UHGV virus genome: UHGV-1358930
Reading direction: 5' to 3' (one strand)
Source of the DNA: a virus
DNA length: 64,000 nt
Shown: in pieces, positions 1 to 64,000 of the stretch
How the letters are laid out: every line of letters begins with the position of its first letter
Position numbering within the stretch: position 1 is the first letter of the stretch
Position numbers and translations under genes: made by a program
Notes under the pieces: generated by a model
What the model saw: the letters and a program-made list of their open reading frames with translations, nothing else
What the model was told of the DNA's origin: nothing
Databases searched by the model: none

Positions 1-239
1 CATGTAACAGCCTATCATTTGGCGGAGTACTGACAGCACTTAATTCGGAAGTTATCTGTGACAAAGAAAAGTTCAACAAGATTATGGACATGACTCCGTT
101 AAGGAAGTGGGCTACAGCTGAAGAGTGTGCAGAATGGACATACTTCATCTCAGTTGTAAATAAATCAATGTCAGGACAAGATATCATTATCGATAACATG
201 GAAACTAGAAACAATCAGTTTGTTTGGTAAAGTATTCAA

Positions 240-300
240 AGAGAGTTTTGTATTCCTTTGAAACCCTCTCTGAAAATAAAAATAATAAGGAGAAGTAAAA
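240..300 (+). promoter_or_regulatory. Candidate preQ1-I-like riboswitch/translational leader upstream of the que operon: P1 hairpin AGAGAG(240-245)/CTCTCT(266-271) with 20-nt loop, then A-rich tail containing the SD AAGGAG (288-293)
   Basis: Hairpin + A-rich tail ending in SD resembles preQ1-I aptamers (AGAG...CCCUCU + AUAAAAAACUAAGG); located directly 5' of queF; loop longer than canonical. Confidence 0.3.
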
Positions 301-302
301 AA

Positions 303-1814
303 ATGCTAAAATCAAACAATGGAAGAACATCCGAAGACTTATCAGGAGTAACTCTACTTGGTAATAACAACACTGAGTACAACTACGACTATACTCCAGA
401 AGTTCTAGAAACATTTGTAAACAAGCATCCTGACAACGATTATGTTGTCACATTTGATGCTTATGAATTTACAAGCAAGTGTGTCACCGGAGACACTATG
501 ATAGATGTTGCATGTAATGAAACTGACAATCCGGATGGAATTCCAATCAAAGATTTGGTAGGTACAGAAGGATATGTGTTTTGTGTAGATCCCACTACAT
601 TACAACCATTATGTAGGAAGTATCGAGATGTACGAAAGACTGGAGAAAGTGTACCTGTAGTTAAAGTACTCATGCAAAGTTTGAGAACAGATGGAAAGGG
701 TAACACATACTATGAATCTTCTGAAATCAAGTGTACACCTGATCATATGATATTGGTGAAAAAAGGATTCCATGATAGCGAATGGGTGTGTGCAAAAGAT
801 CTCAAACCTGGCATGAGGTTGATTGCAAATCAAAGAAGTGGAGATGTAATACGATCTAAACTTCGACACAGACTTATTGGGGAAGCAATTTTTGATGAAG
901 ATATTATGAATATTCATCATATAGACGGTAATCATTACAATAATGACCCATCTAATCTATCTAATTTATCTTCTCATGATCATCACCATCTTCATAGATC
1001 TCAAGAATATGGATACGATAATTTAGATGTATCATACTTAGTTGATCTGTATAACTCCGGAGAAAACTTCAACTCCATAGCAAAGATGTTCAACTGTGAT
1101 GTATCTACCATTGAATCTAGAATAGGTAATATAGTTGGAAGACGGACACAATCAGAGTCATTATCACTACGAAATAACTTGTTGAATAAAGAGCGGGATA
1201 GCGAAATCTGTGAATTGTACAACAAAGGATACTTGCTATCTGAAATTGCAGATTACTTAAATATCCACAGTACAACAGTGTTAGGAGCACTAGAAAGACA
1301 CGGCATCCCTCGCAGAGAATCGAACTTCTCTAGGTACAATCGAAAGAAATTGAACCTCCCACCATTGAATCATAAAGTACTAGCTGTACTAGATGGTGGA
1401 TATGAAGATGTGTACAACATGGAAGTAGAAGGAGTTGAAAACTATTTTGCCAATGAAGTGATAGTCCATAACTGCCCAAAAACGGGGCAGCCAGATTTTG
1501 CAAAAGTTGTAATTAGTTACATTCCTAATGAGAGAATGGTTGAAAGCAAGTCCCTAAAGCTTTACCTCTTTTCTTTCCGCAATCATGGAGATTTCCACGA
1601 AGACTGCATGAACATCATCATGAAGGATCTAATTCATCTTATGGATCCGAAGTACATTGAAGTAAAAGGTATTTTTTCTCCAAGAGGAGGTATCTCCATC
1701 TTTCCCTTTGTTAACTACGCGAATCCGAAATTTAATTATCAGGATTTTGCAAAGTCTCGAATGCTGGAGGCGCTTAGAGATTCGAGCAATAGAACAGTAA
1801 GATACGATATGTGA
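303..1814 (+). CDS. queF: NADPH-dependent 7-cyano-7-deazaguanine reductase QueF (preQ0->preQ1), interrupted by an intein (ORF track start 258 is a TTG inside the leader hairpin; ATG 303 has SD AAGGAG)
   Basis: Exteins 'EFTSK|C..' and '[18 protein letters not shown]...[19 protein letters not shown]' match QueF catalytic motif E(F)TSLCPxTGQPD; intein splice signatures C...HN|C. Confidence 0.8.
480..1472 (+). mobile_element. Intein (~331 aa) inserted at QueF catalytic Cys; contains HNH homing endonuclease motif ([17 protein letters not shown]) and two HTH (sigma-70 region-4-like) repeats
   Basis: Starts '[10 protein letters not shown]' (block A), ends 'VIVHN' followed by Cys+1 'CPKTGQPD'; HNH motif HHIDGN..N. 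Confidence 0.8.
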
Positions 1815-1912
1815 AACAACGGGAAGATATAAATATAGTAAAGTCTGTAGATACGTACAGCAAAAAAAAGCAGCAAACTCTAGAATAGATTACAATTACT
1901 TAGAAAGGTTAG

Positions 1913-2656
1913 ATGAAAATGGAAAACAAAAGAAATTCAAACAAAAAAGCGTTGGTGCTCTCGTCAGGTGGAGTAGACTCCACTACTTGCGTAGGTATTG
2001 CTGTAAATGAATTAGGTTCTGAAAATGTTAGCACTGTATCGGTGTTTTATGGACAGAAACACAATAAAGAACTTGAATGCGCTGAAAAAGTAGCTGAATT
2101 TTATAATGTAAAGCACTATGTTCTTGACTTGTCTAATGTCCTTCAGTACAGCAACTGTTCTCTAATGAAGAACAGCACAGAAGAAATCCCTATGATGAGC
2201 TACGCAGAGCAGATTGAAAAGAATGGTAAACCATCAACAGAAGTTCCATTGAGAAATGGACTCATGCTCATGGCAGTTGGCTCATTAGCTATGCAACTTT
2301 ATCCAGAAGCTGATGTCGATATTTACATTGGAGCACATGCCGATGATGCTGCAGGTAATGCTTATCCAGATTGCTCTGCAGAATTCATTCAAAACGTAAA
2401 AGAAGCAATATTGATTGGATCTAGATATAAAGTTAACTTAGTTTCTCCATTTGTGAATCATAACAAATCAGAAGTTGTTAAATTAGGGTTATCTATAGGT
2501 GCTCCGTATGAATTAACAACTTCCTGTTACAATGGCAGAGAGAAAGCTTGTGGATTGTGTGGAACCTGCAGAGATCGTATAGCTGCATTCAAAGCAAACA
2601 ATGCAATTGACCCAATTGAATATGAAATTGACGACCCATTCAAAGAAATGCGATGA
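1913..2656 (+). CDS. queC: 7-cyano-7-deazaguanine synthase QueC
   Basis: PP-loop '[13 protein letters not shown]', C-terminal Zn-binding CGLCGTC typical of QueC. Confidence 0.85.
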
Positions 2657-2663
2657 TGTTCAA

Positions 2664-3260
2664 ATGGAAATATGGCGACCTGCTAAAGGATATGAAGATA
2701 AATATGAGGTGAGCAATTTAGGACGAGTAAGAAATTCAAAGCATTATATCATGAAACCACATCTACAAGATGATGGATATCTTTGGATATACCTTGCGTC
2801 TAAAACTAGTCCTAACAACACATCAATTCATAGGCTAGTTGCTAAAACGTTTATTCCGAATCCAGAAGGCAAACCGCAAGTAAATCACATAGACGGGAAC
2901 AAAACAAATAATCGAGTTGAGAATCTAGAATGGGTTACAGGATCTGAAAATGTTAAACATGCTTATGCCAATAATCTAATTGCAGACAAATCTCCTGAAG
3001 GCATCAGAAATATTGTAGCAGCAGCTAGAAAATCATTGAAGAAATATTGCAACATCCCGATAATATGTGAAACTACAGGGCAAGAGTTTGAATCTATTCA
3101 TCATGCTGCACTACATTATGATGTAGACGATACCACTATTCAAAACATCGTAAGAAATGTAACAAAAAGATCCAGAAAACTACCTGGATTGAAATTTAGA
3201 TTCAAATATCCAGAGATTACTTGTAGATCACCTCATAGAAAGAAACATTTAATTAAATAG
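2664..3260 (+). CDS. Free-standing HNH homing endonuclease (NUMOD4 + HNH_3) inserted between queC and queD
   Basis: '[11 protein letters not shown]' NUMOD4-like N-term; '[24 protein letters not shown]' HNH motif; internal Met after queC stop. Confidence 0.75.
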
Positions 3261-3276
3261 CTTTGGAGGAATGAGA

Positions 3277-3714
3277 ATGTATACAGTAAAAACAAAAGTA
3301 TCTTTTGAAGCTGCGCATCGTCTATACAATGTAGACACATACTCAAAAGAATGCAGAGATAATCTCCATGGGCACTCATACAAAGTAGAAATTGTCGTAG
3401 GCGCAGATAACTTGAACTCTGCTGGAATGGTTATTGATTTCAAGCTGCTAAAAACAGTTATTCGAGAAGAGATTGAATCTAAATATGATCATTCTTGTAT
3501 ATTGAGAAAATGCGATCCAATTGCAAATACTATCAAGGAAAACTGTAAGAAAGTTATCCTTGTTGACGAAAGTCCTACTGCAGAATGGATGGCAAAAGAA
3601 TTCTATGACATGATTGAATCTAAAGTTCATACGTATTCTTCTGATTTACATGTTGTTTCAATTGGAGTACAAGAAACAGAAAATAACATTGCGTATTATC
3701 TTCCGGAGGAATAA
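3277..3714 (+). CDS. queD: 6-carboxy-5,6,7,8-tetrahydropterin synthase QueD
   Basis: 'FEAAHRL...HGHSYKVEIVV' QueD/PTPS signature; SD GGAGGA 7 nt upstream. Confidence 0.85.
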   Translation: MYTVKTKVSFEAAHRLYNVDTYSKECRDNLHGHSYKVEIVVGADNLNSAGMVIDFKLLKTVIREEIESKYDHSCILRKCDPIANTIKENCKKVILVDESPTAEWMAKEFYDMIESKVHTYSSDLHVVSIGVQETENNIAYYLPEE

Positions 3715-3716
3715 AC

Positions 3717-4358
3717 ATGAAAGTTATCGAATTATTTAATAGTATTGATGGAGAGGGCAAACGAGCTGGTATGCTCGCTACGTTTATACGTCTGTCTACG
3801 TGCAATCTTAGATGCAGTTACTGCGATTCCGCTTACGCTTTCGATGATAAGCTTGCTGAAGAGATGTCAATTCAAAGTATTGTAGCAAACTGCGACAAAT
3901 ATGATTGTCCGCAAATTACGCTAACTGGTGGAGAGCCTTTGATTTCCAGAGACGTAGAGCTACTTTTATCCGAACTTGATTCTCATGGATATGACGTCAA
4001 TGTGGAAACAAATGGGTCTATTGATCCATCCGCATATCATAAATACAAAAATGTTTGGTTCACAATTGACTGGAAATGCCCTTCTAGCGGTATGGAGTCA
4101 AAAATGAATCCGAAAGCATTTGAAACACTTCGTGAGCAGGATGTACTAAAATTCGTAGTAGGGTCAAATGAGGACTTACAAGATGCGTTACACGTCATCA
4201 AGAAGTACAACCCAAAATGCTCAATCTATTTCAGTCCGGTATTTGGATATGATGCAAAAAATATCGTAGAATTCATGAAAGATCACAAACTGAATGATTG
4301 CAAAGTTCAGCTTCAAATTCATAAGTATATCTATGACCCGAATGCTAGAGGAGTATGA
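3717..4358 (+). CDS. queE: 7-carboxy-7-deazaguanine synthase QueE (radical SAM)
   Basis: '[10 protein letters not shown]' radical-SAM Cys triad; QueE-like length. Confidence 0.85.
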
Positions 4359-4951
4359 TCAAAGAAGGTGTTGATATGAAAAATATTGATAAAAACAAAA
4401 TTGAAAAGCTGACAAGAGAGCTCTTAGTAGCTTTAGGCGATGATCCTGACAGAGAAGGGTTGAAGAAGACTCCAAGTCGAGTTGCAAGAATGTGTGATGA
4501 ATTATTTGAAGGTATGACACATTCGAATCACGAGATAGCTGAAATGTTCAATACATGTTTTGAAGATGTAAAAACTGGAGATCTTGTAGTGGAGAGCAAT
4601 ATTCCGATTCACTCCTGCTGCGAACATCATCTCATGCTGATGTATGATATGTCAGTAGCTATTGGATACATTCCAAATGGTAAAGTTATCGGATTATCTA
4701 AGCTTGCTAGAATTTCTGACATGGTTGGAAAGCGACTTCAGTTGCAAGAACGAATCGGTTCAGATATCGCAGATATTCTCCACGAAATTCTCAATACCAA
4801 TGACATCATTGTTGTCATTCAAGGAAAGCACGGATGCATGACAGCACGCGGCATTAAATCAAGAGAAGCAATAACTCGAACAGCTACACTTAGAGGAAGA
4901 TTTGAGTCAGATTCAGATCTACGATCCGAATTCTATTCTCTCATCAAATAA
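4355..4951 (+). CDS. folE: GTP cyclohydrolase I FolE
   Basis: '[10 protein letters not shown]' FolE active-site motif; ~190 aa. Confidence 0.85.
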
Positions 4952-4990
4952 CTTACTTCTGGATACAGATAAGTAGATTGAATCGTTAAT

Positions 4991-5026
4991 GTAGACGTAC
5001 TAAACTATAGTGCGTCTACAATTTTA
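4991..5026 (+). terminator. Hairpin (gtagacgtac...gtgcgtctac) followed by T-rich run after the que/folE operon
   Basis: Imperfect 10-bp stem + 'aattttatata'. Confidence 0.4.
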
Positions 5027-5077
5027 TATACTTAGTTAAATTTTACGAAAATAATCTAAAGAAATGAGGTCAAATAA

Positions 5078-5689
5078 TTGAAAAAGCTGATTAGATCTTC
5101 AACAACTGCTGTATATTCAACGCAGATCGCACCAAAAATATTAGAAATTTGGATTGTAGATGATGTTCGGCACTGCAGCGCATCCATAGCAGCTGCAGAC
5201 GAAACTGCCGAAACTCGTGAAGGGCTAGAAACAGAGAAAACATCACAAAATAAAAATTCTAGAATAAGACGAATTGAGCCAAGTGCTGATATCGAAGAAT
5301 TTCTAAATAGTATGAAGAAAGCTCCTATTCTATTTATAGAAAGATCTGCAAAAAATTCGGCATTTTTGAAGTTATATAAAACATTATCTGGAAAATTGTT
5401 TGATGTGGCTGTAGCAAAAGAACTTCTGAATCAGCTTACAGTTTCTGATTATGTATATACTACGGAAAGTGATTCAGCTAATTACAAAGGAGATGAGTTA
5501 ATTGTATTTGAACCTGTGCATGATCTAGTATCTAGAAAAAATGGAGTTGTATTGAAAAATGTCGTAATCTATATGAAAATAGATAAAACAGAGTCAAACG
5601 AAGATGAGACAGTTTTAGTATCATTTCATTCCGCTGAATTTGAAGATGACAAACCGTATAGTTCTGCGAACAACAAGGAGGATAGATGA
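5078..5689 (+). CDS. Hypothetical protein (TTG start)
   Basis: ORF 203 aa with upstream GAGGT SD. Confidence 0.4.
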   Translation: MKKLIRSSTTAVYSTQIAPKILEIWIVDDVRHCSASIAAADETAETREGLETEKTSQNKNSRIRRIEPSADIEEFLNSMKKAPILFIERSAKNSAFLKLYKTLSGKLFDVAVAKELLNQLTVSDYVYTTESDSANYKGDELIVFEPVHDLVSRKNGVVLKNVVIYMKIDKTESNEDETVLVSFHSAEFEDDKPYSSANNKEDR

Positions 5690-6165
5690 GGTACATGAAA
5701 ATTTTTGCATTTGCGGATAAGAAAGATAGCATCAAAGACAAATTGAAAGAGAAATCAGATGATTTAGTATATCACCTCGTGAAAGTATTTTTGTTCCCTA
5801 ACTGCGAAGTGAAACCTCACTGGTGTCAAGAAATCTACGGATTTATTCACAGCGTACCTAAAACTAAAAACAAGAATAAGTTCCCAGACAAGACTTTCAT
5901 CTTCAATAACACTTACGAAATCTGGGGAGATACAATTGAATCCTGTATCATAACTGCTATAAAGGATTATCCTAGTATAGTGCCATTATTTGATCAGCAC
6001 ACCGGGTTAGCTATCTGCGAAACTGCAGTTAGAGAGTATTTTGAATGGTTATCTGAGGAGCTATCTAGTATCGGAAGAGTCGCATCTTCAGATGTATACA
6101 AGAAGATTGATGAGCTAATCGAAGAAGTAGTTCAAAAATTGAATAACACAACATATGCACTATAA
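5686..6165 (+). CDS. Hypothetical protein
   Basis: 159-aa ORF overlapping upstream stop (ATGA coupling). Confidence 0.45.
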   Translation: MRYMKIFAFADKKDSIKDKLKEKSDDLVYHLVKVFLFPNCEVKPHWCQEIYGFIHSVPKTKNKNKFPDKTFIFNNTYEIWGDTIESCIITAIKDYPSIVPLFDQHTGLAICETAVREYFEWLSEELSSIGRVASSDVYKKIDELIEEVVQKLNNTTYAL

Positions 6166-6221
6166 GGAAAAGAAATCTGAACTGAATCATCAAAACGATA
6201 GGAATAAAGGAGAATTTGCTT

Positions 6222-6692
6222 ATGTATGTTAGGAAAATTATGACAGACACAACAAAGCATGCAATGGAGACATTGATGCGAAACATTGGAGGACCGTTTG
6301 GAGCTGCAATTGTTAAAAACGGAGAAGTAATCTGTGTAGAATCAAATTCGGTGTTAAGGGATAAAGACCCAACAGCACATGCGGAAATGAATGCTATTCG
6401 ATCTGCATGCAGAAAGTTGAAGACTTACGATCTAAGTGACTGCGAATTGTATGCAACTGGCAGCCCTTGTCCTATGTGCTTAAGTGCAATAATCTGGGCA
6501 AATATCAAGACAGTATACTATTCTGGTACGTACGAAGATTGCAAGAAGATTGGATTTAGAGATGACTTCATTTTCAATTTCATCAAGAATGATTGCAAGA
6601 ACGATGATATTGTTAAACTAGAATTGCATGACAATGATCTGGCAAATACATTGTACAACGCATATGAAACATTCTCAGGAGAATTATACTAA
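6222..6692 (+). CDS. CDA-fold guanine deaminase-like protein (GuaD-like)
   Basis: 'GGPFGAAIV...DPTAHAEMNAIRSA...GSPCPMCLSAIIWA' closely parallels B. subtilis GuaD (GGPFGAVIV...HAE..PCPMC), ~156 aa. Confidence 0.6.
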   Translation: MYVRKIMTDTTKHAMETLMRNIGGPFGAAIVKNGEVICVESNSVLRDKDPTAHAEMNAIRSACRKLKTYDLSDCELYATGSPCPMCLSAIIWANIKTVYYSGTYEDCKKIGFRDDFIFNFIKNDCKNDDIVKLELHDNDLANTLYNAYETFSGELY

Positions 6693-6693
6693 C

Positions 6694-7092
6694 ATGTACA
6701 GCATGCAAACTTCAGAATTTAATCTAACTGAACACTTGAAACGATACGTCAATTACACAGAGGTTATAATCTTTCCAGACGGACACATTGAATATGCGAT
6801 TCCTTCGCACCAAGAGAAACTTATTTCTATATTGTGTAGTATGGAGCACAAATCGCGACAACAAGTTATAGACGAAACACCCCCAGAATATTATTTTGAT
6901 TGGCTGAACTATTTACTCAATAAAACAGGATGTATTTCGGTTTGGTTTGATTTCATCATCACTACAAATCGCATGACAGATGCGCAAAACGACACAATTA
7001 TCAACTTGATACAATCTGGAGCAGTGCGATTAGACAAGAATAAGAATGAACCTAATATTTATTTGAAATATAGCAAATATGCAAGAAAGTGA
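6694..7092 (+). CDS. Hypothetical protein
   Basis: ORF with internal ATG after GGAG. Confidence 0.4.
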   Translation: MYSMQTSEFNLTEHLKRYVNYTEVIIFPDGHIEYAIPSHQEKLISILCSMEHKSRQQVIDETPPEYYFDWLNYLLNKTGCISVWFDFIITTNRMTDAQNDTIINLIQSGAVRLDKNKNEPNIYLKYSKYARK

Positions 7093-7475
7093 TTCTTATG
7101 AAAAAACGAGTAATAGAAATTCCTGAAATATCAAATTTCGCATTTGTGCTCAATTCCTCCGAGATATTGTCTTCTATATCCACTCGAGATCTTCTCAAAA
7201 ATATTGTAAGGTGTAGATCATCTAACATATGGGGATATGGTATAAATGTCAAGGATAAAAAAGACAGAGTCGGAAACATGATCATTCAATTCAAAAACAA
7301 ATACGGCGGACCTGACGATGTATACATGTATTACGATGTACCTATTGAGGTGTATAGAAGGATGATAACCGCACCAAGTAAGGGTCACTATATGTGGTAC
7401 AATATCCGTAACAGATACAAGTATTCAAAGTTAACTGGAAATAAGCGTGGAGTTTTACCTAATGCAGTGAATTGA
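7089..7475 (+). CDS. Hypothetical protein
   Basis: 128-aa ORF, translationally coupled. Confidence 0.4.
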   Translation: MILMKKRVIEIPEISNFAFVLNSSEILSSISTRDLLKNIVRCRSSNIWGYGINVKDKKDRVGNMIIQFKNKYGGPDDVYMYYDVPIEVYRRMITAPSKGHYMWYNIRNRYKYSKLTGNKRGVLPNAVN

Positions 7476-7546
7476 AGAAAATGGTATCACAAGAAAAATC
7501 AAAATATCTGTAAGCAAAATAAAATTTCTTAGATGGATGTGTATGT

Positions 7547-7834
7547 ATGAGATATTTGATTGCGTATGTTCCTTATACTAGACGAGAGGAGAACATTGAG
7601 CTTATATTTTGCGATACGGTAAGAGAACTGCTACAAGTGATTGTAGAAAATATCGGATGTGCTCCTGTGGAATATTATGAAGACGGAGTTTTCTACGATT
7701 ACGACGGATATGAAGTTGATTTCTCGTTGCAGTCCTGCTTGTCTTACTTGAAGGAGCATTTCGTCGGTGATGGGTCTTACGGTGCTGTTTTGCTAACTAT
7801 CGCAAAGGGCAGAACTGTTCTGTTCCAAGGCTGA
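7547..7834 (+). CDS. Hypothetical protein
   Basis: 95-aa ORF. Confidence 0.35.
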   Translation: MRYLIAYVPYTRREENIELIFCDTVRELLQVIVENIGCAPVEYYEDGVFYDYDGYEVDFSLQSCLSYLKEHFVGDGSYGAVLLTIAKGRTVLFQG

Positions 7835-7878
7835 TAGATTCTACAATAAGGCTAAGTCAAAATAAAATAAGGATCGTT

Positions 7879-7930
7879 AAATACATTGCAAGTAGATCTA
7901 TTCAAAATAACTTGCAATGTATTTATTATT
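7879..7930 (+). terminator. Perfect 15-bp inverted repeat (aaatacattgcaagt / acttgcaatgtattt, 16-nt loop) followed by ATTATTTT; left arm overlaps an AATCGTTAAATA motif
   Basis: Seen directly; strong stem-loop + T-rich tail. Confidence 0.55.
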
Positions 7931-8058
7931 TTGAGGAGATGATATAGGAAATTTGAAACGATAACATAATCAATATAAGAATACACATCAAAACCGTAAC
8001 TAACGATCTGCGCCAAGCTCGCAAAGATCGCAGCCTATCAAGAAAGGAACATTTATCA

Positions 8059-8712
8059 ATGGATGTAGTAAAGAATATGCGTGGAAGTATTTGGTGGTTG
8101 AAAGACGAATTTGATAAATACAAAGGTGAAAGAGGCATCCTTAGAGGTTCTAGGCCGGTTATCATTATGAATAATCCAGCAAACGAATATAATGATTGCA
8201 CTATTACATATTTGCCGATTTCTAAGTGCGAATCTCATGCTGGTGATGATAGTCGAATTCAAATGTTTTATCAGGTACCTATTCAGATTCCTGGTAATAA
8301 ATCTAGTTATGTATGTTGTAATAGCATCATGACTACAACTACTTCTCATCTTGGAGAATATGTTGGGCAGATTTCAGAAGATAAGCTAAAAGAAGTCGAA
8401 GCCGAATTGATGCGTTATCTTTCTCTTTCTGAAAAAGTCGTTACACGAGAAGTAATAAAAGAGGTTAGGGATACAGACAAGGCAACGAAAACAACTTCTT
8501 TTTCTATTACAGACGCTGTCGCTTGTCCAGAACTCAAAAAAGTATATTCTAGTTGTACTGAAATGGCTAAAGATCTTAACTGCTCTCCTGCGTCTATCAG
8601 CAAGTCGAGTAGATGGGGAAGTAAGCTGATGCACAAATACACAGTGTTTAAAGTAGCAACGGCTGCTGGAAACTATGTTTGCAAAACTAAGGAGGAAATC
8701 AAAAATGAGTGA
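8059..8712 (+). CDS. Hypothetical protein
   Basis: 217-aa ORF. Confidence 0.4.
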   Translation: MDVVKNMRGSIWWLKDEFDKYKGERGILRGSRPVIIMNNPANEYNDCTITYLPISKCESHAGDDSRIQMFYQVPIQIPGNKSSYVCCNSIMTTTTSHLGEYVGQISEDKLKEVEAELMRYLSLSEKVVTREVIKEVRDTDKATKTTSFSITDAVACPELKKVYSSCTEMAKDLNCSPASISKSSRWGSKLMHKYTVFKVATAAGNYVCKTKEEIKNE

Positions 8713-9664
8713 GCTACTTAATATTCCTGGAATTCTTTGGCAAGACCTAGGAACACGAACTGATTCAGAAAACACAACACTTGACAGCTTGATGACGAAA
8801 GCAGGTGCAAACTACACTGTATCTGCATACAAGATGTATACAGAAGTAGCAAACAGCGTACAAGGATATCATGCTATTTACAGAAATGACGACAAACGTC
8901 TGATGTGTGTAGTAAATAATTTCTACCCTGAACTTGTTCAGAATAACATGACGTTTGCTCTCATGGAACCTCTGATGGCTGCGGGACTTGTATCATTTGA
9001 ATTTTCGTCTGTAGCATCAGGTGGACTGTATCACTACGGTGTATTCAAATCTAATAAGACATGTAAGATCCTTAATGAAGATATTGAACATTATTTTCTT
9101 GTAGTGAATGATCATAGCAAGACTGATAGAAAAGTTTCTGTATTCAATCTGCCTGTACGAAAAAAGAATGAAACTATTCTTTTCTGCTCCATGACAAACA
9201 GTGCTTATAAGCTTCGTATGCCAGTTTCTGAAGATAACCTGTCCAATGAAGCTGCTGGCACTATGATCATGTCTTCGATTGATGACGCATTCCTTTGGTG
9301 CGAAATCAAACTAAAAAAGCTATATAATAAGAAGATTGAGCTTGAGGACGTTGCTAAGGTTATGGACGAGTTGTTTCCTTACGTTTCTGCTTCAAATGGA
9401 GATCCGTTGGATACAAAAGCAAACGAAAAAGTTGACGAGCTCAGAAGCACCTTCCAAGAGTGCATTGATTCAGATGATAATGATGAATATCGTCAAACTG
9501 CACTATATCTTTACCTTGGTATGCTAGATTATACGCAGCACTACTGGGCAAGTGCAGAAAAAGGATACGACATCAACAAGAAGATGACCGTAGTACCTGG
9601 ATTCTTTACTTCGATTGATACAGAAGGTGCTAAAGTAGCTAAGCTGCTAAAAATGCTGAAGTAG
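8705..9664 (+). CDS. Hypothetical protein (start at ATG after SD AAGGAGG)
   Basis: ORF 8675..9664; internal Met 8705 preceded by AAGGAGG. Confidence 0.45.
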   Translation: MSELLNIPGILWQDLGTRTDSENTTLDSLMTKAGANYTVSAYKMYTEVANSVQGYHAIYRNDDKRLMCVVNNFYPELVQNNMTFALMEPLMAAGLVSFEFSSVASGGLYHYGVFKSNKTCKILNEDIEHYFLVVNDHSKTDRKVSVFNLPVRKKNETILFCSMTNSAYKLRMPVSEDNLSNEAAGTMIMSSIDDAFLWCEIKLKKLYNKKIELEDVAKVMDELFPYVSASNGDPLDTKANEKVDELRSTFQECIDSDDNDEYRQTALYLYLGMLDYTQHYWASAEKGYDINKKMTVVPGFFTSIDTEGAKVAKLLKMLK

Positions 9665-9685
9665 TAAAATACAAAGTAAAAAATT

Positions 9686-9720
9686 GAGCCGAAGCGTGAC
9701 AACTTCGGCTCTTTTATTAT
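9686..9720. terminator. Bidirectional rho-independent terminator between convergent genes (gagccgaag...cttcggctc + TTTTATTATTTT)
   Basis: 9-bp perfect stem, A-run 5' and T-run 3'. Confidence 0.7.
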
Positions 9721-10490
9721 TTTAAGGAGAAAGTTTCTCTAACATTCATTGACGTATGTAATCTATTGTAAAGCATTGTTTCTGCAGTTTTTAGTTTACT
9801 TTTTACTGTTTTGCTATCTAATCCATACATATCACATATTTTAAATATATCAGAATCTGTAAGTTTGTGCTCTCTATCTATCATCTCTCTCATCAGAAGT
9901 TCTTCAATAGTATCATAATTATCAGAAGATAGGGAGGTTAATTCAATCGACGGGATGTCCTCAGAAGTCAAGAAGGGTTCATGCTTATCAAGATCAGCTA
10001 TGTATAAGGTTCCAAATATGGCTTTTAATGAATCCATCTTATCTACAGGTAAATGTAACCTTGGATCGGATAGATCTTCGTATTTAACTTGACCCCAATG
10101 TTTACCTAACTGTTCTCCGACTTCCATACATAAAGATCTACGAATGGAGTATTTAACTTCGTTCAACTCTCTTTCAATCATCTCTCCTATACGAAGTAAA
10201 TAAAATACTGAAAACGATAGATCTTGTCTATATCCTTTATGTGTTTCATCACCCTGCCATTTGTACCACCAAAAACATTCACAAAAATGAGTCAGAGCTG
10301 ATTGAAGTTTATCTTCATATGTAACAGTAGAATTGTTGATAAATGTTCTACTTGCTACATATCCAAAAAACGCATAGTTAAGCTCTATTATCTCATCGCG
10401 TTGTTTGAAACATTTCATTCGCTCTGCTTTATTTTGTGGCATAGTCGAATATATGTCTAAGGTTCGTTGTTTTATTTCCTCATTAGTCAT
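9717..10490 (-). CDS. Putative phage-encoded sigma factor-like transcription regulator
   Basis: Weak region-2-like ('DEIIELNYAFFGYVASRT') and C-terminal HTH region-4-like segment; only - strand gene in the early region. Confidence 0.3.
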   Translation of the reverse strand: MTNEEIKQRTLDIYSTMPQNKAERMKCFKQRDEIIELNYAFFGYVASRTFINNSTVTYEDKLQSALTHFCECFWWYKWQGDETHKGYRQDLSFSVFYLLRIGEMIERELNEVKYSIRRSLCMEVGEQLGKHWGQVKYEDLSDPRLHLPVDKMDSLKAIFGTLYIADLDKHEPFLTSEDIPSIELTSLSSDNYDTIEELLMREMIDREHKLTDSDIFKICDMYGLDSKTVKSKLKTAETMLYNRLHTSMNVRETFSLK

Positions 10491-10499
10491 TTTCTAGCA

Positions 10500-11740
10500 C
10501 TCCCGTATCAATTGATGAAATTCTGAAATATTGAAATATTTAATAAACTGAGTAATGTGTAGAATATTGTGAAAACTGAAAATATGAACCTTTGTTAATC
10601 TTACATGTAGAGGTATGTTTAAATCTACAAATATATTATATGAACTTAGTTAGCAGAAGTCAATGTAAATTAGCCAATTCATATCAAAATTTTTATTGAA
10701 ATCAGCAGATTTTCAGAATTTTGAAGTTTTACACAATTTGATCTAACTATAAAGCTAGATAGGAAATAACTATAACAAGCTGTTTGGCATATAGATATGT
10801 TATAGCGAGACTTGAATAGCACTATAAGATAAATAACACGAACTTATCGCAATATCCGAAATTTAGAAATATTGAAGATTTGTGTATGGATCATCTTAAA
10901 CATTGAAATCTACAAAATCTACAATATCTGAAATTTTGAGATATTGTAAATTTGAATACTTTAACATACGTATATTGAATGTGCTTAAAAGATTAAATTT
11001 TCGTAAATTATTTTATTTATAGTTAAAATTTATGATTTGTTAATAGTTATAAACAGTATAAAAGTGATCTATTATTATAAGTGTCACCGTCTAGGTATAT
11101 ATGTATTCAATATATCATATAGTAGATATGTAAGTATTATATATCAAGCACATATCAAAATACTATAGCAAACTAAGTTATATAGGTAATCCCTATATCA
11201 AGGTGTAATCTATATACAGTAATCCCTCACAGCGTAAGTTGAGCATAAACAATGAAATTGAGACATGTAGATATATTATCGCTATATATCTAAACAAATT
11301 GATATAGTATTGACATATAGAGAATCACGTGATATTATAGCAAAACTTCATGGTTATGAAACTTCTATGTAACAAAATCAGTCAGAAACCACCAAAATTT
11401 GAATATTTCAGAATATTGAAATTTCAATAATATGTAAATTTTACAATCTTTCAGAATCGTGAATATTTCAAAATATGAAAATTTCAACTTTCCGCTAAAA
11501 TCACCAGAATTTAGTAAAATTGAAAGAATATGAAAATTTGATGCCTTCAATCTTTCAGAATCTGGTCATTTGGCCGCTTTAATATTATTAAAGAAATTAA
11601 AGTAATTAAAGTTATAATGTTATTAAAGTTATTTTAAAGGAATTAGCCAATTAAAGTAAAAAAGAATTAAAGTAAAAACTCGCAAGCTCGTTTTTACTTT
11701 TTGGTTTGTAATCTGAGAACATAAATTCTGTCAGTAGATA
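10500..11740. repeat. AT-rich non-coding region with dispersed short direct repeats (gaaatattgaaatatt; tttcagaat; gaatatttca(g/a)aat; atgaaaatttcaa; >=6 copies of ATTAAAGT at 11590-11690)
   Basis: No credible ORFs; multiple repeated 8-15-mers; candidate early-promoter/origin/host-takeover region. Confidence 0.5.
11310..11338 (+). promoter_or_regulatory. Consensus sigma-A promoter TTGACA-17-TATTAT
   Basis: ttgaca(11310-15) + 17-nt spacer + tattat(11333-38). Confidence 0.55.
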
Positions 11741-12008
11741 CCTCTATGCTGAAACGCATTGACGTACTTTTATGCGATCATGCGAAACACATAGACGTGG
11801 GCGTGACCTAAACACTACAGTTGATACTGCACATGGTCGGTTCAAACTACGTAGTAGTTGAATTTTTGAGTAATTTGGTGGCGCTTGCGTTGAATATCTG
11901 TCTTCGTCTCGTGTATGCAACGCACGTATGAGTCTCATATGCAAAAAAAATATTCGCCAGCGCATTGGCAAATATCTGTTAGATTTCAAAAATTTATAAA
12001 ATTCGGGG

Positions 12009-12037
12009 TTGACTTTTTGAAGCAGATACCTTATACT
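12009..12037 (+). promoter_or_regulatory. Near-consensus sigma-A promoter TTGACT-17-TATACT
   Basis: ttgact(12009-14) + 17 nt + tatact(12032-37). Confidence 0.55.
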
Positions 12038-12039
12038 AT

Positions 12040-12490
12040 GGGTGTAGGTTCACCTAACAAGTTAAAACTCAGTTGAGCGTAGCACCTCGACTACTTACTA
12101 CTTCTGCTAGGCAGCTTCATGATAGAGTCAGCGCAAGATCGTCGAAGCAGGTAACTTGTTAGAAACCGAATCGTTAATGTACTTAGCAAACCGCCACCAG
12201 GTAACTCCTATCGAGCTTGAAATTGAATAATCTCAAGATTGGTCAACAAAATCTTCTTTCAGAAGAGGCGCCAGTTTTGTACTCATCTTCTACTCACTTT
12301 TCGATAGGGGTGCTGGTAGTTGCTAAGCTATCAGTTTAGGTTTGCTAAAGTAGAAATAATCATCTACGTGAATTAGCCGGTATCTAGAGGTCGCTACTCG
12401 ACGGTACGACGTTGTAGCATGCGTAGAAGCTGCAGCTGATGTGATGAGTGCAAAACTGACGCCTTTCTTTTGTTTATTTAGTAGTTCGGA
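12040..12490 (+). ncRNA. Candidate structured non-coding RNA: ~450 nt GC-richer ORF-less segment immediately downstream of a strong promoter
   Basis: No ORF >=60 aa on + strand; local GC clearly above flanks; contains AATCGTTAATGTA motif copy (12169). Confidence 0.25.
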
Positions 12491-12504
12491 GGGCTAAAGC
12501 ATAC

Positions 12505-13872
12505 ATGGATATCTACACCGCAATGAATTCTATAAATAAGCTTGAAAATTTCATTATCAACGAATTTGATTTTGCAAAAGGAATGTATAGATCTACAATG
12601 ACTAAGCTCAAAGAGATTGATAAGAAATGTAACGCAATTTCGACTAAATTGAATTCTTCTTTATCTGATGCAGGTGTAGAAGACAAAGTTAGTAAAGCTA
12701 TCGAATTGACAAATCAGCTGAATATTTTGCTATCTGAGTTATCTGCGTCAGAAATTGAAAGTTCTAGAGAATTGAAAGAATCTTTCAAGTCTTGCGCAGC
12801 TATTTTTGTTATAGACGAAGATAAACCTCCAGCGACTGATAAGAGACTAGAAAATAAGCTAGATGCAATTTTAGATATATTGAAGAATTCTTCAATTTCT
12901 GATAAATTTACTAGTATTGAATCTAATCAATTTAATAAGCCTCTTGAAATTACAGAAAATGAGGATTCTAATGCGGTTGTGAGCAGATCCAGCGTTGCTG
13001 CAGATCAAATGAACGCATCTGAGACAGATTGCACTACTGTTGTTGATGTTAATCCTGTTTCATCATCTAACAATGAAGAACACACAAGTGCTTCTAATTC
13101 ACTATCTTCAGATGTCAACCGGCGTCAGATATTCAAACGATTTGTCTCTACAATGGAGTATGCAAAGACTCATTCTACAAATTATCCATTGGCTGACGTT
13201 GCAAAAGACTTGATTGTGGAGTGGTTTCAAGCTAGATTTTGTGATCCGACAACGCATTTCAAGTATAGACATCGAACTATTATAACTGGTATGTTGTCAA
13301 TTACACTAGAAGTCGCTAGGAAGTATGCGTCATATTGTAAAGAGTCTTGGAGGCAGATATTAGATGTTTGGCCAAAGGTTAAGACGTCTGATATCTTAAG
13401 TGTCTCTTCTTTGATATCTGATATTCGTTCAAATAACATGCAATTTGCTTTGAGTTACGAGCTACAGTCTGCTATGTCAGATCCTGATGTTTTTGTTGAA
13501 CGGTATGGTGAATATAAATTTACAGCAGTATGCGCTGAATATGTTTGGTACATACTTACTACTACAGTTTTTAAGAAAATCTGTGCAGACGATGCATCTA
13601 ACCATTTCGGAGTATCTGCAAGCTACTACATTACAAAACACAGTTTATGGGACTTGCTACTTAGCCATGAGGATAGCATCTATTTAGGTAATAAGGATAT
13701 GTGTGATGTAGATGGTTACATATTTTCACCTGAAGGCATAGAATTCTGCGAAGACATGGAACTTAATCCGCATAAAATGGTTACTCATATTGAAACGTAT
13801 GACGCAGTCGATAAACATGATAAACATGTTGCAGCTAAGCAGGCGGAGAAGTTAGAGGAGGGCTTGATTTGA
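12505..13872 (+). CDS. Hypothetical protein (455 aa)
   Basis: Long ORF, first gene after promoter region. Confidence 0.5.
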   Translation: MDIYTAMNSINKLENFIINEFDFAKGMYRSTMTKLKEIDKKCNAISTKLNSSLSDAGVEDKVSKAIELTNQLNILLSELSASEIESSRELKESFKSCAAIFVIDEDKPPATDKRLENKLDAILDILKNSSISDKFTSIESNQFNKPLEITENEDSNAVVSRSSVAADQMNASETDCTTVVDVNPVSSSNNEEHTSASNSLSSDVNRRQIFKRFVSTMEYAKTHSTNYPLADVAKDLIVEWFQARFCDPTTHFKYRHRTIITGMLSITLEVARKYASYCKESWRQILDVWPKVKTSDILSVSSLISDIRSNNMQFALSYELQSAMSDPDVFVERYGEYKFTAVCAEYVWYILTTTVFKKICADDASNHFGVSASYYITKHSLWDLLLSHEDSIYLGNKDMCDVDGYIFSPEGIEFCEDMELNPHKMVTHIETYDAVDKHDKHVAAKQAEKLEEGLI

Positions 13873-15191
13873 AACGTATATTTAGCGAAGCGGGGTTAGA
13901 GAACTACTCGCCTATTCAGTTAAAACGGTCTCCGATGCAAATGGTAATACGAGACGAAATAGCCCGTATTATTCAAAATTTTAGAAATACTCAGAAATAC
14001 AAAAAATCTGCGTTGCGTGCACTGAACATATTGATGTATGCCACATTCTCAAACTCGTATCCGCCTGGCTGGAGCTCTGATGATGGATCTGCTCCTGTAG
14101 TATCATATTTTTCTAAGTTATCTGAAGAAGATATTCGAGCAGAGATTGGAGATTACTATTTAGATTATGTGGATGTTAAGTGGATTGATATTCCAGAATC
14201 TAATAGTTCTGATAACGCAAGTATAGCGCCTACGAAGTCAAAAAAGCTTGCGCAGAATTCTATTGATAATAATTCTAAATCTGATAGTAGTACTCCAGAT
14301 GACAAAATATTTGACAGCCTAGAAACTGTTGACCTAGATGAAGCACTTAGCGCATTAAATGATAAAAGCACTTCAGCGTCTAGCAGTCAATCCAAAGAAG
14401 CTGGCAGCACTTTAGGTAGTAATCATCTTGATACGATCTATGATGAAGTTAGACCAAATTCTAAGCCGGAGGATCTTTGGTTGAATGGGCCCGCAGTACC
14501 ACAAATTGATACGTCTAAAATCTGGAGACGAGGTATTGTAGACGATACTGAATTAGTGATATATCATAGTTTACCTGAAATTCCTACACGTCAGTGTGAA
14601 ATCTCCATCACTACAGATTCTAGTAAATTAGCTAAGACAGATCTAATGAAATTATATCCAGACTGTATGTTTTATACTAGGCCGATGATACTATATTCCG
14701 AATCTTGCGGATTGAAGATGCATAAAACCTTTGGTGGCATAATACCAATCAAAGGCTTCACACAAAAGCAGATCATTGATAATATCGTAAAATATCCAGT
14801 AGTTACTGGTATGACTAGAGAAGGCAAAAAGCACGGACGGTCTATATTTGTTGAATTTGAAAAATTCATAGAAATTGACGGTGAGTTATATAAGACAACA
14901 GACATGATTGATAAATTACCTGACCTGAAAACGCTGAAGCCTTCATGGTCAATTATCGCTGAATACGTCGTTCGTCGTTATTTACTTGAGAGAGACATCT
15001 TACATATAGACCATAAGTACAAGATGTATGGAACGCTAGATCCATACTTAACATTGTTCATGCCGTCTCAAGATTATGTATCTGCTGGGCACAAAGATGT
15101 TGTAGCTATTGCAAAACATTGCGTAGAGTCTAGAGTAAGCTATCTCCAGAGTAGAAGTCCCATCATTCGGAGGTTAGAAGAAAATGCATGA
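13869..15191 (+). CDS. Hypothetical protein (440 aa)
   Basis: Overlapping start/stop coupling. Confidence 0.5.
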   Translation: MKRIFSEAGLENYSPIQLKRSPMQMVIRDEIARIIQNFRNTQKYKKSALRALNILMYATFSNSYPPGWSSDDGSAPVVSYFSKLSEEDIRAEIGDYYLDYVDVKWIDIPESNSSDNASIAPTKSKKLAQNSIDNNSKSDSSTPDDKIFDSLETVDLDEALSALNDKSTSASSSQSKEAGSTLGSNHLDTIYDEVRPNSKPEDLWLNGPAVPQIDTSKIWRRGIVDDTELVIYHSLPEIPTRQCEISITTDSSKLAKTDLMKLYPDCMFYTRPMILYSESCGLKMHKTFGGIIPIKGFTQKQIIDNIVKYPVVTGMTREGKKHGRSIFVEFEKFIEIDGELYKTTDMIDKLPDLKTLKPSWSIIAEYVVRRYLLERDILHIDHKYKMYGTLDPYLTLFMPSQDYVSAGHKDVVAIAKHCVESRVSYLQSRSPIIRRLEENA

Positions 15192-15768
15192 TTGTATATA
15201 TACACCATATTGTACATACAAACAATGCGACTTAGCTTGTCCTAATAGAGCTGAAGTGAATTGTTGGTTCAAACGATGCCGACTTGATATGTCAAATAAT
15301 TGCTTGCATACTAATATCCGAAATATTGAGAAAGCCGAGGATCTACTAAGTAACAAGTATGGAGAAACTGTGTGGTTTCCCACAGATAATCCTTCAGATG
15401 CAAGCGACACTATTTGCTACGTAGCTATTTGCAAATATGGTAAAGGTACTGCTCTTGGAAACGGAATATACAATCTGGATTTTGCAAAATTTATAGATAT
15501 GATCAAGGAGTCCTGGAATACGCATTTTGAAACAGATAACTTAATTCAGATGCGTGTGTGGTCTTTGTCTGCAAATTACCTAGTTATCTCAAATCTAGAT
15601 TATGTTAGATTTCAAGATTTTGAAAGTCAAACGTTGCTAAGGCTTCTGAATGATCGAAGAGATTATACAAAGACAACTGTAGTAGTTACTAGTAAAGAAC
15701 CTTTGGTCGGCAGCGGAAATTTCTTTCCTAGATTGACTTCTTTGCTAAAGGGGGTCAAGAGCAATTGA
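15184..15768 (+). CDS. Hypothetical protein (194 aa), possibly replication-associated
   Basis: Immediately precedes dnaB with overlap. Confidence 0.4.
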   Translation: MHDCIYTPYCTYKQCDLACPNRAEVNCWFKRCRLDMSNNCLHTNIRNIEKAEDLLSNKYGETVWFPTDNPSDASDTICYVAICKYGKGTALGNGIYNLDFAKFIDMIKESWNTHFETDNLIQMRVWSLSANYLVISNLDYVRFQDFESQTLLRLLNDRRDYTKTTVVVTSKEPLVGSGNFFPRLTSLLKGVKSN

Positions 15769-18188
15769 CGAATTCAGTAGAACTTCAAGTTATTTGTAAA
15801 ATTTTAACAAGTCAAGATGATTCTGAAATTGATAGGCTGTGTGCGTTTGATGAATCCTATTACGCAGTATTCAAAGATCAGATCAAATTTATTCTAGATC
15901 ATAGAGAAAAATATCATACTGTCCCAGACTTGTTTACGTTCCAAGCTCAATTCGAAGACATTGTTTTGATTGATGTAAACGAATCTGCAGATTTTTTAGT
16001 AGACGGACTTCGGAAAAACAAGCAGCAGATCATACTCTTACAAACATTCAATAAGCTATCTGAGTTAGGTTCTGCAGACGTTTCTGAAGCTTGGCAGTTC
16101 TTACAATCCCAATGCGACAAAGCTGCTCAACTTGATAATTCTAACCCGATGGATATCATCAAAGAAGCTCACAAGCGAAGTGATCAAGTTTTATCGCTAA
16201 GTAATCAAACAAGAATTCCTACAGGATTCAAAGAAGTAGATGAAACAATGTATGGAGGATTGTCAACTGTTGAAGAACTTTGTCTTGTAGTTGCTAGAAC
16301 TAACACAGGTAAAGCTCAGCCTCTTTGGAGTAATATCTTAACACCTACTGGGTGGAAGCGTATGCGAGATATTCAAGTAGGAGACATTGTATGCGGTAGA
16401 GATAATGACAATGGTAAAGTAGTTCAAATATTTCCGCAAGGTACAATTGACTACTATCGTGTAAAGTTTGATGATGGTACTTATACGGAGTGTTCTGCAG
16501 ATCATCTTTGGGAAGTTCTGGATAGTGAACGAAGGAAGCATGATAGAAAAACTTATGGTCAGTATCTTACATTGACTACTCGAGATATTCGGAATCATAT
16601 GTATCGCAGATACTCTGTTGATATGTGTGAACAAATTGAATTCGAGAGTGCTTTTGATACAGATAGTGAACTTGACGGATATTTTTTAGGAGCATTTATC
16701 GGGCATGGTAGAAATGTAGGTAACAAGCTATATATTCATTCTCTGTCCGATGTTTCAAAGCGACGTATAATTGATGCATTGTCTAAATATCGTTGTCAAT
16801 TCACAGAAAATGATCCAAATACACTCGTGATTGAGGATAAGAATGATGGTAAGCTTATCCAAAAGATGTTCGAGTACAACTTGATGAACTGCAAAGTCAT
16901 TGATAGACATATTCCGGATATATATTTTCATAGCCCTGTAAATGTTAGAAAAGCTCTGTTATCAGGTCTCTGCGATACAGATAGCACAATGTTATCAAAA
17001 AATCATAGAGGTTGGGTTTTCGTTACATCTTCAGATCAGCTTAAATCTGATTTTGTTTACATTGCTAGATCTTTAGGTGTAAAAGCAAAGGTGTCGACTG
17101 CAAGATCTGGTAGATGGGTTGACTTAGGTGTATCGCACGTTGCGAATACGTACCACAGGGTTATGTGTATCTCAAAATTCAATCCGTTTTATGGTTCACC
17201 AAATTACACAGAATTTGAACGCAGACAGGATAAAACTAAATTTAAAAATCGCAAGCGTGTTTGCAAATTCATTGATTCTATTGAATACGTAGGTAAGACG
17301 GAATGCCAGTGTATCATGGTAGACAATAAGACGCATACATATATTACAGATGATTTTATTGTCACACATAACACCTGGGTTACTACTAAGATGATGGAGT
17401 CTGCACAAGCGAATGGATTTCCTGTACTATATTATAGCCCAGAGATGCAATCTGCTTTCATTGGCACACGATTTGATACCTGGAGAGGTCACTTCCGAAA
17501 TAGCGATATTCAACGAGGTAAATACAGCGAAGACTACATTCAGTACATCAAAGACATTGTTAAAGAGGAAACTGGTGCATTTGTTGCAGAAGACAAAGAT
17601 ATGCCAGGAGGAAAAACAACTGTCAGGTCGATTGAAACTCTAGTCAAGCGACATCATATAAAGCTTGTTATCATTGATGGTCTGTCTTATATGGCAGATA
17701 CAGAAAAGTCTGATAGCGATGTTATTAAGTATAAAAATATATGTACTGGACTATTCCGAATGTCTAAAACATATGGATGTGCTGTAGTAGTATCTGTACA
17801 AGCTAATAGAGACACTAAATCTAATGTCGATGACAAAGGAGTCCCGTGGCCTGATATGTATTCGATTGAAGGCTCAGACCATCCAGGACGTATTGCAACT
17901 CAAGTATTTGCGCTTCGACAATTGTACGAAGAGCATACATTAGAGATAAAGCTGTTGAAGACTAGAAATGCAAAGAATGCAAATCCTACGTTCGCATATG
18001 TATGGGATCCAAATACAGGAAACACAGAGTTTGTTTCGGATGATGCATCGGCTGCTCCTCCTTCTGCTCCTGCACAGCCTAGCAAGTTCTCAACGCCGAC
18101 AGTGTCAGCAAAGATTGTACACACCGATATAGATGATAATCTAATCGATGCCAGTACAGATGACGATCTAGATGACGTTGAGTTTTGA
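15765..18188 (+). CDS. dnaB: DnaB-family replicative helicase interrupted by an intein in the Walker A (P-loop)
   Basis: N-extein ends 'ARTNTGK', C-extein resumes 'TWVTTK' reconstructing GxxxxGKT; downstream RecA-like fold motifs. Confidence 0.75.
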   Translation: MTNSVELQVICKILTSQDDSEIDRLCAFDESYYAVFKDQIKFILDHREKYHTVPDLFTFQAQFEDIVLIDVNESADFLVDGLRKNKQQIILLQTFNKLSELGSADVSEAWQFLQSQCDKAAQLDNSNPMDIIKEAHKRSDQVLSLSNQTRIPTGFKEVDETMYGGLSTVEELCLVVARTNTGKAQPLWSNILTPTGWKRMRDIQVGDIVCGRDNDNGKVVQIFPQGTIDYYRVKFDDGTYTECSADHLWEVLDSERRKHDRKTYGQYLTLTTRDIRNHMYRRYSVDMCEQIEFESAFDTDSELDGYFLGAFIGHGRNVGNKLYIHSLSDVSKRRIIDALSKYRCQFTENDPNTLVIEDKNDGKLIQKMFEYNLMNCKVIDRHIPDIYFHSPVNVRKALLSGLCDTDSTMLSKNHRGWVFVTSSDQLKSDFVYIARSLGVKAKVSTARSGRWVDLGVSHVANTYHRVMCISKFNPFYGSPNYTEFERRQDKTKFKNRKRVCKFIDSIEYVGKTECQCIMVDNKTHTYITDDFIVTHNTWVTTKMMESAQANGFPVLYYSPEMQSAFIGTRFDTWRGHFRNSDIQRGKYSEDYIQYIKDIVKEETGAFVAEDKDMPGGKTTVRSIETLVKRHHIKLVIIDGLSYMADTEKSDSDVIKYKNICTGLFRMSKTYGCAVVVSVQANRDTKSNVDDKGVPWPDMYSIEGSDHPGRIATQVFALRQLYEEHTLEIKLLKTRNAKNANPTFAYVWDPNTGNTEFVSDDASAAPPSAPAQPSKFSTPTVSAKIVHTDIDDNLIDASTDDDLDDVEF
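16314..17372 (+). mobile_element. DnaB intein (~353 aa), class-3-like (N-terminal Ala, Thr+1), with LAGLIDADG homing endonuclease motifs (LDGYFLGAFIGHG; KALLSGLCDTDS)
   Basis: Begins 'AQPLWSN' right after GK, ends 'FIVTHN|T'; block F Cys 'ECQCIMVD'. Confidence 0.65.
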
Positions 18189-18194
18189 TATACT

Positions 18195-18226
18195 CCCGCC
18201 GAATCAATATTCGGCGGGTTTGCTTT
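18195..18226 (+). terminator. Rho-independent terminator after dnaB (cccgccgaa...ttcggcggg + TTTGCTTT)
   Basis: 9-bp GC-rich perfect stem + T-run. Confidence 0.7.
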
Positions 18227-18262
18227 GGTGCGATCGTTAGATAAACTAAGAAGGGAGTTAAC

Positions 18263-18420
18263 ATCACACCAGATTTGAAAATAAACATTAAATACCTTTA
18301 TTTTCTTAATCTGTTCCTCTTTCAACGACCTTGCTTGACAAGTCAAGTCTTACTAGATCTCCAGAGGCGTTAATTTCCGCTTGTGCAGCGGTATTTGTTA
18401 TTTTTAGGAGAAAGCTATTC
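18263..18420 (-). ncRNA. Putative TnpB omega-RNA (reRNA) scaffold at tnpB 3' end/right end of element
   Basis: Conserved (>90% identical) in second copy at 63718-63880 while flanks diverge; position matches known omega-RNA location. Confidence 0.4.
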
Positions 18421-19540
18421 TCAAGCCCTCGTTCAATATATTCTTTGATGCATTGATATCTCTATCATGTGTTGTTTGACAATTAGGACAAGTCCAATTT
18501 CTAACTTCAAGATTTTTGACTTCTGGATTTTTGAATCCGCAACAGCTACAAGTTTGAGAAGACGGAAAGAAGGCGTCTATTTTGACAAGTTGTTTTCCAT
18601 ACCAGCTGCACTTGTAAGTCAATAGTTCAACGAATTTTGACCAGCTTGCGTCTGAAATTGCTCTTGCTAGTTTATGATTCTTGACCATATTTTTGACTTT
18701 CAAGTCTTCAACACAGATTATGTCGTGGTTTTTGACAAATTCTGTTGACAGCTTGTGCAAGAAATCATTTCGTTGATTTGAAACTTTCTCAAATTGTTTA
18801 GCAAGTCTGATTCTTGATTTGTTTCTGTTATTAGATCCTTTTTGCTTCTTCGAGAGCTGTCTTTGAAGTCTTCTTAACTTCTTAGTAGACTTTGAAAGGT
18901 ATTTCGGATTTTTGATCTTTTCACCGTCTGAAGTTATTGCGAAATCTTTGATGCCGAGGTCAATTCCTACAACAGATCCAGTTTTGTCAAACTCTTCAAT
19001 TTCAACATCTTTGCAACAGATACTTGCAAAATATTTTCCTGAAGCTGTTTTTGAGATGGTTGCCGAAAGCGGAGTTCCTTTGACATTTAAATTTCCTTTG
19101 AATTTAACCCATTTCAATTTAGGCAAGAAGATCTTGTTATCTAAACAATGAAATTGTGCAGGTGTGGAGTATGTAGCCTTATATGACTGTCTACTTGAAA
19201 GTTTCTTCTTAAATTTAGGATAACCTGGTTGCTTTCCATTCTTTACGTTTCTAAAGAAGTTTTGATACGCAGTATCAAGATCTCTAAGAGACGATTGCAA
19301 AGCCATTGCTTCAGGTTCTTTCAACCATGAATATTCGTCAAGCTTCTTGAGCTTTGTTAAATCTGCAGAATTTTGATTATATGTATTTGACTTTCTTGCC
19401 TCTTCATAATCTTTGATGGATTTAGCAAGATAGTAGTTGTAGACAAATCTGCAGCAGCCAAAGGTTTTTGCAATTTGCTCAATCTGCTGCTTGTTCGGAT
19501 ATATCCGTATTTTATAAGCTTTCAGAATCATTTTGGTCAT
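18404..19540 (-). CDS. tnpB: TnpB (OrfB) RNA-guided nuclease-like transposase accessory protein, IS605/IS607 family
   Basis: '[11 protein letters not shown]...FGCCRFVYN' N-term; C-terminal Zn finger 'CSCCGF...[18 protein letters not shown]'. Confidence 0.8.
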
Positions 19541-20132
19541 CTGAAAGTGCCTCCTTGATTTTAGCTACGCTTCTCTTAGAATACATTTTCATTGAGTAAC
19601 AGTGCAGTAAACTTACGATTTCTTCAAAAATTTCTTCAGAATCAAGTTTTTCGGATCCTAGTTGGGACGCAACAACTATCTCTGTTCCAAATTTTCTAAA
19701 AAGATGATAAAATAGATCAAATCCTACTCTAGACAGTCTGTCTTTATAATTGATAACTACTTTCTCAACTTTATATTCCAATACATCGTCTAATAGTTCA
19801 AAAAACTGTTTTCTGTTTTCAAAAGAAATTCCGGAAGCAACCTCTTGAAAAACACCATCGACTTGAATTCCGGAATTCATGCAAAAACTGTTCAAAGATT
19901 CAAGTTGGTTCGCTAGATCCGATTTTTGAGATATTGTAGAAACTCTAGCGTAGATATAATTTTTTCTTGTTTGACCGTTATTTAATATAGAGTAGACGTC
20001 TTTATCATGATAGATGCGCTTACCTGTAGGTGTTAAGTCATAATGAATGAGTCCTCTTTTGCAATAATGACCAAGTGTTGGCTGTGAAATATTCAATAGT
20101 TGTAACACTTGTTTAGCTTTCATATTGATCAC
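19512..20132 (-). CDS. tnpA: IS607-type serine recombinase TnpA (MerR-like HTH + resolvase catalytic domain)
   Basis: '[17 protein letters not shown]' HTH then '[14 protein letters not shown]' catalytic Ser motif. Confidence 0.75.
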
Positions 20133-20184
20133 CTCAAAATAATTTAAGGTTAAAAAATAATATCATCTTAATATAAAAAAGGAA

Positions 20185-21192
20185 ATGCTATATATGAATA
20201 TTGATACCATAATTGATAAACTTTCATCTCAAGGGTTTATACGCCTAAATAGGCATATAGGCGACTACTATAGCTGCTATTGCCCATTTCACAGTGATGG
20301 AAAAGAGAAAAAGCCGTCCTCTGGTATATTGCTAAGAGACCAGTATCGCAATGGACAGCACTATCCTGCTGGATTCTTTAACTGTTTCACTTGTCACCAT
20401 GCATATCAACTGGAAGAGTTCATCACAGAGCTATTGAAAGTTAATTCTATCCACATGTCTGGTAGAGATTGGCTCATCAAGAATGATCCAGATTATGATC
20501 CAGATACAGAATTTGAATATCTCTTACCTAGAGATATGATGCAGTCTGTCGTGAATTCTTTTGCATTAAAGCAGATATCTAGTAAGTCGGGAGTTCAAAA
20601 ACCTTCATTCATATCTGAGTCAGAACTTTCTAAGTATAGATACACAGTACAGTATATGTATGACCGAAAACTTACAGACACTGTGATCGACTTATTTGAC
20701 GTAGGGTTTGATGCTAATTTCGTTCCAGCAGGAAGAAAGAAATCAGTTCCATGCGTCACATTCCCGGTAAGAGATGTCCACGGAAATACGCTGTTCATCT
20801 GCAGACGATCGATTGAAGGAAAATCATTCTATCTACCGTCAAACATAGAAAAATCTGTATATGGGCTGTATGAATTACCTCAAGGATGTAAATCTGTTAT
20901 CATCGCGGAAAGCTGCTTCAATGTTCTAACTTCTTACGTTTACGGTGTACCTGCTGTAGGTCTACTAGGTACTGGTACTCCTCATCAGATTTCTCAGCTT
21001 AGAAGTTTAGGTGTAAATGAGTTTGTATTAGGATTAGATCCAGATGAAGCAGGAGATAGAGCTTGCAAGCGATTGAAACGAGCACTCGGCGATATTGCTA
21101 TTATCCGACGCATGAATGGAATACCTGAAGGAAAAGATATAAATGACCTCACCAAGTCTGAATTTTTAGACATATACAGAAGTAGAATGTGA
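20185..21192 (+). CDS. DNA primase (DnaG-like, CHC2 Zn finger + TOPRIM)
   Basis: 'CYCPFHSDGKEKKPS' Zn ribbon; TOPRIM 'IIAESCFN...LGLDPDEAGDRA'. Confidence 0.7.
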   Translation: MLYMNIDTIIDKLSSQGFIRLNRHIGDYYSCYCPFHSDGKEKKPSSGILLRDQYRNGQHYPAGFFNCFTCHHAYQLEEFITELLKVNSIHMSGRDWLIKNDPDYDPDTEFEYLLPRDMMQSVVNSFALKQISSKSGVQKPSFISESELSKYRYTVQYMYDRKLTDTVIDLFDVGFDANFVPAGRKKSVPCVTFPVRDVHGNTLFICRRSIEGKSFYLPSNIEKSVYGLYELPQGCKSVIIAESCFNVLTSYVYGVPAVGLLGTGTPHQISQLRSLGVNEFVLGLDPDEAGDRACKRLKRALGDIAIIRRMNGIPEGKDINDLTKSEFLDIYRSRM

Positions 21193-21233
21193 TAGATCGT
21201 TAAAATTAAATGTACTAAATACTTAGGAGTGAT

Positions 21234-21521
21234 ATGTTGATTACACTGAATATTAGAAATTGTAAGATTTTAGACACTGCGACTTTATCTAAATTGACAG
21301 CATATATTGATAAGTTGCAAAATAAACTTGAAGCTGCTGAGATGGTTGAATCGCAGCAGAATATGTTGATCGACGCGTTGATCGAAGAAAATCAAAGACT
21401 TCATACTTTAGTAGATACTGGGCGGGATACCAATGAAACTAAACAAACAGCAAGAAAAGCTAATAGATCTATCGTTTCTGTCCGATATAAAACAAGCTCA
21501 AGTTATGCAGACATGCGATAA
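21234..21521 (+). CDS. Hypothetical coiled-coil protein
   Basis: 95-aa ORF. Confidence 0.35.
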   Translation: MLITLNIRNCKILDTATLSKLTAYIDKLQNKLEAAEMVESQQNMLIDALIEENQRLHTLVDTGRDTNETKQTARKANRSIVSVRYKTSSSYADMR

Positions 21522-21729
21522 GATTATCGAAGATTTGACAAGCAACCACTCTAGCATTAGACAATGTTCTGATAACATAGGAGTGCCTAAGTCTACAATT
21601 CATCTTTATATTCACACTTATATTAGAGAATATTATAACAGCGATTATAAGGAGATCCAGCATCTTTTGCAATTCAACAAGAGATACAGATGCAAATGTA
21701 GAAGATGCTGGACAGAAAGGTACTGGTGA
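21505..21729 (+). CDS. Small HTH protein (sigma-70 region-4-like)
   Basis: 'SIRQCSDNIGVPKSTIHLYIH' HTH-like. Confidence 0.3.
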   Translation: MQTCDKIIEDLTSNHSSIRQCSDNIGVPKSTIHLYIHTYIREYYNSDYKEIQHLLQFNKRYRCKCRRCWTERYW

Positions 21730-21733
21730 TATT

Positions 21734-22924
21734 TTGAATTATGCTTGGATGTTGAGGCAAGACGGTACGGCATTCAGCTGCACACATCATTTATATTGCA
21801 TGGATGACGACGATTTATCTTCTGAAGCAGAGTGTGCTGCATTTATTTTAAATAGCAACTCTAAAGATTCTAAATTAGCCGAATTGATTCTAGACGCTTG
21901 GATGGCATTAGGGATTGAAAACTCTGTCAACTACGATGCGGATGAAGAAGACATTGAAAATGCAATCATCAAATTTGCAAACTCCGTTCCATATCATTTT
22001 CAATTTGAGTTAAAGTTAAGCAAGCTGTTACAGATTCACAAATCTGCACATAATTATAGCGATGTGGACAGCTTGTATGAGTTCTGTGACTATGTTAGAT
22101 CTGAGTTATCTACGCTTCAAAGACAGATAAAACATTCTATCAATCAGCAGTTTTGTAGAGTTAGATTTGGAGGGCAGTATGACTCAATCAATCCTACTAG
22201 CACACTTTGGTTTAGAATCTCTAGTGTAGGATTCAATTGGGCTGATACTATATACATTTTCGCTTCAGAATGCAAGAAGTCTTATCATGTAGCATACATT
22301 ACCATATGTAGAGATCATGAATCTGACAATGGTATAGATTCAGACGCAGATGAATATTTCTACAAGGCTCGAGATGGAGCTATCTATTACAACATGCCGA
22401 TTGAAGAGTTCCTTGCTGAAGAACATGAACATTCTTTAGTATTTTCTAACAAGCAGATAAATGTCATGAAGGGCTACGTGAAGACCATTAGAGATTGCTT
22501 CAAGTTTGGTAAAACCGAGCAAGAAACTGCAGATATTTTATTGTCGCACGATATTAACTATGATCCGATGATGTGGGATAGATTGAAGAATAGAGACAGA
22601 GCGCGTTTCTGTATTGCAGCGTCACAATACTTTGATGAGGCAAACAACAGGACAAAGAACCGATTGAACAAGATTATGAATATGATCATCAATCGCTACC
22701 CTGAAATCAAATCTGTGGATATTGACTACAAATACAGAGACAAGGTGAGAGGTAAAACACCTGGATGCGAATATCTATTCTATTTGACATCTAACTTTGA
22801 TGAAATTGATAGACTAGAAATATCAACTGTATTCAATCGTCTAGAAACAAACCCGGATATTATCTTTAGAAGATTCAAACAGGAATATGAATCGTATAAA
22901 GAATACTCAAACTTGAATATCTAA
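21734..22924 (+). CDS. Hypothetical protein (396 aa)
   Basis: Long ORF. Confidence 0.5.
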   Translation: MNYAWMLRQDGTAFSCTHHLYCMDDDDLSSEAECAAFILNSNSKDSKLAELILDAWMALGIENSVNYDADEEDIENAIIKFANSVPYHFQFELKLSKLLQIHKSAHNYSDVDSLYEFCDYVRSELSTLQRQIKHSINQQFCRVRFGGQYDSINPTSTLWFRISSVGFNWADTIYIFASECKKSYHVAYITICRDHESDNGIDSDADEYFYKARDGAIYYNMPIEEFLAEEHEHSLVFSNKQINVMKGYVKTIRDCFKFGKTEQETADILLSHDINYDPMMWDRLKNRDRARFCIAASQYFDEANNRTKNRLNKIMNMIINRYPEIKSVDIDYKYRDKVRGKTPGCEYLFYLTSNFDEIDRLEISTVFNRLETNPDIIFRRFKQEYESYKEYSNLNI

Positions 22925-23039
22925 ATCTAAATATTAACGAATTATTAACGAACGGAAATAGGTATTGACTTTTTAGCCATTTTATCTTATAATAATAGCA
23001 TAATAAGTCAACCAAATAACACATATCAAAACACATCAA

Positions 23040-23747
23040 TTGGAGGATTTACAAATGGCTAAGAGAATCAGATTCAACGATATTTCCCGTTTCGACAAAA
23101 ACAACAGAAGAAGAATTGCTCATGGCTCAGATCCTATTCCGGTTGTTAGACCCTTCCGTGCAGCGTATCTGATGTTCCGTGACTATCTCGATTATGACAG
23201 ACCGCTGACTTATAATGAATGGATGAATCGTCTGGAATCAGATAAGGCAGCGGCTTTATATGTTCAGTTCTACGATCAGATTCAGCTTGCTTGGTACAAA
23301 GCAAAAAGCTTCTATGCTGTTGAAGAAGATGGCGTGTCTACAATGATGCAATATCTTATGAAGAATGTTCCTGTCATCAACAAAGACGAAAAGCGCTTCA
23401 CACCTCGTTATATATATCGTGTAGCTTACAACTGCTTGTATTGCATCTGTCATGACATCAAAGTTGATAAAGACAGATGGGAGTTAGAGAGCAGCAATAT
23501 TACATCTAATTCCGATGAAGAAGAAGTAGATGTGTTCAATTTCATTCCGTCTAATTTTGACATTGAGCGAATGATGAATGAAGAAAAATTCTGGAAGGCT
23601 ATCATGTCTCAAGACGAAGATACAATTACATATGTGGATTGCGTCATCAATCATACAAGATTTCCTGCGGGTATGAAAGCTAGAAGTCCTAAGATCATCG
23701 CAAAGTTAAAGGTAGTTCTTTCAGAACTGGCTGATGAGGAGTTCTAA
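23040..23747 (+). CDS. Hypothetical protein (235 aa)
   Basis: SD GGAGGA upstream. Confidence 0.5.
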   Translation: MEDLQMAKRIRFNDISRFDKNNRRRIAHGSDPIPVVRPFRAAYLMFRDYLDYDRPLTYNEWMNRLESDKAAALYVQFYDQIQLAWYKAKSFYAVEEDGVSTMMQYLMKNVPVINKDEKRFTPRYIYRVAYNCLYCICHDIKVDKDRWELESSNITSNSDEEEVDVFNFIPSNFDIERMMNEEKFWKAIMSQDEDTITYVDCVINHTRFPAGMKARSPKIIAKLKVVLSELADEEF

Positions 23748-24174
23748 AATGAAACGTACTATCACTCAAAGTATACGAGTAGAGCTCAGCTATCTGATGA
23801 AGCTAAACGGAAAGCCTCTATTGAATTCACATGCCTATCGAGTTGAAGCTACGATTTGCAATAATTCTAACATTGGCAGGATGATGGATTTCGAGGATAT
23901 ATCAAAACTACTGTTTGAGGCTATCCCAACGAATTCATTTCTCATTTCTACATCAAGCGAAGAAGCTGAGTTAGAAGTAGCTAAAGCGCTGAAGCAGTTT
24001 GGAGTTCCTGTAATTGTATATTCTGAAGAGCTCTGTACAGAGAACTTGTTGATGCTATTCGTCAAATCCATAAATCAAAAACTAGCAGAATATTCAGACA
24101 GTTTAAGTTCATACGAACTGGTAGAGCTTAAGCTTTGGGAAACCGATAATTATTGTGCTACTTACGTAGCATAA
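23734..24174 (+). CDS. Hypothetical protein (146 aa)
   Basis: Coupled ORF. Confidence 0.4.
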   Translation: MRSSKMKRTITQSIRVELSYLMKLNGKPLLNSHAYRVEATICNNSNIGRMMDFEDISKLLFEAIPTNSFLISTSSEEAELEVAKALKQFGVPVIVYSEELCTENLLMLFVKSINQKLAEYSDSLSSYELVELKLWETDNYCATYVA

Positions 24175-24220
24175 TGAAATTTATAGCATATCTAGATATA
24201 TCAAATTAGGAGGCAATAAT

Positions 24221-24931
24221 ATGGCATTCAAAACAGTAGACAGCTACAACGAAGCACGATTTGGTGGATTCTTCCTTCTTAGAAACGATGGAGATTACGC
24301 TGATGTAATCTTCATGTATAGAAGTAGAGAAGATGTACTTGTTGCAGATACACATTACATCAAGTCTGCTGACTATCAGGGATACGTTCATTGCTGTGGT
24401 AAGGGTTGTCCTGCGTGTCAGAAGGGCATCAGAGTTCAGACAAAACTGTTCATCCCTCTCTACAACATTTCCGAAGGTAAGATTGAATTCTGGGACAGAA
24501 CAATGCGATTCGAGCCGCAGCTGATGAACGATGTATTCAAGAATTTTGCTAATCCTTCCGAATATGTATTCAGAGTTACGCGACATGGCGCAGCTGGATC
24601 TATTGATACAACCTATGAGATCCAAGCTATTTCTAGAAACAACGTCATGTCCTACGCGGATATCCTTGCATCTAACAATGTAACTTCTCCTGAGTATTAT
24701 TCGGAAGTTTGCAAAGAAGTCGATAGTTTCCATCTTTCTGACATGCTAAATGAACGAGCAGATAATGTATCTACTCCTTCAACTGCTGCGTATAGCGCAA
24801 ATCTTCCGGATTATCAGATTAAGCCTAGAGCTGTTGCAACTACGTACACTGATCCAGCTCCCGCAATTGAAATTCCGGACGACAATGATTCTAGCTTAGA
24901 ATCTTTAGACGAAGACGATGTTAATTTTTGA
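24221..24931 (+). CDS. gp32-like single-stranded DNA-binding protein
   Basis: Zn motif 'HCCGKGCPACQKG' parallels T4 gp32 'H..C...CPVCQY'; acidic C-terminal tail 'EIPDDNDSSLESLDEDDVNF'; SD AGGAGG. Confidence 0.5.
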   Translation: MAFKTVDSYNEARFGGFFLLRNDGDYADVIFMYRSREDVLVADTHYIKSADYQGYVHCCGKGCPACQKGIRVQTKLFIPLYNISEGKIEFWDRTMRFEPQLMNDVFKNFANPSEYVFRVTRHGAAGSIDTTYEIQAISRNNVMSYADILASNNVTSPEYYSEVCKEVDSFHLSDMLNERADNVSTPSTAAYSANLPDYQIKPRAVATTYTDPAPAIEIPDDNDSSLESLDEDDVNF

Positions 24932-25096
24932 TCTAATCTAAGCTATCAGAAGCCGATTCACTTTTCATTATCAACAACAACAAAATATTTGACCTGTAAT
25001 CGTTATATATCTTGAGGAGGGCTTCACACATTAGATAGACTTAATTGTGTGAAGCTTTTCTTTATACAAAAATAAACTGATAAGGAGGACATTAAG

Positions 25097-26365
25097 TTGA
25101 GTTTATTTACCAAGTCACAAATGGCGAAATTCAATGAAGTTGCCGAACGAAGCAAACAGCTTAACAAAGAAAAACCAAAGTCTGTAAATGTATCTACAGT
25201 AAATGCGGAATTGAAGTCGATGTCAGATTCTGTGCTAGAATACTTCAAAGACTCCCCTGCTATCTGCATTCGAACCGCTGATCAGCTACATGAATACATT
25301 GATAAATGTATCGAAGCTGGATACGCTGGTATAGATACAGAAACAACGGGACTAGACAGACAAAGAGATTACATTGTAGGCGCGTCTTTATATTATCCGG
25401 ATGGTACAGAATGTTATATTCCGATGAAACATAAGATCCCTATTTTCGAAACTCCTTACAAAAATCAACTGTCTTATGAAGAAGTAACTAAAGAATTCAA
25501 ACGACTAGAAAACAGCAACATACGACTCATTTTTGCAAATGCTGACTTCGACTTAGCAATGATCTACAAGGATCTAAAAGTTGATTTCAACGATAGATTC
25601 TATTATGATGTTATTCTTGCATGGCGTTGTTTGAAGGAGAATGAGTTACACAATGACTTGAAATTCCTTTACAATAAATATGTATTGAAAGGAAAAGGAG
25701 ATCCTAAACGTTTTAGCGATTTCTTTTCTGTAAAGCTGTTCCCATATTCTGATCCTGAAATCGCTAAATTGTACGCAGCAAACGACGCAAAAATCACATT
25801 TCAACTGTTCAAGTGGCAGCTTCCTTATGTTACAGAAAGTCATCCTAAGTGTCAGAAAGCTCACCTAGAAGCAATATCTAGACTCATTTGGAACATAGAG
25901 TTTCCACTGGTTAAAGTCTGCCAGAATATGTATAGAAGAGGTTCATACATTGATTCTAATGTTGCTAGTGTTTTGAAAAAGCGATACAGAGATGAATACA
26001 ATGTAGAAGTCAAAAAGCTACAAGACATGGTACAAAAAATCATTGATAATACGAATATAGCATATTCAGGTAAACGTCCATTTACTAGAGGAGCAGATTT
26101 CAACCCATCTTCACCTCCTCAAGTTAAATATTTGATATACAATCTACTTCAAATTCCTAAAGGATCGTCTTCTGGAACAGGTAAAGAAGTATTGAACGAA
26201 CTTAATCTGCCTGTAACAAATCAGATACTGAAGGTAAGATCTCTATCTGTACTTATCAATACATTCGTAGAGAAGCTACCAGCTGCCGCAAGTCTGGATC
26301 ATAGAATTCATGGTCAGTTCAAGCAGGTGGGTGCAGCCACGGGCAGGTTGTCTTGTGCCGAGCCT
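25097..26365 (+). CDS. polA: DNA polymerase I (family A) exon 1: 3'-5' exonuclease domain and N-terminal polymerase part, ends '...TGRLSCAEP'
   Basis: Exo I 'GIDTETTGLD'; '..ATGRLSCAEP' = TGRLSSxxP motif; ORF then runs into intron. Confidence 0.75.
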
Positions 26366-27271
26366 AAACATGATAAATCAGATTGGGCTCGTAAAATCGA
26401 GTTAATTCAGGGAAGGGTAGCAGCTTGACGCTGTGAGATAACCCTGAGCCAAGGCTCTCATATATCTACTTAGGAGGTACACGATATGAGAAAGATTCAA
26501 TTCAATGAAGAGACCATCAATGCAATTAAAAATTTTATAGAGTCTGGTCACACAATGGAAGAGACATGTAACAGATTTACGCTCAAATACGATACATTGA
26601 AACGTGTAATGTTTGAGAACAATCTGAAGCCGTATAGAGCAGATAAATCACATCCCGTTATCTTCACTAGAGATGAGGAAAACATCGTATGTAAGCTATA
26701 TTCGACAACTTCAATGACAATGAAAGATATCTGTAAAGAAGTGAAGCTACCTGATTACGCTGTGCAGAAAATACTATCGGATAATTTTTCTGAAAAATAC
26801 AGAAATGAAAGGAAAGCAAAGCTTTATAGATTGTCCAAACGGTGCGAGAATAGTCCGTGGTTTCAGAAATACGGAGCAGACTCTTCTCAGTGGGTCGGAG
26901 GCGTTGTAGACGATGGCAACGGATATGATATGATCAAAAAACCTGAGTGGTACACAGGTAGAAAGTGTTCTGATTATGTCTTTTTACATACAGTTGTGAT
27001 GTGTGAGCACTTAGGTCTAACTGAACTTCCTAAAGGATATGTAGTACATCATATCGACGGAAACAAGAAAAATAACACAATAGATAATTTAGCGTTGATG
27101 ACCGTGTCAGGACACAGTAAGTTACATTTGTTGATGAAGAATCTATGCAAGGTGCAGAGACTATCCGAACAGGAGTAAGCGAAAGCTGAAATGCTAGACA
27201 ATGGTTGTGTATGACATCTATCATTCCTACTAGTTATACAAGCCATCGAAGATATAGTCCACAAATAATTG
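26366..27271 (+). mobile_element. Group I intron 1 in polA carrying an HNH homing endonuclease ORF
   Basis: Exon ends in U, intron ends in G; canonical S element AAGATATAGTCC at 27249-27260; exon 2 resumes 'NLMNIP'. Confidence 0.65.
26486..27178 (+). CDS. Intron-encoded HNH homing endonuclease (I-HmuI-like)
   Basis: 'GYVVHHIDGNKKNNTIDNLALMTVSGHSKLH' HNH motif; SD AGGAGG. Confidence 0.75.
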   Translation: MRKIQFNEETINAIKNFIESGHTMEETCNRFTLKYDTLKRVMFENNLKPYRADKSHPVIFTRDEENIVCKLYSTTSMTMKDICKEVKLPDYAVQKILSDNFSEKYRNERKAKLYRLSKRCENSPWFQKYGADSSQWVGGVVDDGNGYDMIKKPEWYTGRKCSDYVFLHTVVMCEHLGLTELPKGYVVHHIDGNKKNNTIDNLALMTVSGHSKLHLLMKNLCKVQRLSEQE

Positions 27272-27349
27272 AACCTGATGAATATCCCGTCGCATGCGGT
27301 TGATATTCGACATATGTTCAGAGCAACTCCCCAGAAAGATTACACAGTT
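27272..27349 (+). CDS. polA: polA exon 2a (26 aa: NLMNIPSHAVDIRHMFRATPQKDYTV; contains motif A Asp 'DYT')
   Basis: Aligns to PolA 'NLQNIPVRT...IRRAF...DYSQ'; junction inferred. Confidence 0.5.
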
Positions 27350-28710
27350 GAATCAGAAGTAGATGACAATAACGAAGTATCATTCGTTATTGATAATGGA
27401 CATGAATTACAAACATCTGAAGGATATAAGCCAGTAGTAGATATTGTTCCCGGAGATGTTGTAATGTTTGATGATAAGGAGGTATCAAGCTTAATTGTCA
27501 AAGAAGTTGAAACTAAAGGTACGTCAACCCGAGTACGTTTTGATGTCATCTGACTACAGTTTACGAAAGTTGGCTGTAGTAAAACCTTGTTAAGTCGATG
27601 AATACTTGATAGATAATTCTATAACCTAAATACAAGAATTGGTTCGACTATCAAGTTAATATCGAGCAAAATAGGACCTTTTATCTTGTTGAGTATAGTC
27701 TCTTAAAAATTGGAGGTATTCGACATGATAATATATAAAATATACAATGATGTTAATTCTAAGCTTTACATCGGTCAAACAACAAAATCGCTTGAAGAAA
27801 GAATAAATGGGCATCATTCTTCTATGATAGGAGGGCAAGATACTCATCTATATCGAGCAATGCGAAAATACGGATGGGAAAAGTTTCATTTTGAAATAAT
27901 ATCCAGAGCTGATAGTCAAGATGAATTAAATTATCTTGAAGAGTATTATATCCGTAAGTTAGATACAATAAGAAATGGATATAACATGGCTCCAGGAGGA
28001 TCAAAAAATGTTATGTACTCATCTATCGTAGCAGCTAAACATGATGCTAAAATGAGAACAGATTCTGTAAGAAAGAAAATATCAGAATCAATGAAAAAGT
28101 CTTATGCTTCACGCGGTGGTCCCTCAGAAGAACACAGGAAGCATCTTTCACAAGCCAAGAAGGAATATTATCAAACTCCTGAAAGCGAATTGACACGAGA
28201 AAGGTTTAGAAAGTCATTCAAGCTATCTCCTGAGCATTATAAGGCACTGAATGACGCGAAAAACAAAAGTGTATATTGCATAAATGAATCTAATGAAGTA
28301 GTTGCAAAATTTGATAGGGTCAAAGATGCAGCTATTTGGTGGATGTCTACTGGGTACAAAGTTAAACATTATGATCAACTTTGTGACAAAATAAAAGAGT
28401 CCAGCAAGCAAAATAGATTCATAAAGGGGCTAAAATGGTTCTATTGTGTGTAGAGACTATCGAAAGCTAGAAATTGACATTCAGAGAAATCTGTAAATGA
28501 TTTTAGGTAAATCAGGTCAGTTGAGATAACCAAGTGAGTAGAGTACAGCTCAAGTGAGTTAGCATCTGCATGATATTAGTGTAGAGTAAGCCTATTGAAT
28601 GGAAATTCAAGGGTTCATTTGAATTGGTGATAGATTCAAATGTTCAAGAGATAGTCCGGCACTCTTGGTGACAAGAGAAATGTTTAACGAACATTCAACT
28701 AATTAAGCAG
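27350..28710 (+). mobile_element. Group I intron 2 in polA carrying a GIY-YIG endonuclease ORF
   Basis: S-like element AGAGATAGTCCGG 28647-28660; shares GAGATAACC element with intron 1. Confidence 0.5.
27710..28453 (+). CDS. Intron-encoded GIY-YIG homing endonuclease
   Basis: 'IYKIYNDVNSKLYIGQTTKSLEERINGH' GIY-YIG motif + R..E. Confidence 0.75.
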   Translation: MEVFDMIIYKIYNDVNSKLYIGQTTKSLEERINGHHSSMIGGQDTHLYRAMRKYGWEKFHFEIISRADSQDELNYLEEYYIRKLDTIRNGYNMAPGGSKNVMYSSIVAAKHDAKMRTDSVRKKISESMKKSYASRGGPSEEHRKHLSQAKKEYYQTPESELTRERFRKSFKLSPEHYKALNDAKNKSVYCINESNEVVAKFDRVKDAAIWWMSTGYKVKHYDQLCDKIKESSKQNRFIKGLKWFYCV

Positions 28711-28911
28711 CAAGAACCAAAAATTTGCGCATACGTAGGTAACATCAAAGAACTTTGCGAAGGTTTTGCAAACGGGAAAGATGCTTACGCGATGATCGCA
28801 GCTGTTTCTTTCAATAAGTCATATGAAGAATGCTTAGAGTTTCACCCTGTTACGCATGAGTATCAGCCTGAAGGTAAAGCAAGAAGAACAGAATCGAAGT
28901 CCGTACTTTTG
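28711..28911 (+). CDS. polA: polA exon 2b (67 aa, ends '...ARRTESKSVLLG' = motif B RRxxKxxNFG)
   Basis: 'QEPKICAYVGNIKELCEGFANGKDAYAMIAAVSF' aligns to Bsu PolI 'IELRLLAHIADDDNLIEAFQRDLDIHTKTAMDIF'; not annotated in ORF track (no start codon). Confidence 0.5.
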
Positions 28912-29936
28912 GGTGAACGTAAAAGTTATGCCCCATATTTCAAGTTCTCGCATTAAATTTGCTTGAAATATGAAAATCTTGTGAACTACATTGCTCATAG
29001 GTGTTGAGAACACGATTAGGATATACAGGAAATGGTATATAGGTTCTCAGCTAACTGGGGATACTCAAAAGAGTGAATCCAGTGCCAAGCATCAAGTCTT
29101 CACGGAGTTCTATACCTTACATCATATCGGAGGTGTAGAACTTGAACAATTATTCATCATACATCATAACTTGTAAGGACAATGGAATGCAATACATCGG
29201 AATAACTTCTATTGGTTTAAGAAATAGGTGGTATGCACATGTTTCATGTTCTCGAAATTTAAGTAGTAATAATCCAATGTATAAGGATATGAAAGAATTT
29301 GGAGAATCCTCTTTTGAAATACATGAAATTGAATCTGGGTTATCAAAAGAAGAAGCCGATGCGCGTGAAAAGGAACTAATAAAGATTTATAATACAAAGT
29401 GGCCTAACGGATACAACTTAACAGACGGTGGATTCAAGAATGATGGACAGTTATTACCAGAAGGTCGATCGGCTAGAATATCTTGTAAGCTACGCGGAGT
29501 TCCTAAATCAAGCGAGCATAGATTGCATCTAAGTCAGTCTAGGATTGGAAAATACAAAGGAGCAGACAACGCCTTCTATGGTAAACATCATTCTGATGAA
29601 ACTATATTGAATCTTCAGAAGCTATTATCCCACGGAAAGGTTTATCAGTTAGACAAAAAATCTAAATTAGTTGTAGGCACATTTGATAGCGCAGCGTTTG
29701 CAGCAAGATACATATCTGAAAACAAATTATCTTCTGCAAAAATAGATACTATAAATGCTAGATTATGCGAAGTTATGAACAATGATAATCGTTCCGCATA
29801 CGGTTTTATGTGGAGACGCGATGAAGGTCAATCGACTAAGTATTAGAAGAGAAAATAGAGCTACTCTTCGAAGCGCAAGACATTAAGCGAGATAATGATG
29901 ATATAGTCAGCGCCACAAGTGATTGTGGACTAAGTG
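28912..29936 (+). mobile_element. Group I intron 3 in polA (splits motif B) carrying a second GIY-YIG endonuclease ORF
   Basis: Exon 2b ends ..GGT (U), intron ends ..AAGTG (G); S-like GATATAGTCAG at ~29900. Confidence 0.55.
29142..29846 (+). CDS. Intron-encoded GIY-YIG homing endonuclease (second copy, paralog of 27710)
   Basis: 'YIITCKDNGMQYIGITSIGLRNRWYAH' GIY-YIG; C-terminal region similar to 27710 ORF. Confidence 0.75.
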   Translation: MNNYSSYIITCKDNGMQYIGITSIGLRNRWYAHVSCSRNLSSNNPMYKDMKEFGESSFEIHEIESGLSKEEADAREKELIKIYNTKWPNGYNLTDGGFKNDGQLLPEGRSARISCKLRGVPKSSEHRLHLSQSRIGKYKGADNAFYGKHHSDETILNLQKLLSHGKVYQLDKKSKLVVGTFDSAAFAARYISENKLSSAKIDTINARLCEVMNNDNRSAYGFMWRRDEGQSTKY

Positions 29937-31433
29937 GTACTTTACGGACGTTCTATTCCTTCAATTGCTGATCAGTTATATGGCAAACGAGACGATATGA
30001 CAGGTGAGCAGAAACTAAAAGCAGCTCAGAAGGTGTTTGACGCAGTTATGGGAGCTTTTCCTGGACTGAAAAATCTAATGATCGGGTCTCAAGATTTTGC
30101 AAGAAAGCACGGATATACGGAAACAATTTTAGGTAGAAGACGACATATTCCAGATATGCAGCTGCCTGAATTTGAATTTAAGGCGATGAAAGGATATGTT
30201 AATCCTGATATTGACCCGACAGATATCACTACGCTGGAAAACAAAGATGAGATCCCCGAAAGAATTGTAAACGAGCTTTACAAAGAATTTAAAACGTACA
30301 AATACTACGGTCAAATCGCAAAGCGTACAAAGCAGCTATATGAAGAAGATCATATTAGGGTGATAAATAATAGACCTAAGATAAATGATGCAACTCGTCA
30401 GTGTGTTAACTGTGTTGACTTCGATACTGAGATACTAACAACAGACGGATTCAAAAGATATGACGAGGTATCTATAGGCTACACGATTATTTCATATAAC
30501 TTAGCTAAAGACTGCTTAGAGGAAGATGCCATTGAAGGTATTCATATCGATGATAGAGATGTTAAGGGATATGAATTCAATGCGCCGGAGCTATCTTGCG
30601 TATGCACAGATAATCACAGATGGGTTATTCAAGATACTCTGTATGAACACCCTGAAATCGTGACAGCTGAAGAATACGTCTGTGATTATGGTTGTCTATT
30701 CCCGATTTTAGCATCCGCTGGATCTGAATTACCTGGATCGTTTGGAGAATATTCTCAAGCAGAGTTCGGTGTATTAGCATATCTACTTTACTACAATGCA
30801 ATCAGGTTAATTGAAAACGGTACTACGTGGCTAACATTCAAGTGGAATAGCCCTAATCAGAAATCGTTTGATTCACTTATTCAGTTTCTTCGTAGCACAA
30901 AGTTTGATTATCAGATAAGTAGCACAGGTGATCCAGTATGCACAGAAGTAAAGATTGCATACAATACATTTTTATTCGATGTGTATACTAGCCTCAAGGG
31001 CAACAAACTAACCAATGAGTTTGTAAGCTTATTATCCGGTGAGCAAGCTTCTCAGCTTTGGTGGACATTTGCATACCTGAAAAATCCGGATTTAAAGCTA
31101 GATGAGAATATTTCAATTGTTTTTGACAGCTTGTCTGACGCAGATGTATTTCAGCATCTCTGCTATCGAGCAGGACATTTTAGCAGATGCATTCCGCTAA
31201 AGGATATGATTGATGCGGTAGATGAGCCACACATTGAAGACAGAATTCAGGAGCCTTCTAACAATCAATATGTAGTTACTACATATCAGCATAACACTGT
31301 CAATATGTGGGACAAGCGATATGTAAAACGAACAACATTACACGGCTGCTGGTGCGTAACTACTAACAACGGAACATGGGTTGCTAGACGAAATGGTTCT
31401 GTATTTCTCACAGGCAACTCTATTATTCAGGGT
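29937..31433 (+). CDS. polA: polA exon 3 ('VLYGRSIPSIADQLYGK...' motif B continuation, fingers/palm) containing an intein; ends 'NSIIQG'
   Basis: 'RRHIPDM' like PolA 'GRRRYVPD'; 'TRQCVN|..|SIIQG' = ERMAFNMPVQG motif. Confidence 0.65.
30412..31418 (+). mobile_element. Intein (~335 aa) in polA between '...RQCVN' and 'SIIQG' (coordinates +/- 2 nt)
   Basis: Starts 'CVDFDTEILTTDG' (block A), block B 'CTDNHRW', ends 'VFLTGN|S'; removal restores N(S)IIQG(S)AAE motif. Confidence 0.6.
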
Positions 31434-31791
31434 AGATACTTGCTGCCCTTATCTATCTAACCTTATTGCTCAAGGGTGTGCTCATATATTTGAGTGCTAA
31501 CGGTATCAGTGACATAAGACTGCTTCACGAAGCGAGAGAGATGTGAAGCTCTTCTACTAGTAGAAGATCCATAGACGAATCAGCTGACTAAGAAAGCCTA
31601 AGGTCTAATTATTCAATTAGATAGCTGGTAATACCGTGTCAAGTGCACCTTATACAGGGTGTAAAGATGTATCGACTAGCTCGCGTTGTTGCGAGGGTAG
31701 GTCTGAAGACGAGCTGCAGACTGAAATGGTAGACTGCAATTATTTTGCAGAAGATATAGTCAGGTTGTATGGAAACATGCATTGCTGCACG
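31434..31791 (+). mobile_element. Group I intron 4 in polA, ORF-less (~358 nt), splitting 'QG|SAAE'
   Basis: GC-richer structured segment; S element AAGATATAGTCAGG at 31751-64; exon ends in U, intron ends in G. Confidence 0.55.
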
Positions 31792-32301
31792 AGCGCGGCG
31801 GAACTTACAAAGATGGCTATTTTGAAGCTTGAGAACAACAAGGAATGGCAGAGAATTGGAGGAAGATTACTGGTACCTATCCACGATGAATTGCTGACAG
31901 AAGTCCCTGCACGTTATGCTGAGGAGGGTGCAAAAATCCTATCGGATTCAATGTGTGGAGCTGCAGATTTCATGCCGTTTCCAATTACATGTGACGTTGA
32001 GACTACTTATCGATGGTATGGTATGGCATATCCTTGTCCTTACAAGAAACCGAATTCTATCGACACGAATGATGAAGATGAGATAAAGTGGATTCAGTAT
32101 CATCTAAGAGAATCCGAATACCTGCTGCCAGTACTGAAGGACGAAAACGGTGAAAAACCTAGAGGTGATGCAGCCAAGGGTGTAAACGGTGTTAGAACCC
32201 CTGAAATGGAATCTGCTATTGAAGATTATATTAAATCTCGACATATTTTAAAAGAAGATTTCATTGATACTATTGATCGAGAGGTTGACATCGGCGGATA
32301 G
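31792..32301 (+). CDS. polA: polA exon 4 ('SAAELTKMAILKL...VPIHDELLTEVP' motif C)
   Basis: Matches PolA 'TAADLMKLAM...VHDELVLE'. Confidence 0.7.
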   Translation, partial: SAAELTKMAILKLENNKEWQRIGGRLLVPIHDELLTEVPARYAEEGAKILSDSMCGAADFMPFPITCDVETTYRWYGMAYPCPYKKPNSIDTNDEDEIKWIQYHLRESEYLLPVLKDENGEKPRGDAAKGVNGVRTPEMESAIEDYIKSRHILKEDFIDTIDREVDIGG

Positions 32302-32390
32302 TGAATGTACATTTACAACTATCAAGTAATATAGTGTAGATCAAATCGTTAAATATCTTACACAATCTCAAAAACAAGGAGAATACTAAC

Positions 32391-33518
32391 ATGAAATTTA
32401 CTGTAAGCACAAAACCGTTTTCAGAAGGTTTGAACCTCGCAATTGTCAACTCCAATGTATCTAAGTTCAGCCAGAAAAGTAACATTGCTCAGGTGACTGT
32501 AAAGAATGGTATGCTTGTCGTGAATCTTGAATGCGACAATGTCAAGACAGAAATTAGATTTAAAGGTGGAGTAACAGAAGAAAACAGCAGCATTGCAACT
32601 GTAAGCTGCCTGGTCTTGAAGCAGCTTGTGTCTACATTCGACTCTGCTGTAACTGTTGTAGAATTTGATGAGAACGGACTTATTTTAGTTTCTGGTAGGT
32701 CAAGATTTGTATTGCCTGATATCATCAAAAATACGGACATGGAACTAGACAAACCAGATATGGATTTGACACATCTTGTATCTAATCCGGTTCCGATTAA
32801 CAAAACAAACTGGAAGTTTGTTGATGATCATCAGATGTTTGCCCTTAGCATGTCATTTGTAAATCCGATCTATACGAGATGCTGGGTAGGAGCTGATTCA
32901 GATGTACTCGTAGGCGACATGGATAACAGTATCTTCACACACTCTAACAAGGGAACTTTGGGTGAAACTTGCTTGCTTAGGCCTGATATCATCAACATGT
33001 TTGTAGCATTGCCAGAGGGTGCTACTATTGGAAAACTTTCCAACAGCTACATTGTGCATACCAATACAGACGCATATGACATCTATTCTGAAGTAGTACC
33101 AGAATATGAAGATGATCCAGCTTTCGGCAGTTATAATTCTGAAATCATTATGGATATGATGCAGAAAGATATGGACAATGCTATCAAAGTGAATACATCC
33201 TCTATTCTTAAGGCAATCAATCAGTCAGATTTGTTGTCTACTGAAGATAAGTCTAGTAAAGCACTTTTCATCGATGTAGATGGTTCTGTGCTTACTGTAG
33301 CTGATGACAATGTTGACTGTAAAGTAGACGTAGAAGGTAATCCGGCTATCAAATACAATATCAAGATGAAAGCACCTAACTTCAAGTCTGCGATTTCTAA
33401 CATTGATAGTGACTCTGTATATATTTCCCCTGTCACTAATGATGAGAGTGAAGAGCTTGTAGGATTGATGATGTGGACAGATAACATGTCTATTCTAATT
33501 GCAGGAGCTGATCAGTAA
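32391..33518 (+). CDS. dnaN: DNA polymerase III beta sliding clamp (DnaN-like)
   Basis: 'MKFTVSTKPF..' DnaN-like N-term; 'LVSGRSRFVLPDI' matches DnaN 'LVRSGRSRFSLSTLP'; 375 aa. Confidence 0.65.
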   Translation: MKFTVSTKPFSEGLNLAIVNSNVSKFSQKSNIAQVTVKNGMLVVNLECDNVKTEIRFKGGVTEENSSIATVSCLVLKQLVSTFDSAVTVVEFDENGLILVSGRSRFVLPDIIKNTDMELDKPDMDLTHLVSNPVPINKTNWKFVDDHQMFALSMSFVNPIYTRCWVGADSDVLVGDMDNSIFTHSNKGTLGETCLLRPDIINMFVALPEGATIGKLSNSYIVHTNTDAYDIYSEVVPEYEDDPAFGSYNSEIIMDMMQKDMDNAIKVNTSSILKAINQSDLLSTEDKSSKALFIDVDGSVLTVADDNVDCKVDVEGNPAIKYNIKMKAPNFKSAISNIDSDSVYISPVTNDESEELVGLMMWTDNMSILIAGADQ

Positions 33519-34294
33519 TGGCGTTTAGGTCAGCAGTTGCTATTCGTGCGTCTAGATTTAATTCTGCTACAAGCTGTAATTTTCTTGAGGATTATGAGGA
33601 ATATATAGAGAAGAAATCCGAATGTAGAAATATCGAGACTCCTAGTAAAACTTTTGCACCTTCATCTTTTAGATGTATGCGAAAAAGCTGGTTCAGACTT
33701 AGAGGAGTCGATCCAGACAAAGATAGAAAAGCTGATGTAATGTTAGATTTCGCTGCTGATATGGGAACTGCGTGCCATAGAATGATTCAGTCAAATCTTT
33801 CTGACATGCTCAAAGAGAATTGGGTGCCTGTTGAGAAATTCTTGGCAGACACTCATAATCCTCATCAGTATCAATTAACTACATCTGAAGACAGCTTAGA
33901 GACAAAAGTCGAATTTTTTGATATTCCTATCAGATTTGCAGTTGACGGTATACTCAGATTAAACAACGAATATTATCTCTTAGAAATAAAAACAAGCGAA
34001 TTTTTGTCATTTAGTAATTTGACGCAGTGGAAATCTGAGCACGAAGACCAAGTTAAATGCTACATGACTTTGTTAAGGCTGAAACATTGTTTGTTCCTAT
34101 ATCAGGATAGGCAGTATGGTCAGCTAAAGTGCTATGAGCTTACTCTATCTGACAGAGATAAAAAAGACGTAGAAGACAAATTTAAAACTGTGATGAGGTG
34201 TGTTGAAACATGTATTGCTCCAGAACGTCTCCCAAAGGGAGATAAATGGTGCTCTATGTGTGAATACAAGAAATCATGTGACAGCTGGGGGTGA
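33518..34294 (+). CDS. PD-(D/E)xK exonuclease (Cas4/RecB-like) with C-terminal 4-Cys cluster
   Basis: 'DGILRL...YYLLEIKTS' D..EIK motif; 'C..ER...WCSMCEYKKSC' Cys cluster. Confidence 0.55.
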   Translation: MAFRSAVAIRASRFNSATSCNFLEDYEEYIEKKSECRNIETPSKTFAPSSFRCMRKSWFRLRGVDPDKDRKADVMLDFAADMGTACHRMIQSNLSDMLKENWVPVEKFLADTHNPHQYQLTTSEDSLETKVEFFDIPIRFAVDGILRLNNEYYLLEIKTSEFLSFSNLTQWKSEHEDQVKCYMTLLRLKHCLFLYQDRQYGQLKCYELTLSDRDKKDVEDKFKTVMRCVETCIAPERLPKGDKWCSMCEYKKSCDSWG

Positions 34295-35313
34295 AGATAT
34301 TGCCATCATTAGCAGTAAAGTATAGACCAGCAACATTTTCAGATTTAACTGAACAATCTACTATATGCGAGATACTTGAAAACATAACGAATTTTGATCC
34401 AATTCCGGTACGCAATTTCTTATTTGTAGGTCCCAGCGGGACGGGAAAGACGACGCTCGGGCGAGCATTAGCTCATAAACTAAATCATAATGATTCAAAT
34501 ATCATTGAAGTAGACGCAGCGTCTAACAATGGTGTAGATAGTGTTCGTCAGCTCATTTCTCAGATGCAAACATATCCAGTAGGAAGTAAGTATAAAATTT
34601 TTATACTTGACGAGTGCCACGCATTTAGTCAAGCAGCCTGGCAGATATTTTTGAAAGTCCTAGAAGATGTACCAGCAAACACTATCAACGTATTTTGTAC
34701 GACCAATCCGGAAAAAATTCCCGCAACTATACTATCACGTGTACAAACATTTCAGCTATCTAAGATAAGCTTATCTGGTATCACTAACCGTCTTAAGTAT
34801 GTACTAGATAGCGAAATATCTGAAGGTAAGGATATCCGATATGATATGGACGCAGTAGGATATATCGCAAAGCTTGCAAACGGCGGTATGAGAGATGCAT
34901 TAACGTTGTTAGACAAGGCTCTGACATACAGCAATGATATATCGCTAGAAAATATTTCAAAGTCTTTGAATATTCCAAATTACGATGATTATTTTGAGTT
35001 ATTGAATGCGTGTGCAAAGAAGGACAACGTCAACATTACACGGATTGTAAACAACGTATATAATTCTGGTGTAAATTTTGTCAGCTGGTTCACTGGATTT
35101 CATTCGTTCATTATCAACATAATGAAATACATCTTTCTACAGGACATCAAAGAAACAATGATACCTTCGTACTACGAAGATAAGATCTCGAAGTATAGTA
35201 TCAAACATTCTGCTGTATGTCTTAAGCTTGCAAGCAAAGTGTTGAAAATGAACAACGAATTGAAGACAGCTGTATATCTACAAGAAGTTGCTCTAACATA
35301 TCTTTGCTCTTGA
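34291..35313 (+). CDS. dnaX: Clamp loader ATPase (DnaX tau/gamma-like AAA+)
   Basis: Walker A 'VGPSGTGKTTLG', Walker B 'FILDECH', sensor 'TILSRVQTF' (SRC-like). Confidence 0.6.
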   Translation: MKILPSLAVKYRPATFSDLTEQSTICEILENITNFDPIPVRNFLFVGPSGTGKTTLGRALAHKLNHNDSNIIEVDAASNNGVDSVRQLISQMQTYPVGSKYKIFILDECHAFSQAAWQIFLKVLEDVPANTINVFCTTNPEKIPATILSRVQTFQLSKISLSGITNRLKYVLDSEISEGKDIRYDMDAVGYIAKLANGGMRDALTLLDKALTYSNDISLENISKSLNIPNYDDYFELLNACAKKDNVNITRIVNNVYNSGVNFVSWFTGFHSFIINIMKYIFLQDIKETMIPSYYEDKISKYSIKHSAVCLKLASKVLKMNNELKTAVYLQEVALTYLCS

Positions 35314-35329
35314 GGTGATGAGGTGAACT

Positions 35330-35884
35330 ATGAATTTATCTGATGTACAGAATCAATTTTCGTCTGAATTAAATAGCATGGAAACATGGTGCAAAGAACT
35401 ATACGATACAATGTTTTCTATGTACTTCAAAGATCATAGGATGCTTGCAAGCAAACTTAGATCTCAGACTACTCCAATTTCTGATGAGCAGTTAGAGTGG
35501 ATACTTACGCAAGTTCCATTAAATCTGTTTGACGCTTCAGAGAAGCTGTCTACATTGAGAACTAGATATGAAGTTATTCGACTTTCATCTAAAGAAAAGG
35601 AGTACGAAGCATACAAGCAGTCTGAAGAGTCTACAGAATCTAAACGAAGAGAAGCAGCTGCAGTAGCTACTACGGAAGATAAGATATTGCTAGTTGCGTT
35701 AGAAAATATCCTTAATCGTGTAGACAAGGAGATGTCATACTCGAGAGAGTTAATAATGTCAGCAAAGAAAATCTATGACGGACGCAAACAGACTGAACGG
35801 TCTAACCCTGTGTCAGAAGTACCTACAAAGACAGATGATTTACCGGAATACTATTCAGAAACAATGTCCGGCAGATATGCGTGA
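35330..35884 (+). CDS. Hypothetical protein (184 aa)
   Basis: ORF with SD GAGGTGA. Confidence 0.4.
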   Translation: MNLSDVQNQFSSELNSMETWCKELYDTMFSMYFKDHRMLASKLRSQTTPISDEQLEWILTQVPLNLFDASEKLSTLRTRYEVIRLSSKEKEYEAYKQSEESTESKRREAAAVATTEDKILLVALENILNRVDKEMSYSRELIMSAKKIYDGRKQTERSNPVSEVPTKTDDLPEYYSETMSGRYA

Positions 35885-35892
35885 GGTGAAAC

Positions 35893-37059
35893 ATGTCAGC
35901 ATACGACGACATCATAAACAGAAAAAAGAAGGAATGGGCAGCCGAAGATTTGATGGAAGGAGCCAAGCATTCTAGAGGAAAGAAAATTCCGTTTTCTTCA
36001 CCTTTGATGAACTGGGCTACATACGGAGGCATTCCAAGAGATAAAATTACGGAATTCTTTGGTGAGCCGTCAGGGGGTAAGTCGACTTCGGCTGTAGACA
36101 TTTGCAAGAATGCTTATCCTATCTTCAAAGAAGAGTATGAAGCTAGAATGAATGAGCTACGTGACATTGCAAAGACTGGAAACAAATCCGCAGCAAGCGA
36201 GCTAGAAGATTTAGAGGAAACCGGACCGAAGAAAATCCTATACATTGACCTAGAACATTCATTTGATAGCGCATGGGCAGACACAATCGGTATAAAACCA
36301 GATGAAATTGAAATCATGCAGCCGCCAGATGTTGTCGCAGAGGACATTCTCCAGACTGTTCAAGATTTGATAAGTACTGGAGAAGTCGGACTAGTTGTAC
36401 TTGATTCTATTCCATCGCTTGTACCTAGAGCTGAACTAGAGAAGAAATATGGAGAACGAACTGTAGCATCACTGGCTGGATTGCTAACTATTTTCTTTAG
36501 AAAGATTGTTCCTATGTTAACTCGATATGGGTGCACACTCATTTTTATCAATCAGATTCGTCAGAACATGGATAATCCATATGTAGTAAAGACTCCAGGA
36601 GGCGAAGCTCCTAAGTTCTATGCGTCTCTTCGTATCTTGTTCCAAATTGGACAGCCTGTTGACTTCTTAGGGAACGAACTTCCAAAGAGTTCGGAAAACC
36701 CAGCTGGATACATTGTAAATGCAAAGATATCTAAGCAGAAAAGCGCACCGAACGATCGTCGAAATGCTTCATATTTCTTGATGTGTCAATCTGGTATCCG
36801 AGAAGATATGGACTTTGCGAATCTTGCTATGAAGAAGTACGGCATCATTCGCAAAGGAGGTGCTTGGTTTGGTTTTGTCGATCCATATACTGGTGAAGCT
36901 CTTGAAGAAGACGGCAAGATTGTAAAAGTAAACGGTATGACAAAAGTTTATGAGTACTTAAAGAGTAATCAAGCTTACTATCAGAAATTAAAGAAATATA
37001 TCATTGATGATATAAACGGGACAGACGAAGCAGTGTCTCGAGAATCTGATTTAATTTAA
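35893..37059 (+). CDS. recA: RecA-family recombinase
   Basis: Walker A 'FGEPSGGKSTSA' in RecA position; 'LVVLDSIPSLVP' Walker B region; 388 aa. Confidence 0.6.
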   Translation: MSAYDDIINRKKKEWAAEDLMEGAKHSRGKKIPFSSPLMNWATYGGIPRDKITEFFGEPSGGKSTSAVDICKNAYPIFKEEYEARMNELRDIAKTGNKSAASELEDLEETGPKKILYIDLEHSFDSAWADTIGIKPDEIEIMQPPDVVAEDILQTVQDLISTGEVGLVVLDSIPSLVPRAELEKKYGERTVASLAGLLTIFFRKIVPMLTRYGCTLIFINQIRQNMDNPYVVKTPGGEAPKFYASLRILFQIGQPVDFLGNELPKSSENPAGYIVNAKISKQKSAPNDRRNASYFLMCQSGIREDMDFANLAMKKYGIIRKGGAWFGFVDPYTGEALEEDGKIVKVNGMTKVYEYLKSNQAYYQKLKKYIIDDINGTDEAVSRESDLI

Positions 37060-37117
37060 TCAACATAGCGCTCATCCGTGGGCGCTATAATTATATTATA
37101 AGATGAGGTGATGCTTA

Positions 37118-37630
37118 ATGAGCACTAAAGACTTCTCTAATATACAAGAAACCACTATTGCAAAATACTTGAATTGGTCGACTGTATCTGGTAGTGGAGC
37201 TACACCTTTTCATAAAGGAGACGTGTATTCCAGTACATGGTTAGGTGAGTGTAAGACTCGTATGAAATCCTCTAAAACAATCGTAGTTTATATGTCGCAC
37301 CTAATTAAGATATCAAATGAGGCGATGTTTGATAGGAAGAAATCTGTACTGTTTGTAGATGATGGAAGCCAATTATTGCCGTTTACCTGGGCAGTGTTCT
37401 ATCCTCAGTCAATATTTCCAATATCTAACTCTATCTGTTGCATTAAAGTGAACGATAAATTGAATATAAATGAAAAGACTGTTACTTTTGAGCACATCAA
37501 GCTGAAATCGTTATATGAAACATTGATCAAAAAATTTAAGCATGTTGTATTTGTACTAGATTGGAAAGCTAAACAAATCTGTCTGGCTCCTATATCAGAG
37601 TTCAAATACATATCTGAGGTAATGCAATGA
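37118..37630 (+). CDS. Hypothetical protein, possible PD-(D/E)xK nuclease/resolvase-like
   Basis: 'GDVYSSTWLGECK' D...ExK-like motif. Confidence 0.25.
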   Translation: MSTKDFSNIQETTIAKYLNWSTVSGSGATPFHKGDVYSSTWLGECKTRMKSSKTIVVYMSHLIKISNEAMFDRKKSVLFVDDGSQLLPFTWAVFYPQSIFPISNSICCIKVNDKLNINEKTVTFEHIKLKSLYETLIKKFKHVVFVLDWKAKQICLAPISEFKYISEVMQ

Positions 37631-38544
37631 AATCTATTCAAGATGCGGGAAAAGAAATACTGTCAAAACATCCATGCAAATTCTATGTATTTATAGGAGA
37701 AGAGTATGGAATAAAACAAAGATACTTAGACATATTGTCTACAGTATACGCTAGAACCATAACATATGAACATGTATCTGATATCATTGCGATGTGTCAA
37801 ACAAAACGAATTATACCTTTACCTCCTACCTTGTATGTTGTTCGATACGATGAAGAGTATGTAAAATCGCTGAATGACAAATCAGAGCTTCAGATGAAAA
37901 AATTGAATTTACCTGGAACACTTGTTTTGATCTACGAAGATAAAAAACAAAGCGATAAGCTCGAAAAATATTTACCTTCATATACAACATCTATTGATAA
38001 AGTAGATATTAAGTTCATGATAAAGTATCTAAGGCAAGATTATCCAAATCTCTCGGAAAACGTCTGTAAGTATATATGTGATGTATGCAACACTTATGGT
38101 CAAGCTAACATGTTTGCAAAATGTTTATCAGCATTACCTAGTAGTCGGCTATCTGCACTATCTAAATCTAATGTGCAAAGCATAGTTGGATATTCCGCAC
38201 AGTCTACAGATAGTTTAGTGAAAGCGGGGGTAGCTGCTAGAGATGTTTCGTATCTTCTTAAGATTATAGATATCTATGAAGGAGATTACAATAATATATT
38301 CTACGATATATTATCTACTATGATTGATCTAGATAAGCTTAAGACTAACCCGTATTACGACTGTGAAGCAAAGCCATATAGCAAAGGTTGGCCAGGACCG
38401 GATATTTACAACATGTTTGTGCTAACTTATGATACACTAAAGATCTCTAGGAGTTACGGCCAAGTTGATACAAAAGAACTGATCACATCATTGATATCAA
38501 ACTTGGCGTTCAGCACTATTCCTAGTTCCGGGAGGTACGCATGA
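37627..38544 (+). CDS. Putative clamp-loader delta-like subunit
   Basis: Size/position between dnaX and delta'-like AAA+ gene; no strong motif. Confidence 0.25.
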   Translation: MKSIQDAGKEILSKHPCKFYVFIGEEYGIKQRYLDILSTVYARTITYEHVSDIIAMCQTKRIIPLPPTLYVVRYDEEYVKSLNDKSELQMKKLNLPGTLVLIYEDKKQSDKLEKYLPSYTTSIDKVDIKFMIKYLRQDYPNLSENVCKYICDVCNTYGQANMFAKCLSALPSSRLSALSKSNVQSIVGYSAQSTDSLVKAGVAARDVSYLLKIIDIYEGDYNNIFYDILSTMIDLDKLKTNPYYDCEAKPYSKGWPGPDIYNMFVLTYDTLKISRSYGQVDTKELITSLISNLAFSTIPSSGRYA

Positions 38545-39323
38545 TTTTTCAGAGTCAGAAGTCTCAGCTTACTCAGTTATCAGAATTCTCTAAGTCCAAA
38601 TGTCATAGCATTTTGATTCATGGGCCTAAAGGTTCAGGAAAGACATATTTGGCCAAACAATACGCAGATATGCTCCGTGTACCAAACTTTCAAATAATCA
38701 AATGCGATGTGGCGACTATACGAGAAACAATAGATAGTTGCATCTCTCTGAAGTCTGATGTTGTCTTATGCTTAGAAAATCTGGATACTGCTGTTCTTGT
38801 TGCGTCTTACACAATATTGAAATTTTTGGAAGAACCTCTGCCAAATGTATATATTGTAGTAACTTGCCGAAATATCGAACAAGTTCCAGATACTATACTG
38901 AGCAGATCTGTGGTAGTAACATGTAGCTGTCCTACCGATTCAGATATTGAACAGTACGCAGAATCCGAAAACTTAGCTAAGTTCTCTACAATAAAACATA
39001 CAGACATTTGGAGAGCTGTCAAGTCTTTTTCCGATGCTAAGTTAGTACTTGGTATGTCTTCAGATCAGATTAACTATTTCTGCCAGATAGATTCGTTGAT
39101 GAAGTTCCAAGACTCTGTGTCTAATATCGTCTGGGCGCTAGGACATTACTCAGATAATACTGAAACGCCTATCCAATTTGTGCTACAATACATCATGACG
39201 AAAACATCTTCTAAAACAATAAAGCAAGCGGCGATGGCTTGTATCCGAGATCTAGCTCTAAGTAAAGTGTCAGCACACGCTGCTTTATCTCGGTTTGCAT
39301 TTGAGGCCAAATATGTCGAATAA
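38541..39323 (+). CDS. Clamp-loader delta'-like AAA+ protein
   Basis: 'HGPKGSGKTYLA' P-loop; 260 aa. Confidence 0.4.
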   Translation: MIFQSQKSQLTQLSEFSKSKCHSILIHGPKGSGKTYLAKQYADMLRVPNFQIIKCDVATIRETIDSCISLKSDVVLCLENLDTAVLVASYTILKFLEEPLPNVYIVVTCRNIEQVPDTILSRSVVVTCSCPTDSDIEQYAESENLAKFSTIKHTDIWRAVKSFSDAKLVLGMSSDQINYFCQIDSLMKFQDSVSNIVWALGHYSDNTETPIQFVLQYIMTKTSSKTIKQAAMACIRDLALSKVSAHAALSRFAFEAKYVE

Positions 39324-39816
39324 TATTCAATACAAGTCAATAAATGGTTCAGACTACTACGCATGCACCGATGGACATATTTATTTCAAATATGGACTAA
39401 CTGGTGGATATAGCAAGCTATATGAACGACTCCATCCTGATGGTTATCTCGAAGTAGCTAAACCATTTTACGCTAAAGGTAGAAACTATGTTCACAGAGT
39501 GATTGCAATTACATTTTTAGGGTATCCTAAAGATTATTATGATAAACACTACGTAGTAGATCACATTGACGGAAATCGTCTAAACAACAAACTAGATAAT
39601 TTGGAGTGGATAACGCAAGCTGAAAATGTTAGACGCGCTAAATCACGAAGACATAAGAACATGAGTGTGATGTGTATCGAAGATGACAAACAGTTCGATA
39701 CAATCTCAAAAGCTGCTAACTACTATAATATCCGATACTACAGTATCTACGGATCGTGTATCACTGGAAGACCAATTCACGGAAAGACTTTCAGGTTTGT
39801 TTCAAAAATAATTTGA
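39295..39816 (+). CDS. Free-standing HNH homing endonuclease (NUMOD4 + HNH_3)
   Basis: 'YVVDHIDGNRLNNKLDNLEWITQAENV' HNH. Confidence 0.7.
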   Translation: MHLRPNMSNNIQYKSINGSDYYACTDGHIYFKYGLTGGYSKLYERLHPDGYLEVAKPFYAKGRNYVHRVIAITFLGYPKDYYDKHYVVDHIDGNRLNNKLDNLEWITQAENVRRAKSRRHKNMSVMCIEDDKQFDTISKAANYYNIRYYSIYGSCITGRPIHGKTFRFVSKII

Positions 39817-39983
39817 TGTAGGTGTTCAACCTTTTTAGCATAGTGCACTACCGGTGAAAACATACAAAATTCTATTTACAGAATACCTTAGAATCGTTAA
39901 ATATATCAGCGGTAGAATATCACAGACAAGCAATGTAAAAAATATTTTCGTTGGACTAGAGCAAAAATTATGGAGGTTCCAAG

Positions 39984-40949
39984 ATGGACAGATATTACTT
40001 TAGCGGATCGTTGACGCAGCAGATGCATGACTATTTGGTTGCAATGCCTGACTTCAAACCGCTTGACATTTTGATTTCTCAGCTCGACAAGAGTGCAATC
40101 ACAAAAACTATTCAGTGGAAGAGAGAAGGCTTCTGCCGATCCTTATTTATCGACAGCGGTGCGTACTCAATACATACTGGAAAGGCAAAAGTTACGGTAG
40201 ACGAATACATCGATTATTTGAATTCTATAGATGATGATATTGATGTATGCGCACAACTTGATACTATTCCTGGTCATTTTGGTAAGACAAAGAACAAAGA
40301 AGACTACGAGGAATCAGCTAAAAAGAGTTGGGAAAATTTCTTGTATATGCGAACAAAACTTAAATCTCCAAACAAGCTGATGCCTGTTTATCATCAGGGC
40401 GAAGATTTTTCTGCTTTAGCTAATATGTTATCGTGGCGAGATGAAAACGGGAAGCAATTAGACTACGTTGGAATCTCTCCGTCCAACGATAGAAGCGTTA
40501 AGATGAAGGACATCTACCTTAAAGAAGTAGAAGAATTCATTGCACGTTCAGATAATCCTGATGTAAAAACACATCTGTACGGATACACTTCCATGCAGGG
40601 TCTCAGCAAATATAAATGCTATTCCTGCGATAGCATTTCGCATAGACATATTTCTGGATACTGTAAAATCTTAGTTCCGGAATTTGGAGTCATTTCCGTA
40701 TCTCAGAAGTCTAGAACTTCTAAAACAAAGTCAAATATGAGCTTCCTTGACACTGCAGATGAGTATAACAAGAAAAAAGTAGAAGAATATATCAAAAATT
40801 TAGGATTTACTTTAGATGAAGTAGTAGCATCTTCTTCTGTTCGTGTAGCTATCACTATACATGCAATTCGAGATATGCTAGATGATAAATATGTATACAA
40901 GAAAGAAAACGTGCTTAGACCTAAGAAGTTATTTAGTTTTCAAGCGTAA
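39984..40949 (+). CDS. dpdA: DpdA-like DNA-guanine transglycosylase (TGT superfamily) for 7-deazaguanine insertion into DNA
   Basis: 'SLFIDSGAYS' TGT-type Asp motif; Zn site 'CYSCDSISHRH'; co-occurrence with queFCDE-folE. Confidence 0.55.
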   Translation: MDRYYFSGSLTQQMHDYLVAMPDFKPLDILISQLDKSAITKTIQWKREGFCRSLFIDSGAYSIHTGKAKVTVDEYIDYLNSIDDDIDVCAQLDTIPGHFGKTKNKEDYEESAKKSWENFLYMRTKLKSPNKLMPVYHQGEDFSALANMLSWRDENGKQLDYVGISPSNDRSVKMKDIYLKEVEEFIARSDNPDVKTHLYGYTSMQGLSKYKCYSCDSISHRHISGYCKILVPEFGVISVSQKSRTSKTKSNMSFLDTADEYNKKKVEEYIKNLGFTLDEVVASSSVRVAITIHAIRDMLDDKYVYKKENVLRPKKLFSFQA

Positions 40950-40962
40950 GGAGAGTTAAAAA

Positions 40963-41526
40963 ATGAGTTTAAATGATACTAGAGACCGTACTAATTTTGA
41001 ATCTGGTGCTGTTCGAGAGGTGCTAGATACTAATGGCAGATGTGACTTGATGCCTCTCGGTATAATTGCAAAATTATTTGAAAGAGACCACCCTACCACC
41101 TTCCATATACTAAAAGCACTTGACGAATATATTTACACAGGAAACCAAACCTATATTTATGATGCTATAAATGAGTTTATCTTCAACGACAAACCATCTT
41201 GTATTTTAGACTTGTCAAAACACTACAAAGAGGCATTAGCTAAGTATCCAGAAAGAAATTGGGAGAAGGGGTTGCCTTCTCATTCATTTATTGATTCAGG
41301 TGTTCGTCATTTGATGAAAGTTCTTCGAGGGGACGACGATGAACCTCATGATCGAGCGTTTCTTTGGAATATGCTAGGTCTACTGTGGAATGATGAGCAT
41401 CATCCAGAACTTGTGGATCTACCATTTGTAGACAAATTGACAGTTCCAAACAGATATGTCAAGGGAGATGAAAATTGCATTGGTTGCGATGAACAGGCAT
41501 TCTCTTCTGTTCTAGCTTATCGATAA
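40963..41526 (+). CDS. Hypothetical protein (187 aa)
   Basis: ORF. Confidence 0.45.
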   Translation: MSLNDTRDRTNFESGAVREVLDTNGRCDLMPLGIIAKLFERDHPTTFHILKALDEYIYTGNQTYIYDAINEFIFNDKPSCILDLSKHYKEALAKYPERNWEKGLPSHSFIDSGVRHLMKVLRGDDDEPHDRAFLWNMLGLLWNDEHHPELVDLPFVDKLTVPNRYVKGDENCIGCDEQAFSSVLAYR

Positions 41527-41635
41527 CCTTAGATAACTTTGATACTAGCATACACAATCTATGTTTTGCATCTTGTATCACATCATCTATAGAGTGTTGA
41601 TACATATGGATTTAGCATTTGGAGGATATTGTAAT

Positions 41636-41899
41636 ATGGCACTGATTGAGAAGTCTGACATGGCTACACTGAAATCAAGCGCAGAAGTTGCAGAAGTAGC
41701 AAAGTCAGCGAAACTAATACTCGAAGAGATGTCCGTTGCATCTTTAATAAATGAAGCTGCCAATACGGGTAACACTGAAGTATACTGCACTAGAAATTTA
41801 TCATCCGTTATCAAAGATAAGCTGGTTTCTTTAGGATATACAGTTGAAGCCGTGCCAGAAGCATTGCCTATGCAATATTGTTATCTGATTAGATGGTGA
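41636..41899 (+). CDS. Hypothetical small protein
   Basis: Internal ATG after GGAGG. Confidence 0.35.
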   Translation: MALIEKSDMATLKSSAEVAEVAKSAKLILEEMSVASLINEAANTGNTEVYCTRNLSSVIKDKLVSLGYTVEAVPEALPMQYCYLIRW

Positions 41900-41903
41900 T
41901 TTC

Positions 41904-42278
41904 ATGGATAATACATTTTCAGTAGTATTATGCAAAGAATCTGAATTGGTGGAATGCAGAAAAGTATTCAGTGAGTCTGAGATAGCTCCTGTACTTTCTA
42001 TTCATGTTCCGCATGAATACTTCACTTATTCTAGGTACGCCATACATCAGATATCTGATTCTAAGCATGCAATTGATATTTCTAGGTATGTCAGACCTAG
42101 ATGCTCACCAGCTTGGTTAGATATTTGCACATGCGGATTAGATGTATCACCTGGTCAACATGATTATGTTGTTCGATACTATGATCATAGTACTCAGTCG
42201 TATGCCTGTGCATACTTTGGCTACATTATTCAAACTGATAATATTAACAAGCCATACCTGTACATGAATAGAGAATAA
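41904..42278 (+). CDS. Hypothetical protein
   Basis: ORF. Confidence 0.4.
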   Translation: MDNTFSVVLCKESELVECRKVFSESEIAPVLSIHVPHEYFTYSRYAIHQISDSKHAIDISRYVRPRCSPAWLDICTCGLDVSPGQHDYVVRYYDHSTQSYACAYFGYIIQTDNINKPYLYMNRE

Positions 42279-42308
42279 TTCCGGCATATTCGAGCACCAT
42301 CATTAAAT

Positions 42309-42884
42309 ATGGAAGTGATTGAAGTGAATTATATATATGGAGCTAAATTATTTAGATCTAGCTGCCGTAAAGAACATATCAAAGCTAACATAGCTAATCC
42401 AATCAATACTGAGCTAGTAACTCAGCTCAGCAGCATGATAGATACTGTAGATGACGATACAGATGAGACTATTGTTGATTCTATTCCTGAGGATGCCGAT
42501 TCAACTGTAGAAGAGCCTGATATGGTTGATGATGAAGATGCTGATCAAGCTGGTTCTAGTGATGAAGACGAAGACAATGGTTCAATATCGGAAGAAGATT
42601 TTCCAGAACCTGATGAATCGCAGCCTGACAATATAGACTCAGAAGATTCAACTGTTGACGATACAGATAGACTCGAATCTGCATTGAACAGTAACTCGAA
42701 CACTCAAGGAGTAATTCGCTGCGCCGAAAAAGATGATGAAATCTGGGTGTATTACAACGATGGCATAAATATCAGCAAAATATTGCCGGATATCATGGAT
42801 GAACTTGATGCTAGCAACATCACAGATATGTCATTTAGTAGAATTGCACGATCTAATAACGCTATCGTGTTTGACAGAAAATGA
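42309..42884 (+). CDS. Highly acidic protein (long D/E-rich tract)
   Basis: ~90-aa stretch dominated by D/E/S. Confidence 0.45.
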   Translation: MEVIEVNYIYGAKLFRSSCRKEHIKANIANPINTELVTQLSSMIDTVDDDTDETIVDSIPEDADSTVEEPDMVDDEDADQAGSSDEDEDNGSISEEDFPEPDESQPDNIDSEDSTVDDTDRLESALNSNSNTQGVIRCAEKDDEIWVYYNDGINISKILPDIMDELDASNITDMSFSRIARSNNAIVFDRK

Positions 42885-43210
42885 GAAATTACCATCCACT
42901 ACCGATAACAGAAGAGCTTGACTTCCATTATCTATTGACTCTGATGCCTGTGTTAAAAAATCTACCAGAGTACTCAAACTTACCTGAGTTGTTTTCTATC
43001 ATTGGATACTCCAAGTTAGTAGACCTGTGTAGATACGCCGGAGGGGAAACTATTGTTGTACCTACGTTAGAAGAACTAAGTAAATCTGTGAACTCAATTC
43101 AATGGTTTTACGATGTATATATTAAAAAATGTAAGCAGGAGTCAGATATACCTTCTATATATGTAGACGAAGTATCAAAGATAAAAATTGAATTTAATAA
43201 GAATATTTGA
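42881..43210 (+). CDS. Hypothetical protein
   Basis: ORF. Confidence 0.4.
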   Translation: MRNYHPLPITEELDFHYLLTLMPVLKNLPEYSNLPELFSIIGYSKLVDLCRYAGGETIVVPTLEELSKSVNSIQWFYDVYIKKCKQESDIPSIYVDEVSKIKIEFNKNI

Positions 43211-43416
43211 TGTTAGAACATATAAAAGCCAGAATAGAAGCTCGAAACAAGAAGAATGCGTTTAAATCGTTTTCAGCATTCTACACAGATTTTGTCTGGA
43301 GAATGCAAGACGTTCAAATAGCTTCAGAACTTGAATACTTGATATCTTACAACAGATTAACGGCATTATCTTTAGATAAGCTGATTGCAGCTGAAATGAA
43401 TAGGAAGGTGATATAG
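43207..43416 (+). CDS. Hypothetical small protein
   Basis: ORF. Confidence 0.35.
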   Translation: MMLEHIKARIEARNKKNAFKSFSAFYTDFVWRMQDVQIASELEYLISYNRLTALSLDKLIAAEMNRKVI

Positions 43417-43417
43417 C

Positions 43418-43747
43418 TTGATAACTGCGACAGACTTACAGCAAAGTTATATCAATTTATATAAACAACTTAGAGAATACTTGTGGCCGTTCCACACAGT
43501 AGAGCTCATTGCAGAGCTTGAAATTGAATGCTATTCATCATTCCCGCAAGTGAATAACTTGAGAAATATATATAGTAGACTGAAAAGTGAAATCTTTTCT
43601 GAATACATTTCTGACGACGATGAATATCGCACTCTTAAAGAGGCTTTCAATAAATTTGATTCTACTTTAGCAAAAGCAAAAAATTTTCATGATATATATG
43701 CAAAAATACCGTCAATGCGTGAGGTGACTCGGTTTGAAAATAAGTAA
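43418..43747 (+). CDS. Hypothetical protein (TTG start)
   Basis: ORF. Confidence 0.35.
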   Translation: MITATDLQQSYINLYKQLREYLWPFHTVELIAELEIECYSSFPQVNNLRNIYSRLKSEIFSEYISDDDEYRTLKEAFNKFDSTLAKAKNFHDIYAKIPSMREVTRFENK

Positions 43748-43916
43748 GAAGCTTGAATCTTGTGATAGCTGTAACGTAGTTACAGGTGCTAAAGATGCAG
43801 CTATCTGTAAAATCAAAGAAGCGATTGAGCAGCTTGCTACATGCTGTGCAGACGATGAAATCGCAAGAGATTCTATTGCTAATCTCAGTGTTGTTTTATT
43901 TGACCTACAAAAATAA
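43734..43916 (+). CDS. Hypothetical small protein
   Basis: ORF. Confidence 0.3.
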   Translation: MKISKKLESCDSCNVVTGAKDAAICKIKEAIEQLATCCADDEIARDSIANLSVVLFDLQK

Positions 43917-43941
43917 TATTTTATCTAGGAGGTAGAATATT

Positions 43942-44484
43942 TTGAAAGACCTCAAAACTGTTGAGGAGAATCAGAATCTTCAGATACACGATCCTAACTT
44001 GAACTTTCAGAAGGAGGCCGTCGAACGAATGCGGACCTCCTTATTGTCATGTACGATTGATTCAAATAGTAAAACTGCTACAGCTGCGCTTCAGCAAATT
44101 GCAATAATGCGAATATATCATCAAGTAAGTAGAGTGATAAAATATCTTGACTTGATGGATAAGCTTGAAAATAAGCTTTACGAGTCTATAGAAACTTCTA
44201 TGGATAATATGTCAGCTGCAAACCCTTCTACTTGGGCTATGTTACTGCGAATACAGTCACAGCTTCAGTATAACATGGTACAATCTCAAAAGCTACTAGA
44301 GCCTTACATGAACATGGATACATTTCATGTTCCGGATTTCTCCTCAGATAAAGACTACATTGACGCAGATGCTAAGCTTATTCCGCAAGAATCTAGAGAG
44401 AAACTACGAAATACTGCACAAGCAATATTGACAGAGCTGAATAGTAGTACTTCTGGAGGTGATACGGATGAATCTTCCAGCTGA
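43942..44484 (+). CDS. Hypothetical protein (possible small terminase/packaging-associated by position)
   Basis: SD GGAGGT; immediately upstream of large terminase. Confidence 0.3.
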   Translation: MKDLKTVEENQNLQIHDPNLNFQKEAVERMRTSLLSCTIDSNSKTATAALQQIAIMRIYHQVSRVIKYLDLMDKLENKLYESIETSMDNMSAANPSTWAMLLRIQSQLQYNMVQSQKLLEPYMNMDTFHVPDFSSDKDYIDADAKLIPQESREKLRNTAQAILTELNSSTSGGDTDESSS

Positions 44485-46372
44485 TTTGCCTGAAAAGATA
44501 AAATCTATATATGACTCTGTTTCAGAAGCAGAAAAAGCATATTTGAGAAAAATACTAGAAGAGTTAGCAGAAACCGGATATTCTAGTACATACGAAAACA
44601 TCTGGTTGACCGATTTTAAATCCGTACCCGTAGACATAGATACATTTGTTTGCGATCCTTATTATTTAGGTTCCGTGAATAGAAATGGTGACGCTGTATA
44701 TCCGTTTTGGCGTAAAACATTACGAGAAATCTTCAGTGCAGGTAACAAGTACAACGAAATCATATTGAGCGGCGCAACTCGTATCGGTAAGTCATCAACA
44801 GCCATTATCATAATGGCCTACATGTTGTATCGATTGATGATGTACAGAAACCCACATACATACTTTCAGAAAAAGGAGATATCAAAATTTTCTATTGTAT
44901 TTGCAAACTTGACTAAAGACCTAGCATTAGGTGTTGCTTACAGAGAATTTCAAGATACATTAAGAGCATCACCGTTTTTCAATGAGCATGGATCATTCAC
45001 CAGAAGTGACCGAAATTTCTACTATGTACCAGAGGGTAATAATATAGAAATAATTGCCGTATCTGATGGCGCACAGGCATTGGGAAAGCAGGTATGGGCA
45101 GTTTTCATCGACGAAATCTCGTTTGCACGGTCTGGTGTAAAAGATATCAACAAAGCAAAAGAACACATGAAGAGGCTGTATGATACAGTCAATGCTCGTG
45201 TTTCTGGTACGTTTAGATTGGGTGGAGAGGTGTATGGAAAGCTAATTGCCGGTTCCTCGAAGAATCAAGACAATGACTTTTTGTCTACACATATAGAAAC
45301 TCAGCTGAATTCTGGTAATACTCATTTGTATATTGTAGATCAGCCTCAATGGAAAATACTACCGCCCTCGATGTTTAGTGAAAAGAAATTTCATTTCACG
45401 GTTGGTGACAGATACAAACGAGGGTTTGTGATTCCAGAAGAGAACGATGACGATGCTCACATTCAAGAATACATCTCGCAAGGGTACAAGATAGTTGAAG
45501 CACCTGCAGAATTAAGACGAAATTTCCTCGCTGACTATGATATATCTTTGAGAGATATTGCAGGTATAAGTGTTGTAGGTGCGATGGGATTTATAACACA
45601 AGATGCAATCACACCAATTGTTTCTCAAGATAGGCATAATCCCTTCTATACCGATACAATACAGATTGGTACACGAGATAATTCTTCTATTGAACAGTAC
45701 TTTCATGTAGAATCAGTGCCAAGCAATCTAAAAAACTGCTATATGGCTATACATCTCGATTTAGCTGAAATCAGTGACCGTCAGGGTATATGCGGAGTAT
45801 GCGTAGATGGAAACAAAGTAGTTGAAGACATAAACGGGAAGAAAGTATCTTTACCATTTTATAGAGAAATTTTCTGTGTTGGTATAGAAGCCCCTAAAGG
45901 CGATAGAATGTCTTATCAGAAAGTAGTAAATTTTCTGCTATGGCTCAGACGACAGGGATTCAACATAGGTGTTGTATCTACTGACCAATTTCAGTCTAGC
46001 TACATGCGAGAGATGCTATCTCAGCAAGGATTCAACACTAAGAAAATTTCTGTTGATAGGTCAATGGAGCCTTACATAGGATTGAAAAATGTCATATATG
46101 ATCAACGCATAGAACTTATCAAACATCAGCTACAAGAAGACGAACTAGTTAACTTAAAGCGAATGAATAACAAATTTGACCACGATTCTGAACATTCAAA
46201 GGATTGCTCCGATGCATTGTGCGGCGCAATCTGGGACTTAGTCGAAGAGAAGGTAACACCTACACCAGCACCCAAATCTATAGCTAAGACGATAGCAAGT
46301 ATAAATGGTAGACACGCCACTAATCGAAGCAATATAGCTGGATTTAATTTTCCAGTTATTAAACACTATTAA
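44468..46372 (+). CDS. Terminase large subunit
   Basis: Walker A 'LSGATRIGKSS', Walker B 'AVFIDEISFA', C-terminal nuclease-like region; ~635 aa. Confidence 0.65.
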   Translation: MNLPADLPEKIKSIYDSVSEAEKAYLRKILEELAETGYSSTYENIWLTDFKSVPVDIDTFVCDPYYLGSVNRNGDAVYPFWRKTLREIFSAGNKYNEIILSGATRIGKSSTAIIIMAYMLYRLMMYRNPHTYFQKKEISKFSIVFANLTKDLALGVAYREFQDTLRASPFFNEHGSFTRSDRNFYYVPEGNNIEIIAVSDGAQALGKQVWAVFIDEISFARSGVKDINKAKEHMKRLYDTVNARVSGTFRLGGEVYGKLIAGSSKNQDNDFLSTHIETQLNSGNTHLYIVDQPQWKILPPSMFSEKKFHFTVGDRYKRGFVIPEENDDDAHIQEYISQGYKIVEAPAELRRNFLADYDISLRDIAGISVVGAMGFITQDAITPIVSQDRHNPFYTDTIQIGTRDNSSIEQYFHVESVPSNLKNCYMAIHLDLAEISDRQGICGVCVDGNKVVEDINGKKVSLPFYREIFCVGIEAPKGDRMSYQKVVNFLLWLRRQGFNIGVVSTDQFQSSYMREMLSQQGFNTKKISVDRSMEPYIGLKNVIYDQRIELIKHQLQEDELVNLKRMNNKFDHDSEHSKDCSDALCGAIWDLVEEKVTPTPAPKSIAKTIASINGRHATNRSNIAGFNFPVIKHY

Positions 46373-46390
46373 ATATAAGGAGTCGATAAA

Positions 46391-47920
46391 ATGTTCGTAA
46401 GAAACTGTCTACGCGCAGGAGACTATCTAGTACCAATCCCTTATGGAGTTCCTGTAACTTTGGAGTACGACGACGGGAAACTAAGTAAAATCTACAGATA
46501 CTATGATGATGAAAAACAAGCTGTATCAACAGAGGACTATACAACATACTCCCAGCTTGAGGGTGTAGTAAAGAAAGTTCCTATAAAAGTAGGAAGAACT
46601 TGGGTCAGAGGAGTACTATATTCTGGCTACCATGCAAAATGCGGAGGATACGTGCCTGCCGATGTAATGGCTGATCTATCAGAAGACGTGAAGGCATCAA
46701 AAAACTACAAATTCTACGCAGCTGATGTACTCAGTAACTCTACCGCATTTCATGGTGCGGGTCCAGTTCGTCAGTGGCTTAAGATGGCAGGGTTTACAAT
46801 TATTGCAGGGCAGCTAGTTCCAGCTAATGTTGATCAGAAAATATTTGACCAGATGTGGGATAGTAGATATCCATTTGAATATCCTTTGATGACGTACTAT
46901 TTCATCTGGAGAGGTTCCGATACATTGATCGTAAATACATTTTTACTTCAGGAAGTTTGTAAAAGTGTGTCAAAGTATCTCACTGAAGATGGTCTATTGC
47001 GCGGTAAAGTATCATGCGAAACTGGAAATACCATAGATCTAGATTATTATCAGATATATAAATACAATATTCACAAGGGCGTAACATTCATAATGAATGC
47101 TAACCATATTGTATATAGTTCTTGTAATGATAAACAAGCTGGTATAACATGCTCAGTTTGCGGAAAACGATATGTTCCAACTCAATTCTGTCATTGCGAT
47201 GATACACATTGCCTATCATTAAAATTTAAAACTGCTAACAACTTGTTGTCTGCTTTTAACGCGCATCCAATCACGTTCGACAGATATAAACAGCTGATAA
47301 AGAACAAAGAGATTCTTTGCGTAGGAGATGTATTGAATACAGATGAATATTTAGAGTACAGTTTAGAAACTTCTCTATATGCCATTCTTCGTGCGCTAAT
47401 TGACATCGACATTGTTAGAAATGATGATCTGATAACGTCATTTGTCAACTATTGTAACAACAACATAGACAGCTTAAAGTATTATATGGATAATCCAGAT
47501 AGAGCAGTAGTTGATTTTGATCTAGATGAATCCAAGTATTTTGATCTATTGAATTGGTTCAAAGATGCACAAAATGTGCAAGATGTGGTCAATGTTATCG
47601 ACAACCCAAGATATAATGCGTCTTACGTAAATAAGCTGTTTGATGGCCCGCCTATCTTTAGAGATAAGAAGATCTATATCACGGGTAAATTCAAGCACGG
47701 CAGCACAAATGATATAATCAGCATCTTCAACAGTTACGGCGCAGCGACTACAAATACATTCGATACAGATGTAAATTGTGTAGTAATTGGAGATATGCTA
47801 GAAAATATCGATGGTCGTAGCGTAAAATATGCTAGAAATATGAACATCCCTATTTTCTCTGAAGAGAAAATGTTCGATCTGTATGATATTGATGCGGATA
47901 TACAGCAGAACCTTCAATAG
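46391..47920 (+). CDS. LigA-like protein (NTase motif IV 'EGVVKK', Cys4 Zn finger, C-terminal BRCT) with degenerate KxDG motif
   Basis: 'CSVCGKRYVPTQFCHCDDTHC' Zn finger; C-terminal BRCT-like 'KIYITGKF...VNCVVIGD'; 'EYDDGKL' instead of KxDG. Confidence 0.35.
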   Translation: MFVRNCLRAGDYLVPIPYGVPVTLEYDDGKLSKIYRYYDDEKQAVSTEDYTTYSQLEGVVKKVPIKVGRTWVRGVLYSGYHAKCGGYVPADVMADLSEDVKASKNYKFYAADVLSNSTAFHGAGPVRQWLKMAGFTIIAGQLVPANVDQKIFDQMWDSRYPFEYPLMTYYFIWRGSDTLIVNTFLLQEVCKSVSKYLTEDGLLRGKVSCETGNTIDLDYYQIYKYNIHKGVTFIMNANHIVYSSCNDKQAGITCSVCGKRYVPTQFCHCDDTHCLSLKFKTANNLLSAFNAHPITFDRYKQLIKNKEILCVGDVLNTDEYLEYSLETSLYAILRALIDIDIVRNDDLITSFVNYCNNNIDSLKYYMDNPDRAVVDFDLDESKYFDLLNWFKDAQNVQDVVNVIDNPRYNASYVNKLFDGPPIFRDKKIYITGKFKHGSTNDIISIFNSYGAATTNTFDTDVNCVVIGDMLENIDGRSVKYARNMNIPIFSEEKMFDLYDIDADIQQNLQ

Positions 47921-47939
47921 AAGAAAGTAGGTGACATAG

Positions 47940-49433
47940 TTGGCAAATAAGTGGATTGAACGATTTAGACCTAAGCCGAATAAGCCGGTTGTATCTTACT
48001 TGAGAAGTGTGCTGTCTGGTTCTTTTTTCAAGATGTCAGATATCCGAAGGAACTCGGCAATTGACGACATAAAGAGTAGAATAGTTGCTATGCGAGCTCT
48101 TGCAAATGATTCTCAAGTAGCTACAGCATTATCTTACTACGCTACAGATGCAACAATTCCTAATAGTGATGGTCAGATAATTTGGGCTGTACCTATTGAC
48201 AAAAAATCTAAAGATGCTGCAGACATCGTGAATGACCTATTCAACCGATGGAATATAAACAGCTATGCTAGAGATCATATTTTAGAGTTGGCAACTGTTG
48301 GTAACTTGTATCTACCTACTACCGATATCTATAAAGAACCTTTATCGTTTTATCGAAGAGAAAACATAGCACTAGACAATAATACTATCCCAGACGCTGG
48401 GTACGATATAGTACCCTCATATAAACTACGTCCTGAAGACATTATACATCTATTTTATCGAGGTGTAGATGAAGGTTATCTGTATCAACCGGATTCATCT
48501 GATGCATCTTCAGTAATACGATACCCGAGCTCTTCTGTTATCCATTTTTCATTAGGAGGACTACTAGGAGATTATACTATTAGATTAAAAACTTCTGACG
48601 GTGATACAAAGGACTATGACATTAAATTTGCTAGCCCGCTCATGGAACAAGCTGCACAGCCCACCCAGACTTTAGGCTTGTTAGAAGACGCGCTGCTACT
48701 ATCATCCTTGACTCGCGTAGTTAGATTCATCAATGTAGAATGTGGATCTTCAGAAGAAACTGAACAACGAGATGCACTCCAGATAATTAAAGATGCAATT
48801 GAACAGCAGCTTTCTCTTAATACATTGAATGGAGATGCGCAAAGCTATGTCAATCCTCAATCTCCTAATAATTTAATATTTCTGCCTAAAATCAACGGCC
48901 AGGATGCTATCTCGATTACGGATTTAAACATGTCAGATACATCTGAATCGGATTCTAAGCTTCTAGAGCATTATCAAGATAAGAAATTGTCTGTGTTAGG
49001 TGTACCTAAGGAAGCAATGAACTTTTCCTCTAATGAAGGTCTAGGCGGAGCTGGATCTGTATTGTCACAAAGATCTGCACTGTATGCCAATTCTTTACAG
49101 CGTCTAGAAACTGCGTATATTTCTGGCTGGACTGATGCAATAAATAAATATTTTATGGCTAGAAACATGTCTGGATTTGTAAACAAATTTAAGCTTCATA
49201 TGCAGCCTATAATCACTACGATGTCTACTGTAGTATCTGAAAAGCGTGATGCTTCCGTCAGTCAGGCTCAAAATCTCATCAGCTTACTTCAGTCTATTAA
49301 AGTTGACGGTAACGAACCATATCTGAAAGCGATTCAAGAAGCGCTTAAAGAATCATTCCCACAGCTCGGATCGCAGATAATGTCCTGGTCTATAGAGCCG
49401 GAAGAGAACGGAGGCAACGAAGGTGGCTTCTAA
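47940..49433 (+). CDS. Putative portal protein (TTG start)
   Basis: ~500 aa ORF downstream of terminase. Confidence 0.35.
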   Translation: MANKWIERFRPKPNKPVVSYLRSVLSGSFFKMSDIRRNSAIDDIKSRIVAMRALANDSQVATALSYYATDATIPNSDGQIIWAVPIDKKSKDAADIVNDLFNRWNINSYARDHILELATVGNLYLPTTDIYKEPLSFYRRENIALDNNTIPDAGYDIVPSYKLRPEDIIHLFYRGVDEGYLYQPDSSDASSVIRYPSSSVIHFSLGGLLGDYTIRLKTSDGDTKDYDIKFASPLMEQAAQPTQTLGLLEDALLLSSLTRVVRFINVECGSSEETEQRDALQIIKDAIEQQLSLNTLNGDAQSYVNPQSPNNLIFLPKINGQDAISITDLNMSDTSESDSKLLEHYQDKKLSVLGVPKEAMNFSSNEGLGGAGSVLSQRSALYANSLQRLETAYISGWTDAINKYFMARNMSGFVNKFKLHMQPIITTMSTVVSEKRDASVSQAQNLISLLQSIKVDGNEPYLKAIQEALKESFPQLGSQIMSWSIEPEENGGNEGGF

Positions 49434-49767
49434 TTCAGAACTAATTAAATTGTTTTTTTACGACTTAAAGACATATAATTCTAGTAACTTCAGAACGCTA
49501 GAGCATGCGGATCTAACATCTCAATCACCTACAGTATTTAAGTCTTGTAGTAGTGTAGTAACACGATATTTCATATTTAAGGAACGTCATCCTGAGTTTT
49601 CTGATGAAGATATGCGATTGCTATACTACAGATTAGGAATTGATCAAATTGCTAGATATTTTTCTGAGTACCCTTCCGCTTGTATAGAAGATCTAAAACC
49701 ATTCCAGCAACAGCTTATCTGCCATGTAGAGCGTGAAAAGCGAGCTGAATCTAATGAGGTGAATTGA
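49423..49767 (+). CDS. Hypothetical structural-module protein
   Basis: ORF. Confidence 0.4.
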   Translation: MASNSELIKLFFYDLKTYNSSNFRTLEHADLTSQSPTVFKSCSSVVTRYFIFKERHPEFSDEDMRLLYYRLGIDQIARYFSEYPSACIEDLKPFQQQLICHVEREKRAESNEVN

Positions 49768-49771
49768 CATC

Positions 49772-50398
49772 ATGCCTGCTCCATTACGGTATAGAATATC
49801 CAAACTAGATGATTTACCTAAATGTGTATCAAACAACAGCAGAGATCTGAAAATAAATGTAACAAATTTTCTGCAGAATGATATATTAGTAGGAAAACGA
49901 ATCTCCATCCTTCATAGTAGATTCGGAGTGTTGTTTGCATGTACACTGAATTGTCATGGTAATCTTGTATCTGTAATGGACAATGGAATTGATCCAGATA
50001 TTTCGTTATCGGATATTTTGAAGCAGTTTGCTAAGTTTGGATTCTTGATTGAGTACAGACCAGATAGCCAGTTGTCTGGAGATCAGTTAACATATCTTAT
50101 TAGCATCTCTAACTTAAACTACGACAAAATCCGGATAATGAATGTGTACGAATACAATAAAGTGGGTGAACGTATTAACACTCAATATGTTGTAGCATTC
50201 ATGTCAATGTGCAATCCTTACTGGTTAAACGCTAACTATTCTTGTTCTATGAGTGAGTTCAAAGAGAGGCTTGCACATGGATCTGTAGCAAATTTAACTA
50301 GAGTTAGTCAAGATAACAATTATGATTGGTCTTGGTTACAAAACAGTGTAGCAAACATTCAGGATATTCTAGATAATAATTCGAGGTGTCTAGAATGA
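49772..50398 (+). CDS. Hypothetical structural-module protein
   Basis: ORF. Confidence 0.4.
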   Translation: MPAPLRYRISKLDDLPKCVSNNSRDLKINVTNFLQNDILVGKRISILHSRFGVLFACTLNCHGNLVSVMDNGIDPDISLSDILKQFAKFGFLIEYRPDSQLSGDQLTYLISISNLNYDKIRIMNVYEYNKVGERINTQYVVAFMSMCNPYWLNANYSCSMSEFKERLAHGSVANLTRVSQDNNYDWSWLQNSVANIQDILDNNSRCLE

Positions 50399-50931
50399 GC
50401 AAAAATCTAATCGGAAAAGATATTATAATGATGCGGAAGCGTTATGCCGAAGCGTTACATATGCAAGGAGTACCTTGTAGATATCAATTTCCTATACTAC
50501 CTGACACAAATCAGAATGGCGAGCCTGTAGTTGATAGCTACTCTGACATGATTGATACTTATATATTCTTTGAAGGTTCTCCTAAAATAAAGACATTCAA
50601 GCGAATGGGGTGGGTAGTTGAAAATGATTCAGATCTACCATTCCTCATTCATTGTAGCTTTGATTTACCAAACCTGCAGAAAGATTCTATATTCAGAATA
50701 GCTGGACAGTATAGTGATGTAGATGAGAGGGTGTTTCGTGTAACACAGCTTTCTTACGATATACAAGCACCTGATCATATTGTATGCCAAGTAATTCCTG
50801 TATACGATAACAACATCGTAGGACGAACTGATAAGGAAGTAGAAAACACGTTCAATACTTCAAATCATTTCATAACGCAGCCGATCGACTACAGAGGTAA
50901 ATATATCAGTGAGCAACCTGGAGAGCGGTGA
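50386..50931 (+). CDS. Hypothetical structural-module protein
   Basis: ORF. Confidence 0.4.
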   Translation: MSRMSKNLIGKDIIMMRKRYAEALHMQGVPCRYQFPILPDTNQNGEPVVDSYSDMIDTYIFFEGSPKIKTFKRMGWVVENDSDLPFLIHCSFDLPNLQKDSIFRIAGQYSDVDERVFRVTQLSYDIQAPDHIVCQVIPVYDNNIVGRTDKEVENTFNTSNHFITQPIDYRGKYISEQPGER

Positions 50932-50936
50932 GATAA

Positions 50937-51530
50937 GTGATATATCTATACGACAAATCTATATGCGATGATCTAAGGCGATCATTCAATCCTAATAATA
51001 TGCCGAATCCCGTTGTTAAGGTTGTTGACACCTCAGACTTCTTGTCTATAGGAGCTCAAGTAAAAGACGATAAGCTTTCTTTTCCTATAGTAGGGTTGAA
51101 TCGACCGGATAACTATGAAATAGATACAGATCGTACAAATTTTACTTTGATGCATTCAGGGTGTGTAGTCGCTTTTGATGATAAAGAAAACAATCTATAC
51201 AATGAACAGGTTATTCCAATAAAACAAAATTATGATCTACATGTACTTGCAACCAATCAAGCCGATATGGACGAAATACTTCGAGAGCTGATATTCAAGT
51301 ACACTAACATGTATTTCTTGACTATAAAACTTCCATATGAAGTGAATAGGAAGATTCGTTTTGGTCTAGTGATTGATGGGCAGGTAGAACGAACGTCTGG
51401 ATATTCACAATATGCCGAATCGGGTACATTATATGAATCGGTGATTCCACTGCGAACAGAAGGACTTGTGCTAGTTAACTACAAGCCAATACGTCTAACT
51501 AGAAATGAGTATCAAATAGAGTTCAATTAA
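50937..51530 (+). CDS. Hypothetical structural-module protein
   Basis: ORF. Confidence 0.4.
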   Translation: MIYLYDKSICDDLRRSFNPNNMPNPVVKVVDTSDFLSIGAQVKDDKLSFPIVGLNRPDNYEIDTDRTNFTLMHSGCVVAFDDKENNLYNEQVIPIKQNYDLHVLATNQADMDEILRELIFKYTNMYFLTIKLPYEVNRKIRFGLVIDGQVERTSGYSQYAESGTLYESVIPLRTEGLVLVNYKPIRLTRNEYQIEFN

Positions 51531-51542
51531 GTGTAGCAAGTA

Positions 51543-51582
51543 AACGAAGACGCACATTGTGATGCGTCTTCGTTGTTTTATT
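51543..51582 (+). terminator. Rho-independent terminator (aacgaagacgca...tgcgtcttcgtt + TGTTTTATT)
   Basis: 12-bp perfect stem + T-run. Confidence 0.7.
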
Positions 51583-51637
51583 GAACTGCTATAACAGAAC
51601 CTGAACCTTGTATACTTCTAGAAAGAGGTGAATACTG

Positions 51638-51904
51638 TTGATATATTATAAGAATACATCATCTAGATCACTTACATTTTACAATGTAACTTTTGGTCCA
51701 GGGGACATCAAACCTGTTCCGGATTACATAAATAGATCATGCATGATTAGATGCGATGAACCCAAGCAAACTTCTCCTAAGCCTAAGGCCGCAGCTGAAA
51801 AGCATGCATCTACAAAATCATCTGCCGTAGTAGATGTAAAGTTCAAATCTGATAAACAAATTGAGCAAGGAGGAAATGCTAATGGCTCAGATAAATATTT
51901 CTGA
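51638..51904 (+). CDS. Hypothetical small protein (TTG start)
   Basis: ORF. Confidence 0.3.
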   Translation: MIYYKNTSSRSLTFYNVTFGPGDIKPVPDYINRSCMIRCDEPKQTSPKPKAAAEKHASTKSSAVVDVKFKSDKQIEQGGNANGSDKYF

Positions 51905-53750
51905 AATTAGTCAAAATTATAGCTATAACATTGGTACAAACACATACTGCTGTGTAGCAATGCCTATTACAGCGTGTTGGGGACCTGGGTACGTTGATCC
52001 AACGTCAGCAGGAATTACTGAAGACGAACTCATGGATGAGCTACGCTGGGAGAGATTCAACGCAACTCAGCAAGGTCTAGAAAGCTTTGTATCTACTTAC
52101 AGAGGCCCTGCGTCACTGTATAGATCTGCGAAAGATTATTCATATCAAATGGCAATGACGCTTCTTACTGCTGGATATGACGTACTTATCTGTCGTGTGT
52201 GCCCGGGTACATCTGCTCAAGGCGAGCTTAAAATTCAGGACGAGAACAAGCTCACTATCAAGGCCAAGTACGCTGGCACGTTTGGTAACAATCTTCGTTG
52301 CACATTCAAAAAGCTCAACTCTATATTCCTAGTAGATGGAAAAGCGCAGAGAGTGAACTATTGGAACTGCATTGTATATGTGCTAGATTCTTCTGGTACA
52401 AAGACAGCAGTTGAGAATCTAAGCTTTGTATTTGAGTCTAGGAATTCTAACGACTCACTATATCATATTTCTGAAATTGACTCTAATTTCATTACATTTG
52501 CCGGATACGATGAACTCAAAGATTCATTGACACTTGACGGATCTGTATCTATCGACCTTGCAAACGGTTCAGACGTTGCTAACCCTAAAACCGCACAAGA
52601 AATGATTACAGCTGCAACAGAGTTAGCAAAAACTCGTTATAGCAAAGTATATACCGATATAAGTAATGTTTCTTATCTGACAAAGCTGTCTAGCTTGAAC
52701 ATTTCTGATATAAATAAAGCTGCTGCTATTCAATATAGAGAATGGTGCTGTACTGCAGCATATTCCGTATTTGAAAAGCTCAAGGATAAGTTGTCATACA
52801 ACTACAATAGAGTAATTGTTCCAGGTTGGGATGATCAGGATTTCTCCGCTGTAGTACCTGATTACGTATACAATGATGTAGATACAAACTTCGTGCTATC
52901 TCCTCTCCATATCCGATTGATGGATGTCGCATACAACAGCCGTTGTGGCACCGCATACATTGATATCCCGAAGAGTCTTCCTAGATCTCGTGTATGGAAC
53001 GAAGACGATAGTAAGGAAGGATATGCACAGAAGCTCGCTAGATATGTACCTACAAACAACGCATACGACCTAAACGCAAGCTTGTATACTTCACATTCTG
53101 CTTTATTTGCTCCTTGGGGACATTATACATATGTCGGAACTTCCAAGCAGAACGTCGCATCTCCTTCGTTCATGGCTTTGATGATTGAAAGAGCAATGAT
53201 TCTAAATCAGGCAAGCCAGTATGAATGGGCACTACCTACAACAAGAAAACATACACTTAAGATCGGCAAGCTCGATTATAGCGTAACAAAGCATCTGCTT
53301 GATGACTGGCAGGGTGAAGAAGGCGTAGGTGTAAACGTAATCACAGATATTCCAGATATGGGTATGAGTCTGTGGGGAAATAGCACATTGTTCGAAGTTC
53401 CTGTTGGAACCTATCAAGCTCTTGCAAATCTATCAACTCGTAAGCTAATGAACGCTGTTGAAGATCAGGCATACAGATGCGGAATTAACATCACATTCCA
53501 GTACAACAACGAGCAAGCATATAGTAGTTTCTACGCTGGTATGACCCCACTGCTGGACACAATGAAAAATATCGGTGCTATCAACGACTACTACATGGTC
53601 ATGTCAGCTGATATCAACGGCACCGATAGGGTGCGCTTGAATAGTATTCTAGGTACTCTGTATTTAACAGTTTCAGGCGTGGTAAACACGATCAACTTGG
53701 ATCTTATCGCACTTCCTAGTACGGTGAATCTAGACGACTACAGGGCATAA
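51861..53750 (+). CDS. Putative virion structural protein, tail-sheath-like (629 aa)
   Basis: Size; N-terminal 'NIGTNTY..ACWGPGYVDP' loosely resembles sheath N-termini (T4 gp18 'GTAALAGKFQWGPAFQI'); followed by terminator. Confidence 0.3.
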   Translation: MSKEEMLMAQINISEISQNYSYNIGTNTYCCVAMPITACWGPGYVDPTSAGITEDELMDELRWERFNATQQGLESFVSTYRGPASLYRSAKDYSYQMAMTLLTAGYDVLICRVCPGTSAQGELKIQDENKLTIKAKYAGTFGNNLRCTFKKLNSIFLVDGKAQRVNYWNCIVYVLDSSGTKTAVENLSFVFESRNSNDSLYHISEIDSNFITFAGYDELKDSLTLDGSVSIDLANGSDVANPKTAQEMITAATELAKTRYSKVYTDISNVSYLTKLSSLNISDINKAAAIQYREWCCTAAYSVFEKLKDKLSYNYNRVIVPGWDDQDFSAVVPDYVYNDVDTNFVLSPLHIRLMDVAYNSRCGTAYIDIPKSLPRSRVWNEDDSKEGYAQKLARYVPTNNAYDLNASLYTSHSALFAPWGHYTYVGTSKQNVASPSFMALMIERAMILNQASQYEWALPTTRKHTLKIGKLDYSVTKHLLDDWQGEEGVGVNVITDIPDMGMSLWGNSTLFEVPVGTYQALANLSTRKLMNAVEDQAYRCGINITFQYNNEQAYSSFYAGMTPLLDTMKNIGAINDYYMVMSADINGTDRVRLNSILGTLYLTVSGVVNTINLDLIALPSTVNLDDYRA

Positions 53751-53773
53751 CTCATATAACAAATCGTTAAAAT

Positions 53774-53806
53774 AGACGAGGAGTCATTTCCTCGTCTATA
53801 TTTATG
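53774..53806 (+). terminator. Hairpin (agacgagga...tcctcgtct) + ATATTTAT after structural gene
   Basis: 9-bp perfect stem. Confidence 0.45.
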
Positions 53807-53822
53807 TTGAGGTAATATATTG

Positions 53823-55958
53823 ATGTCAACTAAGATATGTAAGATATGCGGTAAATCATTTGAGTCTAAGTCATCTAGACGTTCTGTTTGCTATGAGGAT
53901 CATTATCATCCTTGTCCTGTTTGTGGTAAACTAACTATAGGAAATGATATGCAACATTTGAATTCTTGCTGCTCAATCGAGTGTTCTAGGAAGAAAGCGT
54001 CTGATACTACGCATGAAACATACGATGAATGGCCTTCCAATTCTAGTAGTGCGAAGCAAAAGAGAGCAGAAACTAATGTGCAGAAATATGGAGTCGATAA
54101 TCCTTCTAAGCTACCTGATGTGAAATCGCAGATATCTAGTAGTTTGAAAGCTACGTGGCAAACTCAAAAAGATAACATACTATCCAAAACTGAACAAACT
54201 TGCTTAGACAAGTACGGTCAAACACACTACATGAAATCTGATGAAGGCAAACAACACGTATCTGATGTATTTACTGAAAAGTATGGAGTTAAAACCAGCT
54301 TGCTGTCCGATATTGTGAGAGATAAGATAGAGAAAACCAACCTGGAAAAATATGGATCTGCGAATCCACTTTCATCTGCAGATATACGAGACAAAGTAAA
54401 GCAGACCAATATGCTTCGATACGGATATCAATACTCTGCTAGTTCACCAGAAATTAGAGAAAAGATGAAATCTACTATGGTGAAACGATACGGTGTGAAA
54501 TATCCGCTTCAGTCTGATGTGATATTGAAACGTGCCAAGGAAACATTCTCAAGTCATATGGAGTCAGAATCGTTTAGGCAGCAGAGGCAAGAGAATACAG
54601 AAGCTACTAACATGGCTCGATATGGGACTAAATCTGCAATGTCGAACATCGAAATTCAAGCACGCATTCAGTTCACTAATTTATCTCGATATGGTGTAGC
54701 AAGCTATACAGCTTCTGACGATTTCAAACAAAAACGCCTGAAAACTTTCAAGATAAAATATGGATCAGATAATCCGATGAAGTCTGAAGCAGTCAAACAA
54801 CGATTATCGGAAACGATGAAATCTAGATACGGTGTTCAACATGCAAGTCAACTGAACATGCCTGATATATCTAAAATTGACGAGTTGATTAAGTTTAGGT
54901 CAGATCCTGCTCAATACATATCTTCATTACCCGAAAGCGAAAGAACAGAATCAATCATAGCTGATAAACTTGGTGTCACTTCAAGCGCTGTTTCTAACTA
55001 TGTTGTACAAGATAATCTCCATCATCTAGTAAGTTATAGCAAAAGCACCGTGGAAGATGAAGTTGCTAATTTTTTGAGTCAGAACAATGTCAGTTTCCTT
55101 CGTAACTGTAGATCTGTCATATCTCCGTATGAACTCGATTTTTATTTACCTGATAGACAGTTAGCTATTGAATGCAATCCGACGGTAACGCATAACTCTT
55201 CATTTCATGATCCGTGGAATGGCAATGCGAAATCCCCTTCATACCACAAAATGAAAACAGATATGTGCGAGAATGACGGCATATTTCTATTTCATATTTT
55301 TGGCTATGAATGGACGTATAGAAAAAATATAATATTATCTATGTTGTCTTCCTTACTACATAGATCCAGTCGAAAAATCTACGCCAGAAACACATATGTG
55401 GCTGAAATTGATCCAGCAGAATGCGCTGAATTTTTAGAATCTAATCATAGACAAGGCGGAAGATTGTCAGCAAGTATTCGATTAGGACTGAGATCTAAGG
55501 ACACCAATGAGTTAGTATCTGTAATGACATTCAACAAAATTAGAAATACTATCGGATATACAGGTCAAGCAGGTGTAGAACTATCTAGATTCTGTTCTTC
55601 ACTCAACACGTCAGTTGTAGGAGGAGCCAGTAAGCTTTTTACACATTATCTGAACAACATACATTCCGATGAATTAGGTAAAATTATTTCGTTTTCTGAT
55701 AGAGCACATACACGAGGTAACTTATATTCAAAGTTAGGATTTGTACCTGTTAATGTATCAAATCCAGGATACGTCTGGGTAAGTATGGTAGATGATTCAT
55801 ATTACAATAGAGTATCTTGTCAGAAACGTAATTTACAGAAGCTGTTTAACGATACTCGTATAGACGTTGATAATCAAACAGAACGTCAGATAATGGAATC
55901 TCATGGCTATGCTCAGGTGTTTGATTCTGGAACAATCAGATGGGAATACCTTAACTGA
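53823..55958 (+). CDS. Modular protein A: N-terminal Cys-rich Zn-ribbon, ~9 tandem NUMOD3-like 'RYG..P..S.E(V/I)..K...T' repeats, Vsr/DUF559-like PD-(D/E)xK domain, C-terminal GNAT-like domain
   Basis: 'CKICGK...CPVCGK...CCSIEC'; repeats KYGVDNPSKLPDVKSQ..; 'LDFYLPDRQLAIECNPTVTHN'; 'VVGGASKLF...LYSKLGFV'. Confidence 0.55.
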   Translation: MSTKICKICGKSFESKSSRRSVCYEDHYHPCPVCGKLTIGNDMQHLNSCCSIECSRKKASDTTHETYDEWPSNSSSAKQKRAETNVQKYGVDNPSKLPDVKSQISSSLKATWQTQKDNILSKTEQTCLDKYGQTHYMKSDEGKQHVSDVFTEKYGVKTSLLSDIVRDKIEKTNLEKYGSANPLSSADIRDKVKQTNMLRYGYQYSASSPEIREKMKSTMVKRYGVKYPLQSDVILKRAKETFSSHMESESFRQQRQENTEATNMARYGTKSAMSNIEIQARIQFTNLSRYGVASYTASDDFKQKRLKTFKIKYGSDNPMKSEAVKQRLSETMKSRYGVQHASQLNMPDISKIDELIKFRSDPAQYISSLPESERTESIIADKLGVTSSAVSNYVVQDNLHHLVSYSKSTVEDEVANFLSQNNVSFLRNCRSVISPYELDFYLPDRQLAIECNPTVTHNSSFHDPWNGNAKSPSYHKMKTDMCENDGIFLFHIFGYEWTYRKNIILSMLSSLLHRSSRKIYARNTYVAEIDPAECAEFLESNHRQGGRLSASIRLGLRSKDTNELVSVMTFNKIRNTIGYTGQAGVELSRFCSSLNTSVVGGASKLFTHYLNNIHSDELGKIISFSDRAHTRGNLYSKLGFVPVNVSNPGYVWVSMVDDSYYNRVSCQKRNLQKLFNDTRIDVDNQTERQIMESHGYAQVFDSGTIRWEYLN

Positions 55959-56011
55959 GTAAATCAGAATCGTTAAATAATTTGATAAGTCACATACAAG
56001 GAGAATACAAA

Positions 56012-56392
56012 ATGCTAGACGTTGCAACGCTTCAAGGATTTCTGTCACCTTCTGGAGAATTTTATGAATGTGATACATACGGTCATTGTGAATTAGCAAA
56101 GCAGATTATCAAGTCAATGAATCGTTACTCTGTAGATGCAATCAAAACAATGTGTCATGAGAATGTGCTGTTAAAGCATGGATGGGTATGTGTACGAGCA
56201 AGAGATGTCTATAAATCTGCGTTTGATGAAAATAAAAATTACTTGCCTATATCAAATGAGCAGCAATCATGGTTCGAAGCCAACTACAACAACTTAACAA
56301 AATATCAGAATTCAGACATATACGAAATAGTAAAAGATTTCGGAGATGCTCGCCATTATAGAAAAGCTATAAAATCTGCGGAGGTGACGTAA
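56012..56392 (+). CDS. Hypothetical protein
   Basis: SD AAGGAG; ORF 55982..56392. Confidence 0.4.
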   Translation: MLDVATLQGFLSPSGEFYECDTYGHCELAKQIIKSMNRYSVDAIKTMCHENVLLKHGWVCVRARDVYKSAFDENKNYLPISNEQQSWFEANYNNLTKYQNSDIYEIVKDFGDARHYRKAIKSAEVT

Positions 56393-56393
56393 A

Positions 56394-56594
56394 TTGAGTA
56401 TCTACGATTTTGAGTTGAGGAAATCGGATGTAGCGTCTGTGATGAAGGAGATAATGGACGAAGAATACAGACAGCATGCTAGAACCTGTGCGCAAATGAC
56501 GAATGTGGAAAGGTTAAATAACATCCAATATTTATCGGGTATGAAATACATGGTGACTGAAACTTTAGTACGATTGGAGCATAAACATGCTTGA
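56394..56594 (+). CDS. Hypothetical small protein
   Basis: ORF. Confidence 0.3.
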   Translation: MSIYDFELRKSDVASVMKEIMDEEYRQHARTCAQMTNVERLNNIQYLSGMKYMVTETLVRLEHKHA

Positions 56595-56635
56595 GTGCGC
56601 TATTCTATCAATAATTGGAGTTATCTCAATAGTGT

Positions 56636-56935
56636 GTGTCTCGTACATCGTTGAATATATCTTACATTGGTTACGAAACAATAACAATGCTTACAGACCA
56701 ATTCAGATTCGAAAATCTGATGAGATATTGGAGAAAAGATGGCATGACTGTATTTGATTTGCTTGTCTACAGCAAGAATGTTTATGATGTAGACTTTATA
56801 GACACTGAAGGAGCCATTTTAGATAAAATGAGCATTGCAAAAGCGATTGCAAGTAAATATTCAAATATGTCAGTAATTGAATACACGCCTTCTCTACTCT
56901 GTAATGGATCAATTGAGCTAATCATATGCGTGTAA
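56636..56935 (+). CDS. Hypothetical small protein
   Basis: ORF. Confidence 0.3.
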   Translation: MSRTSLNISYIGYETITMLTDQFRFENLMRYWRKDGMTVFDLLVYSKNVYDVDFIDTEGAILDKMSIAKAIASKYSNMSVIEYTPSLLCNGSIELIICV

Positions 56936-56944
56936 GGAGAATGT

Positions 56945-57154
56945 ATGAAAATTCCTAACTATGTACTAGATCTGATCGTAAAAAGACAGAGATACGTTGA
57001 AAAAGCCTTGGATGCAGCTTACTCTCTTCAAGAATGGCTTGACAAGAATGAAATATACGTTGAAGGATGTGATGAGATTGGAGGAACAGAAATGTTTTTA
57101 AGTCCAAATGAATCTGCACGCAGAGTTATGAATGCAATCTTAGAGAAGGAGTAA
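56945..57154 (+). CDS. Hypothetical small protein
   Basis: SD AAGGAG. Confidence 0.35.
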   Translation: MKIPNYVLDLIVKRQRYVEKALDAAYSLQEWLDKNEIYVEGCDEIGGTEMFLSPNESARRVMNAILEKE

Positions 57155-57238
57155 TTAGATTGAATTTCATGCACAGTTTTAGCTATCCTCCATGTAACAG
57201 ATATTTCTACGAGGATACATTGAGCAAGGAGGAAGTAA

Positions 57239-57535
57239 TTGATGATTGAAATTGAGTCGCTCATAGTAAACACATTCAAATGTTTTGGAATAGAATTCAA
57301 GCAAATAAATTATAATTCATTTGAAGACGTAATTGAAATCAAAGTTACTGTTCCCAAAGATAGCGAAATTAAACATTCAAACGGAAACAGCATGGCTGGA
57401 AAATTTCTAGCTAAATTATTACGAGATAAAATTAGAGCACGTGGAGCTAATTGCAGAGTAGCATACAAAGAAAGAGACGAAACTTGGAATGAATTCAAAT
57501 ACGAGAAGATGCGTAAGGAGGTTTACGGTGTTTGA
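57239..57535 (+). CDS. Hypothetical small protein
   Basis: SD AAGGAGG. Confidence 0.35.
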   Translation: MMIEIESLIVNTFKCFGIEFKQINYNSFEDVIEIKVTVPKDSEIKHSNGNSMAGKFLAKLLRDKIRARGANCRVAYKERDETWNEFKYEKMRKEVYGV

Positions 57536-57712
57536 ATATAGATATTGTTTCTTTGAAGCAGAAAGTTTTAAGGTTGAGGAATTAGTTGATTCCGAAACAA
57601 ATGAATCAGAATTTGCATTTTACGCTAATAACAAAATACTTTTTATCACAGACAAATACGGGATAAGAGAGATTTGGAATCAGCTAGATTACTTGCTAAG
57701 AGAGGTTGAATA

Positions 57713-58081
57713 ATGGGATTATTTGATAAGAAAGGAACAGTCGTATTTGATTTCGATGGAGTAATCCATTCTTATGCATCAGGTTGGCAAGGTGAAGGTG
57801 TAGCAAATGATCCTATTGTTCCAGGAATGGCGGAGGAGCTAAAAAGAATATATAATGATGGATACAAAGTAGTTGTCGTATCAGCCAGGTGCACTTCAAG
57901 AGAAGGAATGGACTGCGTAAATGATTATCTATTAAATCACGGTGTTCTTAAGTACGTAGACCTGATTACTGCAAAGAAACCACCTGCAATATGCTACATT
58001 GATGACAGAGCTATTTGTTTTGATGGTCATCCTGAAGGGCTTCTTGAGAAGATTCAAAATTTCAAACCATGGAACAAATAA
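57713..58081 (+). CDS. HAD-superfamily phosphatase (5'(3')-deoxyribonucleotidase-like)
   Basis: 'VVFDFDGVIHSY' DxDGV motif; 'KVVVVSAR'. Confidence 0.5.
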   Translation: MGLFDKKGTVVFDFDGVIHSYASGWQGEGVANDPIVPGMAEELKRIYNDGYKVVVVSARCTSREGMDCVNDYLLNHGVLKYVDLITAKKPPAICYIDDRAICFDGHPEGLLEKIQNFKPWNK

Positions 58082-58156
58082 AGGCGTCAGAAATATTCTG
58101 ACGCTTTCTATGCGCAACCTATATTATCATCAGGTATACGAATAGTAGGATGATAT

Positions 58157-58591
58157 TTGAAACGATATGTAAAATGCGACAGCTCAAACTTATCTAACAC
58201 TAAATTTATTCTCAGCTCTGGTTCTGTAGATTCATATGAAGATGAGTATGCAGACGATCTGGAATCTGAAATGACATTTGCTGACTGGTATGATTCCGAT
58301 ATCTGCATGGATGACCAAAACAAATTTATAGATATATTAGAATCTAAAGTTCGTTCTGAATATGATGTATCTGAATGGTTTGATGAACCTTCAGTTCAAG
58401 GGCTACGTGGAGACGACTATATTCTAATAACTTTAAGTTCCGGAGATATATATTCATATAGTTTCGATTTCACAGAAGAGCTGGAAACAATCTATACAGA
58501 GGGTCCTGAAGCTGCCGCAAACTACTACTTCAAACAAATAAAAGAGGGAATCGATTCAGGATCAGCATTGGTACCAGATACTACTCTCTAA
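58157..58591 (+). CDS. Hypothetical acidic protein
   Basis: ORF. Confidence 0.35.
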   Translation: MKRYVKCDSSNLSNTKFILSSGSVDSYEDEYADDLESEMTFADWYDSDICMDDQNKFIDILESKVRSEYDVSEWFDEPSVQGLRGDDYILITLSSGDIYSYSFDFTEELETIYTEGPEAAANYYFKQIKEGIDSGSALVPDTTL

Positions 58592-58609
58592 TCAAATCAT
58601 ATAAACAAA

Positions 58610-58646
58610 AGAGCAGGCAACGATTGTCTGCTCTGTTTTGCTGTTT
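58610..58646. terminator. Bidirectional terminator between convergent genes (agagcag...ctgctct + GTTTTGCTGTTT)
   Basis: 7-bp stem, T-rich 3'. Confidence 0.5.
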
Positions 58647-60303
58647 ACCTGAACTCGTATACAAGCTGACCACAATCATATACAGGAAGCCATCCATGTT
58701 CAATCATGAGCTCATCGTTTGATACACCTTTACCAAAATTAGTTCCAAACAGCTGGTCATAACCTCTTTGTCGAAGAAGATTGGCAGTTATTTTATTCTT
58801 TCCTTTTGACCAAACCTCTTGAGGAGGAGTTGTTCTAACTAACGTCATTCCAATCTTTTCATAAACATTTCCTAAAAACTTAGACCTATCACAGTAAGAT
58901 ATTATACTAGATACTCCAAAGTTTTCAGTAGCAAATTTGAAAAGCTTAGACGCACCTCCTACAACATTGTATCCAGGAAGAGAACATAGCCTAAGTAACT
59001 CTACATCATGCGTCTTGTCGTATCTGGATTTACCAAATGTCATAACCTGATACAGTACATTATCTTTAACTAGACCTAAGCAAAGCAGCTGCCCTCTACA
59101 AGTTCCTTGAAAATGATACTTTGACAAAAATTCGTCTGCAACTTTCGTATTAAGCTTGTATATCGATAAATTCCTGGCAAACACAGATTTTCTTTTACAG
59201 AGAGACTGAATTATTTTATCTGAATCATCCCAGTCAAATATATGAATACATCTGTATCCAGATTCTTCAGCAATCCGAGATTTATCTCTATGATAGCTAA
59301 TTTTAACACCAGGTCCTCCCCATGGATTTTTCAAAGCATTATGAGTGTAAGATGGATCAATCTCAATCAATGTCTTTTCATCATTTAACGCAATGTCGAA
59401 GAATTTTCCATCTAGATAAAATTCAAAGCTACTATCTATTCCAGATGCTAAAAGCTTGTCATGAAATGTTACAGCTATCTTTGAAATCTTACTTATACTC
59501 TCTTGAGCTGAAGGTACAAGACATCCATACGGAACTCCATACTTCTGTATACAACTTTCTTTTGCTTTCTTCATCAATTCTGATGGATGAGACGGATCAT
59601 CTACACCATATCTAGATAAAAAAGTTGATTTTGCTTTATCATCAATCTCTTTGGGCCAAAATTCACCGTAGTTCTCTATTCTTGTTTTTATCGCAGACAT
59701 ACACACATCTTTATCTTTCATAGCGTTAGAGAACCCATATTTATCTAAACATGCTTCCTCCATTTTCTTCTTAAACAATTCAATCTTCATTGGATTGCTA
59801 TTTCCATATTTCGACGACATCGTCAACTCAATCTTTTTTCTTAATTCTTCAGATTGCATAGATGTAGGAGCGCCATATCGTTCTGTCATCGTTTGCTTTA
59901 TTTTATCACGAACCTCAGAAGATCCTAAAGCCCAATCTGAACCAAATTTATCCCTATTCGTTTTCATTGCTTTTTGTTTTATCTCATCGGATTTAAGCGG
60001 AGAATCTACACCATATTTATCTAGCATTGCTTGCTTGTGATGCATCTGAACGTCTTTGTTTTGCATCGGATGTTCACATCCATATTTGATAATGTTGTTA
60101 CGTCGGGTTTGTTCCTTCTTACATTCTCTGCTACACGGTTCTATTTTTCTAGTTGTGTTCCATATCATCGGCTTACCGCATATAGGACAGGTAGATACAT
60201 GAGATTTAGAACAAATACGTGACGAAGGCGCATCTGGTAAAAATAACTCTCCACATATTGCACATGGTTTCAACTTTTTAGGCTTGCTGTATCTTGGATT
60301 CAT
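58645..60303 (-). CDS. Modular protein B (paralog of A): Zn-ribbon, ~9 NUMOD3-like RYG repeats, Vsr-like domain, GNAT-like C-terminus
   Basis: 'CAICGELF...CPICGKPM...CSRECKKE'; 'LIEIDPSYTHN'; 'VVGGASKLF...VYEKIGMT' collinear with protein A. Confidence 0.55.
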   Translation of the reverse strand: MNPRYSKPKKLKPCAICGELFLPDAPSSRICSKSHVSTCPICGKPMIWNTTRKIEPCSRECKKEQTRRNNIIKYGCEHPMQNKDVQMHHKQAMLDKYGVDSPLKSDEIKQKAMKTNRDKFGSDWALGSSEVRDKIKQTMTERYGAPTSMQSEELRKKIELTMSSKYGNSNPMKIELFKKKMEEACLDKYGFSNAMKDKDVCMSAIKTRIENYGEFWPKEIDDKAKSTFLSRYGVDDPSHPSELMKKAKESCIQKYGVPYGCLVPSAQESISKISKIAVTFHDKLLASGIDSSFEFYLDGKFFDIALNDEKTLIEIDPSYTHNALKNPWGGPGVKISYHRDKSRIAEESGYRCIHIFDWDDSDKIIQSLCKRKSVFARNLSIYKLNTKVADEFLSKYHFQGTCRGQLLCLGLVKDNVLYQVMTFGKSRYDKTHDVELLRLCSLPGYNVVGGASKLFKFATENFGVSSIISYCDRSKFLGNVYEKIGMTLVRTTPPQEVWSKGKNKITANLLRQRGYDQLFGTNFGKGVSNDELMIEHGWLPVYDCGQLVYEFR

Positions 60304-60420
60304 ACCATAAACTTCTCCTTCAATGTTGTTGTTTAATTATAAAGTAGATTCTGTGATTTGTCAATAGTTTAGCACCTTTTATTTTTCTAGACAGTCAAAA
60401 AAAATATAGTTAACATTGAG

Positions 60421-60984
60421 GTGTATTATATGTTTAAGCCTTTGAAGCTAGGTACAAACCACATGCTTGGGCAAGATTCATACGTGCCATTGACAACTAA
60501 TAACTTTGAAATTAGAATATATGGAATGGACGGAAGTGCTCCAAGCGAATTTGCAGACCTCTTAACATTATCAACAGATGAAGTAGGAGAAATTCAAGAA
60601 GACCAGGATTCAATCACAGTACATTATGGAAACGGCCTAATCAAATTCCCGAGTAAGGTTGATTACGCAGATGTAGATTGGACATTAAATTGCTACTGCA
60701 GTCCTAATGTACTTGAGGCTCTTAGAGAATGGAGACGTCAAGTCTACGATCCCGATTCAGAAAGGATGGGACTGCCGTCTGAATACATGAGACAGGTATA
60801 TTTCATAAAATATGATGGTCAGGGAAACGTAAGAGACGTCATTAGATGCCCGGGAACATGGATCAAAGGCCTCCGCAACGGTACCCACACCCAGTCCGGA
60901 GGAGATGTCGTGAAGGTCCAAACGACGCTAGTTATTTCTAAAGCAATTTATCTTAGACCTTCTGAATTCAATCAAGGAAAGTAA
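60421..60984 (+). CDS. Hypothetical protein (187 aa)
   Basis: ORF. Confidence 0.4.
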   Translation: MYYMFKPLKLGTNHMLGQDSYVPLTTNNFEIRIYGMDGSAPSEFADLLTLSTDEVGEIQEDQDSITVHYGNGLIKFPSKVDYADVDWTLNCYCSPNVLEALREWRRQVYDPDSERMGLPSEYMRQVYFIKYDGQGNVRDVIRCPGTWIKGLRNGTHTQSGGDVVKVQTTLVISKAIYLRPSEFNQGK

Positions 60985-61065
60985 TCGGCAATTTACCAAA
61001 TAAGAGCAACCCTTCTAAAGTTATATTACATCAATCGTTAATATAATTGTAGGAGGGTTAATTTT

Positions 61066-62817
61066 ATGGCCATAAAAACATGTAAAGCGTGTGGGAAGTT
61101 GTTTGAAGGTACTGGAACTGCTTCCTATTGTTCTGGTCCTCATTATGCTATATGTGAAGTTTGCGGGAAACAATTTGAGTGTGACCCTAGAATACATAAC
61201 AGATGCTGTTCTGCAAAATGTAAAGCGGAGTTGAGAAAGCAAACTATACGAAAAACCAAGAGAGTTTGCAAGCTATGCGGAAAGGTTTTTACCTCAAATT
61301 CGAATACTCAGCAATACTGTAATAATACTCATTATACTAAATGTGTTATATGCGGAAAGGAGTTTGCAATTCCTAAAGGACTGGAATATGATCCGCCGAG
61401 AGCTTGTTCTATAGAATGTTCTAGTAAACTCAGAAAACAAACATGTTTAGATAAATATGGAGTAGACGTAGCTTCTAAATCACCTGAAGTAAGACAAAAA
61501 CTTAGAGAAGCTTCTAAGCAGTCTGAAGATGTTCGACAGAATACCTGTTTGATTCGATATGGAGTTAAGAATGCATCAATGGCTCCAAGTGTACGGCAGA
61601 AAATATCCGATAGAATTAGATCAGACGAATGCGTTGCACAGACCAAGCAAACTATGAATGCTCGATACGGCGTAGATTATGCTATGCAAAATCATGAGCT
61701 ATACACTAAGCAGATAAATGGAATGACTGCTGTATATGCGTCAGATGGAACTAAGTTAGATAGTCACTATGAACTTTATGTATACGAGTATCTAAAACGA
61801 AACAACATAGACTTTGAGTATCAAGTTCCAATTCAATACACATACAATGAAGCTACGCATGTTACCTATGTTGATTTTAAGATCAACGGTCTGTATTTTG
61901 AGGTCAAAGGAGCACATTTACTGCAAGGGTGTTTTGATTACAGCGGTGTCCCAATTTCTGCTAAATTAGATGTATACAGAACTCATGACGTGATATTGAT
62001 AACTGACAGCATGTGTAAGGATATGTTTGAGAAATCTAATGGGCTAAAATATCCTAGCAAGCGTGAAAATCGACTAATTGGTGTAGATATTGATCTATTC
62101 AGGAATCCAGAGTTTCCCTATCGCAAAGATAGACCTAAATGTTTCTATGATGTTCGGGTTGATGGTAAAGCATCTGCACATGACGCATTCTTCAATGAAA
62201 ATATAAGATGGAACATGATTGTAAATCGAATACAGTATATGGGCGGATTTATTGATTCAAATCAAATACTAACTGCACTGAATGTTTCAAGAACTTGTAA
62301 GCAGCCATCTTGGTTCAGTCAATCGTTTGCAGAGCATATAATATCTACTTACTGTACTTCTAATATAATTGTTGATCCGTTTGCAGGTTGGGGAGCTAGA
62401 TCAGACGCAGCTAAGAAGCTTGGTAAAACATATATAGGATGCGATCTAAATCCAGAACTTGTCAAGTGGCATATTGACTGCGGAAGAACTAATATCTCGT
62501 TAGGAAATGCGGTAGATTTTAAGTTCTCAAATACATGTTCGGTATTTATCTGTCCTCCCTACTCAGATCCAAGCACGGGCAGATGTTTTGAAGATTACAA
62601 TTTTGAAGGATTTGATGCATCTGCTAAATCCATGAGTCAATGCGATTGGCTTAAATTAGTCATGAGAAACGTACCTAATGCAAATGAATATGTAATGGTA
62701 TGCAAAATTGTAGACCCAGGATTTGAAAAATACGTAGTAGAGACGAAAGAAAACAAAAGTCATTTTGGTACAAACTATGAATATGTTTTGCGTGTTCCTA
62801 AGAGAATATACTTGTAA
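61066..62817 (+). CDS. Modular protein C (paralog): Zn-ribbon, 3-4 RYG repeats, Vsr-like domain, C-terminal amino-methyltransferase-like domain (motif I 'DPFAGWG', motif IV 'CPPY')
   Basis: 'CKACGK...CEVCGK...CCSAKCKAE'; 'YVDFKINGLYFEVKGAH'; 'IIVDPFAGWGARS...FICPPYSD'. Confidence 0.55.
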   Translation: MAIKTCKACGKLFEGTGTASYCSGPHYAICEVCGKQFECDPRIHNRCCSAKCKAELRKQTIRKTKRVCKLCGKVFTSNSNTQQYCNNTHYTKCVICGKEFAIPKGLEYDPPRACSIECSSKLRKQTCLDKYGVDVASKSPEVRQKLREASKQSEDVRQNTCLIRYGVKNASMAPSVRQKISDRIRSDECVAQTKQTMNARYGVDYAMQNHELYTKQINGMTAVYASDGTKLDSHYELYVYEYLKRNNIDFEYQVPIQYTYNEATHVTYVDFKINGLYFEVKGAHLLQGCFDYSGVPISAKLDVYRTHDVILITDSMCKDMFEKSNGLKYPSKRENRLIGVDIDLFRNPEFPYRKDRPKCFYDVRVDGKASAHDAFFNENIRWNMIVNRIQYMGGFIDSNQILTALNVSRTCKQPSWFSQSFAEHIISTYCTSNIIVDPFAGWGARSDAAKKLGKTYIGCDLNPELVKWHIDCGRTNISLGNAVDFKFSNTCSVFICPPYSDPSTGRCFEDYNFEGFDASAKSMSQCDWLKLVMRNVPNANEYVMVCKIVDPGFEKYVVETKENKSHFGTNYEYVLRVPKRIYL

Positions 62818-62869
62818 TTTCAACACCAGAACCTTAACTATTATAAAATAAATAACTGGAGAGAATTAA

Positions 62870-63097
62870 ATGAAGAGAATTGTATGCAGTTCAAGATATG
62901 ACGCTACTCTCGAAATTCTTAGAAATATCCCGGATGATGTCTATAGAAAGCTTGCTGTAGCAGAAAAGCGAATACTTGCAAAAGCATATCATTCTGTAGA
63001 TCCTCAGATTTATCTTCAGGGAGCTGTTGATGGTATGGAACTTGTTGGATTTGACTTTAGCGAAGCGTTTGATAACATTTATCAAGATGTTGTATAA
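62870..63097 (+). CDS. Hypothetical small protein
   Basis: SD GGAGAG. Confidence 0.3.
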   Translation: MKRIVCSSRYDATLEILRNIPDDVYRKLAVAEKRILAKAYHSVDPQIYLQGAVDGMELVGFDFSEAFDNIYQDVV

Positions 63098-63346
63098 AGT
63101 TATGCTTCTAATGTTTATAGGTAGTGTAATATAGACGATAGTAACTATTATCGCCTGTTTTATGTAAAATCGTTGATGGAGAATGCGGATGATTGATTAC
63201 ATCGTTAAAGGATTGCTAGGAATATTGTACTTAATATTCACTTTGATTGTATACATAGCATTATTTGTTTTCATAGTTGTTATCTCACTCGTAATATCTC
63301 CTATCTGTATTATTTTATTACTTGTTGATAGAAAGAAGGATAAGCT

Positions 63347-63592
63347 TTGAAAAGAGTAATCAGATGTTCAACTGAAAATTCATTATCTGGTAAATACGTC
63401 AAAGATATTTTGAAGAAGTTGTCGTTCAAAGACAATGTTCGTATTCAGATGGATAAGGAATCTGTCTTTAAATACGATATTCCTTATGGCGGATTTAACG
63501 GAAATGTTATTGAAGTTCCTTGGTTCTTTGCTGATCTCGCAGTAGATTCAGTTAACGACGATGGAAATGGAGTAAGAATTCGAGTTAAATAA
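63347..63592 (+). CDS. Hypothetical small protein (TTG start)
   Basis: ORF. Confidence 0.3.
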   Translation: MKRVIRCSTENSLSGKYVKDILKKLSFKDNVRIQMDKESVFKYDIPYGGFNGNVIEVPWFFADLAVDSVNDDGNGVRIRVK

Positions 63593-63601
63593 ACACAAAT
63601 G

Positions 63602-63636
63602 ATGACGAGTCTTTTAGGCTCGTCATTTTTATGTTT
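63602..63636 (+). terminator. Rho-independent terminator (atgacgag...ctcgtcat + TTTTATGTTT)
   Basis: 8-bp stem + T-run. Confidence 0.65.
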
Positions 63637-63717
63637 ATTTGAGACTCGTTATTATTGTTGCAACAAAAATCAAAGCTCATCAAATTTAGGAGGTCATACA
63701 ATGTCTTAGATCAATAT

Positions 63718-64000
63718 CAATCACGTCAGATTTGAAAATAAATATTAAATATATTTATTTTCTTAACCTGTTCCTCTTTCAACGACCTTGCTTGACAAGT
63801 CAAGTCTTACTAGGTCTCCAGAGGCGTTAATTTCCACTTGTGCAGCGGTATTTGTTATTTTTTTTTAGGCAAAAGCTATTCTCAAGCCTTCGTTCAATAT
63901 ATTCGTTGCTGCATTGATATCTCTATCATGTTTTGTTTGACAATTAGGACAAGTCCAATTTCTGACTTCAAGATTTTTGACTTCTGGATTTTTGAATCCA
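63718..64000 (-). mobile_element. Second copy of the TnpB-element right end (tnpB 3' part + omega-RNA region), truncated by window end
   Basis: ~90% identical to 18263..18545 over ~280 nt. Confidence 0.65.
63865..64000 (-). CDS. tnpB: tnpB (partial, C-terminal Zn-finger region; continues beyond window)
   Basis: Collinear with 18404.. region of copy 1. Confidence 0.6.

Follow-up and report, generated by a model that had tools for sequence, protein, structure and literature searches.

A gut-type phage predicted to make a 7-deazaguanine base and insert it into its own DNA, with an intein in QueF and a linked guanine-deaminase-like gene

Introduction

Does a phage that carries the genes for making a 7-deazaguanine base also place that base in its own DNA, and which base would the DNA then contain? 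The question is raised by an uncultured phage from gut-type metagenomes, with a genome of ~125-150 kb and a T4-like portal, of which we analyzed a 64-kb stretch (hereafter the window; positions are counted from its first letter). Judging from the genes found there, the phage probably makes the base itself and inserts it post-replication, the product being 2'-deoxy-7-aminomethyl-7-deazaguanosine (dPreQ1); we put the probability of this reading at about 0.75. Because the core gene set closely parallels the already characterized system of Streptococcus phage Dp-1, it is less novel in itself. Two elements have no precedent that we could find in the searchable literature: the QueF intein allele and a GuaD-like gene linked to dpdA/que. 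The linked guanine-deaminase-like gene and the likeness to Dp-1 were both absent from the initial annotation of this DNA.

Results

The preQ1 biosynthesis cluster

The initial annotation had described a complete set of enzymes for making preQ1 from GTP, clustered at 258-4951. We found all five genes intact on the plus strand, with family profile matches and signature motifs, and the set is indeed complete; the order, queF-queC-queD-queE-folE, is that of Dp-1. One boundary had to be moved: position 258 is a mechanical TTG start of the open reading frame (258-1814), and queF begins at ATG 303, with a ribosome-binding site (AAGGAG) at 287-292. A promoter-like site lies upstream of queF (258..286, plus strand; TTGAAA, 17 nt spacer, AATAAT), and the TTG at 258 belongs to its -35 hexamer. 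This site is a consensus match only; it has the top consensus score in 1-5400 (10/12), a region where the overall count of promoter-like sites is not above chance.

QueF, QueC, QueE and FolE score above the curated cutoffs in profile searches, and QueD gives a strong PTPS match. The whole queF frame matches PF14489 (E=1.8e-32) and TIGR03139 (149 bits, cutoff 87). On the same strand follow queC (7-cyano-7-deazaguanine synthase, 1913..2656; PF06508 E=1e-52, TIGR00364 157.4 bits, cutoff 150.3) and queD (6-carboxytetrahydropterin synthase, 3271..3714; PF01242 E=3.4e-27). The latter carries Cx4HGH, not CxxxHGH, and scores 84.3 bits for TIGR03367, 5 bits under the cutoff of 89.25. The radical-SAM 7-carboxy-7-deazaguanine synthase gene queE (3717..4358, plus; TIGR03963 260.8 bits, cutoff 260.1; CNLRCSYC) overlaps with its stop the start of folE (ATGA), which encodes GTP cyclohydrolase I (4355..4951, plus; PF01227 E=2e-62, TIGR00063 187 bits, cutoff 181.6). 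Directly after folE, a consensus scan alone places a terminator-like hairpin (4990..5020, plus; 13-bp stem, then a T-rich tail). Two conserved ORFs without assigned function (5078-5689 and 5686-6165) separate folE from the gene for the deaminase. A second PTPS-like ORF (23734-24174) was considered as QueD or DpdL and rejected for its motif, LLNSHAY.

An intein at the catalytic cysteine of QueF

The TIGR03139 match to queF is split into two stretches because an intein, reported by the initial annotation and here placed at 480..1472 by comparison with relatives, interrupts the gene. The N-extein (303..479, plus; 59 codons, ending in YEFTSK) is followed by a 331-aa intein (plus strand) with Cys1 (CVTGDT), a TPDH block B, HNH and HTH domains and a C-terminal VIVHN; the C-extein (1473..1814, plus) starts with the +1 Cys (CPKTGQPDF) and contains the NADPH motif ESKSLKLY. 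Profile matches agree (PF14890 E=1.8e-11; TIGR01443 20.8 bits, cutoff 15.6; HNH phrog_7545 E=2.7e-13), and the element has all the features of a class 1 intein: Cys1, a TxxH block B, C-terminal His-Asn and a +1 Cys (VIVHN/C). The insertion site is immediately before the catalytic Cys of QueF, and the +1 splicing nucleophile is itself the catalytic, thioimide-forming Cys.

Once residues 60-390 are taken out, QueF gives a gap-free alignment with B. subtilis QueF 4F8B (E=7.6e-67), in which the +1 Cys lies where entry 4FGC has Ala. The catalytic Cys (B. subtilis Cys55) and the NADPH motif, defined as E(S/L)K(S/A)hK(L/Y)(Y/F/W) (PMC10516641), identify a unimodular NADPH-dependent preQ0 reductase, not QueF-L. 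Spliced QueF is predicted to be 172 aa long and the excised intein 331 aa.

An exact empty site was found in an IMG/VR phage (L009) whose flanking DNA is 97-99% identical; its extein codons are contiguous at 6559/6560, and its extein amino acids, those of the N-extein included, are 100% identical to those in the window. All 11 related IMG/VR loci that carry queF lack the intein (11/11), while the occupied allele is present in at least ~60 metagenomic clusters. The intein-free alleles of sister phages are conserved at 80-100%, and QueF is therefore under selection in this family. In no searchable paper did we find QueF together with 'intein' in the sense of an intein host.

Mobile HNH genes

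A free-standing HNH homing endonuclease gene (2664..3260, plus strand; ORF opens 2601) lies between queC and queD, where the initial annotation had placed one. Its product matches NUMOD4 (E=1e-12), HNH_3 (E=2e-11) and phrog_59 (E=9e-53). Comparison with relatives confirms the insertion: the gene occurs in L009 and L010, L011 and L012 have other HNH genes in its place, four loci lack it (L014, L015, L016, L019), and in L013 and L020 it is found between queF and queC. HNH and NUMOD domains, intergenic position and sporadic occurrence among close relatives mark it as a free-standing homing endonuclease gene. A second such gene (39295..39816, plus; phrog_59 E=1e-24) sits directly upstream of dpdA and is missing from the equivalent position in four relatives (L021-L024). 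The intein and HNH genes are selfish passengers, outside the pathway.

The DpdA transglycosylase

About 35 kb away from the que cluster, ORF 39984..40949 (plus strand) encodes a putative DpdA1-type DNA-guanine transglycosylase. It has no Pfam or NCBIfam match; the DpdA-like assignment is borne out by phrog_887, 'queuine tRNA-ribosyltransferase' (E=1.2e-41), and by its fold, a TIM barrel of the TGT superfamily, and its conserved aspartates are consistent with it. The protein shares 38-39% of its residues with the DpdA of Flasso and of Dp-1 (39% over 74% of the query for Dp-1). In tblastn searches Flasso (1e-49) and Dp-1 (2e-42) are followed by Nonagvirus JenP1 and Seuratvirus VogelGryff (E ~1e-12 to 1e-13).

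A catalytic Asp pair and a base-recognition Asp and His are invariant in TGT and DpdA (PMC10164549), and the initial annotation had made its call depend on the catalytic aspartates. Across 57 representatives at 25-62% identity, residues D57, S58, D93, H137, H197, S214 and D216 show no variation. The spacing of D57/D93/H137/D216 (36/44/79) is close to that of D95/D130/H181/D256 in bacterial DpdA (35/51/75; residues from PMC10164549), a comparison of order and spacing only. Each of the four lies at or just past the end of a predicted beta-strand. Only D57 is aligned directly, hhalign pairing it with E. coli Tgt D89; for D93, H137 and D216 the match to the DpdA/TGT active site is one of conservation, order and spacing, not of explicit superposition. 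A His at 'position 196' is conserved in DpdA1 and missing from DpdA2 (PMC6884629), and H197 probably corresponds to it. dpdA is co-encoded with the preQ0 genes in the window, and queC is within 10 kb of dpdA in 32/80 related viral loci. On these sequence grounds, the enzyme is predicted to replace guanine in dsDNA with a 7-deazaguanine base.

A GuaD-like deaminase and a MazZ-like protein

Downstream of folE we found a guanine-deaminase-like gene (6216..6692, plus strand, likely start ATG 6240) of the CDA fold and Bacillus GuaD type, a proposed accessory of the system. The best PDB match of its product is B. subtilis guanine deaminase (bGD; 1WKQ/1TIY, E=1.3e-32), and it is nearly as similar to plant guanosine deaminase (E=5e-28) and deoxycytidine deaminase (E=4e-27). 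H55/E57 (HAE), C85/C88 (PCxxC), D116 and the terminal Y158 align with 1TIY, their numbers running two higher (+2). In bGD, we take D114 to be the substrate Asp and the C-terminal Tyr, Y156, to close the active site. The C-terminal Tyr is present in 33/36 viral relatives. In many other viral lineages the gene lies within 9-10 kb of dpdA or que genes, and the linkage was seen in 24/33 and 18/80 viral loci.

A gene for a MazZ-like protein (40963..41526, plus) adjoins dpdA and matches PF18909, a dATP/dGTP diphosphohydrolase N-terminal domain (E=2e-10). The adjacency to dpdA is kept in relatives, and the gene is near dpdA in 10/80 loci and in locus L038. The protein is possibly an accessory of the DpdA system.

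Discussion

A proposed pathway and its product

The sequence establishes gene identities, motifs, fold, intein boundaries, insertion mobility and gene linkage; the extent of modification, its anti-restriction effect, the role of the deaminase and the substrate choice of DpdA, for which sequence does not tell a preference for preQ0 from one for preQ1, are our inferences. FolE, QueD, QueE and QueC would convert GTP to preQ0, and QueF, as a unimodular, NADPH-dependent nitrile reductase of the Bacillus type, would reduce free preQ0 to preQ1 only once its intein has spliced out and the active site is restored. The DpdA1-type transglycosylase would then put preQ1 in place of some of the guanines in the DNA, using the double-displacement mechanism of TGT; Asp216 would probably act as nucleophile and Asp57 as general acid/base, while Asp93 and His137 would recognize the base. 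The resulting dPreQ1 is expected to hinder host restriction enzymes, in keeping with the known anti-restriction role of such systems. Precedents exist: phage QueF proteins can stand in for the missing enzyme in E. coli delta-queF, and one phage DpdA inserts preQ1 (PMC10516641). That dPreQ1 or a derivative of it would be present, as predicted earlier for this phage, also agrees by analogy with measurements on Dp-1, whose DNA holds dPreQ1 at ~1.7% of G and no dPreQ0 or dG+ (PMC6884629).

Three other readings were weighed. The DNA might hold mainly dPreQ0, or a dPreQ0/dPreQ1 mix, if this DpdA1 prefers preQ0, as the 9g and CAjan enzymes do, or if splicing limits QueF. All DpdAs characterized to 2019 insert preQ0, substrate shifts are lineage-specific, and VH7D DpdA2 inserts preQ0 if preQ1 is lacking (PMC10516641, Table 2); moreover, the intein physically interrupts the QueF active site. 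However, dPreQ1 is the sole such base in Dp-1, the closest characterized relative (PMC6884629), the intein retains every canonical splicing residue, and the intein-free sister alleles are strongly conserved, and we consider this reading unlikely. Next in probability, and likewise unlikely, dPreQ1 would be an intermediate that an enzyme outside the window, or unrecognized inside it, turns into mdPreQ1, fdPreQ1 or a new base. Such hypermodification occurs in phiSM and VH7D (DpdM) and in Flavobacterium phage immuto (DpdN) (PMC10516641), our view covers 64 kb out of at least 124 kb of genome, and the two conserved ORFs after folE are candidates for such a role. The published markers are DUF3109 with CxxxCxxCC for DpdM (dPreQ1 methylase), PF00551 for DpdN (dPreQ1 formylase) and a QueD paralogue with LxxxHRHxF for DpdL (CDG decarboxylase) (PMC10516641). 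Against this reading, no DUF3109 or PF00551 match was found among the ~60/81 window ORFs of at least 90 aa scanned with Pfam, which include nearly all long plus-strand ones, and the sole ORF resembling a DNA methylase (61066-62817) belongs to the N6/N4 type. As no DpdM or DpdN homologue was detected among the scanned ORFs, dPreQ1 is the most likely base.

It is highly improbable that the genes serve tRNA queuosine (a boost to host Q-tRNA) or pterin/folate metabolism instead of DNA modification. The enzymes are shared with the bacterial Q pathway, and phage-made preQ1 could also feed the host TGT. However, the transglycosylase belongs to the phage DpdA family, with the DNA-specific DpdA as its best structural match; QueA, QueG and QueH were not found in the window; and DNA is modified in every tested phage with the same gene set (PMC6884629, PMC10516641).

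The GuaD-like deaminase probably helps the exchange. We infer that it removes competing guanine: deamination of free guanine would eliminate the leaving group, which is also a competitor of the transglycosylase. More tentatively, the GuaD-like protein (perhaps with the MazZ-like protein) might be an undescribed DpdA accessory that pushes the exchange forward and raises modification, its C-terminal Tyr sparing 7-substituted 7-deazaguanines. Intein splicing would in addition gate preQ1 synthesis, and its efficiency, which may respond to redox state given that Cys serves as both nucleophiles, could set the dPreQ0/dPreQ1 ratio. We regard this combined proposal as rather doubtful.

Large gut-type phages would form an additional lineage among the known 7-deazaguanine DNA modifiers. 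Their DNA is predicted to resist many G-recognizing restriction enzymes and may misbehave in sequencing and cloning. The empty and occupied QueF alleles in near-identical genomes offer a clean model for homing at a catalytic Cys, and allow asking whether a pathway of DNA modification can be controlled through splicing. The recurrent deaminase-dpdA linkage suggests a simple phage answer to the reversibility of TGT-type exchange and to guanine competition. The deaminase may help explain the wide differences in modification level between DpdA systems, and could raise yields of DpdA-type DNA modification in vitro or in E. coli.

Comparison with known systems

Among known systems, the closest is that of Streptococcus phage Dp-1/MS1, where gp1-gp7 are QueF, QueC, QueD, QueE, FolE, QueT and DpdA. 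The two share the five biosynthetic genes in identical order, a unimodular QueF and a dpdA that adjoins replication genes (clamp, Cas4-like nuclease), and Dp-1 DpdA is the closest characterized relative of ours. In contrast to Dp-1, the window phage has 35 kb between dpdA and the que cluster, no gene for a QueT or YhhQ transporter in the window, an intein in queF, homing endonuclease genes interrupting the cluster, a T4-like portal and a genome 2-3x larger. The Dp-1 and Flasso loci are without a GuaD-like deaminase or MazZ-like protein, whereas both are linked here. Phages phiSM, VH7D and immuto likewise combine the FolE-to-QueF pathway with DpdA (phiSM DpdA is 35% identical over the core) but have an extra enzyme, DpdM in the first two and DpdN in immuto, neither detected among the window ORFs scanned; immuto has DpdA3 and complete replacement. 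Bacterial DpdA (PDB 7UI4) is 14% identical, and the phage protein is ~100 residues shorter than its 413-436-residue chain; the missing segment is possibly Ins8, the large insertion of bacterial DpdA (PMC10164549). The bacterial Dpd system inserts preQ0 within a restriction-modification system, while the window phage is without a DpdB partner.

B. subtilis GuaD shares with the phage deaminase the HAE and PCxxC zinc motifs, an Asp at the D114 position and a C-terminal Tyr at the Y156 position; the phage version differs in being encoded inside or beside dpdA/que clusters, its predicted substrate being guanine. Finally, the QueF intein resembles other class 1 HNH inteins at enzyme active sites in its Cys1, TxxH, terminal His-Asn, +1 Cys and embedded endonuclease, in its insertion at a catalytic residue, and in having empty and occupied alleles within one population. 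It differs from them in its host, QueF, and in a +1 nucleophile that doubles as the catalytic Cys of the enzyme.

The que gene cluster and its signals

All five biosynthetic genes listed in the initial annotation are present on the plus strand, and each has a family match. queF (ORF 258–1814) matches PF14489 (E = 1.8e-32) and TIGR03139 (149 bits versus a cutoff of 87, in two stretches), queC (1913–2656) matches PF06508 (E = 1e-52) and TIGR00364 (157 versus 150), and folE (4355–4951) matches PF01227 (E = 2e-62) and TIGR00063 (187 versus 182). queE (3717–4358), with the cluster CNLRCSYC, exceeds the TIGR03963 cutoff (260.8 versus 260.1). queD (3271–3714) matches PF01242 (E = 3e-27) and scores slightly below the cutoff of TIGR03367 (84.3 versus 89.25). 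In QueD of this phage family (the window and the related IMG/VR loci L009–L020) we found a conserved EC[RK][DE]NLHGH, that is Cx4HGH, one residue longer than the canonical CxxxHGH present in Dp-1, Flasso and locus L017. This is a small caveat on QueD; the motif is under purifying selection.

Position 258 is only the mechanical start of the queF ORF. The gene starts at ATG 303, with a ribosome-binding site (AAGGAG) at 287–292. In the region's best promoter-like consensus match (258–286), the TTG at 258 is part of the –35 hexamer. On the 3' side of folE, a hairpin of 13 bp is followed by a T-rich tail (4990–5020, also a consensus match). Both positions would fit a queF-to-folE operon. An Rfam scan at gathering thresholds returned neither a preQ1 riboswitch nor group I introns, and no tRNAs were found.

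In four related loci (L010, L011, L013 and L015) a short extra folE-like fragment, covering residues 11–70 at 48–50% identity, lies directly 5' of the full folE (∼180 nt upstream). The folE of L014 and L016 is divergent, with 41% identity. Such variants suggest gene replacement or recombination inside the cluster.

An intein at the catalytic cysteine of QueF

The QueF ORF is interrupted by an insertion of 331 amino acids (window 480–1472) that begins with Cys1, contains TPDH as block B together with HTH modules and an HNH nuclease region, and ends in ...EVIVHN followed by Cys. It matches PF14890 (E = 1.8e-11), TIGR01443 (above cutoff) and the HNH family phrog_7545 (E = 2.7e-13). Removal of the insertion leaves a protein of 172 residues, 151 of which align with B. 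subtilis QueF (4F8B, E = 7.6e-67) in a single ungapped block. At the sole position where 4FGC has Ala for Cys, the window protein has its +1 Cys; in 4FGC the cysteine that forms the catalytic thioimide is mutated (C55A). The intein thus sits directly before the catalytic nucleophile of QueF, the same Cys being the predicted splicing nucleophile. The published NADPH motif of QueF, E(S/L)K(S/A)hK(L/Y)(Y/F/W) (PMC10516641), reads ESKSLKLY in the window. Since both the catalytic Cys and this motif are present, the protein belongs to the true reductase-type QueFs and not to QueF-L.

A natural empty site was found in IMG/VR contig IMGVR_UViG_3300029032_000001 (L009). The contig is collinear with window 1–472 and 1470–7483 (97–99% identical DNA) and is missing precisely the intein, which confirms the intein boundaries. 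Nothing separates the codons of its N- and C-extein (the parts of QueF flanking the intein; 6559|6560), and its extein protein shows 100% identity to that of the window. Just 5' of the junction the occupied allele carries synonymous differences (ACAAGCAAG versus ACGTCAAAG). Together with the splicing-domain matches, the empty site bears out the earlier proposal of an intein in queF. A second indel separates the two phages: a 376-bp segment of the window (7484–7859, with ORF 7547–7834) is missing from the L009 genome, which is otherwise 97–98% identical.

queF is intein-less in each of the 11 related IMG/VR loci that have the gene, and no queF intein was found nearby in any of 80 DpdA loci. In a large protein collection, ∼95 clusters combine QueF with an intein-splicing domain; a simple pattern check recovered the same junction (EF[TS][SA]x | C...HN | CPxTGQPD) in at least ∼60 of them. 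Lengths range from 331–341 amino acids, with HNH, down to mini-inteins of 139–183. A homing intein allele that has become established should show such a distribution. Searches of the openly accessible literature, subscription papers being outside their scope, for intein together with QueF, reductase or queuosine returned no mention of an intein in QueF. A further intein-less queF (77% DNA identity to the window's exteins) is in MT836020.1 (L007). We rejected this entry, deposited as 'Bacteriophage sp.', as a phage, its DNA being bacterial-looking (CorA, YhhQ, QueC, QueF, DnaX), and it served only as an intein-less QueF reference.

Homing endonucleases and other mobile elements

The gene between queC and queD (2664–3260) encodes NUMOD4 and HNH_3 domains and matches phrog_59 (E = 9e-53). 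It is also present in L009 and L010, whereas L011 and L012 have different HNH genes in its place. It is missing from L014, L015, L016 and L019, where queC abuts queD; in L013 and L020 it lies between queF and queC. Domain matches and varied presence among relatives agree with its initial assignment as an HNH homing endonuclease gene. A second HNH gene (39295–39816) immediately precedes dpdA. Relatives lack it at that position and have a NUMOD4 gene downstream of dpdA instead. With HNH genes, a LAGLIDADG-type insertion, an IS607-like pair and a split polymerase across the window, the description 'heavily invaded' is fair.

The LAGLIDADG-type domain (PF05204) lies upstream of DnaB_C in a DnaB-like helicase (ORF 15765–18188, 807 amino acids) and is probably a second intein of the window. 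Between the helicase and Toprim primase genes, the minus strand carries the IS607-like pair (18404–20132), composed of a serine resolvase with a MerR-type HTH (19512–20132) and a TnpB/OrfB_IS605 protein with a Cas12f-like TNB domain (18404–19540). The gene for the family A DNA polymerase is broken up over at least three ORFs (25097–26428, 29934–31460 and 31636–32301, together window 25097–32301), between which lie one HNH gene (26486–27178) and two GIY-YIG genes (27710–28453 and 29142–29846); no group I intron was found around it at Rfam gathering thresholds. ORF 8059–8712 has an unusual pairing of a PemK/MazF-like toxin domain (E = 9e-10) and a weak NUMOD1 DNA-binding motif, and is possibly a mobile nuclease.

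DUF7487 is found in three large ORFs: 53820–55958, 58645–60303 (minus strand) and 61066–62817. The last of these joins it to an N6/N4 DNA methyltransferase-like region, which suggests that the phage DNA may be methylated as well.

The DpdA transglycosylase

Pfam and NCBIfam gave no match for the dpdA ORF (39984–40949), which matches phrog_887, 'queuine tRNA-ribosyltransferase' (E = 1.2e-41). By tblastn, the nearest DpdA of an isolate is that of Bacillus phage Flasso, which is 38% identical at 93% coverage (E = 1e-49), followed by Streptococcus phage Dp-1 gp7 (39%, E = 2e-42) and Cellulophaga phiSM (E = 1e-18); Nonagvirus and Seuratvirus enzymes annotated as DpdA share ∼24% identity (E ∼1e-12). 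The DpdA (9g-type) column in the table of Hutinet et al. includes Dp-1 YP_004306895 and phiSM YP_007675729. The family is large, with 652 close metagenomic clusters and 2471 representatives at E < 1e-3. An AlphaFold model built with 31 family members as input reached a mean pLDDT of 86.9. In a Foldseek search of the PDB with this model, the top 36 matches belong to the TGT superfamily; tRNA-guanine transglycosylases make up nearly all of them, and two are Cap10 chains. Matches in BFVD are phage 'queuine tRNA-ribosyltransferases', including nt-1 DpdA2 and phiST DpdA3.

Among 57 representatives (25–62% identity), the sole invariant residues are D57, S58, D93, H137, H197, S214 and D216. In bacterial DpdA, D95 is the general acid/base, D130 and H181 recognize the base and D256 is the nucleophile, and alanine mutants of both catalytic aspartates are dead (PMC10164549). 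Residue order and spacing match well (57/93/137/216 in the window versus 95/130/181/256), and D57, D93, H137 and D216 each lie at or just past a predicted strand end of the model. Neither phmmer nor a 12-sequence profile gave a usable residue alignment to solved TGT/DpdA structures; a 57-sequence profile reached 7UI4 at E = 1.9 only, and a trimmed C-terminal profile lost it. Since just the DSG motif was aligned when the family alignments were compared with E. coli Tgt by hhalign, pairing D57 with Tgt D89, we infer the active-site correspondence of D93, H137 and D216 from invariance, order and spacing. The initial annotation named a lack of the catalytic TGT aspartates as refuting its DpdA call. 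No such lack was seen: the putative pair D57 and D216 is invariant, D57 being the only one aligned directly to Tgt.

A recurrent guanine-deaminase-like gene and other candidate ORFs

A gene ∼1.3 kb downstream of folE (6216–6692), with a generic dCMP/cytidine deaminase Pfam domain, has B. subtilis guanine deaminase as its best solved relative (1WKQ/1TIY, 1.3e-32, about half identical over 112 residues). Plant guanosine deaminase (5e-28) and a deoxycytidine deaminase (4e-27) come next, followed by weaker matches to TadA (2e-20) and dCMP deaminases (∼1e-6). At an offset of +2 relative to the B. subtilis enzyme, the zinc ligands HAE and PCxxC are in place; an Asp occupies the position of D114, and the protein's C-terminal Tyr that of the terminal Y156. 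In the structural work on that enzyme, D114 and Y156 are reported as substrate determinants.

The gene is kept at this place in 9 of 12 related loci. IMG/VR relatives were found in 36 loci, 33 of them encoding the C-terminal Tyr; dpdA and/or que genes lie within 9 kb, in several gene orders, in 24 of these 33, and the linked lineages include DpdA just 25–37% identical to that of the window. One such viral locus (L038) has the order polA-dpdA-deaminase-queC-queD-queE-folE-dnaN. In the reverse search, this deaminase lies within 10 kb in 18 of the 80 best DpdA1-like viral loci, most of the 18 being QueF-less, preQ0-type clusters. The gene is absent from cultured DpdA phages, and no openly accessible paper linking such deaminases to 7-deazaguanine systems was found. 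DpdA has been assayed by guanine exchange (PMC10164549). Exchange of the TGT type would release guanine, which would compete for the covalent intermediate, and a guanine-specific deaminase would remove this competitor. On the basis of linkage and homology, we hypothesize that the deaminase may act in this way.

Directly after dpdA lies a MazZ-type protein (40963–41526; PF18909, 'dATP/dGTP diphosphohydrolase N-terminal'). The adjacency is kept in relatives L021–L024, at times with a homing endonuclease gene in between, and 10 of 80 viral loci have a PF18909 protein in the neighbourhood of dpdA. L038 also has one, farther downstream, at 10559–11140. No MazZ-like homologue lies beside dpdA in Dp-1, Flasso, phiSM, JenP1, VogelGryff or MS1, and a PDB search was uninformative.

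A degenerate PTPS/QueD-like T-fold ORF (23734–24174; E = 1.4e-5, 25% identical to the window QueD) was rejected as DpdL or QueD: LLNSHAY replaces CxxxHGH, and the LxxxHRHxF of DpdL is also missing. It has no phage-database homologue, and among 5.8 billion proteins it forms only three clusters, whose members come from very close relatives alone. We did not count it in the modification system.

Predicted modification and comparison with known systems

The core finding of the initial annotation is correct. We suggest, with a probability of roughly 0.75, that preQ1 is made from GTP and inserted post-replicatively by DpdA1 at a subset of guanines, which would yield dPreQ1 and protect against restriction; the intein and HNH genes are most likely selfish passengers. 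In DpdA1 systems, 0.1–30% of G is modified (PMC10516641). Phage QueFs of phiSM and VH7D complement E. coli ΔqueF, and VH7D DpdA2 preferentially inserts preQ1 (PMC10516641).

A product that is mainly dPreQ0, or a mixture, seems improbable. Dp-1 DNA contains 3389 dPreQ1 per million nucleotides, ∼1.7% of G, with no dPreQ0 and no dG+ (PMC6884629). Slightly less likely still is a further derivative made by an enzyme not seen in the window. Conversion of dPreQ1 by the methylase DpdM (DUF3109) or the formylase DpdN (PF00551) is known (PMC10516641), and the window covers 64 kb, the genomes of relatives being 124–148 kb. Pfam searches covered ∼60 of the window's 81 ORFs with a length of 90 amino acids or more, including nearly all the long plus-strand ones, and returned neither DpdM nor DpdN; no DpdL (CDG decarboxylase) was found across the window. 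It is very unlikely that the genes serve tRNA or metabolism and leave the DNA unmodified.

Modest, testable novelty in the predicted dPreQ1 system lies in the intein at the catalytic Cys of QueF and in the repeated linkage to a deaminase gene. The core system is in itself not surprising, because it is a close analogue of that of Dp-1, which carries queF-queC-queD-queE-folE-queT-dpdA in that order; Flasso has the same genes in a different order.

Follow-up and report, generated by a model that had tools for sequence, protein, structure and literature searches.

A probable class-1 intein with an HNH endonuclease module at the catalytic cysteine of a phage QueF

The queF gene of UHGV virus genome UHGV-1358930 raises the question of how a QueF protein could work when its active-site loop is split, immediately before the catalytic cysteine, by 331 additional residues. 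In the 64,000-nucleotide stretch of DNA analysed here (the window), a single plus-strand reading frame extends from the ATG at position 303 to the stop codon at 1812-1814 and encodes a QueF precursor of 503 residues, based on the list of open reading frames and the raw sequence. An earlier note, made from the letters alone, had proposed that nucleotides 480-1472 are an intein placed exactly at the catalytic Cys of QueF, and both its coordinates and the strings that it quoted proved to be exact. The Cys1 codon of the insert is TGT (480-482) and its last codon, AAC, ends at nucleotide 1472. The best explanation, which we hold with considerable confidence, is that a canonical class-1 intein with an HNH homing endonuclease has inserted into a phage queF. 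The features on which this reading rests are collected in Table 1.

Table 1. Features of the interrupted queF gene and of related phage genes in the window
Feature	Position	Strand	Details and basis
Shine-Dalgarno-like AAGGAG	287-292	+	10 nt 5' of the ATG at 303; read from sequence
queF N-extein, 59 aa, ending DAYEFTSK	303-479	+	aligns to B. subtilis QueF 4F8B residues 4-54 after insert removal
Predicted class-1 intein, 331 aa, Cys1 to His330-Asn331	480-1472	+	993 nt, CVTGDT...VIVHN
HINT N-terminal lobe, intein aa 1-125	480-854	+	alignments; similarity to Spl DnaX mini-intein 7CFV; beta-strands in model
Block A CVTGDT; block B T86-P-D-H89 (nt 735-746)	within 480-854	+	alignments
HNH (HNH_3 / I-HmuI-type) module, intein aa 126-180, HRLIGEAIF...H168...H172	855-1019	+	homologue profiles, conservation, model
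Two helix-turn-helix DNA-binding modules, intein aa about 181-295	1020-1364	+	
HINT C-terminal lobe, intein aa 296-331; blocks F and G (EVIVHN)	1365-1472	+	conservation, TIGR01443
Cys+1 codon TGC, splice-junction nucleophile and QueF catalytic Cys (B. subtilis Cys55)	1473-1475	+	4F8B/4FGC column
queF C-extein, 113 aa and stop; CPKTGQPD, NADPH motif ESKSLKLY, HEDC	1473-1814	+	Pfam QueF E 1.8e-32; 4F8B alignment
queC, preQ0 synthase	1913-2656	+	Pfam QueC on locus L001, identical to the window over positions 1-8000
queD, queE, folE, rest of the preQ0 pathway	3271-4951	+	PTPS, Radical_SAM/Fer4_12 and GTP_cyclohydroI on L001
DpdA-like transglycosylase candidate	39984-40949	+	phrog_887 'queuine tRNA-ribosyltransferase', E 1.2e-41

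QueF and its interrupted active site

Removal of the insert in silico leaves a protein of 172 residues that has every appearance of an ordinary unimodular QueF. The alignment to the QueF family that the earlier note had named as a check bears this out: the spliced product scores 165.7 bits with TIGR03139, the model for unimodular preQ1 synthase (cut-off 86.9), and aligns without gaps to Bacillus subtilis QueF (4F8B, E 7.6e-67). The exteins are 69% identical to the QueF of Streptococcus phage Dp-1. Intein-less unimodular QueFs, such as 4F8B, the Dp-1 protein and that of the IMG/VR contig L004, have an uninterrupted EFTS(L/K)CPKTGQPD loop.

The residue that follows the insert, Cys+1, falls in a column that 4F8B fills with Cys; in 4FGC, the structure of the C55A mutant, the same column has Ala. 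Cys55 is the catalytic, thioimide-forming residue of QueF and Cys99 is its protective disulfide ('backdoor') partner (PMC5372742). Thus, the suggestion that Cys+1 is itself the active-site thiol of QueF agrees with both structures and with the described role of Cys55. The window protein retains both cysteines, the first in K/CPKTGQPD (the slash marks the insertion point) and the second as the Cys99 equivalent in FHEDC. All of the QueF motifs are present, namely the EFTSK/C loop, the NADPH motif ESKSLKLY and FHEDC, as defined previously (for the NADPH motif, E(S/L)K(S/A)hK(l/Y)(Y/F/W)) (PMC10516641, PMC5372742). From the position of the insert, we infer that QueF activity would depend on splicing.

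Instead of an intein, the insert might be the additional domain that bimodular QueFs normally have, a segment of some fusion, or a chimera created during assembly. There is a weak match to Pfam QueF_N (22.1 bits, cut-off 25.6), and the database holds other long QueF fusions, such as a QueF-QueC protein of 386 residues. However, the QueF_N match lies in the C-extein (residues 394-446), outside the insert, and the bimodular model TIGR03138 reaches 76.9 bits against a cut-off of 293.45, which excludes the type II QueF reading. The insert itself has HINT, HNH and HTH structure with no T-fold, and blocks A, B, F and G are all present, so that the finding that the earlier note had set against its own proposal, a type II QueF domain without these blocks, was not borne out. 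An assembly artefact is ruled out because independent samples in ENA and Logan yield the identical precursor, on six contigs, as does JGI/IMG; moreover, a near-identical genome has a clean gap of 993 nucleotides at this position. We therefore give this explanation practically no weight. The G+C content of the insert, 36.5%, is in line with the 37.6% of the exteins and the 36.7% of the window.

The predicted splicing domain and endonuclease module

The insert resembles known inteins in sequence, in predicted fold and in its conserved residues. In the comparison to intein models, which had also been put forward in advance, it scores 46.4 bits with Pfam Intein_splicing PF14890 (cut-off 35.8), a model that is matched in all 60 homologues, and 16.5 bits with TIGR01443 (intein_Cterm), just over the cut-off of 15.6. 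Its phmmer matches are to several DnaB inteins and, at E 3.9e-5, to the Spl DnaX mini-intein, and its C-terminal lobe corresponds to the C-terminal blocks of the inteins in DnaB and DnaX. The insert is not a chance sequence, since PF14890 is above its cut-off, the spliced product is above that of TIGR03139 and the alignment to 4F8B is free of gaps. An AlphaFold2 model of the intein, built with 59 homologues as input, folds as a HINT domain with a mean pLDDT of 89.3.

In an alignment of 60 sequences, with identities to the window intein down to 35%, residues C1, H89, H147, N159, D310, V311, H330 and N331 are invariant and block F (D310-V-Y-N-M-E-V) is conserved. T86 and Cys+1 are conserved in at least 90% of the 60 sequences, and Cys+1 is invariant in an alignment of 13 sequences. 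The sequence and fold features of the class-1 intein definition (PMC5050341) are all found here: a Cys1 nucleophile, a T-x-x-H block B, a His-Asn pair followed by Cys+1, and the HINT fold. Likewise, the insert is in frame, its removal restores a colinear QueF, and 27 intein-less alleles exist. Judged from its sequence, the insert is a real, canonical class-1 intein that is probably active, with predicted splicing and endonuclease functions.

A HINT domain could also belong to a bacterial-intein-like (BIL) element, which would cleave the precursor and leave the exteins unligated. BIL domains are found where non-conserved proteins vary, and they usually lack a His-Asn pair combined with a +1 nucleophile at a conserved site. 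In this family, however, the His330-Asn331 pair is invariant, Cys+1 nearly so, and the insert falls within the most conserved motif of QueF, the two halves of which are useless unless joined. The best structural and sequence matches are, moreover, to true inteins. Cleavage without ligation is thus very improbable.

The claim of an HNH motif plus two HTH repeats within the insert is supported by the motif itself, by profile matches and by the models. The HNH module (intein residues ~126-180) sits between the two HINT lobes; residues 144-177 form a beta-beta-alpha element in the model, and the His, Asn and distal His of the HNH core are present. HNH_3 scores 18.3 bits on the window copy, compared to a Pfam cut-off of 24.8, and is matched (E<=1e-3) in 39 of the 60 colinear homologues, with a best E value of 2.9e-11. 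HTH_38 matches intein residues 189-211, a second HTH lies at about 244-272, and two helical bundles are seen in the models.

The HNH module is also similar (BLASTP E 5e-4) to a free-standing HNH gene 1.1 kb downstream (2601-3260), which has strong matches to a PHROG family (phrog_59) and to HNH_3 as a homing endonuclease. This neighbour is one of the I-HmuI-type free-standing HNH proteins (HNH_3, with or without NUMOD or HTH), which share with the intein the same motif, the order of HNH followed by HTH, and a presence that varies among near-identical phages. Unlike these genes, the nuclease of the QueF intein is nested between HINT lobes and is translated together with the host protein, lacking a separate promoter and start codon. 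The DNA of the phage presumably carries modified G residues, in which case the nuclease would need to act on modified DNA or before modification. Phage HNH and GIY-YIG homing enzymes do act on hypermodified genomes.

The carrier phage, the intein family and transfer between alleles

The interrupted gene lies in a cluster for 7-deazaguanine synthesis, in the order SDR, queF, queC, HNH gene, queD, queE and folE, with a YhhQ-type (Vut_1) gene upstream. Over the 8,000 nucleotides compared (window 1-8000), the window does not differ from an ENA contig of sample XIEH16, which we take to be a human-gut metagenome. The QueF precursor also occurs on other contigs, the longest of about 162 kb. The DpdA-like candidate, identified by its PHROG match, has no Pfam match. 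The window also encodes a T4-like portal, RecA, a clamp loader, a primase, DnaB and PolA. The que cluster, the DpdA-like gene and the portal and replication genes together mark the carrier as a tailed phage of large size that has a system for 7-deazaguanine DNA modification. As part of the HNH-intein reading, and with the same considerable confidence, we take it to be a roughly 160-kb human-gut phage in which the cluster for this modification is complete. Rfam models gave no match anywhere in the window, and in particular no group I intron close to the fragmented polA.

Among 5.8 billion clustered proteins, 675 relatives were found. An intein could be parsed in 94 of the best 97 clusters, and in all 94 it occupies one insertion site, between EF(T/S)Sx and CPxT(G/H/S/N/K)QPD. 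The inteins differ substantially in length. Full-length forms (328-341 residues) account for 69 clusters and intermediate forms (289 and 246 residues) for 2; in 4 clusters, the HNH is kept while both HTH modules are precisely deleted (218-223 residues), and 18 clusters have mini-inteins of 139-183 residues. In some of these minis, such as P0042, the deletion fuses ...LIADQR straight to NHKVVAV.... The 215 residues parsed in P0081 do not represent a distinct form, as this protein is truncated and the pattern caught an internal Cys. Such a graded series of lengths would be expected if the element goes through a homing cycle of invasion, fixation and endonuclease decay. Non-synonymous change (pN) is 0.11-0.35 against a saturated synonymous change (pS) of 0.60-0.95 in HINT-N, HNH, HTH and HINT-C alike, where saturation of synonymous sites precludes a formal dN/dS for most pairs and the comparison is thus of pN with pS. 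That pN is well below pS in all four parts points to purifying selection on both the splicing and the endonuclease functions.

No QueF intein was detected by tblastn in 50,697 GenBank phage records, in which 76 records with QueF or related inteins matched, none with at least 80% coverage of the precursor, so that this intein is absent from the isolated phages of the collection; megablast of window positions 1-6000 against the same records gave no match. The closest GenBank phage QueFs, from Streptococcus phage Dp-1, gut 'Bacteriophage sp.' contigs and Bacillus phage Flasso, are intein-less. Among 185,579 GTDB species-representative genomes there is one QueF intein, on a phage-like contig of 141,940 bp binned as Bacteroidaceae, and IMG/VR holds about twelve (L056-L067). 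Clusters of que genes likewise surround a mini-intein allele, carried by a contig of 212 kb, and an allele from an NCBI MAG.

The IMG/VR contig L004 (124 kb) has an empty site. L004 matches the window over positions 1-472 at 98.9% and over positions 1470-7483 at 97.1%, and exactly 993 nucleotides are absent. At the junction, this empty allele reads GAATTTACGTCAAAG on the upstream side and TGCCCAAAAACGGGG on the downstream side. The extein coding sequences of the window and L004 (519 nucleotides) differ at seven positions, five of them within 15 nucleotides upstream of the junction, and there are no differences in the 225 nucleotides downstream of it. The five junction-proximal differences are all synonymous (TAC versus TAT, ACG-TCA versus ACA-AGC). 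In this single pair of alleles, the clustering of synonymous differences at the junction is what co-conversion during homing would leave, but it could instead be variation in the target site. The codon for Ser(-2), AGY versus TCN, does not separate intein-plus from intein-minus alleles.

In the intein-bearing relative L002, the intein is 99.6% identical to that of the window, compared to 97% for the upstream flank and 87% for queC. In 59 full-length alleles, the identity of the inteins follows that of the exteins only moderately (Spearman 0.60), with sharp discordance in both directions: P0022 and P0044 have inteins that are 97% identical in exteins that are 47% and 61% identical, while P0010 and P0029 have exteins that are 82-92% identical and inteins that are 51% identical. 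This discordance argues that the element has moved between divergent queF alleles. Mobility is thus supported by sequence comparison of three kinds: the empty site, the junction-clustered differences and the intein/extein discordance.

A decaying or splicing-dead intein would let the precursor accumulate and leave QueF non-functional, so that the phage DNA would effectively be of preQ0 type rather than preQ1 type. Inteins do decay, shortened forms of this one exist, and the HNH_3 score of the window copy is below threshold; in addition, loss of QueF might be tolerated, because DpdA can use preQ0 without preQ1 (PMC10516641). However, all of the catalytic splicing residues are intact, and they are invariant or nearly so across the family. 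The exteins are intact as well, the spliced window protein being 100% identical to the intein-less QueF of L004, and the window and L002 inteins differ by no non-synonymous change in 331 codons. These observations, together with the purifying selection on all parts of the intein, make a dead element improbable.

Proposed splicing and homing, and relation to known inteins

Based on the established chemistry of class-1 inteins, we suggest the following steps. The 503-residue precursor would be translated with its active-site loop interrupted, EFTSK on one side and CPKTGQPD on the other, and judging from the position of the break it would be unable to reduce preQ0. The HINT domain would then fold and Cys1 would undergo an N-S acyl shift, after which Cys+1, the future nucleophile of QueF, would receive the N-extein by trans-thioesterification. 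Cyclisation of Asn331, with the help of His330, would release the intein, and an S-N shift would form a normal Lys-Cys peptide bond, yielding the 172-residue unimodular QueF. Spliced QueF would convert preQ0 to preQ1, and the base could then be used for DNA by the DpdA-like transglycosylase of the phage. The freed intein, or the precursor, would act as an I-HmuI-type HNH endonuclease guided by the two HTH modules. During co-infection, it would nick or cut intein-less queF alleles, and repair from the intein-bearing copy would spread the element and co-convert nearby extein sequence.

In its splicing domain, the element is like the class-1 inteins, mini and full-length, of the DnaB/DnaX/NrdJ-1 type (4O1R NpuDnaB, 7CFV Spl DnaX, 8UBS NrdJ-1 and 2IMZ Mtu RecA). 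It differs from the DnaB, DnaX and NrdJ-1 type in its extein, which is QueF, a T-fold nitrile reductase, and in its cargo of an HNH and two HTH modules, where those inteins usually have a LAGLIDADG endonuclease or none. The nearest inteins outside QueF, at 25-39% identity, are in phage TerL, archaeal class-II ribonucleotide reductases, a glycosyltransferase and a methyltransferase. The closest of these are the TerL inteins (Brochothrix phage BL3 gp2, Lactobacillus phage CL2 and many IMG/VR contigs), which are likewise phage-borne and share the CLTGDT and DVYNMEVE blocks with the QueF intein. Some TerL inteins carry an HHxDxNxxNN-type HNH, and others sit beside an HNH endonuclease. The TerL inteins differ in extein and site (nuclease motif ...NDH/C), and several TerL inserts (L037, L045, L046, L048, L050/L051) have in-frame stops or break after the N-lobe with HNH sequence downstream. 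The HNH of the QueF intein is in frame.

QueF is, to our knowledge, absent from the classical InBase list. We found no report of a QueF intein in the literature searched on inteins together with QueF, deazaguanine or queuosine, where the co-occurrences were unrelated, and the main survey of phage QueF never mentions inteins (PMC10516641). QueF thus appears to be new as an extein, while the kind of element is well known. The earlier description of the insertion site as unusual holds in part: the host protein is apparently unreported, but sites in active centres are typical of inteins and have been documented for phage inteins (PMC5050341), and this site is shared by ~94 metagenome clusters. Insertion at an active-centre residue, with a conserved functional +1 nucleophile, is what inteins typically do. 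In databases, these precursors of ~500 residues are labelled simply '7-cyano-7-deazaguanine reductase', and with such a label surveys of phage QueF could mis-align or discard them.

The intein could also be more than a selfish passenger, acting as a conditional, redox- or timing-sensitive splicing switch. The sole hint in this direction comes from Cys+1, a catalytic thiol that is prone to oxidation and for which a disulfide partner, Cys99, is known; a disulfide between Cys1 and Cys+1 could stall splicing. We consider a role as a switch improbable. If it were true, the phage would time the conversion of preQ0 to preQ1, and hence which 7-deazaguanine enters its DNA, and the endonuclease-free mini-inteins (139-183 residues), fixed at this very site in other large phages, would be its domesticated form.

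With the class-1 intein reading, the locus adds a new host protein and a new site to those known for inteins, the host being a T-fold nitrile reductase from the pathway for 7-deazaguanine hypermodification of DNA. The family would offer a natural series for studies of splicing and for protein engineering, from HNH-bearing and HTH-deleted forms to minis of as few as 139 residues, with a Cys+1 junction. It would also serve as a clean case of natural homing among uncultured gut phages, in which an empty allele exists and near-identical inteins lie in divergent exteins. Finally, the anti-restriction DNA chemistry of these phages, preQ1 versus preQ0, would hinge on post-translational self-splicing.

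A second intein, in a DnaB-like helicase

The window carries a second intein, within the open reading frame of a DnaB-like helicase, which we find inserted at the helicase P-loop (ARTNTGK / AQPLW...FIVTHN / TWV). The first residue of this element is Ala, and the triplet of class-3 inteins is present, with Trp in ADHLW, Cys in ECQCIMVD and Thr in VTHN. Based on Pfam, the helicase intein contains a LAGLIDADG-type ‘Hom_end’ domain (25.8 bits) and has no match to Intein_splicing. The position of this intein and of the other features of the window are shown in the table.

Features of the window, with coordinates and strand
Feature	Coordinates	Strand	Remarks
NUMOD4 + HNH_3 homing-endonuclease gene, free-standing	2601..3260	+	between queC and queD
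PemK/MazF-type toxin domain protein	8059..8712	+	from annotation of L001 (ENA contig)
Second intein, 353 aa	16314..17372	+	inside helicase ORF 15765..18188
IS607-like pair (TnpA + TnpB)	18404..20132	-	directly downstream of helicase gene
TnpB	18404..19540	-	OrfB_IS605 + Cas12f1-like TNB
TnpA, serine recombinase	19512..20132	-	Resolvase + MerR HTH
Family-A DNA polymerase, at least three ORFs	25097..32301	+	
Polymerase piece 1	25097-26428	+	exo + start of pol
HNH_3 ORF	26486-27178		between pieces 1 and 2
GIY-YIG ORF	27710-28453		between pieces 1 and 2
GIY-YIG ORF	29142-29846		between pieces 1 and 2
Polymerase piece 2	29934-31460	+	
Polymerase piece 3	31636-32301	+	
DpdA-like transglycosylase candidate	39984..40949	+	phrog_887, E 1.2e-41
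Large protein with DUF7487 repeats	53820..55958	+	paralogue 1
Large protein with DUF7487 repeats	58645..60303	-	paralogue 2
Large protein with DUF7487 repeats	61066..62817	+	paralogue 3

Relatives of the QueF intein in other hosts

While the QueF intein carries its HNH motif in frame, several related inserts in the terminase large subunit are interrupted in the host frame (loci L037, L045, L046, L048 and L050/L051). L037, L045 and L050/L051 have stops in the host frame after the N-terminal and before the C-terminal intein blocks. L046 and L048 each have one stop, past the N-terminal lobe, with an HNH sequence (HHxDxxxxNN) running on beyond it in the same frame. In two contigs of archaeal metagenome-assembled genomes from Promethearchaeati and Woesearchaeota (L042, L043), class-II ribonucleotide reductases hold inteins that share the block A and F signature and have an HNH; L042 has at least three inteins within a single 1882-aa ORF.

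Deazaguanine-related and other genes

The DpdA-like candidate had no match in Pfam. Just upstream of the region of L001 that matches the window are genes for Vut_1 (a YhhQ-type precursor transporter), an SDR and a weak PRTase. The protein search also returned a widespread family of 386-aa QueF-QueC fusions without inteins (clusters P0104-P0119), as well as other QueF-containing proteins of 520-545 aa.

The third DUF7487 paralogue has, in addition, a DNA N6/N4 methyltransferase domain, and the upstream neighbour of the PemK/MazF-type gene is a dCMP-deaminase-like gene.

Free-standing endonuclease genes

The interruptions of the fragmented polymerase may be introns, gene splits or remnants of inteins; no group I intron was found there at the Rfam gathering threshold. 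The NUMOD4/HNH_3 gene overlaps the 3' end of queC, sharing its last 56 nt. In L003, the queC-queD gap is occupied by a different HNH protein, which is Cys-rich and fused in frame to QueD (L003:10517-11599, 360 aa). The NUMOD4/HNH_3 gene is found in the window, in L001 and in L004, an intein-less IMG/VR contig, but is missing from L002, an intein-bearing relative; thus, this gene varies independently of the QueF intein.

Follow-up and report, generated by a model that had tools for sequence, protein, structure and literature searches.

Dozens of unrelated phages carry a gene predicted to encode a guanine deaminase beside their genes for 7-deazaguanine DNA modification, and bacteria do not show this pairing, suggesting that the most likely task of the enzyme is to clear away or recycle the guanine set free when the DNA transglycosylase DpdA swaps bases. 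We assign this role, the removal or recycling of free guanine released by DpdA, a probability of roughly 55%. The deaminase is an unlisted accessory, and its presence marks a new accessory variant of the known 7-deazaguanine DNA-modification system. It is not mentioned as a component of this system in Hutinet 2019, in Cui 2023 (supplementary tables aside) or in a 2026 study of the QueC family, and we found no literature that joins a guanine deaminase with DpdA.

A GuaD-type deaminase in a phage with deazaguanine genes

The gene was examined in a 64,000-nucleotide stretch of the viral genome UHGV-1358930 (the window), from a phage known from metagenomes only. A megablast search of INPHARED revealed no near-identical or annotated phage, and tblastn gave only distant or TadA-like matches and an unannotated 8.7-kb fragment without que genes. 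No tRNA genes were found in the window. The features relevant to this study are as follows.

3–227, + strand: 3′ end of a short-chain dehydrogenase gene (tblastn 100% over 75 aa; Pfam on relatives L001 and L253)
258–1814, + strand: QueF (preQ0 reductase) gene with an intein and HNH/HTH endonuclease (~480–1472; Pfam QueF, 1.8e-32)
1913–2656, + strand: QueC (preQ0 synthase; Pfam PF06508, 9.7e-53; PHROG 1550)
3271–3714, + strand: QueD (CPH4 synthase, PTPS family; Pfam PF01242, 3.4e-27)
3717–4358, + strand: QueE (radical-SAM CDG synthase; Pfam Radical_SAM, 6e-13, and Fer4_12; QueE homolog in all related loci)
4355–4951, + strand: FolE (GTP cyclohydrolase I; Pfam PF01227, 2.2e-62)
4990–5020, + strand: terminator-like hairpin 3′ of FolE (consensus scan only)
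5686–6165, + strand: conserved ORF directly 5′ of the deaminase gene, all-helical and phage-only
6206–6212, + strand: Shine-Dalgarno-like AAAGGAG, 9 nt 5′ of ATG 6222, read from the sequence
6222–6692, + strand: gene for a GuaD-type, CDA-fold zinc guanine deaminase (156 aa and stop)
39984–40949, + strand: DpdA (DpdA2-like DNA guanine transglycosylase; PHROG 887, 1.2e-41)

The deazaguanine set of this phage comprises FolE, QueD, QueE, QueC and QueF (all by Pfam) together with DpdA. The QueF gene, which probably starts at ATG 303, contains an intein (Pfam Intein_splicing, 1.8e-11, with HNH_3 and HTH_38) and is uninterrupted in relatives, where a YhhQ-type preQ0/preQ1 transporter gene is followed by the short-chain dehydrogenase gene and then by that for QueF. 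The window DpdA is 39% identical to gp7 of Streptococcus phage Dp-1 and 38% identical to the protein of Bacillus phage Flasso, and it carries conserved D57, D93, H137, E140, H197 and D216. It has no Pfam TGT match, as has likewise been reported for DpdA2 (PMC6884629).

An initial annotation had placed the deaminase gene adjacent to the deazaguanine cluster and paired it with DpdA. Adjacency stands for the que genes, with the deaminase gene located 1.27 kb downstream of the end of FolE (4951), but not for DpdA, which is 33 kb away; the neighbors of the deaminase in the window are therefore biosynthesis genes and not the transglycosylase. Two small ORFs and the hairpin at 4990–5020 lie between FolE and the deaminase, and this hairpin may put the deaminase in a transcription unit apart from the que operon. 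The family of the ORF at 5686–6165 precedes GuaD in 10 loci, and homologs of this ORF were found in close phage relatives only. Its AF2 model is of low confidence (pLDDT 52.5), and the all-helical protein bears no resemblance to a phosphoribosyltransferase (PRTase).

The deaminase ORF ends at 6692 and could begin at TTG 6216 or at ATG 6222, the latter giving a protein of 156 aa, which equals the length of its homologs. The motifs and length noted in the initial annotation are all found in the ORF: GGPFGA(A/V)IV as GGPFGAAIV at residues 23–31, HAE at 53–55 and PCPMC at 82–86, in a protein of the expected ~156 aa. Both zinc motifs of the CDA fold, H(C)xE and PCxxC, are present as H53-A-E55 and P82-C-P-M-C86, and the protein matches Pfam PF00383 with E=2.9e-24, a similarity that chance does not explain. 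Its best PDB match is Bacillus subtilis guanine deaminase (bGD; 1wkq/1tiy, E=1.3e-32), likewise of 156 aa, and the gapless alignment with identical residue numbering confirms the near-collinearity with GuaD that had been proposed.

Structure prediction is consistent with this assignment. In Foldseek, the AF2 monomer model (pLDDT 93.3) superposes on 1wkq over its full length of 156 residues (TM 0.88–0.89), with TM values of 0.86–0.91 over 153–164 columns across the 1wkq chains; bGD itself has an extended, domain-swapped C-terminal arm. Residues F26, N42, H53, E55, C83, C86, D114 and Y156 are invariant among 15 phage and 120 database homologs. The gapless match to bGD includes N42 and D114, so that both the substrate-anchoring Asn (N66 in NE0047, N69 in AtGSDA) and the second acidic loop residue (D114 in bGD, E143 in NE0047) are present (PMC9081823, PMC10663702, PMC9739398). 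Sequence, profile and fold all uphold the identification of the protein as a guanine deaminase of the GuaD type with a CDA fold, with catalysis being predicted.

Linkage to que and dpdA genes

A que or dpdA gene is located within 10 kb of the GuaD homolog in 62 of the 80 best viral loci (24/25 plus 38/55). By contrast, the bacterial-genome control gave linkage in 2 of 85 loci, both of them phage-like contigs, which leaves 0 of 83 cellular loci (Fisher p ~1e-29 for 62/80 versus 0/83). Cellular homologs occur in ordinary chromosomal settings, one of them beside genes for Moco biosynthesis and XdhC (purine catabolism). The five families found most commonly around phage GuaD are FolE, QueE, QueC, DpdA and QueD. 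These co-occurrence data strongly bear out the earlier remark that a deaminase paired with DpdA is unusual, the recurrent linkage being specific to phages.

All 271 que/dpdA matches near GuaD are on its own strand, and the nearest such gene lies no more than 100 bp away in 27 of 63 loci, while 13 gene orders occur among the linked phage loci. Even among loci otherwise scored as unlinked, five have a YhhQ transporter gene beside GuaD, and four contigs carry DpdA elsewhere, two of these being among the five with YhhQ.

Several additional genes accompany this arrangement. YhhQ-type preQ0/preQ1 transporters are present in 30 loci, and a small xanthine/guanine-type PRTase (119–187 aa, Gpt-like and not Xpt-like) is present in 15, adjoining GuaD in 13 of them; the PRTase is absent from the window. 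A gene for a DUF6884 protein occupies the GuaD slot in two near-identical relatives. Its status as a strict alternative to GuaD was rejected, since the two co-occur in three other loci and thus are not mutually exclusive. Our fusion search revealed no fusion of GuaD to a que protein or to DpdA. The natural fusion P0215 joins a B. subtilis-type xanthine PRTase (Xpt) to a bGD-like deaminase, and other GuaD fusion partners are a Macro domain, a response-regulator receiver, GNAT and BrkB.

GuaD is dispensable and would be an optional helper in deazaguanine phages. In the related DpdA clade, 21 of 50 loci adjacent to que genes have it, against 0 of 13 loci in another sample, and none was found in cultured deazaguanine phages, Dp-1 included. 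The linked phage GuaDs are monophyletic in 0 of 300 bootstraps and are interleaved with chromosomal copies. For example, the GuaD group of jumbo phages has a chromosomal gene (L110, with PFK, NrdD and DnaE as neighbors) as its sister in 261 of 300 bootstraps. Phage GuaDs are polyphyletic among the cellular ones and were probably taken repeatedly from Firmicutes-like hosts.

Proposed fate of the released guanine and alternative roles

Three roles had been suggested for the deaminase, namely depletion or recycling of the guanine pool, action on guanine released by DpdA, and action on 7-deazaguanine bases. The first two, taken together, are favored here, and the third is disfavored by the sequence comparisons described below.

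In the favored role, FolE, QueD, QueE, QueC and QueF would convert GTP to preQ0 and preQ1, and DpdA would excise guanine from DNA by way of a covalent enzyme–DNA intermediate and insert the deazaguanine, freeing one guanine per exchange. We estimate that ~1–15 mM-equivalents of guanine would be freed per fL, given 25–100% exchange of G, a 124-kb genome of 37% GC and a burst of 50–200. Free guanine is poorly soluble. To our knowledge, post-replicative base exchange is the sole phage route to 7-deazaguanine DNA, and the literature that we found does not address the fate of the released guanine, one for each modified site.

DpdA/DpdB exchanges [14C]guanine into DNA by a double-displacement mechanism (PMC10164549). 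As a competent second substrate of DpdA, free guanine would be expected to compete with preQ0/preQ1 and to cause futile G-for-G exchange. The deaminase would irreversibly convert guanine and water to NH3 and xanthine, which has no 2-amino group for TGT-type enzymes to recognize. TGT inserts preQ1 in a practically irreversible step, and the benefit of the deaminase to DpdA would therefore be kinetic, through less competition, rather than thermodynamic. In some phages the adjacent xanthine/guanine-type PRTase may close a recycling loop in which the purine is returned through XMP and GMP to GTP. Several points speak against the favored role: deamination is a costlier path to GTP than direct phosphoribosylation, the gene is dispensable and is replaced by DUF6884 in near-identical phages, and in the window the hairpin and two ORFs set the deaminase apart from FolE while DpdA is distant.

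It is unlikely that the deaminase is instead a general purine-pool gene acting on host guanine independently of DpdA, whether by derepressing purine synthesis (through relief of guanine-dependent repression via a guanine riboswitch or PurR in Firmicutes), by feeding XMP into GTP for FolE, or by providing NH3 for QueC. Such a function would fit an enzyme that looks identical to housekeeping GuaD, as well as the phage group (L204) in which GuaD lies between dUTPase and UvsX in a replication/nucleotide module 5 kb from DpdA. QueC requires NH3, and in 17 of 63 loci a QueC match (tblastn) directly adjoins GuaD and is the nearest of the que/dpdA genes searched; moreover, the window deaminase is in a unit that follows a terminator-like site. 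However, one would look for a gene of this kind across diverse phages, yet the viral copies concentrate near que/dpdA in the proportion given above, and several more are beside a preQ0/preQ1 transporter gene. Furthermore, QueE already yields one NH3 per CDG, guanine riboswitches also bind xanthine, and deamination reduces the direct salvage of guanine to GMP.

Quite unlikely is action on preQ0, preQ1, CDG or 7-deazaguanine to give 7-deazaxanthine-type bases, either for disposal of excess precursors or to supply DpdA with a novel base for insertion into DNA, possibly by way of a nucleotide made by the neighboring PRTase. In many loci GuaD has que genes on both sides, the PRTase is also present in que clusters without GuaD, shifts in DpdA substrate are on record (PMC10516641), and Streptomyces provides a precedent in TubE, which uses CDG and PRPP, and in the reductive deamination by TubD (PMC6112128). 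Nevertheless, phage and cellular homologs revealed no phage-specific change at catalytic or ligand-contact positions, and phage and chromosomal copies interleave. The protein ends in ...GELY (KKEY in bGD), with the lid-type terminal Tyr, Y156, being invariant. In AtGSDA the hydroxyl of the terminal Tyr forms a hydrogen bond with N7 and lid closure restricts ligand size (PMC9739398), and CDA-type guanine deaminases, of which NE0047 is highly sensitive to changes in the guanine scaffold, likewise tolerate such changes poorly (PMC9081823). Because the Tyr lid reads the purine N7, the deaminase would be expected to destroy guanine and to spare 7-substituted 7-deazaguanines. GuaD also occurs with several final-base pathways, including QueF (14 loci), the ArcS2 core and plain preQ0 clusters. 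Altered DpdA specificity alongside GuaD was considered and rejected, as the catalytic and other conserved residues of DpdA do not differ between phages with linked GuaD, phages without such linkage and Dp-1. We accordingly see little chance that a captured deaminase, with the PRTase in some phages, creates a 7-deazaxanthine-type base or nucleotide in phage DNA, which if true would be a class of DNA modification not known before.

A still weaker candidate is deamination of guanosine or deoxyguanosine, as nucleoside or nucleotide, to lower (d)G nucleoside pools, which we judge very unlikely. Plant guanosine deaminase (AtGSDA; PDB 7DBF and others) ranks second among the PDB matches (E=5.5e-28) and has in common the CDA fold, the Asn anchor and a Tyr at the C terminus that covers the site and bonds N7 (PMC9739398). 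By score, the phage subfamily lies about equally far from bGD and GSDA, and the 115.7 bits for the deaminase with bGD are also close to the 118.8 bits for bGD with the plant enzyme. However, the full-length fold match is bGD, whereas GSDA superposes over a 110-residue core only; the GFxDxF loop is as long as in bGD, whereas that of GSDA is shorter by one residue; and GSDA, which acts on a nucleoside, has been reported almost exclusively in plants (PMC9739398). The PRTase neighbor in other phages and the Xpt–GuaD fusion also point, indirectly, to chemistry at the level of the base. Finally, a TadA or dCMP/cytidine deaminase that merely lies near the cluster is a negligible prospect: pipelines and PHROGs do label the shared zinc-binding core ‘dCMP deaminase’ or ‘TadA’, but bGD is far ahead in PDB scores (115.7 bits versus 75.9 for the best TadA and ~31 for dCMP deaminase), the NCBIfam TadA equivalog (62.1 bits, cut-off 150) and ComEB dCMP deaminase (41 bits, cut-off 219) models are missed, the PHROG dCMP-deaminase matches are restricted to residues 46–114, and the protein has the N42, the GFxDxF loop and the terminal-Tyr lid that are specific to GuaD, so that model and PDB scores rule out either identity.

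Relation to known systems and implications

The phage protein shares with bGD (GuaD/YknA; 1WKQ, 1TIY) its length and numbering, the zinc site formed by HAE and PCPMC, residues N42 and D114, and a predicted C-terminal arm that ends in Tyr, with ~47% identity over residues 14–125 (alignment count). However, it belongs to a separate subfamily, mostly of the Clostridia/Bacilli/Tenericutes type, whose signature is GFRDD and an -(I/L)Y end where bGD has GFDDS and -EY. The activity of the GFRDD subfamily is predicted from sequence. Guanine deaminases of Lentilactobacillus were considered as characterized GFRDD relatives and set aside as irrelevant, being amidohydrolase-type enzymes of ~50 kDa. Moreover, bGD is tied to nitrogen-regulated purine catabolism, whereas the phage gene, whose activity is predicted, is tied to deazaguanine DNA modification.

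Among modification systems, the closest comparison is with Dp-1, whose cluster reads QueF-QueC-QueD-QueE-FolE-QueT-DpdA2 and whose DNA carries dPreQ1 at ~1.7% of G (PMC6884629). Both are Firmicutes-type phages with a common biosynthetic set that includes QueF, and with the related DpdA described above. Dp-1 differs in having no deaminase and in using QueT where relatives of the window phage have YhhQ, and the window DpdA is remote from the que genes. A Dp-1-like gene order occurs in the L204 group, but with GuaD in the position noted earlier.

Guanine deaminase and xanthine PRTase also form a salvage pair, as in the Xpt–GuaD fusion, and the 13 phage loci that pair deaminase with PRTase would follow the same route from guanine to xanthine to XMP. 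The phage pairs differ in their small Gpt-like PRTase and in their location inside a DNA-modification cluster. Likewise, the tubercidin and toyocamycin pathways (TubE/ToyH and TubD/ToyE; PMC6112128) combine a 7-deazaguanine core with a purine PRTase and with a second enzyme that takes off the 2-amino group. Those pathways, however, operate on nucleotides with a GMP-reductase-type enzyme and have no transglycosylase, whereas the phage clusters contain DpdA and a predicted hydrolytic deaminase of bases that shows no change relative to housekeeping GuaD.

In a milder version of the unlikely 7-deazaxanthine reading, DUF6884, PRTase and GuaD would be ‘by-product handling’ modules, exchangeable for one another, that tune how completely G is replaced. 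The repeated, independent recruitment of the deaminase, joined by the PRTase in some phages, suggests that removal or recycling of the guanine by-product limits the extent of DNA modification. If true, this would help to account for the range of replacement between phages, from <2% to 100%, and would offer a cheap means to lift the yield of modification when such pathways are reconstructed in heterologous hosts. It would also add two marker genes for deazaguanine-modifying phages in metagenomes, which would be of use especially for gut and rumen Firmicutes phages without a cultured representative.

A guanine-deaminase-type enzyme beside deazaguanine synthesis genes

The deaminase gene lies in a large metagenomic phage genome for which no close cultured or annotated phage was found. 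Its product is 99% identical to that of L001, a 124-kb IMG/VR contig, and 97% identical to that of L253, a contig of 161 kb. The surrounding system can be likened to the deazaguanine pathway of phage Dp-1 (DpdA2). The genes of interest in the window are as follows.

Deaminase gene, deazaguanine genes and intervening reading frames
258/303-1814: QueF, interrupted by an intein
1913-2656: QueC
2601-3260: HNH/NUMOD4 endonuclease
3271-3714: QueD
3717-4358: QueE
4355-4951: FolE
5078-5689: ORF without assignable function, between FolE and the deaminase
5686-6165: ORF without assignable function, directly upstream of the deaminase
6216 (TTG) or 6222 (ATG) to 6692, + strand: deaminase, from ORF reading
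39984-40949: DpdA transglycosylase (PHROG 887, 1.2e-41; 39% identity to Streptococcus phage Dp-1 gp7)

An AAAGGAG sequence at 6206-6212 is located 9 nt ahead of the ATG at 6222, and translation from this codon yields 156 amino acids, a length equal to that of homologues in public data. The product carries all of the motifs named in the initial annotation, GGPFGA(A/V)IV (as GGPFGAAIV, residues 23-31), HAE (53-55) and PCPMC (82-86), and has the predicted length of ~156 residues. That annotation also placed the gene adjacent to the deazaguanine cluster, which is correct for the biosynthesis genes but not for DpdA, 33 kb distant in this phage.

The only Pfam match is to a generic cytidine-deaminase (CDA) zinc-binding domain (2.9e-24). 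Scores fall below threshold for the NCBIfam models of TadA (62 bits versus a cut-off of 150) and ComEB (41 versus 219), while PHROGs matches labeled dCMP deaminase are confined to core residues 46-114. Among solved structures, the best match is B. subtilis guanine deaminase (bGD; PDB 1wkq/1tiy; 1.3e-32, 115.7 bits), ungapped over residues 14-125 with identical numbering, followed by Arabidopsis guanosine deaminase (5.5e-28), the best TadA structure (2.3e-20), the NE0047 guanine deaminase (1.5e-13) and dCMP deaminases (about 1e-6). The profile comparison proposed in the initial annotation thus favors GuaD, and TadA or dCMP deaminase, whose probability on these scores is negligible, was rejected.

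An AlphaFold2 model (pLDDT 93.3; 59-sequence alignment) superimposes over the whole chain on bGD, itself 156 residues long with a C-terminal Tyr (TM 0.88-0.89 over 153-164 columns), whereas only a core of ~100-110 residues aligns with guanosine deaminase and TadA (TM 0.6-0.7). This full-length match upholds the original identification as a GuaD-like CDA-fold deaminase. Eight residues are the same in all 15 phage and 120 database homologues compared: H53, C83, C86, E55, N42, D114, F26 and the terminal Tyr. In CDA-type guanine and guanosine deaminases these correspond to the zinc ligands (H53, C83, C86), proton shuttle (E55), anchoring residue (N42), second acidic residue (D114), stacking residue (F26) and lid (Tyr) (PMC9081823, PMC10663702, PMC9739398). 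By every sequence and fold criterion tested, the protein is a member of the bGD-type family, with guanine deaminase as its predicted activity. Its subfamily, common in Clostridia, Bacilli, Negativicutes, Tenericutes and spirochaetes, differs from bGD in having GFRDD in place of GFDDS and an -(I/L)Y end.

Several other features of this region were observed. The ORF at 5686-6165 is conserved (156-159 aa) in three or four phage lineages and occurs twice in contig L242; no family matches it, and a low-confidence model shows only helices. The QueF intein (about 480-1472) carries HNH and HTH domains and is a recent insertion, since QueF is uninterrupted in L001 and L253. The NUMOD4/HNH homing-endonuclease gene overlaps the end of QueC; L001 and L003 share it and L253 lacks it. 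A DnaB-like helicase (15765-18188) contains an inserted, intein-like Hom_end homing-endonuclease domain, and a family-A DNA polymerase is split into at least three pieces (25097-26428, 29934-31460 and 31636-32301), the middle one with a long insert. Between these pieces lie endonuclease-like ORFs, one HNH-like (26486-27178) and two GIY-YIG-like by eye only (27710-28453 and 29142-29846). Inserted between the phage helicase and primase genes is an IS607-like pair (18404-20132, − strand), which consists of a serine recombinase (19512-20132) and a TnpB/OrfB_IS605 protein (18404-19540) whose TNB domain is Cas12f-like. A 217-aa ORF at 8059-8712, whose L253 counterpart is listed with a PemK_toxin Pfam match, may be an early-region toxin-like gene. 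A strong bidirectional terminator-like hairpin (9686-9711) separates a + strand block ending at 9664 from a convergent − strand gene (9717-10490).

Recurrent, phage-specific linkage

In a first IMG/VR scan, the deaminase gene was within or beside DpdA, QueC, QueD, QueE or FolE genes in 25 of 27 good loci. A broader alignment-based scan recovered 141 viral relatives, and of the best 80, which were analysed, 62 carry que or dpdA genes no more than 10 kb away. The 271 matches to such genes all share the strand of the deaminase, and the nearest one lies within 100 bp in 27 of 63 loci. Thirteen gene orders were seen (for example DpdA-QueC-GuaD-QueD-QueE-FolE, DpdA-GuaD-QueC-..., ...FolE-GuaD and ...FolE-DpdA-GuaD), and clustering of ORFs within 6 kb gave FolE, QueE, QueC, DpdA and QueD as the top five companion families. 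Even among the 18 "unlinked" loci, a YhhQ-type preQ0/preQ1 transporter gene adjoins the deaminase in five, and DpdA is found elsewhere on four contigs, two of them within these five.

By comparison, only 2 of 85 control loci from bacterial genomes and MAGs (homologues 46-61% identical) have que or dpdA genes nearby. These two are phage-like contigs that were assigned to MAG bins: one is the contig of a locus already in the viral set, and the other, of 202 kb, is collinear with loci of jumbo phages. The contrast between viral and cellular loci has a Fisher's exact p of about 1e-29. Genuine cellular loci are unremarkable; one adjoins genes for molybdenum cofactor and XdhC, a setting that fits purine catabolism. 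The linkage is therefore recurrent and phage-specific, and the co-occurrence analysis suggested at the outset bears out the early impression of an unusual pairing.

The phages involved are diverse, with contigs of 35 to about 200 kb and DpdA proteins 25-40% identical to that of the window. A neighbor-joining tree of 105 sequences, with bGD as root, splits the linked phage deaminases into five or six groups dispersed among cellular sequences, and not one of 300 bootstrap replicates makes them monophyletic. In 261 of the 300, the jumbo-phage group has as its sister a chromosomal gene neighbored by phosphofructokinase, NrdD, ThiF and DnaE genes. The tree indicates that phages captured the deaminase several times, and no difference between the 15 phage sequences and 120 database homologues was found at catalytic or ligand-contact positions.

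The deaminase is optional in deazaguanine clusters. For one GuaD-linked DpdA clade, the 80 nearest viral DpdA loci include 50 clusters with adjacent que genes, and 21 of these 50 carry it; none of 13 clusters from another DpdA sample does, and it is lacking in cultured phages such as Dp-1. In two near-identical relatives without the deaminase, whose DpdA proteins are 91-98% identical to that of L015, its exact slot directly upstream of QueC is filled by a DUF6884 gene (L256, 10897-11313; L260, 11261-11677). DUF6884 and the deaminase do occur together in L113, L199 and L267. Because the deaminase accompanies QueF in 14 loci (preQ1 route) and also occurs with an ArcS2 core (archaeosine route) and in plain preQ0 clusters, its role is probably tied to a step common to all. 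Contig L013 carries, between DpdA and the deaminase (7880-9989), genes for a second divergent QueC-like protein, a class-V aminotransferase-like protein and a HAD-type phosphatase, which may form the pathway to a different deazaguanine derivative.

Partner genes and a proposed fate of the displaced guanine

A small purine phosphoribosyltransferase (PRTase; 119-187 aa) is encoded in 15 GuaD loci. In 13 of them it adjoins the deaminase, and in some the stop codon of one gene overlaps the start codon of the other.

Gpt-like PRTase genes (examples; 12 other loci also carry one)
L021, 9481-10008
L010, 10472-10897
L196, 10480-10863

In the PDB the protein is closest to P. horikoshii purine PRTase (2e-13) and next closest to E. 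coli xanthine-guanine PRTase; its match to the NCBIfam model for xanthine PRTase, at 1e-10, is under the cut-off. No PRTase was found beside cellular GuaD genes, and seven further que clusters have one without GuaD (L275, L280, L313, L315, L319, L321 and L327). An exhaustive HMMER search uncovered a natural 342-aa fusion, the public protein P0215, of a B. subtilis-type xanthine PRTase (1.8e-42 to 2fxv/1y0b) with a bGD-like deaminase, which is Rosetta-stone evidence, from sequence, that this family feeds xanthine to a PRTase. Other deaminase fusions involve Macro, response-regulator receiver, GNAT and BrkB domains.

The YhhQ-type transporter accompanies GuaD in 30 loci (TIGR00697, 74.6 bits versus a cut-off of 50.95; Pfam Vut_1). 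In relatives of the window, YhhQ and short-chain dehydrogenase genes lie just upstream of QueF (L001, 3565-5001; L253, 3044-4480), and window positions 3-227 are the last 75 codons of such a dehydrogenase gene. Twelve GuaD loci encode the dehydrogenase, for which a sepiapterin-reductase-like role is only a guess. Together, the partner genes point to base-level purine handling.

DpdA acts by double displacement: guanine departs, the enzyme becomes covalently bound to the DNA, and this intermediate is attacked by the incoming base (PMC10164549). Free guanine is a competent second substrate, since the assay of the bacterial DpdA/DpdB system follows [14C]guanine as it enters DNA (PMC10164549). Each productive exchange frees one guanine, and for a 124-kb genome of 37% GC we estimate ~0.06-15 mM-equivalents per fL cell, depending on fraction replaced and burst size. 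This load is far above guanine solubility and also exceeds the micromolar Km values typical of TGT enzymes. The deaminase would irreversibly remove this competitor of DpdA insertion, as xanthine lacks the 2-amino group that TGT-type pockets recognise. Where a PRTase is present, the purine could be returned to XMP, GMP and GTP, the precursor used by FolE.

Such an enzyme should spare the base being inserted, because position 7 of preQ0 and preQ1 is a substituted carbon. In Arabidopsis guanosine deaminase the terminal Tyr hydroxyl hydrogen-bonds N7, and the lid closure needed for catalysis limits ligand size (PMC9739398). NE0047 accepts hardly any alteration of the guanine scaffold (PMC9081823). 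By analogy, selectivity against 7-deazaguanines is plausible. From the enzyme identity, conservation, linkage, polyphyly and partner genes established in the analysis, we infer with a probability of roughly 0.55 that the deaminase removes or recycles DpdA-freed guanine, including its presumed substrate, selectivity and benefit to DpdA.

It is possible, though unlikely, that the enzyme serves the purine pool in general, has a regulatory role or supplies QueC with ammonia: its housekeeping look and a terminator-like hairpin after FolE in the window are in keeping with this, but the near-confinement of viral copies to deazaguanine contexts would be left unaccounted for. Conversion of 7-deazaguanines to 7-deazaxanthine-type bases has a precedent in Streptomyces, where PRTases and enzymes removing the 2-amino group tailor deazaguanines (PMC6112128). 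It is improbable here, however, given an unchanged active site that retains the N7-reading Tyr, phage copies that interleave with chromosomal genes, and unchanged DpdA residues. Nucleoside deamination is very improbable, although by score the subfamily is about as distant from bGD (115.7 bits) as bGD is from plant guanosine deaminase (118.8 bits); the predicted preference for the base therefore rests on the full-length fold match, bGD-like loop length and genomic partners.

Two treatments of phage 7-deazaguanines (Hutinet 2019 and Cui 2023) make no mention of a deaminase, xanthine or phosphoribosyltransferase, and a 2026 study of QueC-family neighborhoods mentions no deaminase. In the literature searched, which did not extend to subscription journals, no report connects guanine deaminase to DpdA or to the modification of DNA with deazaguanines. 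The association is probably new, and would make GuaD, in some phages together with a Gpt-like PRTase, an accessory module for "by-product handling" in the deazaguanine modification of phage DNA. Taken alone the gene is ordinary; its repeated, phage-specific recruitment beside a DNA base-exchange pathway is not, and provides a testable hypothesis.

Follow-up and report, generated by a model that had tools for sequence, protein, structure and literature searches.

Class 3 inteins have no nucleophile at position 1 and carry instead a Trp at B:12, a Cys at F:4 and a Thr at G:5 (the WCT triplet), along with a C-terminal Asn and a Ser or Thr, in rare cases a Cys, at the +1 position of the downstream extein. 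Mechanistic criteria of the class are a strict need for the F:4 Cys and a thiol-labile branched intermediate at block F (Tori 2016). Membership further calls for homology to experimentally proven class 3 inteins, and both the definition and the residue positions used here follow Tori 2010 (PMC2807308), Kelley 2016 and Tori 2016. The prototype of the class is the MP-Be intein of mycobacteriophage Bethlehem ('DnaB', TerL1-c; Tori et al. 2010, PMC2807308). A preliminary description of the locus treated below held that such inteins were first described in mycobacteriophage DnaB; this has to be corrected, as the host protein of MP-Be, gp11, now goes by the name of large terminase. Two other Bethlehem proteins were considered as the home of the prototype and rejected: the intein of gp52, a phosphoesterase, is another one and looks like class 1, and the DnaB-like gp62 holds no intein.

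Bacterial DnaB proteins are themselves hosts to class 3 mini-inteins, among them the DnaB-1 inteins of Mycobacterium smegmatis, M. leprae and M. chimaera (PDB 6bs8, 6rix; PMC6195587, PMC5222942, PMC7664689). Metagenomes and phage genomes have also yielded P-loop inteins that start with AQPL, and these are known from the phage ATPases PhoH, IstB-like, terminase, SNF2 and DnaB. The WCT triplet alone is no guarantee of activity, since grafting it onto a class 1 intein gave no splicing (PMC7664689).

The element described here lies in a 64,000-nucleotide stretch of the viral genome UHGV-1358930 (the window), within an ORF of 807 aa at 15765..18188 (+) that encodes a DnaB-like replicative helicase (Table 1). 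Sequence comparisons make it very probable that this insertion is a class 3 intein whose LAGLIDADG homing endonuclease is degenerating. The start of the helicase matches homologs beginning MTNS[IV]ELQ, C-extein residues 540-738 match Pfam DnaB_C (E 1.4e-12), and the columns that are invariant with intein-free homologs include Walker B as well as DGLSY (638-642) and QANR (679-682). An identical 807-aa protein is called on 5 contigs, and because the two places shown are separate ENA assemblies, the intein-bearing helicase is not an assembly artefact. The invariance of the core motifs, taken with the calls on 5 contigs, argues that the helicase must be functional. Megablast of the helicase gene against 50,697 phage records returned no match, and the best tblastn matches of the spliced helicase in the phage collection, from Bacillus, Clostridium and Streptococcus phages, reach 31% identity. 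Within the window, tblastn found no paralogous intein, and neither Rfam (at the gathering threshold) nor ARAGORN reported anything.

Table 1. Features of the intein-bearing helicase gene (window coordinates; counts are out of 157 full-length intein relatives)
Feature	Coordinates	Strand	Remarks
N-extein	15765..16313	+	helicase residues 1-183, TTG start
First part of Walker A, ARTNTGK	16293-16313	+	end of N-extein
Whole intein, AQPLW...FIVTHN	16314..17372	+	353 aa, helicase residues 184-536
Ala1 codon, GCT	16314..16316	+	non-nucleophilic first residue
Block B core, S61-A-D-H64-L-W66	16494..16511	+	codons read
His B:10, H64	16503-16505	+	His in 157/157 relatives
Trp B:12, W66, the W of WCT	16509-16511	+	Trp in 154/157 relatives
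LAGLIDADG homing-endonuclease domain	16665..17234	+	intein about 118-307
First LAGLIDADG motif, LDGYFLGAFIGHG	16671..16709	+	intein 120-132
His131 (CAT), at the place of the metal-binding Asp/Glu	16704-16706	+	
Arg198 (AGA), K-F-I-P block	16905..16907	+	Lys in 151/157 relatives, Arg in 5
Second LAGLIDADG motif, LLSGLCDTDS	16956..16985	+	intein 215-224
Asp223, retained	16980-16982	+	Asp in 153/157 relatives
Block F core, E-C331-Q-C333-I-M-V-D (ECQCIMVD)	17301..17324	+	intein 330-337
Cys333 (TGT), F:4	17310-17312	+	putative first nucleophile
Block G end, Thr351 (G:5, the T of WCT), His352, Asn353	17364..17372	+	
C-extein	17373..18188	+	residues 537-807 plus stop

The limits of the element are set by its empty sites. 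In an alignment with five intein-free homologs, whose exteins are 62-72% identical, a single gap opens directly behind K183 and closes directly ahead of T537, which places the element between the Walker A Lys, invariant in DnaB-family helicases, and the Ser/Thr that follows it. The N-terminal junction reads ...ELCLVVARTNTGK / AQPLWSNILTPTGW... and the C-terminal junction ...DDFIVTHN / TWVTTKMMES.... A synthetic intein-free site would read ...ACAGGTAAA / ACCTGGGTT..., and the reconstituted insertion site ...GCTAGAACTAACACAGGTAAA / ACCTGGGTTACTACTAAGATG.... The boundaries in the DnaB P-loop that had been proposed from the sequence alone thus prove exact, and the strings quoted in support of them are all present in their places. 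Among the best 120 extein homologs, 63 are intein-free (GK followed directly by S), while in the other 57 the site is filled by an intein that starts with AQPL; mini-inteins of 175-217 aa are seen at this site in the same helicase family. The P-loop of close intein-free homologs is ARTNxGK-SWVCTK; in the window helicase, Thr+1 (ACC, 17373-17375) finishes Walker A as GKT, and splicing would leave ARTNTGKT.

With the junction fixed by intein-free alleles, Ala1 is the true first residue of the intein, as it is in 105 of 157 full-length relatives (Cys occupies the position in one). The remaining splicing residues hardly vary among these relatives. His and Trp of block B align with H65/W67 of both MP-Be and the Mch/Msm DnaB inteins, while the counterparts of C333 are C320 in MP-Be and the VRC-motif Cys in 6rix/6riy. 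All 157 relatives have Cys at 333, and 59 have it at 331. The end of block G is Thr in 156, His in 153 and Asn in 157 of these relatives, and the +1 residue is Thr in 127, Ser in 28 and Cys in 1. The element accordingly has every residue by which class 3 is recognized, namely Ala1, the complete triplet (W66, C333, T351), H64, N353 and Thr+1, and it is homologous to experimentally proven class 3 inteins; an alignment with these, which had been suggested as a check, superposes its key residues on S62/H65/W67/C320/T339/N341 of MP-Be. The class 3 assignment of the preliminary description therefore holds, with two refinements. The WCT hallmark is present, but its T is Thr351 at G:5, not Thr+1 (Tori 2010), and the block-F Cys that had been noted in ECQCIMVD can be narrowed to the second Cys of ECQC as the nucleophile. 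The G:5 and +1 residues of the window intein are both Thr.

Two other splicing routes would be open in principle to an intein that starts with Ala: direct attack by the +1 residue on the N-terminal peptide bond, as in class 2 (KlbA-like) inteins, or class 1 splicing from a cryptic Cys/Ser junction lying upstream or downstream. Ala1 does occur in class 2 KlbA inteins, but these have no WCT triplet (Tori 2010, PMC2807308), whereas that of the window intein is complete, and the class 2 route was closed to the class 3 Bvi IcmO intein even when its +1 residue was Cys (Tori 2016). Class 1 splicing starts from a Cys, Ser or Thr at position 1, where the window intein has Ala. A canonical Cys/Ser junction elsewhere had been named as the finding that would overturn the class 3 reading, and none is compatible with the intein-free alleles; these fix the junction between K183 and A184, and with any shift of it the GK[ST] P-loop would be lost. 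We also know of no precedent for a Thr+1 hydroxyl that attacks an amide directly. Taken together, these points make either route exceedingly improbable.

The steps proposed for the window intein are taken from the published class 3 pathway. Since the intein splits the P-loop, the precursor would be unable to bind ATP. Cys333, placed with His64, Trp66 and Thr351, would attack the Lys183-Ala184 bond to give a thioester-branched intermediate, from which the N-extein would be handed to the Thr+1 hydroxyl, forming the block G branched intermediate. Cyclisation of Asn353 would then release the intein, and an O-to-N shift would yield the mature helicase. We infer both splicing and the Cys333 thioester intermediate from the sequence. 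As for the failed WCT graft, the whole domain of the window intein, and not just its triplet, is homologous to active class 3 inteins.

It could also be asked whether the insert is a non-splicing relic, with the helicase a pseudogene or the precursor acting without ATPase activity. Degenerate class 3-like inteins do exist in non-functional genes, as in the Arth_1007 pseudogene of Arthrobacter FB24 (PMC3196547). Against this, the splicing residues of the window intein are all intact and its HINT halves are as conserved as its exteins (60-67% versus 57-61% identity to P0136, the closest allele). The exteins are full length with the helicase motifs all invariant, the phage was assembled from more than one sample, and no second DnaB_C match was found among the 22 largest window ORFs scanned. 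A relic is therefore very improbable, and a splicing class 3 intein remains the preferred reading.

The insert's match to the intein family is far beyond chance. In a phmmer search against 1.84 billion cluster representatives it matched 14,692 at E<=1e-3 and 1,095 at E<=1e-30, and tblastn found full-length relatives in 749 phage records; the family is known and very large, and the window intein is a new but ordinary member of it. An AF2 model (pLDDT 86.5, pTM 0.87, from a shallow input alignment of 12 rows) predicts a HINT domain (intein about 1-117 and 308-353) split by the LAGLIDADG endonuclease. Foldseek with this model finds PI-SceI at E 1e-17 and TM 0.72-0.78, and class 3 DnaB inteins superpose in their HINT core at an rmsd of 1.2-1.3 A over 69 columns with 35% identity. 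The Pfam HINT models stay below their cut-offs (Hint_2, 15.8 bits; Hom_end_hint, 14.6 bits) and are too weak alone, so the call of a splicing domain rests on the comparisons with PDB entries, the prototype and the family.

The endonuclease is more readily recognized by Pfam, Hom_end (PF05204) scoring 25.6-25.8 bits on the intein against a cut-off of 21.1. Foldseek matches of the domain are PI-SceI, TliVMA, PI-PfuI and I-DmoI, and in the predicted model two helices, at 122-131 and 209-223, each lead into a strand, the pattern expected of a PI-SceI-type LAGLIDADG domain. Both LAGLIDADG motifs that had been reported are thus borne out by the Hom_end match and by the PI-SceI-like predicted fold.

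The active site, on the other hand, has changed. The acidic residues of the LAGLIDADG helices are essential for cleavage (PMC3384342), and the one that should end the first helix is replaced by His131, while that of the second helix is kept. Position 131 is Asp in 137 of the 157 relatives, Glu in 4, Asn in 11, Lys in 2 and Gly in 2, and among the roughly 158 inteins compared His occurs there in the window intein alone; nearby, Gly122 stands where Pro is usual (147 of 157). The Lys of the K-x-I-P block is replaced by Arg198, the residue at which a weak phmmer match to the PI-SceI chain 1um2_A begins. The Lys usual at this position may be equivalent to the catalytic Lys of PI-SceI. A catalytic role would also follow by analogy with K42/K120 of I-DmoI (PMC3384342). 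Finally, Ser224 takes the place of a near-invariant Gly (153 of 157 relatives). Three of four near-invariant active-site positions are thus altered (Asp to His131, Lys to Arg198, Gly to Ser224), with Asp221, Pro201 and Tyr204 retained alongside the remaining Asp223. All four canonical residues are kept by 135 of the 157 relatives, and at least three deviations are seen in only one.

The domain as a whole has also diverged rapidly. It is 31-38% identical to the endonuclease domains of P0136, P0003 and P0004, which are 58-65% identical among themselves, whereas the exteins of all four are equidistant at 55-69%; the divergence of the window endonuclease is about double that found among its nearest relatives. 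The collections searched hold no intein allele more than 50% identical. The endonuclease is probably catalytically dead, and the earlier suggestion that it is possibly decaying, made from His131 alone, is strengthened by Arg198, Ser224 and the fast divergence. That said, a switch to another target, and not decay, could account for the rapid divergence, and the Asp223 active site is formally still in place.

The class 3 intein might therefore be thought to remain mobile, its endonuclease either making double-strand cuts through an unusual metal site that includes His or acting as a strand-specific, Asp223-only nickase. The LAGLIDADG fold is confidently predicted, both helices are retained together with Asp221/Asp223 and Pro201/Tyr204, the domain has none of the in-frame deletions found in the 57 mini-intein alleles, and point mutations in LAGLIDADG active sites can yield nickases (PMC3943268). 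Yet the near-invariant positions have changed together, in a combination of at least three deviations that is rare among relatives; none of these has His at 131, the acidic residues are described as essential (PMC3384342), and the rate at which the domain evolves is about double that of its sister alleles. An active endonuclease is thus unlikely, though it deserves some weight. We would give rather less to the proposal that the altered endonuclease has been kept for a new role, or that, independently, the C331-x-C333 pair serves as a redox or metal switch. In the first case the domain may be a sequence-specific nickase or a non-cutting DNA binder that ties helicase maturation to the phage replication origin or to its own gene. 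If the second were true, splicing, and so phage replication, would depend on conditions, much as in M. smegmatis DnaBi1, whose redox control uses Cys48.

On the preferred reading, that of a class 3 intein with a decaying endonuclease, the endonuclease domain would formerly have spread the element into intein-free alleles and would since have lost its first metal-binding Asp, its block D Lys and the Gly after the second Asp. Given these losses and the unusually fast divergence, the intein most likely persists only because its splicing is obligatory. The element would represent a late stage in a cycle of invasion, fixation, endonuclease decay and shrinkage, a cycle that the mini-inteins at the same site make visible in the same helicase family. 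A single site thus offers a natural series (empty, intact-endonuclease intein, crippled-endonuclease intein, 175-217 aa mini-inteins) that could be used to study the homing cycle. The locus contributes a class 3 intein with sharply defined limits; it comes from an uncultured phage, and the best match to the helicase in the phage collection is only 31% identical. That a phage carries the intein agrees with a published proposal in which phages are the source from which class 3 inteins spread. Members of the class that have Thr+1 also hold some interest as protein-engineering tools. The significance is modest, and nothing here should surprise a specialist.

Among characterized inteins, the prototype MP-Be is a close counterpart in organization: like the window intein it is full length, LAGLIDADG-bearing and phage-borne (341 versus 353 aa), and it has B:7 Ser, B:10 His, B:12 Trp, F:4 Cys, G:5 Thr, His-Asn and Thr+1 near the same positions. 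BLASTP of the window intein against MP-Be (from AY500153) gives E 1e-18 over residues 4-353, with 25% identity. The two differ at their start, MP-Be having Pro1 after Gln-1 where the window intein has Ala1, and in their insertion sites, a poorly conserved helix of the large terminase as against the P-loop. MP-Be also keeps GDG and DSDG in its endonuclease and cuts DNA, whereas the window intein has GHG and DTDS. The mycobacterial DnaB-1 inteins share the host protein type, the P-loop site (GK, then Ala1 ... HN, then Ser/Thr) and the WCT/His/Asn set, with the flanks FGVGK and STLGL in Msm/Mle, and their PDB sequences match at 6e-8 (MchDnaB1, 6rix) and 8.5e-6 (MsmDnaB1, 6bs8). They are bacterial, however, and at 139-145 aa have lost the endonuclease domain that the phage intein retains.

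Two class 1 inteins resemble the window intein in other ways. The gp41-1 split intein of a cyanophage-like metagenomic helicase is the best PDB match (engineered WCT variant 6riz, 9.2e-9; wild type 6qaz, 6.7e-7); like the window intein it resides in a phage replicative helicase and ends in THN, but it is naturally split, with Cys1, Phe at B:12 and Asp at F:4, and its WCT graft is non-splicing. PI-SceI, the yeast VMA1 intein, is the best fold match and likewise combines HINT with a LAGLIDADG endonuclease, yet it is class 1 (Cys1, Cys+1), only 13-16% identical, and its endonuclease is active, with an additional region for DNA recognition present in the protein. The nearest kin are the AQPL-starting inteins, which have near-identical GK/AQPL..., ECQCIMVD and FIVTHN/T segments, 30-46% full-length identity and the same endonuclease type, and from which the window intein departs in combining His131 with R198 and S224. 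P0136, an 805 aa DnaB, carries the same allele type at the same site, its intein being 46% identical, and, unlike the window intein, it keeps both GDG and DTDG.

The insert splits the P-loop of a DnaB-like replicative helicase whose open reading frame (ORF) begins with TTG and encodes 807 aa; in a Pfam search, residues 540-738 matched DnaB_C (E 1.4e-12), and AAA_25 matches too. Read directly, this ORF contains every string quoted in the preliminary description. The intein spans helicase residues 184-536 (353 aa), with junctions reading ...VVARTNTGK / AQPLWSNILTPTGW... and ...DDFIVTHN / TWVTTKMMES.... Used as a query, the helicase after conceptual splicing (454 aa) returned 1,136 homologs at E<=1e-10. 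Aligned with the window protein, five intein-free homologs (~450 aa, 62-72% identical, reading ARTNxGK-SWVCTK) share a single gap that opens immediately after K183 and closes immediately before T537, so the first inserted residue is Ala184, the last Asn536 and the +1 residue Thr537, and the boundaries first proposed are upheld. No canonical Cys/Ser junction can lie elsewhere, since any shift would break the GK[ST] P-loop common to all homologs. Among the best 120 of the 1,136, 63 lack an intein and have Ser following GK; the remaining 57 are interrupted at this very point by an insert of 175-217 aa that starts AQPL. Gene calls on five contigs give the identical 807-aa protein (the two occurrences listed lie on a 162-kb and a 108-kb contig of separate ENA assemblies), and the intein is not an assembly error.

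Class 3 inteins lack an N-terminal Cys, Ser or Thr, usually have Ser or Thr at +1, and bear a non-contiguous WCT triplet (Trp at block B:12, Cys at F:4, Thr at G:5), of which the Cys is an obligate nucleophile forming an extra branched intermediate (PMC2807308; PMC5050341; PMC5222942). The window intein has Ala1, Ser61 (B:7), His64 (B:10) and Trp66 (B:12) in its N-terminal part, and Cys333 (F:4), Thr351 (G:5), His352 and Asn353, then Thr+1, at its C-terminal end. The class 3 assignment made from the sequence is thus borne out by Ala1, the full triplet and Thr+1, with the prototype aligned at E 1e-18. Some details needed correction, none of which alters that conclusion. Thr+1 had been taken for the T of the triplet, which is in fact Thr351; the block-F Cys noted in ECQC is present, but the nucleophile is the second Cys, since the first (C331) is found in only 59 of 157 relatives; and the class prototype is indeed a mycobacteriophage "DnaB" intein, but begins with Pro1 and lies in a large terminase gene.

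phmmer, run exhaustively against 1.84 billion cluster representatives, gave 14,692 hits at E<=1e-3, of which 1,095 reached E<=1e-30; residue counts refer to 157 full-length aligned relatives. His at B:10, Cys at F:4 and the terminal Asn occur in all 157, Thr at G:5 in 156 and Trp at B:12 in 154. Position 1 is Ala in 105 (Ser 9, Glu 8, Cys 1), and +1 is Thr in 127 (Ser 28, Cys 1). The host proteins are mostly P-loop ATPases cut directly after GK: PhoH, IstB-like, AAA_24, SNF2, terminase and DnaB. The window intein is a fairly divergent new member of a very large, well-described family: its identity reaches at most 46% with cluster representatives and ~30% with sequences from cultured phages.

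While anatomy, residues and homology were observed directly, we infer the splicing steps from the published class 3 pathway. The precursor helicase would be inactive because its P-loop is split. Cys333 would attack the Lys183-Ala184 bond to give a thioester branch, Thr+1 would take over the N-extein, Asn353 would cyclise, and an O-N shift would restore the P-loop ARTNTGKT. The helicase motifs are invariant in the alignment with intein-free homologs, and a second DnaB_C match was found in none of the 22 largest window ORFs scanned, so replication very probably depends on splicing.

The LAGLIDADG motifs described earlier, with His for the first catalytic Asp, are confirmed: Pfam Hom_end scores 25.6-25.8 bits (cut-off 21.1), and in an AlphaFold2 model each motif is a helix (122-131 and 209-223) with a strand after it. 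The domain departs repeatedly from positions nearly invariant in the 157 relatives, having Gly122 (Pro in 147), His131 (Asp in 137, Glu in 4, His in none), Arg198 (Lys in 151) and Ser224 (Gly in 153); Asp223 is kept (Asp in 153). Of the relatives, 135 retain the full set of four canonical active-site residues, and three or more deviations occur in only one. WhiA, which lacks the essential LAGLIDADG acidic residues, is not a nuclease (PMC3384342). The nearest allele, in an 805-aa DnaB (P0136), has an intein at the same site, 46% identical to the window's, whose endonuclease retains GDG, DKFIP and DTDG. Over the C-extein core, pairwise identities among the window protein, P0136 and two further relatives (P0003 and P0004) are all roughly similar (55-69%). 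Within the endonuclease domain these three relatives are mutually 58-65% identical, yet each is only 31-38% identical to the window copy. Between the window protein and P0136 the HINT halves (60-67%) are as conserved as the exteins (57-61%). This comparison of relative rates points the same way as the active-site substitutions, toward endonuclease decay, and the earlier suggestion of a possibly decaying enzyme gains support from the His131, Arg198 and Ser224 deviations and the low domain identity. The endonuclease is most likely dead, a nickase being the less likely reading. Because stops or frameshifts would kill the helicase, decay can be visible only as substitutions and in-frame deletions; the window copy shows the former, and the 57 alleles with mini-inteins at this site show the latter. 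The His/Arg/Ser combination is the only unusual detail of this intein.

The window comes from an uncultured phage; its GC content is ~0.36-0.37, and almost all of its genes lie on the same strand. Among its other products are a T4-like portal, RecA, a clamp loader, a Toprim primase and a family-A polymerase in fragments. Selfish elements are unusually abundant in the window.

Features of the window, with one intein of phage Bethlehem (record L003)
Feature	Coordinates	Strand	Remarks
DnaB-like helicase ORF	15765..18188	+	
Helicase intein	16314..17372	+	
QueF-like protein with second intein	258..1814	+	Pfam Intein_splicing
Low-GC stretch	10001..12000		GC 0.29 (~0.36-0.37 elsewhere); zero GC skew
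IS607-type element	18404..20132	-	between helicase and primase genes
TnpB	18404-19540	-	HTH_OrfB_IS605, OrfB_IS605, Cas12f1-like TNB
Serine recombinase	19512-20132	-	MerR-type HTH; overlaps TnpB
Toprim primase gene	20185..21192		
Family-A polymerase region	25097..32301	+	at least 3-4 pieces
Polymerase piece	25097-26428	+	exonuclease; profile positions 26-126
HNH endonuclease ORF	26486-27178		free-standing, between pieces
Possible polymerase piece	27269-27553	+	
GIY-YIG endonuclease ORFs	27710-28453, 29142-29846		two, free-standing, between pieces
Polymerase fragment ORF	29934..31460		
Polymerase piece	29934 to ~30440	+	profile positions 233-288
Probable third intein	about 30440..31440	+	in polymerase fragment ORF; junctions by eye
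Polymerase piece	31636-32301	+	profile positions 297-380
DUF7487-repeat protein	53820..55958	+	paralog 1 of 3
DUF7487-repeat protein	58645..60303	-	paralog 2 of 3
DUF7487-repeat protein	61066..62817	+	paralog 3 of 3; fused to N6/N4 DNA methyltransferase domain
Bethlehem gp52	L003 7578..9296	-	phosphoesterase with intein

The second intein, in a protein of the 7-cyano-7-deazaguanine reductase family, is unrelated to that of the helicase. It looks like class 1 (Cys1, Cys+1), scores 44.5 bits with Pfam Intein_splicing (cut-off 35.8), is inserted directly before the CPxTGQPD motif (...YEFTSK / intein; NEVIVHN / CPKTGQPDF), and holds an HNH-like motif with HTH_38/HTH_7 domains in place of LAGLIDADG. 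Rfam at its gathering threshold detected no intron in the polymerase region, whose fragmentation may reflect either unrecognised introns or a split polymerase. The insert in one fragment (...RQCVN / CVDFDTEILTTDGFKRY ... RNGSVFLTGN / SIIQG), matching no Pfam family at E<=0.05, is by its junctions a probable third intein. The IS607-type element lies on the strand opposite to almost all other window genes, and its arrangement recurs on a second assembly. The low-GC stretch, in which no ORF of at least 150 aa, tRNA or Rfam family was found, could be an origin or regulatory region.

The AlphaFold2 model of the helicase intein was built on a 12-row alignment (mean pLDDT 86.5, pTM 0.87). For this model, Foldseek against the PDB ranks full-length intein endonucleases first, with PI-SceI (E 1e-17, TM 0.72-0.78) followed by TliVMA and PI-PfuI, and the HINT part fits the class 3 Mch and Msm DnaB inteins with an rmsd of 1.2-1.3 Å over 69 columns at ~35% identity. 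The MP-Be prototype, taken from Mycobacterium phage Bethlehem (AY500153, gp11), has 341 aa and residues P1, S62, H65, W67, C320, T339, H340 and N341, numbered exactly as in PMC2807308. The alignment with class 3 inteins that the preliminary description had proposed pairs all key residues of the window intein with these (BLASTP E 1e-18 over residues 4-353). The same phage has another intein, in its phosphoesterase gp52 (...EGNHD / CSWTNARAV ... IHLTGN / SRARDY), which is not related to the prototype and probably corresponds to the "gp51 RDF" intein described by Kelley et al. (2016; PMC5050341). In a PDB sequence search the window intein best matched WCT-engineered gp41-1 (6riz, 9.2e-9), and it also matched MchDnaB1 (6rix, 6e-8) and MsmDnaB1 (6bs8, 8.5e-6), both of them class 3 inteins occupying the same DnaB P-loop site.
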